Positions 1-44,666 of a stretch of 44,666 nt of DNA are shown in pieces. The translations under genes and the position numbers were made by a program. The DNA lies in the NCBI GenBank assembly GCA_963840855.1, contig CAWJBB010000060.1, positions 1 through 44,666 of the forward strand, in the 5' to 3' direction. The stretch comes from an uncultured delta proteobacterium. GTDB lineage: Bacteria > Desulfobacterota > Binatia > UBA9968. Within the stretch, counting starts at the first letter, position 1; each line of letters begins with the position of its first letter. The notes under the pieces are model-generated. The model was not told where the DNA came from, made no database searches, and saw nothing but the letters and a program-made list of their open reading frames with translations.

Positions 1-578
1 ACGTCGACCTTTACCGATTCGCCTCCCGCCATGCGCTCTTCCAGGTATCAAATTTCGCCTATTTCGTGGTTGATGTTGTACGCCGGACGGTACGGCGCTA
101 CGCCTCCCACACATCAGAGCTCTCGATCCCCGCTGAAGACGATTGGGTCAAGGCTTCGTATGCACAGATGTTTGCCTTCCACGATGAAATGACGCCAGAG
201 GAAAGCAAAATCTGGTCGCTGCGGCAATATGAAAAATACATTCGTCTGATCCATGCCGGCGCCGAAGCTCTGCGCATTAAGAGCCTTTTCCTCATTCAAC
301 CGATCCCAGGTTGGGGAAAGCCTCCCACGGAGCGGGAAAGGATAGCCGCTCAGGGCACTGACCGGAAACTGTACAAAGAGATGACCGACCATGTGGTGGG
401 TCTGCGCGAGCGGTTTGGGATCCCGGTCTACAGCTTGCTCGACGTGTTTCAAGACACGAAGGAAGAGATCTACAAAGACCACGCTCATGTCAATGAACTA
501 GGTGATGAGATCATGGCCAGGCGAGTCGCAGATTTGATTGCGGAGGTTTGGGGCTGGCCACGCAAGCAGGTGCAATAA
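1..578 (+). CDS. SGNH/GDSL-hydrolase-like protein, 5'-truncated by the window edge; paralog of 798..2069
   Basis: Open frame from nt 3 to TAA at 578, colinear without indels with 1492..2069. Contains LIQP and the block V motif YKDHAHVNELG (DxxH). Confidence 0.8.
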   Translation, partial: VDLYRFASRHALFQVSNFAYFVVDVVRRTVRRYASHTSELSIPAEDDWVKASYAQMFAFHDEMTPEESKIWSLRQYEKYIRLIHAGAEALRIKSLFLIQPIPGWGKPPTERERIAAQGTDRKLYKEMTDHVVGLRERFGIPVYSLLDVFQDTKEEIYKDHAHVNELGDEIMARRVADLIAEVWGWPRKQVQ

Positions 579-797
579 CTTGCCACAGAAGGGCCGCACC
601 TCAATGTAAAAATGATAGGGTATGCAGCCCTGCCAACGCGGCAAATAATTCTGGACTTTATTGCTTGTTTGGGCTGTTCTCACTCAACCTAGTCGATTCA
701 TTGATGCGAAACGCTTCCGGACTTTTTTCCTCATCGCAACCGACTAAGCAGACCGGGCCGGCTACGCGTCACCGCCGGTCTTCGTAGGGGTCCGGGT

Positions 798-2069
798 ATG
801 CGCTCGAAACTGCGCAAATTCGGTTTTTATTTGATTCTCGTAGTTTTTGCTTTTGTTGCGACGCTCTTTGTCGGCGAGCTTGCTGTCACGGTTTATCATA
901 TCGTCCGCGACGGGAAGTATATTTTCCCAGGGGAACGGCTTGCAGCCGAGAGGAATGCTTACGTCGAGGTGGCTCGGGCGCAAACACCGAGTAAAAGCTG
1001 CGGCTATGGAGATAGCCTTATCATCCATCCCTATCTGGCTTACGTGCAAACGGCTCTGGGACCCTGTGGTGTCAGTTATGCCAACAGCAAGAGTTTGATC
1101 GGTAAAGAGTTTCCCGACAGGCCACGGCCTAGAACCGGTATTATACTTATCACCGGTGGCTCGGTCGCGGCCCAGTTTGTCTGGGATAACCGAAAAGAAG
1201 AAAGCCCTCTCGAACGTATTCTTAATGCGGAGTTCACCGGTGATCGTTTCGACCGGTTCATCGTTCTTAACGGTGGGCACGGCGCATGGAAACAACCTAA
1301 CCAGTACATTTTTTTCGGACTTTACGCGGACATTCTTGCCGGAGTCATCACGCTTGATGGCGTCAACGAGCACGATTGGATCGCCTCTCGGCGGAGATTC
1401 GAAGAGCCTGCCAGCAATTATTTCCAAGCCGTTGAGCGCCAAGATCCCCGTGTGACCACAGCTCCGTTCACCATGGCCGCGCTCAAGCTGGACGCCGACC
1501 TTTACCGATTGGCCTCCCGTCATGCCATCTTCCAGGTATCCAATCTCGCTTACATAGTGGTCGATGCTCTACGCACGGCCCTGCGGCGCTACGCATCGCG
1601 CACACCAAAGATCTCAATCACCGCTGAAGACGACTGGGTCAAGGCATCGTATGCACAGATGTTCGCCTTCCACGATAAAATGACGCGGGAGGAACGCAAA
1701 ATCTGGTCGCTGCGGCAATACAAAAAATACATTCGCCTGATGCATGGGGGAGCCGAAACCCTGGGTATTAAGAGCCTTTTTCTCATTCAACCGATCCCAG
1801 GTTGGGGAAAGCCTCTCACGGAACGCGAAAGGACATTCGCTCGGGGCGCTCACCGGAAATTGTACAAAGAGATGAACGACCATGTGATGGGTCTGCGCGA
1901 GCAGTTTGGTATCCCGGTCTACAGCCTGCTCGACGTATTTCAAGACACGAAGGAAGAGATCTACAAAGACCACGCTCATGTCAATGAACTAGGTGATGAG
2001 ATCATGGCCAGGCGAGTCGCAGACTTGATTGCGGAGGTTTGGGGCTGGCCGCGCAAGCGGGTGCAATGA
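798..2069 (+). CDS. Membrane-anchored SGNH/GDSL-hydrolase-like protein
   Basis: N-terminal TM helix. Block I-like ITGGSVA, block II VLNGGHGA, block III LDGVNE, block V DHAH. Confidence 0.75.
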   Translation: MRSKLRKFGFYLILVVFAFVATLFVGELAVTVYHIVRDGKYIFPGERLAAERNAYVEVARAQTPSKSCGYGDSLIIHPYLAYVQTALGPCGVSYANSKSLIGKEFPDRPRPRTGIILITGGSVAAQFVWDNRKEESPLERILNAEFTGDRFDRFIVLNGGHGAWKQPNQYIFFGLYADILAGVITLDGVNEHDWIASRRRFEEPASNYFQAVERQDPRVTTAPFTMAALKLDADLYRLASRHAIFQVSNLAYIVVDALRTALRRYASRTPKISITAEDDWVKASYAQMFAFHDKMTREERKIWSLRQYKKYIRLMHGGAETLGIKSLFLIQPIPGWGKPLTERERTFARGAHRKLYKEMNDHVMGLREQFGIPVYSLLDVFQDTKEEIYKDHAHVNELGDEIMARRVADLIAEVWGWPRKRVQ

Positions 2070-2430
2070 CCTGCCACAGAAGGTTGAGGAACGGATCATC
2101 TTGACTCGGAGGTCGATAACTAGGGTTTATTAGCGTGAAAGCCACCGGAAGAAGGTAGCGTAACCTAAACTCTTGTCTTGGACCGTCGAAACCCATAACA
2201 GTCAAATCATTTCCATCATTGACGCACCTGCGAGTTTGCGCACTACCCGGGTAGCGAGCCATTTAGCCTATCCTGCTTGATGCGCCGCTTGGGTATCTGT
2301 GTTTGTTTGATTCTGTACTCTTCTTCCGGTCGAATCCCGTTTGAATTCCTATGCGGAGTTCCTTTAAATGGGATGTAAAGTCGCCGTCCCGGCAGGGTTC
2401 GGCAAAGCTTGCAAAAGGCAAAGGCTCTAG

Positions 2431-3432
2431 ATGCCGACGGAATCTCCCGGTAGAGTTACCATTATCGTAGTTAATTGGAACGGCAGAAGATTTCTTGAAG
2501 ACTGCTTGGGTTCTCTTTGTTGTCAAACCTATCCTTACCGGGAAACCATTTTGGTTGACAACGGTTCCACGGACTCATCCGTTGGCTTCGCAAGAGAGAA
2601 ACTTCCTGGCGTAAAAATTATCGAGCTTGGAGAGAATCGAGGTTTTACCGGGGGTAACTTGGCGGGGCTTGACGCCGCGCGGGGTGAGTTCATCATGCTT
2701 TTAAACAACGATACTCGCGCGGATGAAATGTGGCTTGAGACCATATTGCAGCCCATGCTCCAAGACCCGACCGTTGGCATTTGCGCGTCGAAATTAGTCT
2801 TTGCCGATGACAAAAAAATCAATAGCGCCGGTGACGGGATAACGACCGCCGCCGTGGGCTTCAATCTCGGGCTCGGCAAAGACGGCGCTCTGTTTAATAA
2901 ATCGGGACCTGTTTTCGGCGCATGTGCAGCCGCGGTTCTCTACCGCCGCAAAATGCTCGACGAAATCGGCTTTCTCGACGACGATTTTTTTCTCTACGAC
3001 GAAGACACGGATCTGAACTTTCGCGCCCAGCTGGCGGGGTGGAAATGCGTGTACGTGCCGGGCGCCGTCGTGCATCATGTTTCTAACGCCACCGCGGGCA
3101 GGCTAAGCGACACCCATGTTTATTACCACACGCGGAATTTGGAGTTTGTCTGGCTAAAGAACATGCCTCTCGGTCTTATGGTAAGGTTTGCCCACCACAA
3201 AATCATGCAAGAAGTCGGCGCGTTCTGCTATCTGTGTCTCCGGCACGGCAAGTGGCGACCCTACTTTCGGGCGAAGCGGGACGCTCTAAGGTTGGTTCCC
3301 GTGATGTGGAAAAAGCGCAAAGAGATTCAACGGCGCAAGCGAGTGTCAAATTTCTATCTGAAAAGTATAATGACCTCGCTTTTTAGCAGAGAGTTGATTG
3401 GCCGGAAAATACGCCAATTCATTCGAGGATAA
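2431..3432 (+). CDS. Glycosyltransferase family 2 (WbbL-like)
   Basis: Motifs IIVVNWNG, LVDNGSTD, N.GF..G.N, LLNNDT, FLYDEDTDL. Confidence 0.92.
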   Translation: MPTESPGRVTIIVVNWNGRRFLEDCLGSLCCQTYPYRETILVDNGSTDSSVGFAREKLPGVKIIELGENRGFTGGNLAGLDAARGEFIMLLNNDTRADEMWLETILQPMLQDPTVGICASKLVFADDKKINSAGDGITTAAVGFNLGLGKDGALFNKSGPVFGACAAAVLYRRKMLDEIGFLDDDFFLYDEDTDLNFRAQLAGWKCVYVPGAVVHHVSNATAGRLSDTHVYYHTRNLEFVWLKNMPLGLMVRFAHHKIMQEVGAFCYLCLRHGKWRPYFRAKRDALRLVPVMWKKRKEIQRRKRVSNFYLKSIMTSLFSRELIGRKIRQFIRG

Positions 3433-3435
3433 GTC

Positions 3436-3850
3436 ATGTCGATAAATCGGCTCGCCGTGGCGGCGATAGCTTTTGTAGTCGTGGGGCTTTCGGGTTGTGG
3501 CGACCGGGGGTGCGAAGCGCCTGCCTCCGACCGGTTTTAAAGTTGCCTTCGAGTCGCATAAGATTGGGGCGCAGATGAAAAGCGGCGAAAGGGTTGCCGC
3601 GGATGTTACGGTGAAAAATGTCAGTCCTGTCAGCTGGCCCAGCAAGCCTAATTCAAAGAACCTCCATGCCGTGAATCTGGCCTACCATTGGCTAGATAAA
3701 AACTTAAGAAATAAGGGTTACGATACCTATATCGTTACCAGCATGACTAAAGGACATGAACGGCACCGGGTATGCGTCGGTCACTTGACCAGCAGGGAGG
3801 AGGCAGTAAAACTCCGGGAAACTTTGAGATCAAAAGAAAATTTAGTATAG
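3436..3850 (+). pseudogene. Frameshifted lipoprotein gene: truncated Ig-like domain fused to a partial SPOR domain
   Basis: ATG 3436 gives MSINRLAVAAIAFVVVGLSG-C (lipobox). Removing one G from G5 at 3506-3510 joins it to ORF 3497..3850: VTVKNVSPVSWP...VNLAYHWLDK, then the SPOR-like LRNKGYDTYI...HRVCVGHLTSREEA. Confidence 0.6.
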
Positions 3851-3851
3851 G

Positions 3852-4934
3852 CTATTGTCGCGAACCCGCAGTAGATGGTTGAGGTCTTGGAAAAACTTCA
3901 AGCGTATCAAAAGCAACGCTCAGGGCGCGCTCATCGGAACTGCGCTCGCGCGATTTTGGTGATTCAGCATAGGCGTAGAAAAACTGCAGATCGTTCTTTC
4001 CCGCTCTGATCGCGTTACTTGGCACGTTGAATTCGTATGAATGCCAGCCTCGTTCGAGAAATATCTTGGAAACTAGAATGTTATTGAGCCTGACTTCGAT
4101 GCGTTGGCAGGCGGTTCTATTGGGAGAGTAGGGGAATACACGCAATCGAACGCGGTAATCTTGAACGGCGGGGAGCTCCATCGTCAATGCCGACGCAAGG
4201 CCGGATGCCCAAACGACGGATTGTTTGCGATCAAGCCACCGCTCATTTCCCGACCAGCCGTACTGTAAGAAGTTTCGCGCTTGCGCAGTGCCGAAGTCGA
4301 AGATGCTAATTGCCGGGGTAGCCTGCGCCGTGGACGGCACAACCCTATGAGTACGAATGTTCGTTTCGATAGAATAAAAAAATATCAACCCGGCGACGCC
4401 GAAAGCTGCAACGCCCGCCCACCCGGAGAATCTCAGTGGACCGCGGCGCACCCAGTTTGAGCGGACGATCAGCTTCCTCGCTACAAGGACGCCGGTAAGA
4501 AGCCCGGTAGCCGCGCCGCCGGCAACATCCCAGGTAAAATGGGCGCGAAAATACAGGCGTGAGACGGCGGTCAAAACGGCCAGCAAGTAAAAGGCGGGGC
4601 CCAGCGGCGGAAACGCGGCAGCAAGAACAGAGCCCAGGGCAAAGCCGGCGCTGGCGTGGCCGGAAGGAAATCCACCGCTCGTGCGCAGTCTCGGTATCTG
4701 CAGCCGAATGAAATGTTTCATAAGTTCCACGGCGACGCCCGAGATCATCAGGGCAGCTAGCACGGCAATGCCGGCGCGCTTGGTTCGCTGGTTGTCATAA
4801 GTGTAACCATGAGCTAAAAGTAGCAGACCGACAGCACTTCCCAATGCCCCATGACCGAAATAACCAACTGCCGCCATGAAAAATTCGAAATACTGCGCCC
4901 GCAATACCGGGCATCCGAAATCCATGAAATCCAT
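3852..4934 (-). CDS. PAP2-family membrane phosphatase with a C-terminal extracytoplasmic beta-sandwich domain
   Basis: FPSGH and SRLYFRAHFTWD (C2/C3 motifs); C1 motif is degenerate. Several TM helices. Start moved to ATG 4934 (or 4925) to avoid overlap with the divergent GT4. Confidence 0.8.
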   Translation of the reverse strand: MDFMDFGCPVLRAQYFEFFMAAVGYFGHGALGSAVGLLLLAHGYTYDNQRTKRAGIAVLAALMISGVAVELMKHFIRLQIPRLRTSGGFPSGHASAGFALGSVLAAAFPPLGPAFYLLAVLTAVSRLYFRAHFTWDVAGGAATGLLTGVLVARKLIVRSNWVRRGPLRFSGWAGVAAFGVAGLIFFYSIETNIRTHRVVPSTAQATPAISIFDFGTAQARNFLQYGWSGNERWLDRKQSVVWASGLASALTMELPAVQDYRVRLRVFPYSPNRTACQRIEVRLNNILVSKIFLERGWHSYEFNVPSNAIRAGKNDLQFFYAYAESPKSRERSSDERALSVAFDTLEVFPRPQPSTAGSRQ

Positions 4935-5032
4935 AACGATAACTGCTGCCTCGATATCATAGTGTTTGACTGGCGGCAAAGAAGATGCTCGACCGTTTAC
5001 TCGCAGCCTAGAGAAAGCTGGCGAAACTTTTG

Positions 5033-6169
5033 ATGCGTGTGGCGCTTGTCCACGATTGGCTTGTGGCAATGAGAGGAGGGGAGAAATGCCTCGAAGTTTT
5101 CTGCGAGCTTTTTCCTGACGCCGAACTCTACACACTGGTTTATGCCGCAGAAAAGGTTTCACCGACGATTCGACGCATGAAAGTGCGTACTTCATGGGTT
5201 GACGGATTACCGATGGCTAAAAGCCACTTCCGTTATTTGCTGCCCTTTTTCCCAGTGGCGATCGAAGCTTTCGAACTGCGCGACTACGATCTTATCCTTT
5301 CGAGCAGTCACTGCGTCGCAAAAGGAATTTTCCCGCACCGGGCTCTGCATTTTGCATACATACATGCGCCCATGCGCTACGTCTGGGATATGCACGATGC
5401 CTATTTTCCCACCGGCGGGTCGCTAACACGGGCGGCCATGTCGGTGTGTCGTGCATACCTGCAACGTTGGGATGTGAATTCGGCCGGGCGAGTCGACTAT
5501 TTCATCGCTAATTCGCGAAACGTTGCGGCAAAAGTCAGCCAGCTCTACACAAAGCCGGCGACAGTGATCTACCCGCCTGTGGACGGCGAGAAATTTTCTA
5601 TTCGGCACAAACAAGAGCCCTATTATCTTGTGGTTTCGGCGCTTGTTCCGTACAAAAGAATCGACCTTGCGGTCGAAGCATTCAACAAACTCAAACTGCC
5701 GCTGAAAATTGCCGGGGATGGTCCGCTTAGAATGACTTTAGAGAGAGCGGCGGGGCGGAATATCGAATTTCTCGGATGGGTAGACGACGCCAGCTTGGCC
5801 GAACTCTATGGCGCGTGCCAGGCCTTGATCTTTCCAGGCGAAGAAGATTTCGGTATCGTGCCACTGGAGGCTCAAGCCAGCGGTAGGCCGGTTATCGGCT
5901 ACGGCAAGGGCGGGGTGCTCGAAACCGTGATTCCGTTCGATGCTTGCGGCGGCGCGCCGAACCGGCAAACCGGGCCGACCGGTATATTATTTCCGCAACA
6001 AACCGCCGAAAGTCTGATTATGGCCGTCGAGCTTTTTAAGCGGGCGAAAGACGCCTTTGATCCGGCAAAAATCATGCGGCATGCGGCTGGGTTTTCACGC
6101 GAACGGTTCAAGGCACAAGTCAAAGATTTCGTCGAAACCCGGATCGACAAGTGGCGCGGGCGGGCCTAG
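5033..6169 (+). CDS. Glycosyltransferase family 4 (WbaZ-like)
   Basis: MRVALVHDWL..RGGEK, LVPYKRIDL, EEDFGIVPLEAQASG (EX7E). Confidence 0.93.
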   Translation: MRVALVHDWLVAMRGGEKCLEVFCELFPDAELYTLVYAAEKVSPTIRRMKVRTSWVDGLPMAKSHFRYLLPFFPVAIEAFELRDYDLILSSSHCVAKGIFPHRALHFAYIHAPMRYVWDMHDAYFPTGGSLTRAAMSVCRAYLQRWDVNSAGRVDYFIANSRNVAAKVSQLYTKPATVIYPPVDGEKFSIRHKQEPYYLVVSALVPYKRIDLAVEAFNKLKLPLKIAGDGPLRMTLERAAGRNIEFLGWVDDASLAELYGACQALIFPGEEDFGIVPLEAQASGRPVIGYGKGGVLETVIPFDACGGAPNRQTGPTGILFPQQTAESLIMAVELFKRAKDAFDPAKIMRHAAGFSRERFKAQVKDFVETRIDKWRGRA

Positions 6170-6173
6170 AACG

Positions 6174-7562
6174 ATGCTGAAACGGCACAGTGATTTTTTC
6201 AAAAGTCTCATGCTGCTCAACGACCTGCTGCTCGTCAGCCTGGCGTGGTGGGCGGCTTATTTGATCCGTTTTCACACTTTCTTGTTAATGCAGCGGGAGG
6301 ATTATCTTTTCCGTCACTACGTGGTGGCATGGCTTATCATCCTAGGTGTGTGGGCGGTTGTCTTTGTAGGGTTGGATTTATACCGGCCGCGGCGAATCTC
6401 CTCCCACCTGCGGGAAATCGTCGACCTGATTAAAGGATCGAGCCTTGCGCTGTTGGTTTTCCTTGCCATCCTTTTTCTCATTCGAGAAATCGTCTTATCG
6501 CGGGCCGTGGTGGCAATCTTCTGGTTGACGAGCCTGGTCTTGCTGAGCCTCAGTCACGTGAGCGTCCGTGAAGCGCTTAGAGTTCTCCGCAGAAGAGGAT
6601 ACAACCTTCGCCTTGTGCTCATCATCGGCGCTCCCGCTCAGGCAAGAGAGCTCTTAGGCAAACTGGTATGGTACCGTCACCTCGGTCTCGAAGTCTCCGG
6701 GATTTTCTTTACCGACGAATGGAACCTGGGCCCTGAGCCGATGGGCGTGCGAATTCTGAGAACGCGCGCCGAACTTGAGCGGGTCGTTCATGATCGGGCG
6801 GTAGACCAGGTCTTTATCACTTTGCCCTTGGATCAGGCGTCGAAGCTCGCCGAGATCCAACAATGGCTGGGGGACGATCCGATAACCGTTTACTATGTCC
6901 CCGACTTCGGCCAATTCGCGAAGCTTCGGGGCAGCGTGGAAGAGTTTGACGGGTTGCAGATCATCAGCCTTCAGTCCTCGCCTCTCGACGGCTGGAATGC
7001 TTTGCTCAAGAGGACTATAGATGTTTCGCTGGGGGGATTGGCGCTTTGGGTATTTGGCCCACTGATGGCGCTTATCGCCCTCGCCATTAAAATAACGTCC
7101 CCCGGCCCGGTGTTCTATCGACAAGAGCGCATGGGTTTGGATGGCGAACGATTCGAGATGCTCAAATTTCGCACTATGGTGCAGGACGCGGAACGATTCA
7201 CCGGCCCGGTTTGGGCGGCCGATAATGATCCGCGGGTGACGAGGTTGGGCCGCTGGTTACGTTGGACAAGCCTCGATGAGCTGCCGCAGTTGATTAATGT
7301 ATTGCGCGGAGAGATGAGCCTGGTTGGGCCGCGTCCCGAAAGGCCGCCGTTGATCGACGAGTTTCGCAAGTCGATGCCGAAATATATGCTGCGTCATAAA
7401 GTTAAAGCGGGGATGACCGGCTGGGCGCAAGTGAACGGGTGGCGGGGGAACACCGACCTGGAGACCCGCATTGCGCATGATCTGGACTACATCGAGAACT
7501 GGTCGCTTTGGCGCGATCTAAGAATTCTCTCCATTACGCTCTTCCGCGGATTTCTGCACTAG
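6174..7562 (+). CDS. wcaJ: Undecaprenyl-phosphate glycosyl-1-phosphate transferase (WcaJ/WbaP type)
   Basis: Four N-terminal TMs, then KR..D, KFRTM, DPRVT, SLDELPQL, SLVGPRPE, GMTGWAQVNG. ATG at 6174. Confidence 0.88.
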   Translation: MLKRHSDFFKSLMLLNDLLLVSLAWWAAYLIRFHTFLLMQREDYLFRHYVVAWLIILGVWAVVFVGLDLYRPRRISSHLREIVDLIKGSSLALLVFLAILFLIREIVLSRAVVAIFWLTSLVLLSLSHVSVREALRVLRRRGYNLRLVLIIGAPAQARELLGKLVWYRHLGLEVSGIFFTDEWNLGPEPMGVRILRTRAELERVVHDRAVDQVFITLPLDQASKLAEIQQWLGDDPITVYYVPDFGQFAKLRGSVEEFDGLQIISLQSSPLDGWNALLKRTIDVSLGGLALWVFGPLMALIALAIKITSPGPVFYRQERMGLDGERFEMLKFRTMVQDAERFTGPVWAADNDPRVTRLGRWLRWTSLDELPQLINVLRGEMSLVGPRPERPPLIDEFRKSMPKYMLRHKVKAGMTGWAQVNGWRGNTDLETRIAHDLDYIENWSLWRDLRILSITLFRGFLH

Positions 7563-7580
7563 CCTGGCAGGCAACGTTTC

Positions 7581-8816
7581 ATGAATTTCACTGAATGGTG
7601 GGGGAAGGCCGTTTATTTATTCCTTTGCGCCGCTATCATCATGCTCGGCGTTGGCCGCATTGAGATCCCGTTTTTGAATTTGCCTTTCAGATCTTGGAGT
7701 GTCTCCCGCTCGACATTTTTCTTCTGGCTGATTTGGAAGCTCCTGGTCTGGCGCCGCGACAAGAGTGTTCGATTGGAATTGAACCCAAAGTCCGTTTCTA
7801 TTCCTCTTCTCCTGTTCGTGGGTTGGGTCAGCGCTTCTCTTTTACCCAATTTCGCTCATGCCGAGGACTACCGTTACTTCATGTTCGCGGTGGGCCACTA
7901 TTTGATGGTCGTGGATGTCTTCCATGACGATCGCAGGCAGTCCCTGCTTTACTCTCTCCTGGCATTGACTCCCGGACTTCTCCTCGCCCGCGGAATTTTT
8001 GCCGACCCGGCGATTTTGAGTCTGAGCTTGACGACTCGATTTGCCTATCCCTTGGACCACGCGAACTCAGCTGGGTTCCTTTTTTCCATGAGTATTCCTT
8101 TGTGTCTGGTGATAATCCTAAGCCAGACCAATTGGCTGCGGCGACTCGCCGTCCCGTCTTTTATAAGCCAGGGGATTGCTTTGACCCTTACGTTTTCCCG
8201 AGCTGCCTGGATCGCCTCTTGCGCTTCGCTCATAAGCATTAGCGTCGCGGAAAAGAGGCTGCGAGCTATTGTCTCGGTCCTTGGGGTTGTTGGTCTGGTG
8301 GCGTTTGGGGTATCGAGCGAACTGCGCGATCGCCTTTGGTCATTGACCCAGGCAACGAAAGATCCCCACGTGGTTTACCGCGCGGACGTCATGGCGAATG
8401 CGATCTCGGCGGGATTGGATAGTCCATTTTTCGGCAATGGATACGGCCGGGATCATTTGCGCGTGGCGCTGAAGAAGAAGCACCCGGAATTTGCGGCTCA
8501 AGGATTTGTCAGCCACGCACACAACCTATACGCCGAGCTTATCGCCGGCATTGGTCTCCTGGGATGCGCTATATTTTTATGGGCACTGGCGGCGGCTGGC
8601 GTTCAATTGACTCGGAAGATAGCAAAGCGAGCTGTTTCTGATAAAGAAAGATATGCCGATCTGGGACTTCTGGGTGCCCTGATTGCGTTCGTTGTCGCCG
8701 CGCTGGGCGACATTCCCTTTTATCATCATGAACCTCGCATATTCTTTTTTACCCTGATTGGATTGATCTGTCTCCGCTTGCGGCCAAAAAAGGCGGCGCC
8801 GGATTCGCCTTCATGA
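7581..8816 (+). CDS. O-antigen ligase / Wzy_C family membrane protein
   Basis: Polytopic membrane protein. Motifs HAN.AG, TFSRAAW, FFGNGYG, HAHNLYAEL...GLLG. Confidence 0.85.
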   Translation: MNFTEWWGKAVYLFLCAAIIMLGVGRIEIPFLNLPFRSWSVSRSTFFFWLIWKLLVWRRDKSVRLELNPKSVSIPLLLFVGWVSASLLPNFAHAEDYRYFMFAVGHYLMVVDVFHDDRRQSLLYSLLALTPGLLLARGIFADPAILSLSLTTRFAYPLDHANSAGFLFSMSIPLCLVIILSQTNWLRRLAVPSFISQGIALTLTFSRAAWIASCASLISISVAEKRLRAIVSVLGVVGLVAFGVSSELRDRLWSLTQATKDPHVVYRADVMANAISAGLDSPFFGNGYGRDHLRVALKKKHPEFAAQGFVSHAHNLYAELIAGIGLLGCAIFLWALAAAGVQLTRKIAKRAVSDKERYADLGLLGALIAFVVAALGDIPFYHHEPRIFFFTLIGLICLRLRPKKAAPDSPS

Positions 8817-8925
8817 TCGGGTGAAAATCTTTGCGCCGCGGCGGAGCGGCAAACTTCTGCCTCCAATGCGTTCCGTTTCCCCCCTTTGTGGAATCTGGTA
8901 GTATACGTTTTCAGCTGGGGGCGAT

Positions 8926-9294
8926 ATGAATTTGCTTACAAACGGGACGACCATCGATAAACCCTGGGGGCATGAGCTTCTCTGGGCTCACACGGAGCGC
9001 TATGTAGGAAAGGTCCTGCATATCAAAAAAGGGGAGTCGCTGAGTTATCAGTACCATCGTGTGAAAGACGAAACGATCCGACTTCTTGCCGGCTCGATGG
9101 AGATGGACGTGGAAATGGACGGACAGCGCAGCAAACTGAGCCTCACGCCCGGCGACTGTCTGCACATCGTGCCGGGGATGAAGCACCGCATGACTGCCGT
9201 GGAGGATTGCGACGTGCTGGAAGTGTCCACTCCCGAGCTGGATGACGTCGTGCGCCTGGAGGATCGCTATGGCCGGGCGGAGCCGAAGGTCTGA
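8926..9294 (+). CDS. Cupin (mannose-6-phosphate isomerase C-terminal-like)
   Basis: KPWGHE, SYQYH..KDET, PG..HR, EVSTPELDDVVRLEDRYGR. Confidence 0.88.
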   Translation: MNLLTNGTTIDKPWGHELLWAHTERYVGKVLHIKKGESLSYQYHRVKDETIRLLAGSMEMDVEMDGQRSKLSLTPGDCLHIVPGMKHRMTAVEDCDVLEVSTPELDDVVRLEDRYGRAEPKV

Positions 9295-9314
9295 TCAAGG
9301 CGGAAGGCTGAAGC

Positions 9315-11018
9315 GTGGAGCCGTACGCAAATCTCGCTGAAAAGCTGGTCGAGCGAAAGCTCTTATCCGACGAGGAGATGGAGCGCGTTGTCAAATTGCA
9401 AGGAGAACGACACGCTCCGTTTACGCGCTTGATCGTCGAGTTGGGGTTGTTATCGGAAGACGACTTGTTGCCGGTGTTGCGCGACTATTTCAATATTCCG
9501 CTCTACTCTCTCAAGGACGAACCACTGACGCCAGCGCCCGTGGAACTGGATTCCACCATCGCGGAATTTCTCAGGTCCGCCTGCATCGTGCCGGTCAAGA
9601 TGGAAGGGCAGGAACTGGTGGTGGCGACCAATAACCCGTTTGAAATGTCCCGCCTTCATGCGTTGGAATTGGCCGCGGGCGTGCGCGTCAAACCGGTGCT
9701 GGCCAAGGAAAAGGAAATCACGGCGCGCATCGAGGCGCTTTTCGGCGCCGCCATGTTGCCGGACTCCGCGCTGTCGTCGGGCGCCCGGGAAATAGAAGGC
9801 GCCGTGGATGAAGAAGACGTCGCGCATCTGCGCGACATGGCCTCGGAAGTCCCGGTTATTCGCATGGTCAACCAGCTCCTGGTCCGTGCTCTGGAGAACC
9901 GCGCCTCGGATGTCCACATCGAGCCCTTCGAGAACCTGCTAAAAGTCCGCTACCGCATCGACGGTATCCTGCACGAGGTGGAAGCGCCACCGCGGGAGCT
10001 CAAAGCGGCGGTGGTGTCGCGCCTCAAAATTCTCGCCCAGTTGAATATCGCCGAGCGCCGTTTGCCCCAGGATGGGCGCATCAAAATCAGGCTGGCGGGC
10101 AAAGATGTCGATCTGCGTATCGCTACGGTGCCGACGTTGTACGGCGAGAGCGTCGTAATCCGCTTGTTGGAGCGCGCGCAAATTTTTACCGCGCTCGACG
10201 CTCTCGGCTTTCCGCCGGCGCCGCTCCAGCAGTTCAACGTCATGATTACCAAGCCCCACGGCATGATTCTGGTTACGGGCCCGACGGGCAGCGGCAAGAC
10301 CACGACGCTTTACGGCGCGCTGGAAAAAATCAACGATCCCGGCAAAAAAATTATCACCATCGAAGATCCCGTCGAATACCAGTTGAGCGGCGTCAATCAG
10401 ATTCAGGTCAAACCGCAAATCGGTCTTAGTTTCGCCAACGGACTGCGCTCCATCGTGCGCCAAGACCCGGACATCATCATGGTCGGCGAAATCCGCGACG
10501 CGGAAACGGCGGAGATCGCCGTGCAAGCCGCGCTCACCGGCCACCTGGTTTTTTCGACCCTGCACACCAACGACGCCGCCGGCGCGATATCGCGCCTGCT
10601 GGAAATGGGTGTGCAGGATTATCTGCTCGCTTCGTCGCTACTGGGCGTGTTGGCGCAACGGTTGGTGCGCCAGCTTTGCTTAAAGTGCCGCAAGGAAGTA
10701 CCCTTTGCCGGGGCGGTAGACCAGGAGCTGGAATGGGGCGCGACGAGTGCTTTGCAATTCGATCAAACCACCTGGGAAGCGGTCGGTTGCGACGCCTGCG
10801 CCGGCACCGGGTATCGGGGGCGTATCGGAATATTTGAGTTGTTGCCGGCCAGCGCGGAGATTTGCCGGATCATCGTGCAGCGCGCCGATGCGAGCTCTAT
10901 CCGCAGTCTGGCGATGCAGCAGGGCATGCGATTATTGCGCGAAGATGGCTGGGACAAGGTCTATCGAGGCATCACAACGCTGGCCGAGGTCGTTCGCGTC
11001 ACCCGCGAGGAAGGATAA
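9315..11018 (+). CDS. gspE: Type II secretion ATPase GspE
   Basis: ASDVHIEP, RLPQDGR, Walker A GPTGSGKT, TIEDPVE, RQDPD.IMVGEIRD, TGHLVFSTLHTND, CxxC...CxxC. Confidence 0.95.
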   Translation: MEPYANLAEKLVERKLLSDEEMERVVKLQGERHAPFTRLIVELGLLSEDDLLPVLRDYFNIPLYSLKDEPLTPAPVELDSTIAEFLRSACIVPVKMEGQELVVATNNPFEMSRLHALELAAGVRVKPVLAKEKEITARIEALFGAAMLPDSALSSGAREIEGAVDEEDVAHLRDMASEVPVIRMVNQLLVRALENRASDVHIEPFENLLKVRYRIDGILHEVEAPPRELKAAVVSRLKILAQLNIAERRLPQDGRIKIRLAGKDVDLRIATVPTLYGESVVIRLLERAQIFTALDALGFPPAPLQQFNVMITKPHGMILVTGPTGSGKTTTLYGALEKINDPGKKIITIEDPVEYQLSGVNQIQVKPQIGLSFANGLRSIVRQDPDIIMVGEIRDAETAEIAVQAALTGHLVFSTLHTNDAAGAISRLLEMGVQDYLLASSLLGVLAQRLVRQLCLKCRKEVPFAGAVDQELEWGATSALQFDQTTWEAVGCDACAGTGYRGRIGIFELLPASAEICRIIVQRADASSIRSLAMQQGMRLLREDGWDKVYRGITTLAEVVRVTREEG

Positions 11019-11022
11019 ACTT

Positions 11023-11170
11023 ATTTTAGATTTTGGATCTCGGATTTTGGATTGTCGGAGCAAGAACGCACCGATTCTCGTTCAAGAGAAGACGCATCGA
11101 CGGAGATCTCGCATGCTATTTGTACTTTCCTCTTCCGGTAATCGGAAATCCAAAATCCAAAATCCAAAAT
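11023..11170. repeat. Inverted heptamer tandem-repeat element (ATTTTGG)n ... (CCAAAAT)n
   Basis: Left arm ATTTTAG ATTTTGG ATCTCGG ATTTTGG ATTG; right arm AATCGGA AATCCAA AATCCAA AATCCAA AAT. Confidence 0.85.
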
Positions 11171-11199
11171 GGTGGGCGGCCAAAGGTTAGGCTTGAGAG

Positions 11200-12423
11200 A
11201 TGGCTTTCTTTCAATATCGCGCGGCTGACCAGGCGGGCAAGGTCGTCGAAGGTGTCATGGAAGCCGAAGTGGAGCAAAGCGTGGTGGCGCGTCTTCATGA
11301 GATGGGATGCGTGCCTTTGAAAATCATGCTGCCGCGGGACGGCTCCGCCAAGGCGCGAGAATTTCGCGTGCCGCTGTTTACCCGCCGGCGCGTCAGCCAG
11401 GGACAGTTGCTGCAGTTTACCCAGGAACTGCAAACGCTGCTCGCCGCCGGCTTGCCGCTCGACCGGAGTCTTTCGATTATGGGAAACTTGATGGAAGGAA
11501 AAGAACTCACTCAGGTCATGCGCACGTTGCTGGAGGCGGTGCGCGCCGGAAAGTCTTTGGCTGCCGCCATGGGAGAGCATCCGGACGTCTTTCCCAAACT
11601 TTACGTCAACATGATTCGCGCCGGTGAAACGGGCGGCATACTCGACAGCACGCTGCGTTATCTCGTGGATTACCTCGAAAACTCGCTGGCGCTCAAAGAG
11701 GAGGTCAAGTCGGCGCTGGTCTATCCCATCATACTGACGGTGGTGGCGGGCGTCTCGCTGATAGTTCTTTTCGTCTTCGTGATTCCACGCTTCGCCTCCA
11801 TGTTCCGCGACGTCGGCCAGGCTCTGCCGTTGATTACCCGCGTGGTTCTCGGTTCGAGTGAATTCTTAAGCGAGCACGGTTGGGTCTTGCTAATTCTACT
11901 GCTCGTCGCCACGGCCGGCGCCGTCCGTTACGTCTCGACGCCGGCGGGCAAAGCGGAGTGGGATCGCTTTTGCCTGCGCGTTTTCCTGGTGGGTGATCTC
12001 GTGAAAAAGTTTGAGACCGCCCGGTTTGCCCGGACTTTGTCTTCATTGCTCAAAGGCGGCGTCCCACTGCTGCAGGCCCTTGGCACGGTGCAAGGAGTCG
12101 TCAGCAATCGCTTGCTGGCCAACGCCATCAGCCAAGTGCAGGTGCGGGTGCGCGAGGGCAAAGGTATGGCGCGGCCGCTGGGTGAAAGCGGGCTGTTTCC
12201 GCCACTGGCGCTGAACATGATCGCCGTGGGGGAGGAAACCGGTAGATTGGACGGCATGCTTGCGGATGTCGCCGAGCATTATGACCAAGAGGTCAAGCGT
12301 ACGACCAAGAGAATGACATCGATCCTCGGGCCGGTATTGATTCTCGGCATGGCGCTCGTCATTGGCGTGGTGGTGATATCCATGCTGCTGGCCATTTTCA
12401 GTATCAATGATTTACCATTTTAA
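11200..12423 (+). CDS. gspF: Type II secretion inner-membrane platform protein GspF
   Basis: F.Y.A....G..V.G..EA N-terminus, LLAAGLPL, MIRAGETGG, ALVYP, MIAVGEETGRL. Confidence 0.95.
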   Translation: MAFFQYRAADQAGKVVEGVMEAEVEQSVVARLHEMGCVPLKIMLPRDGSAKAREFRVPLFTRRRVSQGQLLQFTQELQTLLAAGLPLDRSLSIMGNLMEGKELTQVMRTLLEAVRAGKSLAAAMGEHPDVFPKLYVNMIRAGETGGILDSTLRYLVDYLENSLALKEEVKSALVYPIILTVVAGVSLIVLFVFVIPRFASMFRDVGQALPLITRVVLGSSEFLSEHGWVLLILLLVATAGAVRYVSTPAGKAEWDRFCLRVFLVGDLVKKFETARFARTLSSLLKGGVPLLQALGTVQGVVSNRLLANAISQVQVRVREGKGMARPLGESGLFPPLALNMIAVGEETGRLDGMLADVAEHYDQEVKRTTKRMTSILGPVLILGMALVIGVVVISMLLAIFSINDLPF

Positions 12424-12623
12424 GTTTTGCCGGGTTTCCCGGGAGTAGTATTCACCACGTAGGACACGAAGCGCATTAATGGAAAGAGATGGCCGAGGAC
12501 CGCGGACCGGCCGGTCGTCCCTTCTCGCTCCGCTGGCGTCTGTTGCAACAAGGTTCCATGTTCGGGAAAATAGTTTAGACCACGTTAGCCACAAGGAAGC
12601 CTGAAGTTTGCCTTTTCAATACT

Positions 12624-13037
12624 ATGAGAAACCAACACGGCTTTACGCTTATCGAATTACTTGTCGTCATGATTATCATCGGCTTGCTCGCCGCGCTGGT
12701 GGGCCCGCGTTTCATCCGCCAGGAAGAAAAAGCGAAGGTCAAGGCAGCCAAGGCGCAAATCGAGCTCTTGAGCACGGCGCTGGACACATTCCGGCTCGAC
12801 GTCGGACGTTACCCGACTTCGCAGGAGGGCCTTGAAGCCCTGATGCGCCAGCCGGGCGGTCTCGAACGCTGGGACGGCCCTTATTTGAGAAAAGATCTGC
12901 CGCAAGATCCCTGGGGATTAGCCTACGCCTACCGCAGTCCCGGCGAGCATGGCCCATTTGACATCGTCTCCTATGGCGCTGACAAAACGCCAGGCGGCGA
13001 AGGGGATAATCGTGACATTACCAGTTGGGAAAAATAA
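12624..13037 (+). CDS. gspG: Major pseudopilin GspG
   Basis: G|FTLIELLVV, ALDTFRLDVGRYP, W.GPYL, DPWG, SYGAD..GGEG...DI. Confidence 0.96.
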   Translation: MRNQHGFTLIELLVVMIIIGLLAALVGPRFIRQEEKAKVKAAKAQIELLSTALDTFRLDVGRYPTSQEGLEALMRQPGGLERWDGPYLRKDLPQDPWGLAYAYRSPGEHGPFDIVSYGADKTPGGEGDNRDITSWEK

Positions 13038-13476
13038 CCGGGCATTTTCACTTCTGGAATTGATGCTTGTCCTGGTTTTGCTTGGCCTGGGCGCCGCGGT
13101 GGTTGTGCCAGCCATCGGCAGGGGGTTAAAAAACCGCGAAGCGCGCCAGGCGGCCTTGGGTTTCGCCGCGGCGGCGCGGGAACTTGGCAGCCGGGCAAGA
13201 TCGGAGGGGGTCCCGCAGCGTCTGGTGGTCGATGCGACGCGCAATAGTTATATACTGTCGCGGGAGAAGGAAATTGCGCTTCCGTCCAACTCGGCCTTTG
13301 CCGCGATCGAAGGCGGCGAAATGTTAGATAATGGACTGCGTCGCTTCAGCTTTTATCCGAACGGCGCCAGTTTTGGCGGCCGCGTCGACATTTCCGCCGG
13401 CGCCGACGGCGCGCAGTATTCGGTGCGTTTTCATCCTCTCACCGGCAGGGTCGAAGTGCTGCGCGGAGCGAATTGA
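13012..13476 (+). CDS. gspH: Minor pseudopilin GspH
   Basis: A|FSLLELMLV type III signal, FYPNG motif. GTG 13012 preceded by AAGGGG; position follows gspG. Confidence 0.85.
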   Translation: MTLPVGKNNRAFSLLELMLVLVLLGLGAAVVVPAIGRGLKNREARQAALGFAAAARELGSRARSEGVPQRLVVDATRNSYILSREKEIALPSNSAFAAIEGGEMLDNGLRRFSFYPNGASFGGRVDISAGADGAQYSVRFHPLTGRVEVLRGAN

Positions 13477-13892
13477 TGATCGATGATAGCCGCAAAGTAA
13501 ACCGCCGCGCGGGTTTCACTCTCCTTGAAGTTATCGTGGCGATGGCCATCGTCGGGCTCGGCGTGGTAACGCTGCTCGAGATTTTTTCGCTGGGCCTGAG
13601 GCTAGGAGCCAGAAGTTCGGTGGAGACCGAATCGATGGCTTATGGGCGCCTGGTCATGGATGAAATACTGGCGCGGCGAAACATCGACGAGGGCGCTAGC
13701 CAGGGAAACTTTCAAGACCGCGGCCGTTGGCAATTGCTGATTCAAAACGTCAATGAGCCCGAACGCACATTGTCGTTGGGCGCTGGCTGGGAGCTCAAGC
13801 GAGTGAGCGTGGCCATGCATCTCAGGGACGCGGGAAAGGAACGGGAAGTGGAGTTAATGACCTTGAGGCTCGTGCGGAAAACGGACTCATGA
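13476..13892 (+). CDS. gspI: Minor pseudopilin GspI
   Basis: G|FTLLEVIVAMAI. TGATG overlap with the gspH stop. Confidence 0.85.
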   Translation: MIDDSRKVNRRAGFTLLEVIVAMAIVGLGVVTLLEIFSLGLRLGARSSVETESMAYGRLVMDEILARRNIDEGASQGNFQDRGRWQLLIQNVNEPERTLSLGAGWELKRVSVAMHLRDAGKEREVELMTLRLVRKTDS

Positions 13893-14524
13893 AGCCGCGC
13901 CTTTCCATTAATTCAGCCCAAGCCGGATTCACCCTTTTGGAAGTGGTTCTGGCGTTTACACTTTTCGCCGTGCTTGGCGCAATTCTCTACGGCGCATTTT
14001 CCTTGGGCCACCGCGCGATGGAAAAGACTGAAGTCGTCTTTGAGGGCAATCAACGGTTTCGTTCGGCCGTCGATTTGCTCGGCAGTTACATCCGCTCCTC
14101 TTATCCTTATCGAACTTCGCCCCAGGACTCCGCCGTCTTTTTTACAGGGGAAGAGACGCAGGCAGAGTTCGTTTCCGCCTTCTCTCTGGCGCAGGGCGGC
14201 AGAGGCATGGCGAAGATCCGCATCTACGCGGAAGGCGGCCCGGGTGACGGGCAATCGATCAAACTCGAAGAACAGGGGCCGGTGCGGATCAATCAGGAAA
14301 AAGAGGCCGTGGCAATCAGCAATACTTTGGTGCTGCGCCAGCGGGTCAGCGGATTTCGCCTGGCCTATCTCGACTCACAAGACGAACGGGAGAATTGGCG
14401 CGAGCGGTGGGACCAGAGCGAGCACACGGGGTTGCCGCGGGCCGTGCGCCTGAGCTATCGCAACGAGAACGGGAAAGAAGTCCAATGGACGTTTCCCGTG
14501 ATGATGACGGTGCTCGCGCCATGA
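13889..14524 (+). CDS. gspJ: Minor pseudopilin GspJ
   Basis: G|FTLLEVVLA, W.ERW, C-terminal LPRAVRL. ATGA overlap. Confidence 0.88.
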   Translation: MKPRLSINSAQAGFTLLEVVLAFTLFAVLGAILYGAFSLGHRAMEKTEVVFEGNQRFRSAVDLLGSYIRSSYPYRTSPQDSAVFFTGEETQAEFVSAFSLAQGGRGMAKIRIYAEGGPGDGQSIKLEEQGPVRINQEKEAVAISNTLVLRQRVSGFRLAYLDSQDERENWRERWDQSEHTGLPRAVRLSYRNENGKEVQWTFPVMMTVLAP

Positions 14525-15543
14525 ACCGCTTGGTCATTGTCAATCAGCGCGGGTCCCGGGCCGGTAATCAGCGCGGAGTGGCGTTGATCATCGTGCTCTG
14601 GATTTTCATGTTTCTTTTCGTAGTGGCGTTTGATTTTAGCGCGAACGTGCGCGAGGAGGCCAACGCGGCGCACCGTTTCAGCGAAGACACCCAAGGTTAT
14701 TACCTGGCGCTGGCAGGTTTCCAGCGCGGCCTTTACGAATATGCCATGCAGTCCCAAGGCGGACCATCCGGAGAGGCGGAAACCCGTCCGGGCTTTTTCG
14801 ATTTGAGCTGGCATGAGGAAAAACTAGGTAGCGGCTCTTTCCGCGTGCGCTTGATCGATGAAGGGGGCAAGATCAACCTCAACCGCCTCGACGAGACCGC
14901 CTTGCGCCGCATCTTCACCAACATCGGCGTGGAAGAACCGCGCCGGTCGGCGCTGGTGGATTCGATTTTGGACTGGATTGATCCCGACAATCTGCATCGT
15001 GTCAACGGCGCGGAAAACGATTACTACGAATCGCTGTCTACGCCCTATACCGCCAAGAACGGTTCCTTTGACAGCGTGGAAGAACTGCTGTGGGTCAAGG
15101 GGATGACGGCGGAGCTGTTCTTTGGCGATGGCGGGGAACGCGGAGCGGCCGCCGGTGAAAATCGGCGGCCAGGCCTCGGAGACATTTTTACCGTCGATAG
15201 TCCCATTGATCGGGTTAACCTGCGCACCACGTCGGCGGAAGTAATCCACGCGCTCATGGGAATACCGCTGGAGAAAGCCCGCACATTCGTGGAGGCGAGA
15301 AAAAAGCTTTCGGATAACACCGTTGCCGATATGTTGCCCTTACTGGGGATTGGCGCGGGAGACGCGGCGGCTCGGATGTTTGTGTTCACCAATCCATCGG
15401 TAATCAGCGTAGAGGCGGACGGCCGCACGACCGGTGTGGGTTTGCCGCGGCGAGTTAAGGGCGTGGTCAGGGTCGCCGGTGGCCAGGGGAGGTTTGAAAT
15501 GGTGCGCTGGATCGACCGCGCCAGCGCGCCTGCGGGAAATTGA
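14521..15543 (+). CDS. gspK: Minor pseudopilin GspK
   Basis: QRG|VALIIVLW (no Glu5), DEGGKINLN, DWIDPD, GAE..YY, EELLWVKG, VNL.T. Confidence 0.92.
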   Translation: MNRLVIVNQRGSRAGNQRGVALIIVLWIFMFLFVVAFDFSANVREEANAAHRFSEDTQGYYLALAGFQRGLYEYAMQSQGGPSGEAETRPGFFDLSWHEEKLGSGSFRVRLIDEGGKINLNRLDETALRRIFTNIGVEEPRRSALVDSILDWIDPDNLHRVNGAENDYYESLSTPYTAKNGSFDSVEELLWVKGMTAELFFGDGGERGAAAGENRRPGLGDIFTVDSPIDRVNLRTTSAEVIHALMGIPLEKARTFVEARKKLSDNTVADMLPLLGIGAGDAAARMFVFTNPSVISVEADGRTTGVGLPRRVKGVVRVAGGQGRFEMVRWIDRASAPAGN

Positions 15544-15580
15544 AACGATCCAATACAAGGCGGTTTAGGACCGAATAGCC

Positions 15581-17101
15581 ATGAAAACTAATCGTTGGCT
15601 GCAAGATTTATCACGCGTCGATTTCACCACTAGCGTGGGGATTTATGTCATGCGCGACCGCATTATCCTGGTGCGGCTGCGTAAGGCCTTGAATAATGTT
15701 TCATTGCTGGGACAGGAAGCCTACGATCTTCCTCTCGCCGATAGCAAACAGGCGCTGTCTGGGCTGACCGGCTGGATTCCCGAAGACGTTAGCGAGATCG
15801 CGGTCAACGTTGCGAGCGACTCCGCCGAACAGGTGTTGAGGCAGGCCATGCTTGCGCTCCTGCCGCATTGTGATCCGCGCAGGGATTCCTTTTACATCTG
15901 TCTGCCCCAGGAACAAGTAGTGACGCAAGAGATTTCTCTGCCGGCGGCGGCGGCGGCCGATCTCAAACAGGTTCTCGATTACGAAATCGAGCGCTACCTG
16001 CCGTTTCGCCGCGAGGATATCTTTTACGATTACGTGCCCACGGTGAAAAAGGGCGACAAAATCGGCGTCATGTTGTTCGCGGTGCCCAAGAAAAGCCTGG
16101 CGCCGCTACTCGCGGTGTTGGCGTCCCTTGGCGTCGAGGTTAAAGGCGTGGAAACCACGGTAACCGCGATGGCCAATTTTCTACTTTTTTGCGCCGGCGA
16201 TACTACGGATCCCGTCGCCGCGGTGGGCGGCCACGACGGTGACCTGGAACTCGTGGGGGTTCAGAACCGGGAGCGCGGCTGGCGGCAGGTGCCCGAGCTG
16301 CTCTATTCATATTGGTTGCCGGAGTCCAAATTCGCTGATGGGGCGCGGCGCGAATTGTTGCAGCAGTGCGTCAAGAGCGCCGCCAAACTCTATAGCTGGG
16401 GGGCCGGGCGCTACGCCCTGGGTTCCGCCGACGGCGTACCGCCGAGCTGGAACGATCTAGTGATCGCCGGCAATCAGCGGCTAGGGAGCGGGTTGGAAAT
16501 CGCCCACGCGTCGGTGTTGCCCGCGGTGGGAGCGGCGCTGCGCGGGTTGCGAGAGGCTTCCTTCGCCGGCAATGTTCTCAGAGCGGAAGCAAAGGACGGA
16601 GAGGCTGGACCCCTTACCTATGTGAATATGGCGCTCGCGGCGCTGTTGGTTCTCGCGCTGTGCGCGTGGGGCACTACTTATCCGGTAAAAGATGAGTTGC
16701 GCTTGAGACAATTGCGGGCTGAGAACGAAAAGCTCGAACCGGCCGTGGCGGCGCTCCGCCGCGAGGAAGCAGCGCTGCAAAAAGCTCGGACCGAACAAAG
16801 CTTTTTCGGCGCCCTGGATAAACGGCGGGGTGAGGTGCTGCGGGTGCTTGATGAACTTTCCAAGATCGTGCCCAGCGCCGCCTATTTGTCGAATTTGCGT
16901 TACCGAAGCGGTGCCGTCGAAATGCAAGGAAGCGCCGAGAACGCCTCGGGACTGATTCCACTTATGGAACGTTCTCCGGTTTTCGAAAACGTCGGCTTCA
17001 ACGCCCCTTCAAACCGCGGCCGTGATAACCGAGAGACATTTTCCCTTAAAGCTGAATTGGAGCAGGCTAAAGCGAAAGCTGAAAAGGCAGGCAAACCATG
17101 A
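15581..17101 (+). CDS. gspL: GspL-like protein (PilM-like cytoplasmic domain, TM helix, PilN-like periplasmic domain)
   Basis: LP...DLKQVLDYEIERYLPF..EDIFYDY; one TM; LDELSKIVP...G.AENAS.LI..ME.SP.F.NV.F. Confidence 0.8.
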   Translation: MKTNRWLQDLSRVDFTTSVGIYVMRDRIILVRLRKALNNVSLLGQEAYDLPLADSKQALSGLTGWIPEDVSEIAVNVASDSAEQVLRQAMLALLPHCDPRRDSFYICLPQEQVVTQEISLPAAAAADLKQVLDYEIERYLPFRREDIFYDYVPTVKKGDKIGVMLFAVPKKSLAPLLAVLASLGVEVKGVETTVTAMANFLLFCAGDTTDPVAAVGGHDGDLELVGVQNRERGWRQVPELLYSYWLPESKFADGARRELLQQCVKSAAKLYSWGAGRYALGSADGVPPSWNDLVIAGNQRLGSGLEIAHASVLPAVGAALRGLREASFAGNVLRAEAKDGEAGPLTYVNMALAALLVLALCAWGTTYPVKDELRLRQLRAENEKLEPAVAALRREEAALQKARTEQSFFGALDKRRGEVLRVLDELSKIVPSAAYLSNLRYRSGAVEMQGSAENASGLIPLMERSPVFENVGFNAPSNRGRDNRETFSLKAELEQAKAKAEKAGKP

Positions 17102-17766
17102 AAAAGTTATGGCAACGGCTTTCAGCGCGAGAGAAAGGCCTCGTGGCCACGGCAGCGGCGGTCCTCTTGCTGATTGTAGCGCGCTCCTTCCTGGTCAATC
17201 CCTATTTGGAACACCGCGATTGGGTCAAGACCCAGCTGGAGGCGGAGCCGCAGCGCTTGGAAAAAAATCTTCGCTACCTGGCGCGCAAAGAGGAAATGAC
17301 CGCCGCCCTGGAATCGGTGCGCAATGAACTGAAGAACCGCGAACCCAAACTTTTGACGGGAGACACGCCTTCGGTGAGCGCGTCGGATCTTCAGGATGCG
17401 GTGCAAGCATTGGCCACGAAGGAGGGCACGCAGGTCATTACCACACGTGTGCTGAATCCGGAACCGGAGGGTTCGTTCTCGAAAATTTCCATTCAGATGG
17501 AAATCGGCGCGCATATTGATCAAGCGGCTAATTTGATTCGCAGCATCGAGACCGCCGAAAAGATGCTCCTTGTGGACGAGATCAATGTCCGGTCCCTGTT
17601 TCGCCCAATCGGGTTTCCGCAAGCGCCCGGTGTACAGCCGCCGGCGGGGCAAAATCTGCGGCTCAGCCTGACGGTGTCAGGATTTGCCCGCAATCAAGCC
17701 GCGTCGTCCGACCAACCGGAATCGGCCCCTCAGCCAGCCCGGAAGAATACCGGCAAAGCTTCTTAG
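17098..17766 (+). CDS. gspM: GspM/PilO-like assembly platform protein
   Basis: W.RLS.REK N-terminus, TM helix, coiled coil, ferredoxin-like C-terminus. Overlaps the gspL stop. Confidence 0.8.
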   Translation: MKKLWQRLSAREKGLVATAAAVLLLIVARSFLVNPYLEHRDWVKTQLEAEPQRLEKNLRYLARKEEMTAALESVRNELKNREPKLLTGDTPSVSASDLQDAVQALATKEGTQVITTRVLNPEPEGSFSKISIQMEIGAHIDQAANLIRSIETAEKMLLVDEINVRSLFRPIGFPQAPGVQPPAGQNLRLSLTVSGFARNQAASSDQPESAPQPARKNTGKAS

Positions 17767-17768
17767 CA

Positions 17769-18016
17769 TAGTGTCTCAGAACTTCGAGGACTTATTCGTT
17801 GCTTTCCGATCGTCTTTCTCGCGATGCGCCAAAGGACGGATTAGAGTCAGGCTGAAGCGGGAATCCAGAACCCCCACTAAATCTCTTCCTTTCCTAAGGG
17901 GAGACAAAGAGGGGCTCACGGATTCCGACTCGCCCTCCTCCGCGCGAAAGCGGAACCAGCGCGGAGGGGTTGGCGGCAATGACTCGCAAACAAGTAGCTA
18001 GATTTGAGAGACACTA
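17769..18016. mobile_element. 248-bp MITE-like element with terminal inverted repeats starting with TA
   Basis: TAGTGTCTC(AGAACT) at 17769 and its reverse complement (AGATTTGA)GAGACACTA ending at 18016. Internal GC-rich hairpins; no transposase. Confidence 0.55.
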
Positions 18017-18065
18017 CGATAACTTCCTCGTTTGGCTGGGCATGCATGTCACACATTGCACATTT

Positions 18066-18082
18066 CTGGCATAGATCATGCT
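18066..18082 (+). promoter_or_regulatory. Candidate sigma-54 (-24/-12) promoter upstream of gspCD
   Basis: CTGGCATAGATCATGCT has GG-N10-GC spacing and resembles YTGGCACGNNNNTTGCW. Confidence 0.4.
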
Positions 18083-18162
18083 GTAAAAGTCGGCTTTGGC
18101 GCTTTTTAAATGATCGGAAAAGTTTGGTAATAATCGTGAAATTGAGTAGCGTCAGGAAACGT

Positions 18163-18191
18163 TTGACGCCAGGTGACTCGGGCGGTATTTT
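18163..18191 (+). promoter_or_regulatory. Candidate sigma-70 promoter upstream of gspCD
   Basis: TTGACG-N17-TATTTT. The -35 box is mirrored by GCGTCAA at about 18200-18206. Confidence 0.3.
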
Positions 18192-18296
18192 AGACCGTTG
18201 CGTCAATGGTAGTTTTCATAATAGCAAATCGCTGAAAAACGCTGGGTGCCGGCCGCTCTAAAAAATCTCATAGGCGAGCCGCTCGGATTTATTTAG

Positions 18297-18362
18297 AGGA
18301 TAAGGGATGGAGGATAAGCGATAATGCGCGAAGATCACGTGCTTGTTTCATCCTGTATCCTT
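18297..18362. repeat. Inverted heptamer repeat element (AGGATAA type)
   Basis: AGGATAA GGGATGG AGGATAA ... TTCATCC TGTATCC TT. Confidence 0.6.
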
Positions 18363-18401
18363 TTGCCGTCATGCTTACTGATTTCACCAGCTAGATAGGA
18401 G

Positions 18402-19142
18402 TTGAGAATTCATACTCGGGTAATAGTGGTGGCGCTGCTACTGGTCGCGTCTTTGGCCGGCGTAGGGCTAAAAATATATTGGCTATGGCGGCAAGGGCCA
18501 TGGAACTTGCCGGCGGCTATGAAGCCGAAACCCCTGGCGGATCGCGCCGACGAGAAAGCGGAAATCGGTAAGGTGCCCTCCATCGTCGGTACGGACGTGA
18601 TCGTCGCCAAAAATTTGTTTGATCCCGAAAGAGGCGCATCTAGAACCAAAGAGACGGAAGCGGATACGCGCGCAGCGCAGCGCATTCGCAGCATGGTTCT
18701 GCTCGGCACTGCAATCCTGGGTTCGAGCCGATACGCGATCGTGCAGGATGGGGATGGCGCGGGGCGCACGCCTGCTGGTGCGCCGACGGCGGTGCAGGGG
18801 CCACGGCGCATGAAAATCGGCGACAGCATCGAGGGATTCAATCTGACTGAGGTCGGCGAAAAGGCGGTGGTCTTTGCGAGGGGAGCGACGCGCGTGGAAC
18901 TGCCCATCGATTACTTTCGAAAAGTGCCTGTGGGCGTGGTGTCAACGACACCCCAGCCGGGACAACCGCGAGTGCCCGGTCAAGCCGCGCCGGGGCCCGC
19001 ACCCGGTCAAGCCGCGCCGGGGCCCGCACCCGGACAAGTTACGCCGGGCGCGGTGCCTGGCCAGCCCATGCCAGGTGCGGCTCCCCGCGTGGTTCCCAAT
19101 CTGCCGCGACGACCGCGATTGCCAACTCCGCCTTCGGAGTGA
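18402..19142 (+). CDS. gspC: GspC-like protein (TM + HR domain, no PDZ, Pro-rich tail)
   Basis: TTG start after AGGAG. KNLFDPER, LLGT....RYAIV, K.GD.IEGF.L..V....VVF. Lies directly before the secretin. Confidence 0.72.
   Translation: MRIHTRVIVVALLLVASLAGVGLKIYWLWRQGPWNLPAAMKPKPLADRADEKAEIGKVPSIVGTDVIVAKNLFDPERGASRTKETEADTRAAQRIRSMVLLGTAILGSSRYAIVQDGDGAGRTPAGAPTAVQGPRRMKIGDSIEGFNLTEVGEKAVVFARGATRVELPIDYFRKVPVGVVSTTPQPGQPRVPGQAAPGPAPGQAAPGPAPGQVTPGAVPGQPMPGAAPRVVPNLPRRPRLPTPPSE
18975..19037 (+). repeat. 27-bp in-frame tandem repeat (2 perfect copies + 1 partial) encoding PGQAAPGPA
   Basis: CCCGGTCAAGCCGCGCCGGGGCCCGCA at 18975 and 19002; partial copy at 19029. Confidence 0.9.
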
Positions 19143-19158
19143 GCGGCTCAAGGTACCA

Positions 19159-22100
19159 ATGAAAAAGCATATTTTGACACCAGTGATTTTTGCGATCGCG
19201 TTTATCTGCGGGGGGGCGGTATCGAATTGCATTGCGCAGCCAGAGCCCAGTCCAAACATTGCGCCGGACTCCGGTGTATCGGAGCCACGGGAAAAGCTGC
19301 CAGAACCGACGGCGCCATCGCCGTTGGTACCCGGCCAGGTTCAATCTCCCGCACCCCGATTCCCGGTGCCGTCTGTCCAACAACAGCTACAACAGCCTGC
19401 TCCGGGTGGCGAGGCGCCGCCGCCCTCGGTATCTCCCCCTCAAGTTTCGCCGACACCTGTAGCGCCCGAACGTAGGCTTTTACCTACACCTGCAGCTCCG
19501 GCGCCATCCGGCGGCATGATATCGCTTAATTTTACCCGCGCCGATTTGGTCGAGATCATTCACATTATCGCGCAACATCTGCGGCTGACCTACACCATCG
19601 ACCCGGAGGTGAAGGGCACGGTAACCATCAATAGCGCCGAGCCTCTCAAATCGGAAGATCTGCTACCGATCTTTCACCAGGTGCTGCGCATGAACGGCGC
19701 CGTGGCGGTGCGGTCGGGCAACCTCTACCGTATAGTTCCGATAAAGGACGGCAAGAGTATCGCCCGCCCGGCGGGACAGGGCCGCGAAGACAGTTTTGCA
19801 TTGCAGATCGTGCCGGTGCGTTACTTCACCGCGGCGGAGATGAAGCGTCTGCTGACGCCGTTCCTGATGGCCGGCGGCGAGATCGTCGAGAACCCGCGCG
19901 GCAACTTTCTCATCATCATCGATTTGCCATCGAACATCCAACGGCTCGTGGAGATCGCCGAGCTGGTCGACGTGCAGGTCTTCGCCGGCACGCGTATGGA
20001 GATTTACCAGCCCAAAGTGGCGAGCGCGGAAGAGCTGGCACAAGAGATGATCAAGATCATGCAGTCCTTTTCCGCATCGACGCCGCAAACCGACAGCTTC
20101 AACGCGCAGTTTATAGCGCTGCCGCGCATCAACCAGCTGCTGGTTATTAGCCACAGCGAAGCGGCGTGGACCTATGCCAAACGCTGGATCGACCGCATCG
20201 ACGTTGTCGCCGAAGGACCAGGGCGAAGAATATTTATTTATCCGGTGGAAAACAGCAAGGCTGCGGATTTAGCCGACGTGTTGGGCCAGGCGCTTGGCCT
20301 ACCGACGTCAACGGCGCGCGCGGCGGCCCCGTCTCTGCAGACTTTGCACCGTTCAACTGCAGGGGGAGGCAGCGGGACGGGCCCGGGGATGGGTAGAACA
20401 ACGTCGCCGACGGGCGGAGGTGGATTTGGCGGAGGTGGATTTGGCGGAGCAAGTCCTACCGGTGGCGCCCCATACAGCGGATTCGCTGCTGTCCCCGCGC
20501 CTGGGCAACCTGCGCCTCAAGGATTACCCGCGCCAACTCCCGTACCCGTACCCGCGCCTGGGCAGCCGAGGCCGGGCACGCCGACGACGCCCGCAGCGCC
20601 GGGAGCGAAACCTGAAGAACAACTGCGCGTCGTCGCCGATCCTGGAACCAATTCGCTGATTGTTTACGGTACGGCGCAGGAATTTCAAAACATAAAAAAC
20701 ATTCTTAAAGAACTGGACGCGGTGCCGCGCCAGGTGCTGATGGACGTGCTGATCGCCGAGGTGCAATTGAATAACGATGAGAGGTTCGGCGTTGACTACG
20801 AAATCGCGCAGGGGGCCGTCACTTTTTTTGGCCGGACCTTCGGTCAACGTGGTTCGGTACTGACGGGTATTCTATCGAGCATTGTGGCACCAGGGACCGG
20901 CGAGGTGTTCTCCCGGTTTCCGCAGGGTATCACCGGCATTATTGGCAATAGCCAAACTGTGCGGGCTTTGATTAACGCGCTGCAATCGGATTCGCGAATC
21001 CGCATCCTGTCGTCTCCCAGTGTTCTTGCCAGCGACAACCGCCCGGCGCGCATTCAGGTTGGCAGCGAGGAACCGATCGCGACGGGGCAAGTGATCGCCG
21101 CGACGGGCGCTGTCAATCCGTCTTCGAGCACCACCATTCAATATCGCAACACCGGGCGAATCGTAACCATCGTCCCGCAGGTAAACTCACAGGGGCTGGT
21201 GAACCTGCAGATCCTCGCTGAAGTCAGCCAGCGCGGCGCCAACGTGACCGTCGGCACCGATTCCTTTCCGGCTTTCGATATTCGCCAGGCGGAAACCACG
21301 GCGGTGGTGCAGAACGGTGATACCCTGGTTATCGGCGGGATCATTGCTGATAACCGTTCCCACGACCGGACCGGCATTCCTTATCTCATGGACATCCCGG
21401 TTTTTGGGCGGTTTTTTGGCACGACCACCGAGCTAACTCGCAGGACCGAGTTGATCATGTTGATCACGCCCAATGTCATTCGCAACCGGGAGGAGTCTCG
21501 GGCTACAACAGAAGAATTCAAAAACAAAGTCTTAGGTATACGCAATGAACTTGAACGCTTGAGGAGGGATCACGAGCGAGAGTTGGAAAGGCTCAAGAAA
21601 CTCGCGCCGGTGGAGCCCAAAGACGCAGAGCCCGACCAGCCCAACGCGACAACTCCATCGCCGGGAGCCTCGACACCTGGGCAGCAAGCTCCGGCTCGAC
21701 AGTCGAGTTCCACGCCAGGACGTGGTGCATCGTCTTCGGCGCCGGTAGTAAGAAGCTCGGATGCATCCGAGACGATTCAATCAGCGCCGCTGCGGGACCC
21801 CATTGAGTTCAGGCTCCAACGAAAGCTGGAAGCGCCGCCGGCGGCACCTGCGCTGAGCGCGGCAACGACTGAAAGCGAGGAATTGCCGCCAGCCATGCCG
21901 AGTAATCTTGAGGAGAGCAGGATCGCTTCATTGCAAAACCCAGGATTTGCAAACCTGGCGAAATCAGGGGCGACTGAAGCACAGAAGCCGCGCGCCTCGG
22001 CGTCGGCGCAAGTGTGGGTGATTCAGATCGCATCCTTTGCCAGGGAAGCGGATGCGCGCGCTCTTGCCGCCAAGCTGAAAGAAAAAGGCTACAATGTGAA

Positions 22101-22275
22101 CGTCCTGTCCAGCGAGGTCGTGGGCCAGCCTCGATACCGGGTCGAAGTCGGCCCGCTGGCGAACCGGAGCGACGCGCAAGCCATGCAGAAAGAGTTGGCG
22201 ACTGTCCACAAACTCGAAGAAGCCTTCGTCCTGACCCGCGGGACTAATCCCAGCTCGAGCGCCCAACCGCGCTGA
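19159..22275 (+). CDS. gspD: Type II secretion secretin GspD with C-terminal SPOR domain (1038 aa)
   Basis: Signal peptide and Pro-rich linker; N0 (ISLNF..ADL...IDPEVKGTVT); N1-N3; core (RQVLMDVLIAEV, GIPYLMDIPVFG.FF, RTELIMLITP). Then a linker and WVIQIASF...KGY...YRVEVGPL (SPOR). Confidence 0.93.
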   Translation: MKKHILTPVIFAIAFICGGAVSNCIAQPEPSPNIAPDSGVSEPREKLPEPTAPSPLVPGQVQSPAPRFPVPSVQQQLQQPAPGGEAPPPSVSPPQVSPTPVAPERRLLPTPAAPAPSGGMISLNFTRADLVEIIHIIAQHLRLTYTIDPEVKGTVTINSAEPLKSEDLLPIFHQVLRMNGAVAVRSGNLYRIVPIKDGKSIARPAGQGREDSFALQIVPVRYFTAAEMKRLLTPFLMAGGEIVENPRGNFLIIIDLPSNIQRLVEIAELVDVQVFAGTRMEIYQPKVASAEELAQEMIKIMQSFSASTPQTDSFNAQFIALPRINQLLVISHSEAAWTYAKRWIDRIDVVAEGPGRRIFIYPVENSKAADLADVLGQALGLPTSTARAAAPSLQTLHRSTAGGGSGTGPGMGRTTSPTGGGGFGGGGFGGASPTGGAPYSGFAAVPAPGQPAPQGLPAPTPVPVPAPGQPRPGTPTTPAAPGAKPEEQLRVVADPGTNSLIVYGTAQEFQNIKNILKELDAVPRQVLMDVLIAEVQLNNDERFGVDYEIAQGAVTFFGRTFGQRGSVLTGILSSIVAPGTGEVFSRFPQGITGIIGNSQTVRALINALQSDSRIRILSSPSVLASDNRPARIQVGSEEPIATGQVIAATGAVNPSSSTTIQYRNTGRIVTIVPQVNSQGLVNLQILAEVSQRGANVTVGTDSFPAFDIRQAETTAVVQNGDTLVIGGIIADNRSHDRTGIPYLMDIPVFGRFFGTTTELTRRTELIMLITPNVIRNREESRATTEEFKNKVLGIRNELERLRRDHERELERLKKLAPVEPKDAEPDQPNATTPSPGASTPGQQAPARQSSSTPGRGASSSAPVVRSSDASETIQSAPLRDPIEFRLQRKLEAPPAAPALSAATTESEELPPAMPSNLEESRIASLQNPGFANLAKSGATEAQKPRASASAQVWVIQIASFAREADARALAAKLKEKGYNVNVLSSEVVGQPRYRVEVGPLANRSDAQAMQKELATVHKLEEAFVLTRGTNPSSSAQPR

Positions 22276-22473
22276 CCCCCCGCTGCGTTGGCTTCGATTC
22301 CAGCGCTGCCCGTTCTTCCGTCCTCCCAATACCCTTCTGATTTTCTCTTTAGCGATGGCATCCTTGCGCTGTACTACTTATTGTCGCGATCTCCTTTACC
22401 CTGAAGCTAGGGCATGCCGGCGGTTTTCATAACACCCAGGCCTCTGTTATGATTCAAAGGTTGGACTTACAGC

Positions 22474-22649
22474 ATGGCTGGGCGCATAAACGAATTGAAA
22501 GCTCTGATCCGCGGCGCAGCCAGCGACATTGATCCGCGTCTGGAAAGGGGCTATTGTTACGAAATTTCCGACAGAGCCAGAGCATCGGCGGCGGCGTCCT
22601 GGAAGCGATCCTCGGCGCATCTGTTGATTTGAAGTTGCCGAGCGACTAA
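22474..22649 (+). pseudogene. yqeB: Internally deleted, frameshifted remnant of a YqeB-family gene (selenium-dependent molybdenum hydroxylase system)
   Basis: MAGRINELKALIRGAA (YqeB-like N-terminus) joined directly to DIDPRLERGYCYEISDRAR, then after a frameshift SIGGGVLEAILG (YqeB C-terminus). Not in the ORF track. Confidence 0.7.
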
Positions 22650-22673
22650 TAGCTTTCTAAGCACGAAATCAAA

Positions 22674-23609
22674 ATGGACGAGGCGAGCGTGAACCCAAAA
22701 GAGCTTACGATTGAACGCGTGCAGGAGATTCTCAGAAGCCAACAATATGTCTGCGACCGGTCGTTGGCGACGGTGGTTTACCTTTCGTTGGTAATGGGCA
22801 AACCGCTGCTGCTCGAAGGCGAAGCCGGGGTCGGCAAGACCGAGATTGCCAAAGTGCTTTCCAAGGTTTTGGACGCCAAGCTGATCCGTCTGCAGTGCTA
22901 CGAAGGATTGGACGCCAACACGGCGCTTTACGAGTGGAACTATCCCAAGCAGATGTTGCGCATCAAGCTTGAGGAGGTTGAAAAGGGCGACAGGCAAACC
23001 GTGGAATCCGAGATCTTCACCCAGGAGTATCTGACCAAACGGCCGCTCCTGGAAGCGATTCAAAGCGACGGCGCCAATCCGCCGGTGCTGCTCATCGACG
23101 AGATCGACCGCGCCGATGTGGAATTTGAGGCGTTTTTGCTGGAGGTGTTGTCGGATTTCCAGATCACCATTCCGGAAATCGGCACGATTCAGGCGAAGCA
23201 CCGCCCCTATGTCTTTCTCACTTCGAACCGCACGCGGGAAATTCACGACGCGCTCAAGCGCCGCTGCCTGTACCACTGGATCGAATATCCGACCTTTGAA
23301 AAGGAATACGAAATCATCACCACCAAGTTCCCGCAGGTGGAAGGGAACATGGCCAAACAGATCTGCGCCTTCATGCAGCGGGTGCGCGAGATGAATTTTT
23401 ACAAGCGGCCCGGTGTGGCGGAAACGCTGGATTGGGTGTCGGCCCTAGTCGCTCTCAACCGCCGAAGCCTGGATGACAAAGCGGTGGTGGAGACCATGGG
23501 CTGCGTGTTCAAATACCGTGAAGATCTGCATCATTTGCGCGAGCAGGTGGAAGGCAAACAGCTCAATCTGGACGCGCTGCTCAGAGTGTCGCCGGAACTG
23601 GTGAGTTAG
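22674..23609 (+). CDS. coxD: MoxR-family AAA+ ATPase, CoxD-like
   Basis: LLLEGEAGVGKT, RLQCYEGLD, YEWNY, LLIDEIDR, LTSNRTRE.HDALKRRC, PGVAETLDW. Confidence 0.9.
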   Translation: MDEASVNPKELTIERVQEILRSQQYVCDRSLATVVYLSLVMGKPLLLEGEAGVGKTEIAKVLSKVLDAKLIRLQCYEGLDANTALYEWNYPKQMLRIKLEEVEKGDRQTVESEIFTQEYLTKRPLLEAIQSDGANPPVLLIDEIDRADVEFEAFLLEVLSDFQITIPEIGTIQAKHRPYVFLTSNRTREIHDALKRRCLYHWIEYPTFEKEYEIITTKFPQVEGNMAKQICAFMQRVREMNFYKRPGVAETLDWVSALVALNRRSLDDKAVVETMGCVFKYREDLHHLREQVEGKQLNLDALLRVSPELVS

Positions 23610-23613
23610 CGAG

Positions 23614-24828
23614 ATGGACATTACGCCGGAAGCCGTCGCCAGCGCCGTAACCAGCGTCGCCTCGGTGCGTGGCCGGGGCACGCTGCCGAACTTGATGGCG
23701 TTTGCGCGCGTGCTAAAAACGCTTGGGATCAAGATCGGTTTGAGCCAGGTGATCGACACGGCGCGCGCTACCGATATGGTGGAGATCAGCGCCAGGACGG
23801 ATTTTCGCGCGCTGTTGCGCGCCAATCTGATCTCGCAAAAAGAAGATTTTCCGGCATTCGATATAGCCTTCGATTGCTTCTGGCGCGAGCAGGCTTACGA
23901 GCGGGTGCCGATGGAGACCATGGATATCGAAGGGACACCGACGGAATCCAACGCTCAGGAAGGCGGCGACGAAGAAGGCGGCATCGAAGAAGCCATCGCC
24001 GAGACCCTGGCGAAGGAAAACGTCGCTTTGGAAAACCTCGACGAATTTGCCATTCCCACCTACAGCGCCCAGGAACAGCTCAACCGCAAAGACTTCAGCG
24101 AGATGGGCGTGGATGAAAGCCGCGCCATCGCCCGCGCCATCCTGCTCATCGCCACCAAAATCGCCACCCAGATCAGCCGGCGCAAAAAGGTCAGCCGCAG
24201 AGGCGCGCTGGTCGACCCGCGCTGGACCATGCGCAAGAACATGAAATACGGCGGCGAAATCATCGATCTGGTGCAGCGCAAAAAACGCATCAAAAAAACC
24301 AAGGTCGTGCTGCTGTGCGACGTCAGCGGCTCCATGGATTGCTACAGCCGCTTTTTGATCCAGTTTATGTACGGGCTGCAAAACGAGTTGTGGGGCGTCG
24401 AGACCTTCGTCTTCAGCACCTCGCTCAGCCGCATCACCCATCTCATTCGCACCAAGGATATCGCCAACGCCCTGGAAAAAATCTCGGGCAGCATCCTCGG
24501 CTGGTCCGGCGGCACCAACATCGGGCGCTCACTCCATACCTTCAACCGCAGCTTCGCGCCGAGCATGGTGACCCATCGCACGGTGATCGTGGTCATCAGC
24601 GACGGCTGGGACCGCGGCGACGTTAGCCTGCTCGAACGCGAGATGCAGGACTTGAAGCGCCGCTGCAAGAAACTAATCTGGCTCAATCCGCTCTTGGCGA
24701 GCGAGAACTACGAGCCGCTCTGCAAAGGCATGCAGGCCGCGCTGCCGTACATCGATTTGTTTTTATCCGTGCATAATCTCAATAGTCTCATCGCCCTCGG
24801 GCGGACGCTGCAAAAAATGGTGGCATGA
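23614..24828 (+). CDS. coxE: VWA-domain protein, CoxE-like
   Basis: LCDVSGSM (MIDAS), F.FST.L..IT, WSGGTNIG, ISDGWD, IWLNPL. Confidence 0.9.
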   Translation: MDITPEAVASAVTSVASVRGRGTLPNLMAFARVLKTLGIKIGLSQVIDTARATDMVEISARTDFRALLRANLISQKEDFPAFDIAFDCFWREQAYERVPMETMDIEGTPTESNAQEGGDEEGGIEEAIAETLAKENVALENLDEFAIPTYSAQEQLNRKDFSEMGVDESRAIARAILLIATKIATQISRRKKVSRRGALVDPRWTMRKNMKYGGEIIDLVQRKKRIKKTKVVLLCDVSGSMDCYSRFLIQFMYGLQNELWGVETFVFSTSLSRITHLIRTKDIANALEKISGSILGWSGGTNIGRSLHTFNRSFAPSMVTHRTVIVVISDGWDRGDVSLLEREMQDLKRRCKKLIWLNPLLASENYEPLCKGMQAALPYIDLFLSVHNLNSLIALGRTLQKMVA

Positions 24829-24840
24829 TGGCGCACCAGA

Positions 24841-24905
24841 CTGGAGCGTTGGAGTATCGGAGGACTGGAATATTGGGTCTCGAACCCATCAGTCCAGTAT
24901 TCCAA
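24841..24905. repeat. Inverted octamer repeat element
   Basis: CTGGAGCG TTGGAGTA TCGGAGGA CTGGAATA TTGGG ... CCCATC AGTCCAG TATTCCAA. Confidence 0.7.
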
Positions 24906-24987
24906 TTGCTATGAGTCCACCGGTACAATAAACCGGTAAGTCTTTTTCAGGACGCTGCTTCAAACGCAACACAAGGAGGCAATTATC

Positions 24988-25383
24988 ATGGCAGGACCTG
25001 GAGCATGTTACGAACCAAGCGAGGCGGAAGGCAAGAAAAAAGATTCCATTTACCATCAGGTGAGAGAATTCCTCGACAAAGGCGAGACCCTGGCGGTGGC
25101 GACCATCGTGTCGACCAAGGGATCGACGCCGCGGGAAGTCGGCGCCAAAATGGTCGTTACGGCCTGGGGTGAAATCCTCGGCACCATCGGCGGCGGCTGC
25201 GGCGAAGCGGACGTGAAACGCGAGGCCATCGATGTGATCCGCACGCGCAAGCCGCGCACGGTGCGGATCGATCTGCTCGACGATATCTCCTCGGACAGCC
25301 CCGCGGTTTGCGGCGGCGTCATGAATGTATTCATCGACCCGTGGTGGCAGGAGCGCGACCGGGAGGCCGCGGCTGGCAAATGA
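24988..25383 (+). CDS. XdhC/CoxI-family N-terminal domain protein
   Basis: ATIV...GSTPR..GAKM, GTIGGGCGE, CGG.M.VFIDP. RBS AAGGAGG. Confidence 0.9.
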   Translation: MAGPGACYEPSEAEGKKKDSIYHQVREFLDKGETLAVATIVSTKGSTPREVGAKMVVTAWGEILGTIGGGCGEADVKREAIDVIRTRKPRTVRIDLLDDISSDSPAVCGGVMNVFIDPWWQERDREAAAGK

Positions 25384-26153
25384 GCTCGCTGTCCGAAGAG
25401 CTCGTGGAAATTTCCGAGCGGGGCGCAGCCGCGGTGCTCGCGACGGTGGTCGAAGTCGAGGGCAGCGTGGGTGTGGAGCCCGGCGCCAAATGCTTGATAC
25501 GCGACGGCAAGCTGAGCGCCGACACCATCGGCAATGCGCGCGTGACCGACGCCATCGTCAAAGAAAGCGACGCGCGCTTGCGCGCGGAAAAGTCGCAACT
25601 AGTCTCCCTCGATGTGCCCGCGGCGGGCGGCAGGCTCGAAGTATTTTTTGAAGTCATGCCGGCGCCGCCGAAGCTCATCGTGGTGGGCGCCGGCCATATC
25701 GCCGTGCCGCTGGTGCAGATCGCCAAGGTTTTGGATTTTTTCGTGACCGTCATCGACGACCGGTTGCTGTACGCCAACCGCGAGCGTTTCCCGGCCGCCG
25801 ACGAAGTGGTGGTAGGCGACATGGCGCAGACGCTCAAGGAAATGAATATCACGCCTTCCTGCTATATCGTGCTGATCACCCGCGGCCACGCCTACGACGA
25901 GCCCTGTCTCCGCGTAATTATGCATAGTCAGGCGAAATACATCGGCATGATCGGCAGCAAGCGGCGCATTAAGGCCTGCTTCCAGCGCTTCCGCGACGAG
26001 GAAAAGATCGCCGAGGAAGTAATCGAGCGGGTCTATGCTCCGATCGGGCTCGACATCGCGACTGAAACTCCGGCGGAAATTGCGCTGTCGATCTTGGGCG
26101 AAGTGATCAAAGTCAGGCGCGGCGGCAAGGCGGCGTCGCTGTCGGGCCACTGA
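25380..26153 (+). CDS. xdhC: XdhC/CoxF-family Moco-insertion chaperone (degenerate N domain + Rossmann domain)
   Basis: LIVVGAGHIA, V.VIDDR, TRGH..D, YIGMIGS.RR, PIGLDI..ETPAEIA.SI. ATGA overlap. Confidence 0.88.
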   Translation: MSSLSEELVEISERGAAAVLATVVEVEGSVGVEPGAKCLIRDGKLSADTIGNARVTDAIVKESDARLRAEKSQLVSLDVPAAGGRLEVFFEVMPAPPKLIVVGAGHIAVPLVQIAKVLDFFVTVIDDRLLYANRERFPAADEVVVGDMAQTLKEMNITPSCYIVLITRGHAYDEPCLRVIMHSQAKYIGMIGSKRRIKACFQRFRDEEKIAEEVIERVYAPIGLDIATETPAEIALSILGEVIKVRRGGKAASLSGH

Positions 26154-26164
26154 ACGGAATTGAC

Positions 26165-26587
26165 GTGAGCGCGCCGCGAATCATTAACGGGATCATTTTT
26201 TCGGACCTGGGCCAGGCAGCGAAATTTATGGCGCTGGATTGGGTGCGGCAAGCCTTGGCGGAGAGTTTGGGTTTCGCACCGTTTCCGGCAACGCTCAACG
26301 TCCGTCCCGCCAATCCAGGAGATGCCTTGACTTGGCAGTCGATCCAGAATGATGCACGTTTTTTTTCCCATATGCCGTCCCATGAAGGCTGTTGTCGCGC
26401 GCGCATTTACCGGATTGAAGTTAAAAGTGGCATGGATGGCAGCAGCCGCGGGACGCCGGCAGCGGTGCTCTTCCCGGAAGTGAATGATTATCCCAAAGAC
26501 AAAATCGAAATCGTCGCGCCCATGCGGCTGAAGGATGCCTTCGATGTCAAGGACGGCGATCGACTCACGTTGGAGTTTATCCATTGA
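26165..26587 (+). CDS. ribK: Archaeal-type CTP-dependent riboflavin kinase (DUF120 family)
   Basis: G.IFSDLGQA (cf. G.V.SGLGEG), LGF.PFPATLNV (cf. LGF.PYPGTLN), IEIVAP..LKD.F..KDGD (cf. EIIAP..LR....L.DGD). Confidence 0.82.
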   Translation: MSAPRIINGIIFSDLGQAAKFMALDWVRQALAESLGFAPFPATLNVRPANPGDALTWQSIQNDARFFSHMPSHEGCCRARIYRIEVKSGMDGSSRGTPAAVLFPEVNDYPKDKIEIVAPMRLKDAFDVKDGDRLTLEFIH

Positions 26588-27237
26588 ACAGCAGGCGCAG
26601 ACTCATTGTTGGCATCTCCGGGGCGACGGGCGCGATCTATGGCGTGCGCATGCTCGAGGTGTTGGCGAAGATTGAAGACATGGAGACCCACCTCGTCTTG
26701 AGCAAAGCCGGCAAGATGACGATCCAGGTGGAGACGCCGTACTCCGTCAAAGAGGTGGAAGCGCTGGCGGATGTGGTCCACGACATCAATAACGTCGGCG
26801 CGAGCATTTCCAGCGGCTCTTTTCGCACCGAAGGCATGGTGATCGCGCCCTGCTCGATGAAGTCCATGGGCAGCATCGCGCATTCCATCGGCGGTGATCT
26901 CCTGGTCCGTGCCGCCGACGTGGTGCTCAAGGAAAGAAAAAAGTTGGTGTTGGTGGCGCGGGAAACACCGCTCCATTTGGGCCATCTGGAGGCGATGGCG
27001 ACGCTCACGCGCATGGGCGCGGTGATCTTTCCACCGGTGCCGGCGTTTTACCATCGCCCCAAAACGCTCGATGACGTCATCAATCAAACCGTAACGCGCA
27101 TTCTCGATCAGTTCGACATCGACGTCAGCCTGTTCCATCGCTGGGACGATGAGGGCATGAGCCGCCACCCCGACGCGAAAAAACCCACGCCCATCGCTGC
27201 GGCGAAGGAACGCCGCGCGGTGAAAAAGCCTCGGTAA
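26584..27237 (+). CDS. ubiX: Flavin prenyltransferase UbiX
   Basis: GISGATGAIYG, A.ISSGS, APCSMK, RAADV.LKER, RETPL, PP.PAFYH.P, C-terminal RW. TTG overlaps the ribK stop. Confidence 0.95.
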   Translation: MNSRRRLIVGISGATGAIYGVRMLEVLAKIEDMETHLVLSKAGKMTIQVETPYSVKEVEALADVVHDINNVGASISSGSFRTEGMVIAPCSMKSMGSIAHSIGGDLLVRAADVVLKERKKLVLVARETPLHLGHLEAMATLTRMGAVIFPPVPAFYHRPKTLDDVINQTVTRILDQFDIDVSLFHRWDDEGMSRHPDAKKPTPIAAAKERRAVKKPR

Positions 27238-27255
27238 GAATCTCACGCCAGTACG

Positions 27256-28302
27256 ATGCAACGCCGCGGAGTCAGTAAAAAACTCAGCAAAACCCAAAAA
27301 CGGAAAAAAGAACATCTCGACATCTGTCTTGATACCGAGGCAGTCACGGGACCGTTGGGGACGGGACTGGACCGTTACCGGTTTGTTCATAACGCGCTGC
27401 CGGAGCTCGATCTTGACGAAATCGACCTGGGCGTCACGTTTCTCGGCCGACGGCTCGAGGCGCCCATCTTGATTTCTTCAATGACCGGCGGCTTCGATCT
27501 GGCGCGCAAGATCAACCGCAATCTGGCCGCCGCCGCTGAGCGCTTGGGGCTAGCGATGGGCGTGGGCTCGCAGCGCGTCGCCCTCGAAGAGCCTTCCGTC
27601 GCCGCCTCATTTCAGGTGCGCGACGTCGCGCCGAATATACTGCTCTTCGGTAATCTCGGCGCCGTGCAGCTAAACTACGGCTACACTATCGAGCACTGCC
27701 GGCGGGCGGTGGAGATGATCGGCGCCGATGGATTGATCCTGCACCTCAATGTTCTGCAAGAAGCCGCTCAGCCGGAGGGCAACCGCAACTTCAGAGGCTT
27801 GACGGCGCAAATCGCGGCAGTCTGCCGGCAAGCAGAGTTCCCTGTGATCGTGAAAGAGATCGGCAGCGGCATTTCCGCTGATGCAGCCATTCGATTGCGC
27901 GACGCCGGCGTTCGCGCCATCGATGTCGCCGGGCGCGGCGGCACTTCATGGTATACGGTGGAAGCCCGGCGCGCGGCGAGCCCGGGGCAAGAAGCGAAGT
28001 CGACCTTTTCAGCCTGGGGTATTCCCACCGATGAAGCGCTCGTCCAGGTGCGCCGGGCTATCCCCGATTTACCGCTGGTTGCCTCAGGGGGCATCCGCAG
28101 CGGGTTGGATATGGCCAAGTGTATGGCCCTGGGCGCGGACCTCGCCGCGCTCGGCCAACCGCTTCTGGCATCGGCTTTGGAGTCCGCCGATAAGGTGGTA
28201 GAATTTCTCTCTGGGATCATCCATGAAATTAAAATTGCCATGCTATGTGCCGGCGCGCCTGATCTGGCCGCGCTGAAAAAGACTCCGCTGATGCGGGAAT
28301 AG
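27256..28302 (+). CDS. fni: Type 2 isopentenyl-diphosphate isomerase (IDI-2)
   Basis: RK.EH, HNALPE, ISSMTGG, MGVGSQR, NLGAVQ, HLN.LQE..QPEG, VKE.G.G, DVAG.GGTSW, SGGIR.G.D. Confidence 0.95.
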   Translation: MQRRGVSKKLSKTQKRKKEHLDICLDTEAVTGPLGTGLDRYRFVHNALPELDLDEIDLGVTFLGRRLEAPILISSMTGGFDLARKINRNLAAAAERLGLAMGVGSQRVALEEPSVAASFQVRDVAPNILLFGNLGAVQLNYGYTIEHCRRAVEMIGADGLILHLNVLQEAAQPEGNRNFRGLTAQIAAVCRQAEFPVIVKEIGSGISADAAIRLRDAGVRAIDVAGRGGTSWYTVEARRAASPGQEAKSTFSAWGIPTDEALVQVRRAIPDLPLVASGGIRSGLDMAKCMALGADLAALGQPLLASALESADKVVEFLSGIIHEIKIAMLCAGAPDLAALKKTPLMRE

Positions 28303-28310
28303 ACGTAATG

Positions 28311-28368
28311 GCTTCGAGCGACGGGTTTCGGGTTTCACATCGAAACTGCAAACTCGCAACGCGAAACT
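28311..28368. repeat. Inverted heptamer repeat element (GTTTCGG / CGAAAC type)
   Basis: GCTTCGA GCGACGG GTTTCGG GTTTC ... GAAAC TGCAAAC TCGCAAC GCGAAAC. Confidence 0.65.
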
Positions 28369-28379
28369 AGCATGAAATA

Positions 28380-28847
28380 ATGGCGGAAGAACTGAAGCGG
28401 CAGATTCTCCAATATATCGAAGCTCATAACACGATGACGCTGGCGACTTGCGCCGACAACCTGCCGTGGGCGGCGACCGTGTTTTACGCCAGCGACGATC
28501 TCGGCCTCTATTTCTTTTCCGCGCCGGATTCGCGTCATTGTCAAAACCTCGCGGCCAACGCGAGGGTTGCGGTGACGATACAGGAAGACTATAAGGATTG
28601 GCGCCAGATCAAAGGGGTGCAGCTGGAGGGAAAAGTAACGCTGGTGGATTCGGTGCTCGAAAAGGCCAAGGCATTGGCGGTTTACGCGCGCAAGTACCCC
28701 GCCGTGATCAAGCTATTCACCGACCCGTCAAGCGGCGTGTTCCATAAAGCGTTTCTCAAGGTGAAATTTTATCGGGTGACTCCGGAAAGGGTCTTTTTTA
28801 TCGATAATGCGCAAGGCTTTGGCAAACGGCAGGAGCTGGTTTTATAA
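28380..28847 (+). CDS. PNPOx-like FMN-binding split-barrel protein (YhbP/UPF0306-like)
   Basis: TMTLAT....PWAA.VFYA, F.S...SRH..NL..N..VA.TI, W..IKGVQL.G, IDN..GFG.R. Confidence 0.85.
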   Translation: MAEELKRQILQYIEAHNTMTLATCADNLPWAATVFYASDDLGLYFFSAPDSRHCQNLAANARVAVTIQEDYKDWRQIKGVQLEGKVTLVDSVLEKAKALAVYARKYPAVIKLFTDPSSGVFHKAFLKVKFYRVTPERVFFIDNAQGFGKRQELVL

Positions 28848-28903
28848 AAGTAAGGCGAATCGGCCGATTATAACGTCTAATGGGTTATAAATAGGATGCA
28901 TTC

Positions 28904-29380
28904 ATGTCGCAGATTCTAGGCAAAGAACTCACCGACGCCTTGTTGAAACGCTTGAGCGGCGTTGCGGTCGCTTCCCACGAAGGGAAAATCATTCCAGTAT
29001 TTACCTTGGATGAGGCTGGTTGGCCGCACCCGGCGTTGTTGTCCTACTATGAAGTCGTGGCGAAAAACGCCTCGACCCTCGAGATGGCGATCTGGAAAGA
29101 TAGCTCCACCGCGAACAACCTGCGGCGCATGGGAAAGATCAGCCTGATGATCGCCGACAATGGCGTCAATTTTTATATTAAAGGCGCCGTCAAGGAGTTG
29201 GAGAAGGAGATGACCGGCGCGCCGCCGGTTTCGCGCTTTCAAATAACGGTCGAACAGCTCCTGGAAGACCAGGAGCCCAACGCGCAGATCACCAGCGGCA
29301 TGACTTACACACGGGGGAAGGAACGCGATTCCAACGATTTTTCGGCAAAAGTCCTGCGTATCCTGCGCGAGCTATCATAA
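28904..29380 (+). CDS. PNPOx-like split-barrel protein resembling PhdC/YclD prenylated-FMN maturases
   Basis: EL...L...LSG, T.DE.GWPH.ALLS..EVVA, AIW..S.T..NL.R.GK. Resemblance is recalled from ubiD/ubiX-associated YclD-like proteins, not searched. Confidence 0.65.
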   Translation: MSQILGKELTDALLKRLSGVAVASHEGKIIPVFTLDEAGWPHPALLSYYEVVAKNASTLEMAIWKDSSTANNLRRMGKISLMIADNGVNFYIKGAVKELEKEMTGAPPVSRFQITVEQLLEDQEPNAQITSGMTYTRGKERDSNDFSAKVLRILRELS

Positions 29381-30687
29381 TGCGGAAACGGATTTTTATA
29401 ACCCTGGTATTGCTGCTTGCGATCGTCGGCTCGGGATACAGCTATTGGCGCTGGAATAATGGGCCAAAGGAGCCGCCCTACGTGACCACGCCGGCGCAGC
29501 GGGGCAATATCACTCAGGTTGTGTCATCCACGGGTACCTTGCAAGCGGTGGTCACGGTTCAAGTCGGCAGCCAGGTTTCGGGCACCATCGAAAAGCTCTT
29601 TGCCAACTTCAATTCCAAGGTAAAGTCCGGCCAAGTCGTCGCCGAATTGAATCAGGACAAGTTCAAGGCCGCCGTGGATCAGGCGCGAGCCAATCAGATC
29701 GCGGCACAGTCGACGTTGGCGAAATCCAAGGTCAGCGTGGAGGACGCGCGGCGCACCCTCGAGCGAGCCCGCGAGCTGAAAAAGCGCGACCTGATGGCTC
29801 AGAGCGAGTTGGATGCGGCGCAAACCGCCTATGATGCCGCGCTGGCGCAGTTGGACGTCAACAAGGCCCAGGTAGCGCAGGCCCAGGCGGCGATCAATCA
29901 AGTGACGGTCGATCTCAACAACACCGTCATTCGATCGCCGGTTGACGGCATCGTCATCTCGCGCAATGTGGACGTCGGCCAGACCGTTGCGGCTTCGCTG
30001 TCGGCTCCTACTTTATTCACCATTGCCAACGATCTCGCAAAGATGGAAGTCCACACCAACGTCGATGAGGCGGATGTGGGAAATGTTTGGGAAGGGCAAG
30101 AGGTCACGTTCACCGTCGATGCCTTTCCGGCACGGCGTTTCAGGGGCAAGGTCTATCAGGTGCGTAACGCGCCGATCAACGTGCAAGGGGTCATCACCTA
30201 TAACGCGGTGGCGCGCATCGATAACAAAGATTTGCTCTTAAAACCCGGCATGACCGCCAACGTGCGATTCCTGGTCAGCCAAAAAGAAAACGTCGTAGTC
30301 ATTCCCAATATGGCCATGCGCTTTAGGCCACCCGACCAGAAGGACGAGGCCCAAGAACTCCTGCGCCAGGAAAGAAGCCGCACAGCGAAGCCGGTCGGAA
30401 CGCGCCGAACGAGCCGCGCCGCCGGCGCCGGCGGTGGAGGGGGCGGTGTGCAGGGAAATCGGCGCGTGACAATTTACCTTCTCAAGGACGATAAACCTCA
30501 GCCTGTTGAGGTTCAGCTCGGCATCACCGACGGAACAAGGTCGGAAGTGCTCGGCGAGGTGGTCAATGAGAACGATCCGGTCGTGATCGGGATGTCGAGT
30601 GCCGCGGCGTCCGCCGGGCAACCCGGCGTCGCCAACCCATTCCAGCCGCAGCAGCCTCGCGGGCCGGGTTTCGGCGGCTTCCGATGA
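29380..30687 (+). CDS. Periplasmic adaptor (membrane fusion) subunit, MacA-like
   Basis: VQVGSQVSG, IRSPVDG.V, VGQTVAAS, VDEADVG, L.PGMTANV. TAATG overlap with the upstream stop. Confidence 0.92.
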   Translation: MRKRIFITLVLLLAIVGSGYSYWRWNNGPKEPPYVTTPAQRGNITQVVSSTGTLQAVVTVQVGSQVSGTIEKLFANFNSKVKSGQVVAELNQDKFKAAVDQARANQIAAQSTLAKSKVSVEDARRTLERARELKKRDLMAQSELDAAQTAYDAALAQLDVNKAQVAQAQAAINQVTVDLNNTVIRSPVDGIVISRNVDVGQTVAASLSAPTLFTIANDLAKMEVHTNVDEADVGNVWEGQEVTFTVDAFPARRFRGKVYQVRNAPINVQGVITYNAVARIDNKDLLLKPGMTANVRFLVSQKENVVVIPNMAMRFRPPDQKDEAQELLRQERSRTAKPVGTRRTSRAAGAGGGGGGVQGNRRVTIYLLKDDKPQPVEVQLGITDGTRSEVLGEVVNENDPVVIGMSSAAASAGQPGVANPFQPQQPRGPGFGGFR

Positions 30688-31397
30688 GCGAGCTCATTCG
30701 CGTTGAGGATCTTCACAAGACCTACCGCATGGGCGACGTCGAAGTGCCAGCTCTTCGCGGTGTCAATCTGACGATCGAACATGGCGAATTCGTCGCCGTC
30801 ATGGGTTCTTCCGGCTCCGGCAAATCGACCTTAATGAATATCTTGGGTTGCTTGGATCGCCCAACCACCGGCCGGTATTTTCTCGAGACCCAAGAAGTGG
30901 GCGCACTGTCGCGCGACCAATGGGCGCATATTCGCAACAAACGCATCGGGTTCGTTTTTCAAGGCTTCAACCTGCTCTCGCGTACCAGCGCGCTGGAAAA
31001 TGTCGAGCTGCCCATGATGTACAACGGCTTCGCCGGCAAGGAGCGTCACAATCGCGCCGTGGAAGTCTTGTCTCTCGTCGGACTCGAGCAGCGTCTCGAT
31101 CACAAACCCAATCAGCTCTCCGGCGGACAGCAGCAAAGAGTCGCCATTGCTCGTGCTTTGGTCAACAAGCCGTCGTTGGTTCTCGCGGACGAGCCGACTG
31201 GCAATCTCGATTCGGCCACCAGCCACGACATCATGATGCTCCTCCAGCAACTCAACGCCGAGCAAAAAATCACCATCGTCCTGGTCACCCACGAGCAAGA
31301 CATCGCGGCTTACGCCCAGCGCCGCGTATTGTTTAGAGACGGCGAAATTGTTTCGGACGATAAGACCGGCCAGGAGCGAGAAAGTTTCAAACGTTAA
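30684..31397 (+). CDS. ABC transporter ATP-binding subunit (MacB/LolD type)
   Basis: [43 protein letters not shown]. Confidence 0.95.
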
Positions 31398-31407
31398 AAC
31401 AATGGCA

Positions 31408-31510
31408 GGATTCGGGATTTTGACATCGGGGTGAGATTGCGTAATGAGATCAAGCCGAGGGTCTCGGTCGCGCGAGTAGTCCAAAATCGGCAATCCAAAA
31501 TCCAAAATTG
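31408..31510. repeat. Inverted heptamer repeat element (CCAAAAT type)
   Basis: GGATTCG GGATTTTG ... TCCAAAA TCGGCAA TCCAAAA TCCAAAA TTG. Same unit as the element at 11023..11170. Confidence 0.75.
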
Positions 31511-31513
31511 ATT

Positions 31514-32728
31514 ATGTGGATAATGACGTTAAGAATTGCGCTTAAGGCGTTGGCACGAAACAAAATGCGCGCCTTTCTGACGATGCTCGGTATCATTATC
31601 GGCGTCGGCGCGGTGATCGCCATGGTCGCCATCGGTGAGGGTGCGAAGTCGACGATCCGCGCGCAAATCGCCAGTCTCGGCACCAACGTTCTCATCATAA
31701 TGCCGGGCACGTCGAATCAAGGCGGCGTTCGCGCCGGTTTTGGCAGTGTCAACACGCTAGTGGACGGCGATGCCAGGGCGATGATACACGAAGTTCGGGC
31801 CGTCGCTTATGCGTCGCCGGTCTTGCGCCGACCGGAGCAATTGGTTGCGGGCAATCTTAACTGGGGCACCCTTGCCCAGGGAGTGGCGCCGGAGTTTCAA
31901 CAGATTCGCGAGTGGCAGATCGCCGAAGGTCGGTTCTTGCACGACGGCGACATGGAAAGCGCGGCAAAGGTGGTGGTGCTGGGAGAGACCGTCGTGCGCA
32001 ATCTATTCGGCAACGACGATCCCATCGACGCGGTGATCCGTATTCGCAACATTCCCTTTCGCGTCGTTGGCGTGCTCGCGCCCAAAGGCCAGACCGGTCA
32101 AGGGACGGATCAAGACGATACGGTGATGATTCCTTACACGACGATGCAGAAACGGCTCATGCGCATCACCTGGCTGCAAAGTATTGTGGTCAAGGCCATC
32201 AACGCGGAACGCGTGCAAGAGGCGCAGGAACAAATCACCTCGCTCTTGCGCCAGCGCCACCGCATCGGTCCGGAGCGGGAGGACGATTTCAACGTGCGCA
32301 ATCTGTCCGATATCACCGAGGCGGCGACGACCAGCGCCCGGGTGATGACCGTGCTTTTGGGCAGCGTCGCTGGGATTTCACTGTTAGTAGGCGGTATCGG
32401 CATCATGAATATCATGCTCGTGTCGGTCACCGAACGGACGCGCGAGATCGGCATCCGCATGGCCGTCGGCGCGCGCAGCCGCGATATCATGCTGCAATTT
32501 CTCGTTGAGGCGGTCGTCATGGCCGCCACCGGCGGGATCATCGGAATTTTTTTGGGGATCGGCAGCTCTGAAGTTCTCAAAACATGGGCGCAGTGGCCGA
32601 CGCTAATCGATCCTGCCATCGTCGCCATCGCTTTTCTCTTCTCCGGTGCCGTCGGAGTCTTCTTCGGCTTTTATCCCGCCAAAAAAGCCGCGACCCTGGA
32701 TCCCATAGAAGCGCTGCGTTACGAATAA
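31514..32728 (+). CDS. ABC transporter permease, MacB-like
   Basis: LTMLGIIIGV, VGGIGIMNIMLVSVTERTREIGIR, FGFYPA..AA.LDPIEALRYE. Confidence 0.95.
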   Translation: MWIMTLRIALKALARNKMRAFLTMLGIIIGVGAVIAMVAIGEGAKSTIRAQIASLGTNVLIIMPGTSNQGGVRAGFGSVNTLVDGDARAMIHEVRAVAYASPVLRRPEQLVAGNLNWGTLAQGVAPEFQQIREWQIAEGRFLHDGDMESAAKVVVLGETVVRNLFGNDDPIDAVIRIRNIPFRVVGVLAPKGQTGQGTDQDDTVMIPYTTMQKRLMRITWLQSIVVKAINAERVQEAQEQITSLLRQRHRIGPEREDDFNVRNLSDITEAATTSARVMTVLLGSVAGISLLVGGIGIMNIMLVSVTERTREIGIRMAVGARSRDIMLQFLVEAVVMAATGGIIGIFLGIGSSEVLKTWAQWPTLIDPAIVAIAFLFSGAVGVFFGFYPAKKAATLDPIEALRYE

Positions 32729-32800
32729 AATTTTGTCACGCTCCATAGGGCGCGAAGCGCGCAGTCTATTTAGCCCGGATTCCTTTAACGCCGTTAGCAG

Positions 32801-33836
32801 AGCTCGTTTGCCGTGCCTTGAGCCCTTCCGATAGCAGCGGCGCTACTCTGCCTGTCGTCGGCGAGGCGATAATATCCACCCTTTCGTAGGTCGCGCGCAG
32901 TGCCTCGCGAATGCGGTGTCGCGCGCGCTGGACGGTGAGGTACTCAGAGGCGGTGATGGTCATGCCCACTGCCAGGCCCCGGCTCACGTGCGCAACGAAG
33001 TCTTGGTGCCGCTCGCGAAACCAGCGACGGTTGATCCCAGCGCTCTCGGCGGAGCTGGTCATCATCGAGGTCATCGCCGCGTAGGTTACTTCGGGAACGT
33101 CTAACTCGACTATATCAGCATCTTGCACTAGCAAGGACTTTGAGCTGCTGCGTCGAACGCTTGTCTTACTGCAGGGTCCACTCCCTGCAGAAATCGACTG
33201 AGCACTCCGACTCTAAGCCCTTTCACGCTGGCATCGAGCCGGGATGCGTAAGCGGTATTTCTTGGCGTACGCTGGCCGGGTCCCGCGCGTCGAAGCCGGC
33301 GACAGCGTCCAGCCCGAGCGCGATATCTGGCACTGAACGCGCGAAGAGCCCGACATGATCTTGACTCCAGGCGCCGCGGAACGACCCGTGCCGGCTGATG
33401 ATACCGAAGGTAGGTTTGAAGCCGGACGATGCCACAATAGGATGCCGGGCGGCGCACCGATGACCCAGTTTCGGTGCCGTAGGAGAGCGGGCCAATGCCC
33501 GCGGCGACGGCAACTGCTGACCCACCGCTCGAGCCGCCCGCGATGCGTTCGATATCCCACGGGTTGTGGACCGGGCCGAAGTGGGAAAGTGTCGATGTGC
33601 CGCCATGGCCAAATTCATCCAGATTGGTCTTTCCTATGATGACCGCTCCGGCCGCGCGCAACTTTTCCACTAGGTCTGCATCCGTCTCAGGGACCCAATC
33701 TGCCAAAATCTTTGAACCCCCTGTCGTGCGCACCCCGGCCGTCTCAAACATGTCTTTGATCGTGACAGGTACGCCGTGGAGAGCGCCACGATAATTTCCG
33801 CGAGCAATTTCTTCATCGGCTTTAGCTCGTTTGCCG
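32801..33836. repeat. 13-bp direct repeat AGCTCGTTTGCCG bounding the amidase fragment
   Basis: Exact copies at 32801-32813 and 33824-33836. Confidence 0.8.
32814..33823 (-). pseudogene. Amidase-signature family pseudogene, truncated at both ends, with at least 3 frameshifts
   Basis: GALHGVPVTIKDM, GKTNLDEF, GGSSGGS, GTETGSSVRRPA / GFKPTFG...DHVG / KGLRVG / Y...QR.R...SPT are spread across frames. Shifts near 33425, 33255 and 33135. Confidence 0.88.
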
Positions 33837-33981
33837 GCATGGCTGCGAAGATATCTATTACTGAATGGCGATGGTTACAAGGACTACACCGCACTTGACG
33901 CGTTCCCGCAGATGGGCGATATTTCGCGCAGCCTTCGTCAGGTTCCATCAAGTACGTGTACGGAAACCGGTTGGACTGAGA

Positions 33982-34509
33982 TTGTTGAACCCGAGCGCCA
34001 TAAATATTCGCGAGGAGCGTCTCGATGATATCGAGGTAATTCGCGCGCTAAATTTTGCCGCCTTCGGCCGGCCCCAAGAAGGCGGGCTTGTTGACGCGCT
34101 ACGAGCAAACGGCGGTCTTTCGCTCTCACTCGTCGCCACGATTGACGAACGGCTGGTGGGTCATATCTTGTACAGTCCCGTATCTATCAGTTGCAACGGG
34201 AAAGAAGTGGTTGGCGCGGGTCTAGGTCCGATGGCGGTAGTTCCCGAGCTCCAGCGCAAGGGCATCGGTGCCGAACTGATCCGCGCGGGTAATGAGAAGC
34301 TAAAAAGGCTCGGTTGTCCCTTTATCGTCGTGCTGGGACATCCACAGTACTACCCGAGATTTGGTTTTCGTCCCGCCCGCGCTCACGCAATACGCTGCCA
34401 ATGGAATGTGCCGGATGATGTATTCATGATTTTGTCTTTGGAAGAGTCCCGGATGAAAGGCGTCGCCGGTTTGGCCAAGTATCGCGATGAATTTTCGGCG
34501 GCGCTATAG
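33982..34509 (+). CDS. GNAT N-acetyltransferase (YhbS-like)
   Basis: IREE...D...I, VGHILYSP, LGPMAV.PE.QRKGIG, VLGHP.YYPRFGF. Start uncertain (TTG 33982 or 33985). Confidence 0.88.
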   Translation: MLNPSAINIREERLDDIEVIRALNFAAFGRPQEGGLVDALRANGGLSLSLVATIDERLVGHILYSPVSISCNGKEVVGAGLGPMAVVPELQRKGIGAELIRAGNEKLKRLGCPFIVVLGHPQYYPRFGFRPARAHAIRCQWNVPDDVFMILSLEESRMKGVAGLAKYRDEFSAAL

Positions 34510-34525
34510 TCTTCGCTACTGAAAT

Positions 34526-36685
34526 TTAAGGTAGGCGGCCCTCGCTCGTCTGAACGTATTCCAAATCAATCTCGGCCCGAAATGCGTTGATCCGGGCGAC
34601 CTTTACCCGGACATTATCGCCCAGGCGGAATTTTTTCCCGTGGCGGCGGCCTTTGATGACGTATTCCTTTTCGAAATAATCGTACTCGTCGTCGGTGAGC
34701 GAGGAGAGTTTCACCAGTCCTTCGATAAAGTAGTCGTCGAGTTCGACGAAGAAGCCGAAATTAGCCAGGCTGTTGATGAAGCCGGTGAACTCTTCTCCGA
34801 TCTTGTTCATCATGAACTGGGCTTTCTTGAGATCGACCATTTCACGCTCGGCGTCCATGGCGTGGCGCTCCCGCTCGGACGTATGTTTGCCCGCTTCCTG
34901 CAAATAACGGAGCAGGTCTTCGCGTTGATTGGGTTTGAGTTTCTCTCCCTGCAGCGCTTTGTCCAACATCCGGTGCACGATCAGGTCGGGATAGCGCCGA
35001 ATCGGCGAGGTGAAATGGGTGTAGCATGTCGAAGCCAAGCCGAAGTGACCGATGTTCTCCGGTTGGTAAATCGCCTGCTTCATGGAGCGCAGCAGCACGC
35101 GGTTGAGCAAACGCTCTTCGGGTTTGCCGCGCGCGGATTCCAATAATCTTTGAATATCCCGCGGTGCGATTTTTTCTTTCTTCACCGGCAAGCGGTAACC
35201 CAGGGTGAGAAGAAACGGCGCGATGGCTTCCAAAGCCTCTTCGTCGGGTCCCTCGTGCACGCGGTAAAGCAGGGGAAGATCGTTGTCTCTCAAGCGGCGC
35301 GCAACGGCTTCGTTGGCGGCGATCATGAATTCTTCAATAATGCGGTGCGCGATGTTGCGCTCGGCGCGCACGATATTCTCCGGCATGCCTTGAAGATCGA
35401 GCAGGATCTCCGCTTCGGGCAAATCGAAATCGAGATTGCCCCTCTTCCGCCGCTGTTCATAAAGCAGCAGCGCTACCTCTTCCATCATCTTGAACTGCTC
35501 CACCAGATCGTTGTAGCGCGCCCGGCATTCGCCATCCTTATCGACGAGAACCTTGCGCACTTCAGTGTAAGTCATGCGCGCGTGGCTGCGGATTACGGAG
35601 TCAAAAAAGCGGCTGACAATCACTTCGCCTTGAAAATTGATCTTCATGCAGGCGGTCTTGGCCAACCGGTCTTCATCGGGATTCAGGCTGCAGATGCCGT
35701 TGGAGAGCGCTTCGGGAAGCATGGGGATTGCCCGATCCGGAAAATAAACGCTGGTGCCGCGAGCATAGGCTTCTTCATCCAGCGCCGTGCCCGGCCTGAC
35801 GTAATGGGCGACATCGGCGATGGAAACGAACAGCTCGTAATGATCGTCTTGCCGGCGCGCGAAAACCGCGTCGTCGAAGTCGCGCGCTGTCTCGCCGTCG
35901 ATGGTGACGATGGGCAGGTCGCGCAGGTCGGCGCGGCGCGCCACTTCTTCGGCGCCAATAGCAAACGAGCTTGCGGCGATTTCCCGGTGCACGGCTTCGG
36001 GAAACTTCGTCGTCAGGCCGTAGCGAAAGATCACCGACTGAGCTTGCACTTCGGGGTCGTCCGGGCTGCCTATGACTTGCAGCAGCTCTCCCTCCGGCGG
36101 CGACAGCGCGGTGCCGTATTTGGAAATCTCCGCCGCGATGACCTGGCCCTTTTCGGCTTTGGCTCCGCTTGTCCTTAGCGAGATGGCGCTGGCTACCCTC
36201 GGGTCCATCGGAATCAGATAGCTCTTGCCGGCGAATTCATCATAAGTACCGATCAGCCGTTTTTGCCCGCGCTCGACGATCTGCGCAATGTGAGCTTCGG
36301 TTGCGCCCCGTTGTTTGCGGTCCACGCGCACCATCACCCGGTCGCCGTGCATCACGCGGCGCATCTCTCGGCGGTTGATATAAATGTCTTCGGCGTTTTT
36401 GTCATCCGGGATGAGAAAACCATAACCGTCTGGATGGGCATGGATTCTTCCAATTACCAGGTTTTGGCTATCGGGGAGGCCGTAGTGGTTTTTTTTCAAT
36501 CGTACCAGCCGGCCTTCGCGACACAGGTTTCGCAGGGCATCGATAACGCTCTGAAGTTCGTTCGGCGGAAAGCCGCCGCGTCTGTGGATCTCCGCGGGCG
36601 TCAAACGCAACCGAGGCTTGTTGGCTAAGAGATTTAGAATCTTGCGGCGCGCGTTGTCATCTTGCGGTTGTCCGTCTGCGTCCAT
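34526..36685 (-). CDS. rnr: Ribonuclease R
   Basis: N-terminal HTH, HPDGYGF, TIDGETARDFDDA, ADVAHYV, IEEFMIAAN, YTHFTSPIRRYPDL, S1 domain. Confidence 0.96.
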   Translation of the reverse strand: MDADGQPQDDNARRKILNLLANKPRLRLTPAEIHRRGGFPPNELQSVIDALRNLCREGRLVRLKKNHYGLPDSQNLVIGRIHAHPDGYGFLIPDDKNAEDIYINRREMRRVMHGDRVMVRVDRKQRGATEAHIAQIVERGQKRLIGTYDEFAGKSYLIPMDPRVASAISLRTSGAKAEKGQVIAAEISKYGTALSPPEGELLQVIGSPDDPEVQAQSVIFRYGLTTKFPEAVHREIAASSFAIGAEEVARRADLRDLPIVTIDGETARDFDDAVFARRQDDHYELFVSIADVAHYVRPGTALDEEAYARGTSVYFPDRAIPMLPEALSNGICSLNPDEDRLAKTACMKINFQGEVIVSRFFDSVIRSHARMTYTEVRKVLVDKDGECRARYNDLVEQFKMMEEVALLLYEQRRKRGNLDFDLPEAEILLDLQGMPENIVRAERNIAHRIIEEFMIAANEAVARRLRDNDLPLLYRVHEGPDEEALEAIAPFLLTLGYRLPVKKEKIAPRDIQRLLESARGKPEERLLNRVLLRSMKQAIYQPENIGHFGLASTCYTHFTSPIRRYPDLIVHRMLDKALQGEKLKPNQREDLLRYLQEAGKHTSERERHAMDAEREMVDLKKAQFMMNKIGEEFTGFINSLANFGFFVELDDYFIEGLVKLSSLTDDEYDYFEKEYVIKGRRHGKKFRLGDNVRVKVARINAFRAEIDLEYVQTSEGRLP

Positions 36686-36730
36686 CGTTTGAGCATGAAT
36701 CGCTTCGCGGGAGTTTGCAAAAGGATTTCA

Positions 36731-36822
36731 GTTCAAAGTTCCGGGTTCAAGGTTCAAGGACTCGGAGTTTAAAACGCGGATTTAGAGTCGAAACCTTGAA
36801 CTTTGAACGTTGAACCTTGAAC
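36731..36822. repeat. Inverted heptamer repeat element (GTTCAAG)n ... (CTTGAAC)n
   Basis: GTTCAAA GTTCCGG GTTCAAG GTTCAAG ... CTTGAAC TTTGAAC GTTGAAC CTTGAAC. Confidence 0.85.
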
Positions 36823-36830
36823 GTGATGGA

Positions 36831-37160
36831 TCACGATTTACCTTTGTTGCCTGCGTCGTCAATTGTTCTCGTTGCAAAATAATCGGCATTGTTGGGTTCG
36901 TTTTTTAGCTCCGCCATGAACCAGTCATCGGCCATGTCGGCCGGCGGCGGGATCTCTTGTAGAGGAATGTCTTTTTTGAGGGATTCCAGAATCGCGCGGG
37001 CCGTATCGGCGAAGTCACGCATTGCCAAGAGCACGATCACCGCGCTCTTGCGGTCGACGGTGCGAATGATGCCGACTTCCTCGTAGGACTCGAAAACGAA
37101 CTTGACGTACGCGATATGCTCGGGCGGCGTGGCCAGATAGAAGAGCTGTAGATCGGTCAT
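36831..37160 (-). CDS. DUF4911-family protein
   Basis: IAYVKFVFESYE..GIIRTVD motif. Confidence 0.75.
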   Translation of the reverse strand: MTDLQLFYLATPPEHIAYVKFVFESYEEVGIIRTVDRKSAVIVLLAMRDFADTARAILESLKKDIPLQEIPPPADMADDWFMAELKNEPNNADYFATRTIDDAGNKGKS

Positions 37161-37169
37161 GGCGGGATG

Positions 37170-39834
37170 TCAGCGGTTTAGTAACCGGTCGAGGGAATCG
37201 CGCAGCCAATTTTTTCCGCTGCGTCCGTCCCGCCCCGTAACGTCGTCGCCGCGTTGCCAGGTGCCCCAGCGGAAGGCCTGGGCCAGAGCGCGATTTTCCG
37301 GGCGGATTTTAATATTGGGCAGCTTGCCGTCGAGCCGGAAGGAGACCGCGAGGCGGCCCTTGCGGTCGAGAAAGTAGCGGATCGCACCGTATTCGCGGCG
37401 CAGCTCCCGGGTGATGCTCGGCGAAAAGACGAGGAGCCCGTTCCATTGCGTCGCGCCGTCGATGCCGATCCAGCCGGCGCCGCTAATCTCATATTCGGGG
37501 GTGGATAACAAGAGGTCGTCAGTGCGGATGCGTTGCGCCTCGACGGTCAGCGTCGCTCTCAAATCTTGCACCGGCGTATCTTCCCGCTTGACGACGGCGG
37601 CGAGGTTTTCCGAAATGCGCTCAGCCGTTTTGCCGATCTGGCCCTGGCCGCCGCTACTGCGATAGAAAAGCCGCGCGATCAAGTTGAAGTCTTTAATCGT
37701 GCCGCTGCGTATCACCGCTGCTCCTGATCCTTTGAGTGTTGGCCGGAGTGTCTCGCCGGCCGGCGCGCGGCCGTCAAATTCGCCGCGAAAGTCGAGTTGT
37801 CCATTGAACCGGTCTTTTAAGTTCGGCGCCAATTGCTTCAATACTTCATTCAAGCTCAGGGCGTCGAGGCGCGGCGCAAGCCGAAAGCTGGGCGCTTTTC
37901 CGGCGCCGAAATTCCAAGCGCCGCCGCCGCGCAATTCCCCGCTAAAAGCGCCAACGCGAAGTTCTTTGAAGCTGACTTCCGCGGGCGACCACATTATGTC
38001 CGTTCGCAGATTTCGATACGGGATATTCCGGAACGTACCGTCCGAGGAGGAAAGAGTTCCCTGGAGACGCTGTAAGTTATCTTCGAAAATCATCTCTCCG
38101 CTGGCAACGACATTTTTGAGGCGCCCCGCGCCGGCCCCGGCGGGGAGAGGGATGTCCGTCAAATTCAGGTCAGGCGAGCGCAGCGTGTACCGTCCGCTGA
38201 GCCGATTCAGGTCGGCGATCTCGAGGGCAGCGGTCAGCGCCGACGAGCCGAGACGAAAGGAAAGATTTTGCGCGCGCGCGTGGTTCCCGTAAAACGATAC
38301 CAATCCATTGAGATGATCGACCTTTCTACCGCTCGCTTTGTGGCGCAAAGCGACCTGGACCAGATTCAAGGTGCCGCGAGCCGCCCAACCGTTGACTGGC
38401 GACGCCATATTCTTTTCGAGCAGTAAGTTGTAGTCAACGTTGCCGGCGAACCCGTCGAAGGTTGGCGATGCCAGGAGCGGCTCCAAAGATTTGAGCGAGC
38501 TTTGGCCGGCGCTAAGCTTTATCGATAGCCGTGGCGCTTGACCTTGCGTCAGCGCGCCGGAAATAAGCATTTTCGCGTCCCCCAGAATGATCTCGGAGGG
38601 ATGGAGCGCGAAGCCGCCCTCGTGTCGCGAAATCTGCGCGCGCAACTCCGCCGGTTTGCCGGCCGGTTTATGAAACCAACCGGGGAGACGAAACTCGCTC
38701 TTTTCTGCTTCGACCAGGGTGCCCACGCGCAGCTGGTTCCAGGTTCCTTCAAAGCGGCTATAAACGTTCACCGACCCGTCAGTCGCGAAATCTGCGGGCA
38801 GCGATTGCCGGAGCGGCGGCAGGCTGTGGAACTGTGACAAACTGATGGCAGTCAAGGTCAGTTTCCCAGCGATGGCTGCGTCCGCCCAGTCGCGATTTTG
38901 GGTGAATTCGGCCTTGCCTTCGAGAACGGCGTTGTAATCGGAAGAACCCAAAACGGGGACTTTCAGCGTGATGTCGGTAATACGAGGTTGTTGCAACGTG
39001 CCTGAAAGTTTTGCTTGGAGATACATGGGGCCGGTGATATCGAGCTCCCGAGGAATACGGTCGCGCAGAAAAGGGATGGCGCGGGCGAGCGTCGGTAGAT
39101 ACAAAGAGTCAAATTGCATTTCCAGATTGACCGGTTGCTGCGACCAGTTTCGCCCCAGCGCGGAACGGCCCATCTCGCCTTCAATGTGCAGGTCGCGGCC
39201 CAATCCCTCGGTAAGGGACGCTGCCAGTTTGATTTTTGCCCGCGCCGCAAGATCCAGTCCCCCGACGTCCAGATCGATTTTCTTGATTTGCAACGCCGCG
39301 GGCGCGCTGATTGAGCGGTCGATAAAATCAATGCGGCCGTCGACCACTTTGAGCCGCGTAATTAGAAAACTAACCGAAGAGCTTCTTCTTTCCGTTGAAC
39401 CCGTGCGCAGCCTGGGAAACGCTCGCCAGTTCTTTCTTACGACTCGCCAACGCGGTGACGTTCAAGAGCCCGTCTTCGTTGGTGATGATCTGAAATTCGG
39501 GTTGGGTAAAAGTGAGCGCATTGATCACGAGGCGGCCGAGGCACAGGTGCCATAAGCTCACGCCCAGTCGTAGTTCTCGTGTTTGAACGAAGGGAGTGGC
39601 GGCGAACGCCGCGTTGTCGGCGATGCGAAAATCCTTCGCCGTGAATCCGATACCGCCCCACAGACTCGCCTCCACCGCTTCGAAGCTGGCATCGTCGCCG
39701 AGCAGCTTTTGCAGCTCCTGCTGCACTTCCCCGCGTCGCTTGTGGGCCACAACGCTGAGGGAAAACAAAACCGCGGCGCCCGCGACGGCCAGCAACGCGA
39801 GCGCGACTACAACGCGCCTTCGAGAAATGTTCAT
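37170..39834 (-). pseudogene. AsmA-family protein split by one frameshift (pseudogene or sequencing error)
   Basis: ORF 39370..39834 (TM + AsmA N-terminus, ITNEDGLLN) continues in the other frame from about 39425 (AFPRLRTG...FLITRLKVVDGRIDFID) into ORF 37170..39347, which has an AsmA-like C-terminus. Confidence 0.75.
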
Positions 39835-39873
39835 AGCGCCTTATCGAGACCTAACTCGCCAGAGCCGAACCAA

Positions 39874-40054
39874 AGAGAAGAGATTTAACCACAAAGAATG
39901 ATGCACGCAGATGGTTCAAGTAGTTCAAGCCGTTCAAATCGTTCAAGCCGTCCGAGCAAAATGGGTTGGTTGAACGACTTGAACGTATTGAACGATTTTA
40001 ACGTTTGGAACATACCCGAGCGGAAGGCGTGCCTTCGTGGTGAATATTTTCTCT
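39874..40054. repeat. Nested inverted repeat element: outer ACCAC(G/A)AAG arms enclosing a 9-mer GTTCAAGCC / GACTTGAAC array
   Basis: Outer arms AGAGAAGAGATTTAACCACAAAG / CTTCGTGGTGAATATTTTCTCT. Inner array of about five 9-mers per arm at 39914-40011. Confidence 0.8.
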
Positions 40055-40119
40055 CTTCTGGCTCAATTTGGGCAGGAACCCATGAAGAGAGTATAGCACG
40101 CGCCGCGCCCGGATCGCCG

Positions 40120-41322
40120 CTAATTCATCCGTTCGACGACCGTGGCGATGCCTTGGCCGACACCGATGCACATGGTGGCGAGGCCGAAGCGGCTGCCGCG
40201 TTTTTTCATTTCGTGAATAAGCGTCGTCACGATCCGGGCGCCGCTGCAGCCGAGCGGGTGGCCGAGGGCGATGGCGCCGCCGTTGACGTTGAGCTTGTTG
40301 AGATCGATGCCTAACTCGCGCGCGCACGCGAGCACCTGGGAAGCAAAGGCTTCGTTGATTTCCACGAGGTCGATCTGCTCGATGGTGAGGCCGGCACGTT
40401 TGAGCGCTTTTTGCGCCGCCGGTATCGGGCCGATTCCCATGTAGTTTGGATGGACACCGGCGGCGGCCGACGCCACGATGCGCGCCAAGGGTTTGAGTCT
40501 CAATTGCTCCGCTTTTTGCGGCGTTGTGATCAGCAATGCTGCGGCGCCGTCGGAAAGCGGTGACGAATTTCCAGCGGTCACCGTGCCGCCTTTCTTGAAC
40601 GCGGGTTGCAACCCCGCGAGGATCTCCAATGTCGTATCCGTTCTCGGCCCCTCGTCCTTGTCAAGGACGAGGGGCGCGCCTTTTCGCTGCGCCATCTCAA
40701 AGGGTACGATTTCGTCCTTCAGGCGGCCTTCCTGCTGCGCCTTCACGGCATTTCGATGGCTGGCCAGCGCCAGCGCGTCTTGGTCCGCGCGGCTGACGTT
40801 GTATTTCTCGGCGACGTTTTCAGCGGTCTCGCCGTTGTTAATCAGCGAGTACAGCTCGCCCATGCGCTTGTTGGGAAAACGCCACCCCAGCGAACTGTCA
40901 TACAGCTGTACATCGCCGCGCTGAAAGGCGTTGGCCGGTTTGCCCATTACCCAGGGCCCACGGGTCATGCTTTCGACGCCGCCGGCAACATAAACCTCGC
41001 CGTTATCTGTGGCGATCGAGTGAGCCGCTTGATTGATCGCTTCCATGCCCGAGCCGCATAGACGATTCAACGTGGCGCCGGGAATCGTATAGGGCAGGCC
41101 GGCCAGCAACGAGGCGTTGCGCGCGACGTTACGCGAATCTTCGCCCGCCTGATTGGTGCAGCCGAAGTAGACATCTTCGATTTCTTCCTTGGCGATGCCG
41201 GTTTTTTCGACCATCTTGGCGATGATGTAAGCGGCTAGATCGTCGGTGCGGACGTCTTTCAGAATGCCGCCGTGGCGGCCCATGGGCGTGCGCACGGCTT
41301 CAACGATAACGGCTTCTTTCAT
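40120..41322 (-). CDS. paaJ: Thiolase, PaaJ/PcaF-like (3-oxoadipyl-CoA thiolase type)
   Basis: NQAGED.RNVAR, RLCGSG, GGVESM, LGWRFPN, NEAF, GHPLG.SG, MCIGVGQG. Confidence 0.85.
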   Translation of the reverse strand: MKEAVIVEAVRTPMGRHGGILKDVRTDDLAAYIIAKMVEKTGIAKEEIEDVYFGCTNQAGEDSRNVARNASLLAGLPYTIPGATLNRLCGSGMEAINQAAHSIATDNGEVYVAGGVESMTRGPWVMGKPANAFQRGDVQLYDSSLGWRFPNKRMGELYSLINNGETAENVAEKYNVSRADQDALALASHRNAVKAQQEGRLKDEIVPFEMAQRKGAPLVLDKDEGPRTDTTLEILAGLQPAFKKGGTVTAGNSSPLSDGAAALLITTPQKAEQLRLKPLARIVASAAAGVHPNYMGIGPIPAAQKALKRAGLTIEQIDLVEINEAFASQVLACARELGIDLNKLNVNGGAIALGHPLGCSGARIVTTLIHEMKKRGSRFGLATMCIGVGQGIATVVERMN

Positions 41323-42065
41323 TATTTCACCTGACCTTCCGTGTACGAGTAAAACCCTCGACCAGTAGTTTCACCGAGAAAACCAGCGGTCACGAGCTTC
41401 CTCAATGACGGCGCCGGACGGTAGCGGTCTTCGCCGGTTTCCCTCTGTAATCCTTCAAGGACGGCCAAGACTTCGTCCAGGCCGATTTGGTCCGCCCACT
41501 TGAGCGGGCCTTGTGGATAATTCACCCCGAGGCGCATGGCGACGTCGATCTCTTCGGCGCTGGCCACCCCTTCTTCCAACGCCCGCGCCGCTTCGTTGAC
41601 GATCAAGCTCAGGATGCGCGGAAACGTCAGGCCCGCCGCGTCTTTGACCCGCACCGTTTTCTTGCCCAGGGAATTAAAAAACTCTTCGGCTTTTTGCGCG
41701 GCGCTTTCCGCACTGCGCATGCCGGCGGCCAGCTCGATGACTTTGCGTTCCTTGAGCGGGTAAAACGTCGCGAAACCTATAACGCGCTCCGGCCATCTCA
41801 GCTGTGCCGCCAGATGAGTCACGGCGGAACCCAAGCATGAAGCCACGAGCACCGATGCCGGCGAAAGAAAATCATCCAGTTTTCTCAGGATGCCCTTCTT
41901 GTGCTCTGCATCCTGAGCGAAAGTTTCAATGACCAATGACGTGGTCGGCGCGAGATCGTTGGGCCGCGCCAATAATGAGACACCCAGCCCCTTCTCTTTG
42001 CAGAGAGCAGCAAACTCCATAGCAAGCCGGTTTTCACCGATGATGGCGACGCTATTTTCCACCAT
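41322..42065 (-). CDS. 3-hydroxyacyl-CoA dehydrogenase-like protein, degenerate (equivalent to the C-terminal half of PaaH)
   Basis: V.D..G...PRI...[20 protein letters not shown]...GRGFY. Lacks GxGxxG and the catalytic His. Confidence 0.85.
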
Positions 42066-42918
42066 AAACGTAAAAGCCCCGGCCGGTTTTGCGCCCGAGA
42101 TTGCCGCCTAGGACCATCTTTTGCTGGATCGGGCTGGGGCGAAAGCGCGGGTCTTCGAAGAACGAGCGGTAAAGCGATTCAGTGGCGGCGAAGTTGACGT
42201 CGTTGCCGATCAAGTCCATTAACTCGAAGGGGCCCATGCGAAAATTTCCCGCCTCTTTCATGACGCGGTCGATGGTTCCGACATCCGCTCCGCCGTCGCC
42301 AAGGATGCGCAACCCTTCATTATAAAAAGGTCGGGCGATGCGATTAACGATAAAGCCGGGCGTATCCTTAACACGGGCCGGGGTTTTGCCCATGCGGCGC
42401 ATCAGCTCGGTTGCCTTCGCGATCGTTTCGGGCGCGGTTCGGTCGCCCTCGATAACTTCCACCAAGGGCATCAGCGGCGGCGGATTAAAGTAATGCAGGC
42501 CGAGAACGCGTTCGGGATGTTGCGTGCTCGCGGCGATGGCGGTCACGGAGAACGAGGAGGTGTTGGTCGCCAAGAGCGTCTCGAAACCACAGATCGCATC
42601 GAGCTGCTTGAAGATATCGCGCTTGAGTTCCAGTTTTTCCGGCGCCGCTTCGACAACCAGGCTGGAACCGTTAAAGTCTGCTAGCTTGGTGGTGCCGCGC
42701 AAGCGGTTTAAGACAGCGTGCTCTTCTTCCGCGGAGATTTTGCCGCGTTCGCGGCTGCCGCGCAAAAAATTTGCGACCCGGCCAAGGCCTGCCTCGATAA
42801 ACTCCTGATTGATGTCATAGATCAGCGTTTCGAAGCCGGTCTGCGCGGCCACCTGCGCGATGCCGGCGCCCATGGTCCCGGCGCCGATGACGCCGATTTT
42901 TTCTGTTTCGTTGGCCAT
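42052..42918 (-). CDS. paaH: 3-hydroxyacyl-CoA dehydrogenase (N-terminal half of PaaH)
   Basis: [16 protein letters not shown]...[42 protein letters not shown]. Start ATG 42918. Confidence 0.85.
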
Positions 42919-42931
42919 AATACTAAATCGC

Positions 42932-42997
42932 AGTCTCGAGTCCAGAGTTTCAGTGTCTAGAGTTGAAACCCAAAACGCTGGACTCTGAACGCTAGAA
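42932..42997. repeat. Degenerate inverted heptamer repeat element
   Basis: GTCTCGA GTCCAGA GTTTCAG TGTCTAGA GTT ... AAC CCAAAAC GCTGGAC TCTGAAC GCTAGAA. Confidence 0.6.
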
Positions 42998-42998
42998 A

Positions 42999-43778
42999 TC
43001 ATTTACCGGTAAACACCGGCGTCCGCTTCTCTAAAAACGCGCGCACGCCTTCGTCGTAGTCCGAACTTCTACCGGCGATCTCTTGCAAATAGGCTTCGTA
43101 TTCGAGATCCGATTCCAGATCGGGCAGATTCGCGTGGTTGACGGCGCGCTTGATTAGACCGATACCGCGTGGCGCTTTGGCCACTCGCTCGCCGATCTCT
43201 TTGGCCGATCTGACAAAATCAGCTCCGGGAAAAACCCGCGCGACAAGCCCGATGCGCAGCGCTTCATGCGCATCTAGAGAATCTCCGAGCAGCAGCAACT
43301 CCATCGCCTTGCTCAAACCTACCAGCCGCGGAAGTATGAAACTACCGCCGGAGTCCGGCGCCAGACCGACGCGCACGAACGATTGGATGAATTTCGCTTC
43401 TTCCGAAGCAACGCGCAGATCGCACGCCAGCGCAAAGTTACAACCGGCGCCGGCGGCCACGCCATTCACCGCCGCGATGACGATTTTTTCCATCTGGCGA
43501 ATCTGGCGGATCATCGGATTATACTTTTCACGGAGCGACGCGCCGAGGGAGCCTTTCTGCTCCGGCGTACGGCCTTTAAGATCCTGTCCGGCGCAGAAAG
43601 CGCGCCCCGCGCCGGTGATCATCAGGCAGCGGACCTCCTGGTCGCGCTCGCCGTCTTTCAAGGCATGGAGCACTTCCTGGTTCATCTGCGGCACGAAGGC
43701 GTTGAGCGACTGCGGCCGGTTGAGGGTGAGGGTCGCGAGGCCGCCTGCTTTCTCGTAGATGATGGTTTCGTAGCTCAC
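42999..43778 (-). CDS. paaG: Crotonase-family isomerase, PaaG-like
   Basis: [24 protein letters not shown] (catalytic Asp). Lacks the two hydratase Glu residues. Confidence 0.8.
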
Positions 43779-43790
43779 GGCGCCGCTTCC

Positions 43791-44585
43791 TTACCGCCCT
43801 TTGAGTGCCGGTTCGCGTTTTTCCAAGAAGGCCCTCATGGCCTCCTTGCGGTCTTCCGATGACAACAATAGATAGAAAGACTTGCGCTCGAAGTCGAGGC
43901 CCTCGTCGAGTGGCGCATTGGCCGCCTTGAGCACGGCTTGCTTCGCCGCCCGGATCGCCAGCACGGGTTTGGCGGCAATTTTTCTGGCGACGTTTTTGGC
44001 TTCCTCGAGTAGCAGTTCTACCGGCACGACGCGGTTGACCAGGCCAAGGCGTTCGGCGTCTACGGCGCTCAAGAAATCTCCGGTCAAGATCAACTCCATC
44101 GCGCGGTGCTTGCCGAGCAGATGGGTCAATCGTTGGGTGCCGCCGCTGCCTGGAATAATGCCCAGATTCACTTCCGGTTGGCCGAAGCGTGCGCTCTCGG
44201 AGGCGATGATGATGTCGCAGCTCATGGCTAGCTCGCAGCCGCCGCCGAGGGCGAAGCCGCTGACGGCGGCGATGACCGGCTTGGAGATTTCGTTTATCCG
44301 GTCGCGGTAGGCCAGCCGTTGGAGAACGGGAGGGTCGAAGGGGCCCAGGGTGGCCATTTCTTTGATATCCGCACCGGCGGCGAAAACCTTCTCACCCCCG
44401 GTGACGATCATGACGCGAACTTCGTCATCCTCATCGAGTGCCTGCATCGTCAACGACAGGTCCTTCACGAGACCGTAAGAAAGCGCATTCAGCGCTTGCG
44501 GTCGGTTCAACCTGACGACGGCGATGGCGCCGTCTTTTTCAACGATGACATTCTCGTATTCCATGGCGTTCGCGTTTTTAGACAT
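43791..44585 (-). CDS. paaF: Enoyl-CoA hydratase, PaaF-like
   Basis: FAAGADIKEM, ALGGGCEL, FGQPEVNLG..PG.GGTQRL. Alternative start ATG 44564. Confidence 0.82.
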   Translation of the reverse strand: MSKNANAMEYENVIVEKDGAIAVVRLNRPQALNALSYGLVKDLSLTMQALDEDDEVRVMIVTGGEKVFAAGADIKEMATLGPFDPPVLQRLAYRDRINEISKPVIAAVSGFALGGGCELAMSCDIIIASESARFGQPEVNLGIIPGSGGTQRLTHLLGKHRAMELILTGDFLSAVDAERLGLVNRVVPVELLLEEAKNVARKIAAKPVLAIRAAKQAVLKAANAPLDEGLDFERKSFYLLLSSEDRKEAMRAFLEKREPALKGR

Positions 44586-44666
44586 ACACTATGGTAGTGG
44601 GGGTTTCAAGAAAAGGGTTCGCACGGGTGGAAATGTCTAAAAGAGCTTAGAAAAGGATTCGCAAGC

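What the first reader, a model, noticed from the sequence alone, without database searches (positions are those of the whole stretch)
26165..29380. Candidate self-contained prenylated-FMN (prFMN) biosynthesis cassette: riboflavin kinase, ubiX, IDI-2, split barrel, PhdC/YclD-like maturase
Seen: five consecutive co-oriented genes. ribK and ubiX overlap by 4 nt, ubiX-fni are 18 nt apart, and there is no ubiD in the window. Established: UbiX makes prFMNH2 from FMNH2 plus DMAP or DMAPP; riboflavin kinase makes FMN; IDI-2 makes DMAPP; PhdC/YclD split-barrel proteins oxidatively mature prFMN. Inference: the cassette supplies both UbiX substrates and matures the product, acting as a central cofactor factory for UbiD decarboxylases encoded elsewhere. 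I know no description of this arrangement; ubiX normally sits beside its ubiD client. Alternative: ubiX+fni serve an archaeal-type mevalonate pathway that uses a UbiD-family anhydromevalonate phosphate decarboxylase.
Basis: partly seen in the sequence, partly recalled or inferred. Interest (0 to 1): 0.9.

Follow-up and report, generated by a model that had tools for sequence, protein, structure and literature searches.

The report
One cofactor operon serving many decarboxylases
The five genes are real and form the prenylated-flavin half of a conserved nine-gene cofactor-maturation operon, which holds the genome's only flavin prenyltransferase and only molybdenum-cofactor chaperone while about 34 decarboxylases and about 35 molybdenum enzymes that need them lie elsewhere.

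Summary
Five co-oriented genes at 26165-29380 encode a DUF120 riboflavin-kinase homologue, UbiX, IDI-2, a PNPOx-like split barrel and a PhdC-like split barrel.

The conserved unit is larger. Across the order (three families) the block is MoxR ATPase, CoxE-like VWA, XdhC-N, XdhC, DUF120, UbiX, [IDI-2], PNPOx-like, PhdC-like.

In the window's own genome, UbiX, DUF120, IDI-2, the XdhC pair and both barrels are single copy. The same genome gives 34 UbiD matches and 35-41 xanthine-oxidase-family molybdenum-subunit matches. These are often co-encoded in catabolic operons elsewhere.

All 41 genomes of the order show both expansions. Five genomes from other orders of the class have 0-1 UbiD match.

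IspH is present and HMG-CoA reductase was not found, so the archaeal-mevalonate alternative is weak. RibF exists elsewhere, so DUF120 is an extra kinase. IDI-2 is missing from one family and is therefore optional.

DUF120-UbiX(-IDI-2) linkage recurs in other families of the phylum sample in different gene orders.

Best reading: a central dual-cofactor (Moco plus prFMN) maturation operon. All biochemical steps are inferred. I rate it a new variant of a known kind.

The parts
22674..23609 (+). MoxR-type AAA+ ATPase (CoxD-like), first gene of the conserved block
   Evidence: Pfam AAA_5 at 46 bits. NCBIfam MadB family at 275.8 bits, below its cut-off of 475. Found at the head of the block in 16 of 16 long loci at 73-96% identity.
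23614..24828 (+). CoxE-like VWA protein
   Evidence: Pfam VWA_CoxE at 212 bits. It starts 4 nt after MoxR. Conserved in 16 of 16 long loci.
24988..25383 (+). XdhC N-domain-only protein
   Evidence: Pfam XdhC_CoxI at 88.5 bits. 75-91% identical across the order. The only copy in the genome by tblastn.
25380..26153 (+). XdhC-family cofactor-insertion chaperone (XdhC_CoxI plus Rossmann domain). I take the start as the ATG at 25380, which overlaps the preceding stop by 4 nt.
   Evidence: Pfam XdhC_C at 142 bits and XdhC_CoxI at 46 bits. ATGA overlap seen. The only copy in the genome.
26165..26587 (+). DUF120 / CTP-dependent riboflavin-kinase homologue, an extra kinase beside RibF
   Evidence: PF01982 at 76 bits. 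Below the NCBIfam equivalog cut-offs. Archaeal kinase MJ0056 (2p3m) matches at E 7e-10. Single copy. RibF lies on contig C27.
26584..27237 (+). UbiX flavin prenyltransferase, the only one in the genome
   Evidence: NF004685 at 278.5 bits and TIGR00421 at 241.9 bits. One match in the genome.
27256..28302 (+). Type 2 isopentenyl-diphosphate isomerase (IDI-2), an optional member of the block
   Evidence: TIGR02151 at 408.6 bits. The only match over cut-off in the genome. Absent from the block in 8 of 16 long loci, all of family f3. Not found over cut-off in 5 of 5 f3 genomes.
28380..28847 (+). PNPOx-like FMN-binding split barrel of unknown role. It is the most conserved of the four proteins I aligned.
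   Evidence: PNPOx_N at 69 bits. 69-86% identical across the order, with mean column identity 79%. AF2 pLDDT 90. Foldseek gives generic PNPOx/HugZ-like hits and no PhdC.
28904..29380 (+). Distant PhdC/YclD-like split barrel, a candidate prFMN maturase
   Evidence: The only PDB sequence hits are PhdC entries: E 0.0023 for the single sequence and E 9.3e-7 for the profile. AF2 pLDDT 84. Foldseek ranks 2-10 are PhdC structures with TM 0.67-0.77. E50 aligns with PhdC Glu47 and is invariant in 16 of 16 orthologues.

Best explanation
The region 22674-29380 is one conserved cofactor-maturation gene block with two halves.

The 5' half is MoxR AAA+, CoxE-like VWA, XdhC-N and XdhC. It is a CoxD/E/F-type system that matures and inserts the molybdenum cofactor into xanthine-oxidase-family enzymes.

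The 3' half is a prFMN supply line:
- The DUF120 kinase makes extra FMN from riboflavin, independently of RibF.
- IDI-2, where present, raises the DMAPP pool.
- UbiX prenylates reduced FMN to prFMNH2.
- The PhdC-like barrel oxidatively matures prFMN.
- The PNPOx-like barrel binds a flavin species. It may act as carrier, reductase or first oxidant; its role is not assigned.

The block holds the genome's only UbiX and only XdhC. It therefore serves, in trans, about 34 divergent UbiD (de)carboxylases and about 35 molybdenum hydroxylases. Many of these are co-encoded in catabolic operons elsewhere, which would explain why the two maturation sets are kept together.

Shown here: gene content, copy numbers, conservation of order, fold and family assignments.
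Inferred: every enzymatic step, co-regulation of the two halves, and service in trans.
For: Copy numbers in the window's own genome:
- UbiX 1, DUF120 1, IDI-2 1 over cut-off.
- One tblastn hit each for XdhC-N, XdhC, DUF120, UbiX and both barrels.
- UbiD 34 matches, all over cut-off and without internal stops. Median pairwise identity is 30%, and 30 of 34 have a nearest paralogue at 63% or less.
- PF02738 molybdenum subunits 41 matches, of which 35 at E <= 1e-40.

Across the order (41 genomes, counts include G000):
- Exactly one UbiX over cut-off in 39 of 41.
- DUF120 in 39 of 41.
- UbiD 15-58 matches in 41 of 41.
- PF02738 10-50 matches in 41 of 41.

Synteny:
- UbiX lies next to DUF120 in 30 of 30 short loci. 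XdhC lies upstream in 28 of 30; the other two are cut by contig ends.
- The full MoxR-to-PhdC-like block is in 15 of 16 long loci; the sixteenth is cut by a contig end. The flanks outside the block vary.

Contrast: five genomes of other orders of the class have 0, 0, 0, 0 and 1 UbiD match, and 0 of 12 have DUF120.

Recurrence outside the order, in 20 loci from other families:
- UbiX lies within the fetched stretch in 9 of 20.
- It is directly adjacent in 4 of those, in the opposite gene order.
- IDI-2 lies beside DUF120 in 3.
- In four such genomes (4-5 UbiD matches each), UbiD matches lie on the same contig as UbiX-DUF120, 1-8 kb from the DUF120 gene.

UbiD and molybdenum genes are partners:
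- 11 of 34 UbiD genes lie within 10 kb of a PF02738 gene. Random placement gave a mean of 3.0 and a maximum of 10 in 2000 trials.
- Three operons were inspected: CoxL then UbiD 27 nt apart; UbiD-CoxS-CoxL-CoxM; and CoxL-SBP-UbiD.

Operon-like spacing: the gaps are 4, 159, -4, 11, -4, 18, 77 and 56 nt.

PhdC link. The paper PMC13040415 (abstract and sections 1, 3.5 and 4 read) shows that PhdC and YclD activate UbiD.

XdhC tracks molybdenum enzymes: genome G084 has no PF02738 match and no XdhC in its fetched UbiX-DUF120 stretch.
Against: - No biochemical evidence exists for any step.
- DUF120 scores below both NCBIfam equivalog cut-offs (52.8 against 279; 48.9 against 168). The glycine-rich loop of the archaeal kinase (SGLGEG) reads SDLGQA here.
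- Family f3 has no IDI-2 over cut-off in 5 of 5 near-complete genomes, yet has 26-34 UbiD matches. DMAPP supply by IDI-2 is therefore not needed.
- The PhdC-like protein lacks the ExW motif. The profile match covers only its N-terminal 87 residues.
- The PNPOx-like barrel has no specific relative.
- Conservation within one order may be inherited synteny, because kin are not independent.
- A 159-nt gap with a terminator-like hairpin separates VWA from XdhC-N. Promoter and terminator scans were not above shuffles.
- No RNA-library contig listed bridges the XdhC/DUF120 junction.
- The genome is 94% complete and 8% contaminated. Search matches are not copy numbers, and two UbiD pairs are 92% and 99% identical.
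Confidence: 0.65

Rival explanations
1. These are two unrelated operons that merely sit side by side. One is a Moco maturation operon (MoxR-VWA-XdhC-N-XdhC) and the other a prFMN operon (DUF120 to PhdC-like). The neighbourhood was inherited from the order's ancestor and there is no co-regulation or functional coupling.
For: All 41 genomes belong to one order, so conservation may be by descent. In other families UbiX-DUF120 occurs without XdhC nearby in most loci: XdhC was seen in only 1 of 20 distant loci, L074. No listed RNA-library contig bridges the XdhC/DUF120 junction.
Against: Only 11 nt separate XdhC from DUF120 in the window. The flanks outside the block vary between families while the junction between the halves is kept in 16 of 16 long loci. 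The client genes, UbiD and Mo subunits, are themselves co-encoded. In the distant genome G377, MoxR-VWA-XdhC again lies 4.5 kb from DUF120-IDI-2.
Confidence: 0.2
2. The 3' genes are general housekeeping. UbiX serves only a quinone-biosynthesis UbiD, IDI-2 serves isoprenoid synthesis, and DUF120 and the barrels serve general flavin metabolism. On this reading the block is not a dedicated supply line for the many UbiD paralogues.
For: IDI-2 and a riboflavin kinase have general roles (established knowledge). The sole UbiX must also serve any quinone-pathway UbiD.
Against: RibF is already present. IspH already yields DMAPP (established knowledge of the MEP pathway). DUF120 is rare in the phylum sample (42 of 401), yet it lies near UbiX in 9 of 20 distant loci and on the same contig as UbiD matches, 1-8 kb away, in four other genomes. 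The fifth gene is a PhdC homologue. With one UbiX and 34 UbiD matches, the paralogues have no other prenyltransferase.
Confidence: 0.08
3. This is the first reader's alternative: ubiX and fni serve an archaeal-type mevalonate pathway that uses a UbiD-family anhydromevalonate phosphate decarboxylase.
For: IDI-2 is typical of mevalonate-pathway organisms (established knowledge). UbiD homologues are abundant.
Against: IspH is present at 329.6 bits. No HMG-CoA reductase was found in a 94%-complete genome. Family f3 lacks IDI-2 altogether.
Confidence: 0.02

Closest known systems
phdABC operon of Mycolicibacterium fortuitum (PhdA = UbiD, PhdB = UbiX, PhdC = prFMN maturase); PMC13040415
   Same: UbiX is encoded together with a PhdC-type split barrel. 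PhdC Glu47 has a conserved equivalent here, E50. The folds match with TM 0.67-0.77.
   Different: No UbiD lies in the operon. Sequence identity is only about 18%. There is no ExW motif. The block has extra DUF120, IDI-2, PNPOx-like and Moco-maturation genes. It has one UbiX for about 34 UbiD matches instead of one for one. The paper reports that PhdC-like sequences found by BLAST are all from Actinomycetota.
YclD of Priestia megaterium, with the Bacillus yclBCD/bsd cluster
   Same: YclD is a distant PhdC-like accessory protein that activates E. coli UbiD. The best NCBIfam hit of the fifth protein is PRK06733 (E 1.2e-5). The top Foldseek hit is 2q9k from Exiguobacterium. That either of these is a YclD relative is my guess and was not tested.
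   Different: YclD sits beside its decarboxylase genes (recalled). Here no client gene is nearby.
LpdD, the prFMNH2-binding chaperone of Lactiplantibacillus plantarum LpdBCD (PMC10865409)
   Same: It is an accessory protein that carries prFMNH2 to UbiD enzymes. This is a possible functional analogue for the PNPOx-like barrel.
   Different: LpdD has a different fold, like a proteasome-assembly chaperone (passages read). No homologue was sought or seen here.
coxDEF of Oligotropha carboxidovorans CO dehydrogenase (recalled, not checked in a paper here)
   Same: The same trio of MoxR AAA+ ATPase, VWA protein and XdhC-like protein (Pfam VWA_CoxE, XdhC_CoxI).
   Different: coxDEF lies beside its structural genes coxMSL. 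Here no Mo enzyme is in the window. XdhC is split into an N-domain protein plus a full-length protein. The set is joined to prFMN genes.
hmf cluster of Cupriavidus basilensis HMF14 (HmfF = UbiD, HmfG = UbiX, HmfABC = Mo furoyl-CoA dehydrogenase; recalled. HmfF is mentioned in PMC13040415.)
   Same: It is a catabolic pathway that pairs a UbiD decarboxylase with a xanthine-oxidase-family molybdoenzyme, like the CoxL-UbiD operons in this genome.
   Different: There UbiX travels with its UbiD. Here the maturation genes are centralised and the client operons lack them.
Archaeal CTP-dependent riboflavin kinase RibK (MJ0056; PDB 2p3m, 2vbu)
   Same: Same Pfam family. Homology at E 7e-10 over residues 5-134. 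The TLN, IE(I/V)xAP and DGD motifs are kept.
   Different: The host is bacterial and also has RibF. The glycine-rich loop has diverged. Scores are below the equivalog cut-offs.

Membership tests
UbiX flavin prenyltransferase | Score over the curated family cut-off (NF004685, TIGR00421) | tested here: met
   278.5 bits against 188, and 241.9 bits against 108.9
UbiX flavin prenyltransferase | Prenylation of FMNH2 with DMAP or DMAPP | not testable with these tools
   Needs an enzyme assay
Type 2 IPP isomerase | Score over the equivalog cut-off TIGR02151 | tested here: met
   408.6 bits against 281.3, covering profile positions 1-335 of 338
CTP-dependent riboflavin kinase (DUF120, PF01982) | Pfam gathering score | tested here: met
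   76 bits against 25. Homology to MJ0056 at E 7e-10.
CTP-dependent riboflavin kinase (DUF120, PF01982) | NCBIfam equivalog scores (ribK_Meth NF040694; PRK14165) | tested here: not met
   48.9 bits against 168, and 52.8 bits against 279
CTP-dependent riboflavin kinase (DUF120, PF01982) | Conserved motifs of the family (P-x-x-G-T-L-N, glycine-rich loop) | tested here: inconclusive
   TLN is kept. The window has PFPATLN where most relatives have PYPGTLN. The loop reads SDLGQA against SGLGEG in MJ0056. Which residues are catalytic was not checked in a paper.
PhdC prFMN maturase | Split-barrel fold with a C-terminal helix, closest to PhdC structures | tested here: met
   Foldseek ranks 2-10 are PhdC entries (9nk0-4, 9o5m, 9srg, 9srj) with TM 0.67-0.77 and E 5e-9 to 3e-8. 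Rank 1 is 2q9k. PhdC is the only PDB sequence hit, at profile E 9.3e-7.
PhdC prFMN maturase | Conserved Glu47 | tested here: met
   E50 aligns with the Glu that is replaced by Ala in the mutant chain 9nk3 (the entry title numbers it E45A). E50 is invariant in 16 of 16 orthologues.
PhdC prFMN maturase | Conserved Glu136 in a C-terminal ExW motif | tested here: inconclusive
   No ExW motif in the window protein. An invariant E121-D122-Q123 sits at the end of the last strand, before the loop that precedes the C-terminal helix. No residue-level superposition was possible. YclD also lacks the Trp.
PhdC prFMN maturase | Oxidation of the prFMN radical to the iminium form | not testable with these tools
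   Needs an assay
PNPOx-like FMN-binding split barrel (PF01243), fourth gene | Pfam gathering score and fold | tested here: met
   69 bits against 28.1. Foldseek top hits are Rv2991, Mll6688 and HugZ-like proteins with TM 0.6-0.74. The YhbP equivalog is not met: 61.7 bits against 176.
CoxD/CoxE/CoxF-type Moco maturation set | MoxR AAA+, VWA_CoxE and XdhC domains present together | tested here: met
   AAA_5 at 46 bits, VWA_CoxE at 212 bits, XdhC_CoxI at 88.5 bits, XdhC_C at 142 bits. The MadB, MadC and XdhC_rel_AOR equivalog cut-offs are not met: 275.8 against 475, 68.4 against 600, and 209.3 against 350.
CoxD/CoxE/CoxF-type Moco maturation set | Client xanthine-oxidase-family enzymes in the genome | tested here: met
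   41 PF02738 matches in the window's own genome. None lies in the window.

The most novel reading that the evidence does not exclude
The MoxR-VWA-XdhC half may not be only a molybdenum-cofactor system. It may have been recruited to load prFMN, with its Mn2+/K+, into apo-UbiD enzymes. The nine genes would then form a complete holo-UbiD activation machine, with the PNPOx-like barrel as a new prFMN carrier or oxidant that works without oxygen.
Probability: 0.08. Interest if true: 0.9.

Novelty: new variant of a known kind. Interest (0 to 1): 0.66.

Why it matters
Activating UbiD enzymes in foreign hosts is a known bottleneck. PMC13040415 and PMC10865409 describe inactive radical-bound enzymes and the search for maturases and chaperones.

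This lineage runs dozens of divergent UbiD enzymes from a single UbiX. It therefore points to a natural accessory set (extra FMN kinase, IDI-2, PNPOx-like barrel, PhdC-like barrel) that could be tested as a portable activation cassette.

The finding extends PhdC-like maturases beyond the Actinomycetota and Bacillota cases in the paper.

The recurrent DUF120-UbiX link gives bacterial DUF120 proteins a testable role.

The link to Moco maturation, together with the CoxL-UbiD operons, suggests a catabolic strategy built on molybdenum hydroxylases paired with prFMN decarboxylases. The lineage is uncultured; the only named record is labelled Candidatus Binatia.

Tried and rejected
- **UbiX-DUF120 complex.** Complex prediction on UbiX (alignment A3) with DUF120 (alignment A4) gave no verdict, with scores 0.00 and 0.00. 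It counts neither for nor against binding.
- **Promoters and terminators.** The scan of 22100-33000 found 4 promoter-like sites against 4.2 expected and 16 terminator-like sites against 14.0 expected. It carries no information.
- **MacAB as part of the block.** MacA starts on the last base of the PhdC-like gene's stop codon. However, MacAB follows the block in only 3 of the 15 long loci that reach past it (L056, L057, L059), and also in L099. I rejected it as a core part.
- **Large minus-strand ORFs.** I suspected that 34526-36685 and 37170-39347 were Mo enzymes. Pfam shows RNase R and an AsmA/YhdP-like protein.
- **MadB/MadC names.** The literature search gave only a lantibiotic dehydratase paper and an unrelated one. 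What the NCBIfam names refer to stays unknown to me.
- **MJ0056 catalytic residues.** One paper was listed, without residue detail, so the residues were not checked.
- **The search for related loci in genome contigs.** The DUF120 protein gave a single locus, L094.
- **Literature on the arrangement.** These searches found no description of it:
  - 'UbiX' + 'riboflavin kinase' + 'UbiD' + 'isopentenyl diphosphate isomerase': 0 papers.
  - 'UbiX' + 'XdhC': 2 papers, both irrelevant by title and abstract start.
  - 'UbiX' + 'riboflavin kinase': 4 papers, none on a gene cluster by title and abstract start.
  - 'Binat' + 'UbiD': 1 irrelevant paper.
  - Subscription journals and supplementary files were not searchable.
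- **RNA-library contigs.** Some bins had no cover, and no listed contig spans the XdhC/DUF120 or UbiX/IDI-2 junctions. This proves nothing. Contigs cannot show transcript ends, and DNA may be present in such libraries.
- **Barrel homologues near distant DUF120 genes.** tblastn at E <= 1e-4 found no homologue of either barrel in the 20 distant DUF120 loci. A profile search later found a weak PhdC-like match beside the DUF120-HAD gene of G264.

Full report
**Observation.** The five co-oriented ORFs are present as described. They are 26165-26587 (140 aa), 26584-27237 (217 aa), 27256-28302 (348 aa), 28380-28847 (155 aa) and 28904-29380 (158 aa). The first two overlap by 4 nt, and the gap between UbiX and IDI-2 is 18 nt.

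Profile searches give these assignments:
- DUF120/CTP-dependent riboflavin kinase: PF01982 at 76 bits, but below both NCBIfam equivalog cut-offs.
- UbiX: NF004685 at 278.5 bits.
- Type 2 IPP isomerase: TIGR02151 at 408.6 bits.
- A PNPOx-like split barrel: PF01243 at 69 bits.
- A fifth protein with only sub-threshold split-barrel hits.

None of the genome's 34 UbiD matches lies on the window's contig.

**The unit is larger than reported.** Four more genes lie upstream on the same strand: a MoxR-type AAA+ ATPase (22674-23609), a CoxE-like VWA protein (23614-24828), an XdhC N-domain protein (24988-25383) and an XdhC. The ATG of that XdhC at 25380 overlaps the preceding stop. XdhC ends 11 nt before the DUF120 gene.

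A DUF120 homologue was found in 39 of 41 genomes of the same order, which spans three families. In 30 of 30 short loci around it (one being the window itself) UbiX is the next gene. XdhC is the previous gene in 28 of 30; the other two are cut by contig ends.

In 16 longer stretches the order is MoxR, VWA, XdhC-N, XdhC, DUF120, UbiX, [IDI-2], PNPOx-like, PhdC-like. It is complete in 15; one stretch is cut by a contig end. Genes outside these limits differ between families. The MacAB efflux genes, which abut the last gene in the window, follow the block in only 3 of the 15 loci that reach past it.

IDI-2 is in the block in 8 of the 16 loci and missing in the other 8, all from family f3. Five of five near-complete f3 genomes have no IDI-2 over cut-off anywhere.

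**Copy numbers.** In the window's own genome (7.1 Mb, 93 contigs, 94% complete, 8% contaminated):
- UbiX, DUF120 and IDI-2 each give one match over cut-off.
- tblastn finds one copy each of XdhC-N, XdhC, DUF120, UbiX and both barrels. It finds one further MoxR/VWA pair on contig C46.
- There are 34 UbiD matches, all over cut-off and without internal stops. Their median pairwise identity is 30%. For 30 of 34 the nearest paralogue is 63% identical or less, and two pairs are 92% and 99% identical.
- Unexpectedly, there are also 41 matches to the molybdenum-binding domain of xanthine-oxidase-family enzymes, of which 35 are at E <= 1e-40.

The whole order behaves alike:
- One UbiX over cut-off in 39 of 41 genomes.
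- 10-50 molybdenum-subunit matches in 41 of 41.

Five genomes of other orders of the class have 0, 0, 0, 0 and 1 UbiD match, and 0 of 12 have DUF120. The tool warns that matches are not copy numbers and that kin are not independent.

**Why the two halves sit together.** UbiD genes and molybdenum-subunit genes are neighbours far more often than chance would give. Eleven of 34 UbiD genes lie within 10 kb of one, and 19 of 34 within 20 kb. Random placement gave a mean of 3.0 and a maximum of 10 within 10 kb in 2000 trials.

Three clusters were inspected:
- A CoxL-type subunit followed 27 nt later by UbiD.
- A 916-aa UbiD fusion followed by CoxS, CoxL and CoxM homologues.
- A CoxL, solute-binding protein, UbiD arrangement.

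So the clients of XdhC and the clients of UbiX are partners in catabolic operons. A single block that matures both cofactors fits this.

XdhC tracks molybdenum enzymes rather than UbiD. Genome G084 has UbiX-DUF120 beside its UbiD matches but no molybdenum-subunit match and no XdhC in the fetched stretch.

**The prFMN half.** The paper PMC13040415 (abstract and sections 1, 3.5 and 4 read) states the following:
- UbiX uses dimethylallyl (pyro)phosphate and FMNH2.
- PhdC is a split-barrel prFMN maturase with conserved Glu47, Glu136 and an ExW motif.
- YclD of Priestia megaterium also activates E. coli UbiD.

For the fifth protein, the only PDB sequence hits are PhdC entries, which one search confirms are PhdC. 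The single sequence gives E 0.0023. A profile of 16 orthologues gives E 9.3e-7, but over the N-terminal 87 residues only.

Its AlphaFold model has pLDDT 84. In the Foldseek search 2q9k ranks first and PhdC structures fill ranks 2-10 (TM 0.67-0.77), ahead of generic PNPOx-like proteins. E50 aligns with PhdC Glu47 and is invariant in 16 of 16 orthologues. There is no ExW motif; an invariant E121-D122-Q123 precedes the loop before the C-terminal helix. I file it as a distant PhdC-like protein with one defining residue met and one undecided.

The fourth protein is the best conserved of the four proteins aligned, with mean column identity 79%. UbiX has 75%, the PhdC-like barrel 65% and DUF120 60%. 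Its model has pLDDT 90. It matches only generic PNPOx/HugZ-like barrels, so its role is open.

**DUF120.**
- It is homologous to the archaeal kinase MJ0056 at E 7e-10 and keeps the TLN, IE(I/V)xAP and DGD motifs.
- Its glycine-rich loop has diverged.
- The genome also has RibF, so DUF120 is an additional kinase.
- Because RibF also makes FAD, a monofunctional kinase could supply FMN for prenylation. This point is inference.

**Support from outside the order.**
- DUF120 is found in 42 of 401 sampled genomes of the phylum.
- In 20 fetched loci from other families, UbiX lies within the stretch in 9. It is directly adjacent in 4 of those, in the opposite order UbiX then DUF120. IDI-2 lies beside DUF120 in 3.
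- In four of these genomes (4-5 UbiD matches each), UbiD matches lie on the same contig as UbiX-DUF120, 1-8 kb from the DUF120 gene. A fifth genome, G377, has 26 UbiD matches, 12 molybdenum-subunit matches, two DUF120 copies and a MoxR-VWA-XdhC set 4.5 kb from DUF120-IDI-2.
- A weak PhdC-like match sits just upstream of the DUF120 gene in G264.

**Isoprenoid background.** IspH is present. HMG-CoA reductase was not found in this 94%-complete genome. Together with the absence of IDI-2 from family f3, this makes the archaeal-mevalonate alternative unlikely. It also makes IDI-2 an optional booster of DMAPP rather than a required step.

**Expression.** Four metatranscriptome runs from three studies hold contigs 90-100% like the block. 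Listed contigs bridge these junctions:
- MoxR/VWA.
- VWA/XdhC-N, with a 76-nt shorter spacer.
- XdhC-N/XdhC.
- DUF120/UbiX.
- IDI-2/PNPOx-like.

The tool warns that contigs across two genes show no single transcript and that DNA may be present in such libraries. This is weak support for expression at best.

**Identity of the organism.** The only named record found is a metagenome-assembled genome titled Candidatus Binatia bacterium, with 91% DUF120 identity. The Atlas cluster of the fourth protein is most often from Candidatus Binatota. I did not verify the taxonomy further.

**Novelty.** PhdC-type maturases, UbiX, IDI-2, DUF120 kinases and CoxD/E/F-like sets are all known, and a ubiX unlinked from ubiD is known from E. 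coli (recalled). What I did not find in print (searches; supplements and subscription journals not searchable) is:
- A DUF120-UbiX(-IDI-2) module.
- Its union with two split barrels and a Moco maturation set.
- A lineage with one UbiX for 15-58 UbiD matches, co-expanded with molybdenum hydroxylases.

I rate it a new variant of a known kind. All enzymatic steps remain inference.

Counts include the unpublished genomes G009 and G015. No claim depends on them alone.

Noticed in passing
L064, L065, L067, L069, L070, L079, L080, L081, L082 (coordinates): In other families of the phylum sample, 9 of 10 long DUF120 reading frames are fusions with a HAD_2 phosphatase domain, found in both domain orders. 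In L082 the fusion lies between UbiX and IDI-2. The HAD domain could be a riboflavin-pathway or FMN phosphatase, or a DMAPP-to-DMAP phosphatase that makes the UbiX substrate. The tenth frame (L068, 410 aa) has an N-terminal part with no Pfam match.
   Followed up: partly
G000 contigs C65:34687-38367, C40:29964-36699, C55:37648-42671 (loci L095-L097): UbiD genes are co-encoded with CoxL/CoxS/CoxM-type molybdenum hydroxylase subunits. One UbiD is a 916-aa protein whose first ~496 residues have no Pfam match. Luciferase-like monooxygenase, glyoxalase-type and solute-binding genes lie alongside.
   Followed up: partly
window 29380-32728 (+): A MacA-like adaptor, an ABC ATPase and a permease ORF follow the block. 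The adaptor was typed; the ATPase and permease labels come from my reading and were not tested. The MacA start codon shares one base with the stop of the PhdC-like gene. This neighbourhood is kept only in some family f1 genomes.
   Followed up: partly
window 32766-33751 (-): An amidase homologue covers only profile positions 58-263 of 445 in a 207-aa ORF. A 122-aa ORF follows directly in another frame. This may be a frameshifted or split amidase gene. The second ORF was not tested.
   Followed up: no
window 41322-43002 (-): Two adjacent 3-hydroxyacyl-CoA dehydrogenase ORFs. The downstream one (247 aa) holds only the last ~100 positions of the NAD-binding domain. They lie within a beta-oxidation-like set of thiolase and two enoyl-CoA hydratases.
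   Followed up: no
window 24896-24973 and 28322: RNA-library contigs from related strains carry a 76-nt shorter VWA/XdhC-N spacer and a 7-nt deletion in the IDI-2/PNPOx-like spacer. The spacers vary while the genes are kept.
   Followed up: no
window 22600-29400: About half of the sampled 31-mers of the block are held by contigs of 14 DNA runs from 8 coded studies. The runs are labelled soil, freshwater sediment, permafrost or simply metagenome.
   Followed up: no
G000:C46:136977-139228: A second MoxR/VWA pair (47% and 32% identical to the window's pair) lies about 100 kb from two molybdenum-subunit genes and a UbiD gene on the same contig.
   Followed up: no
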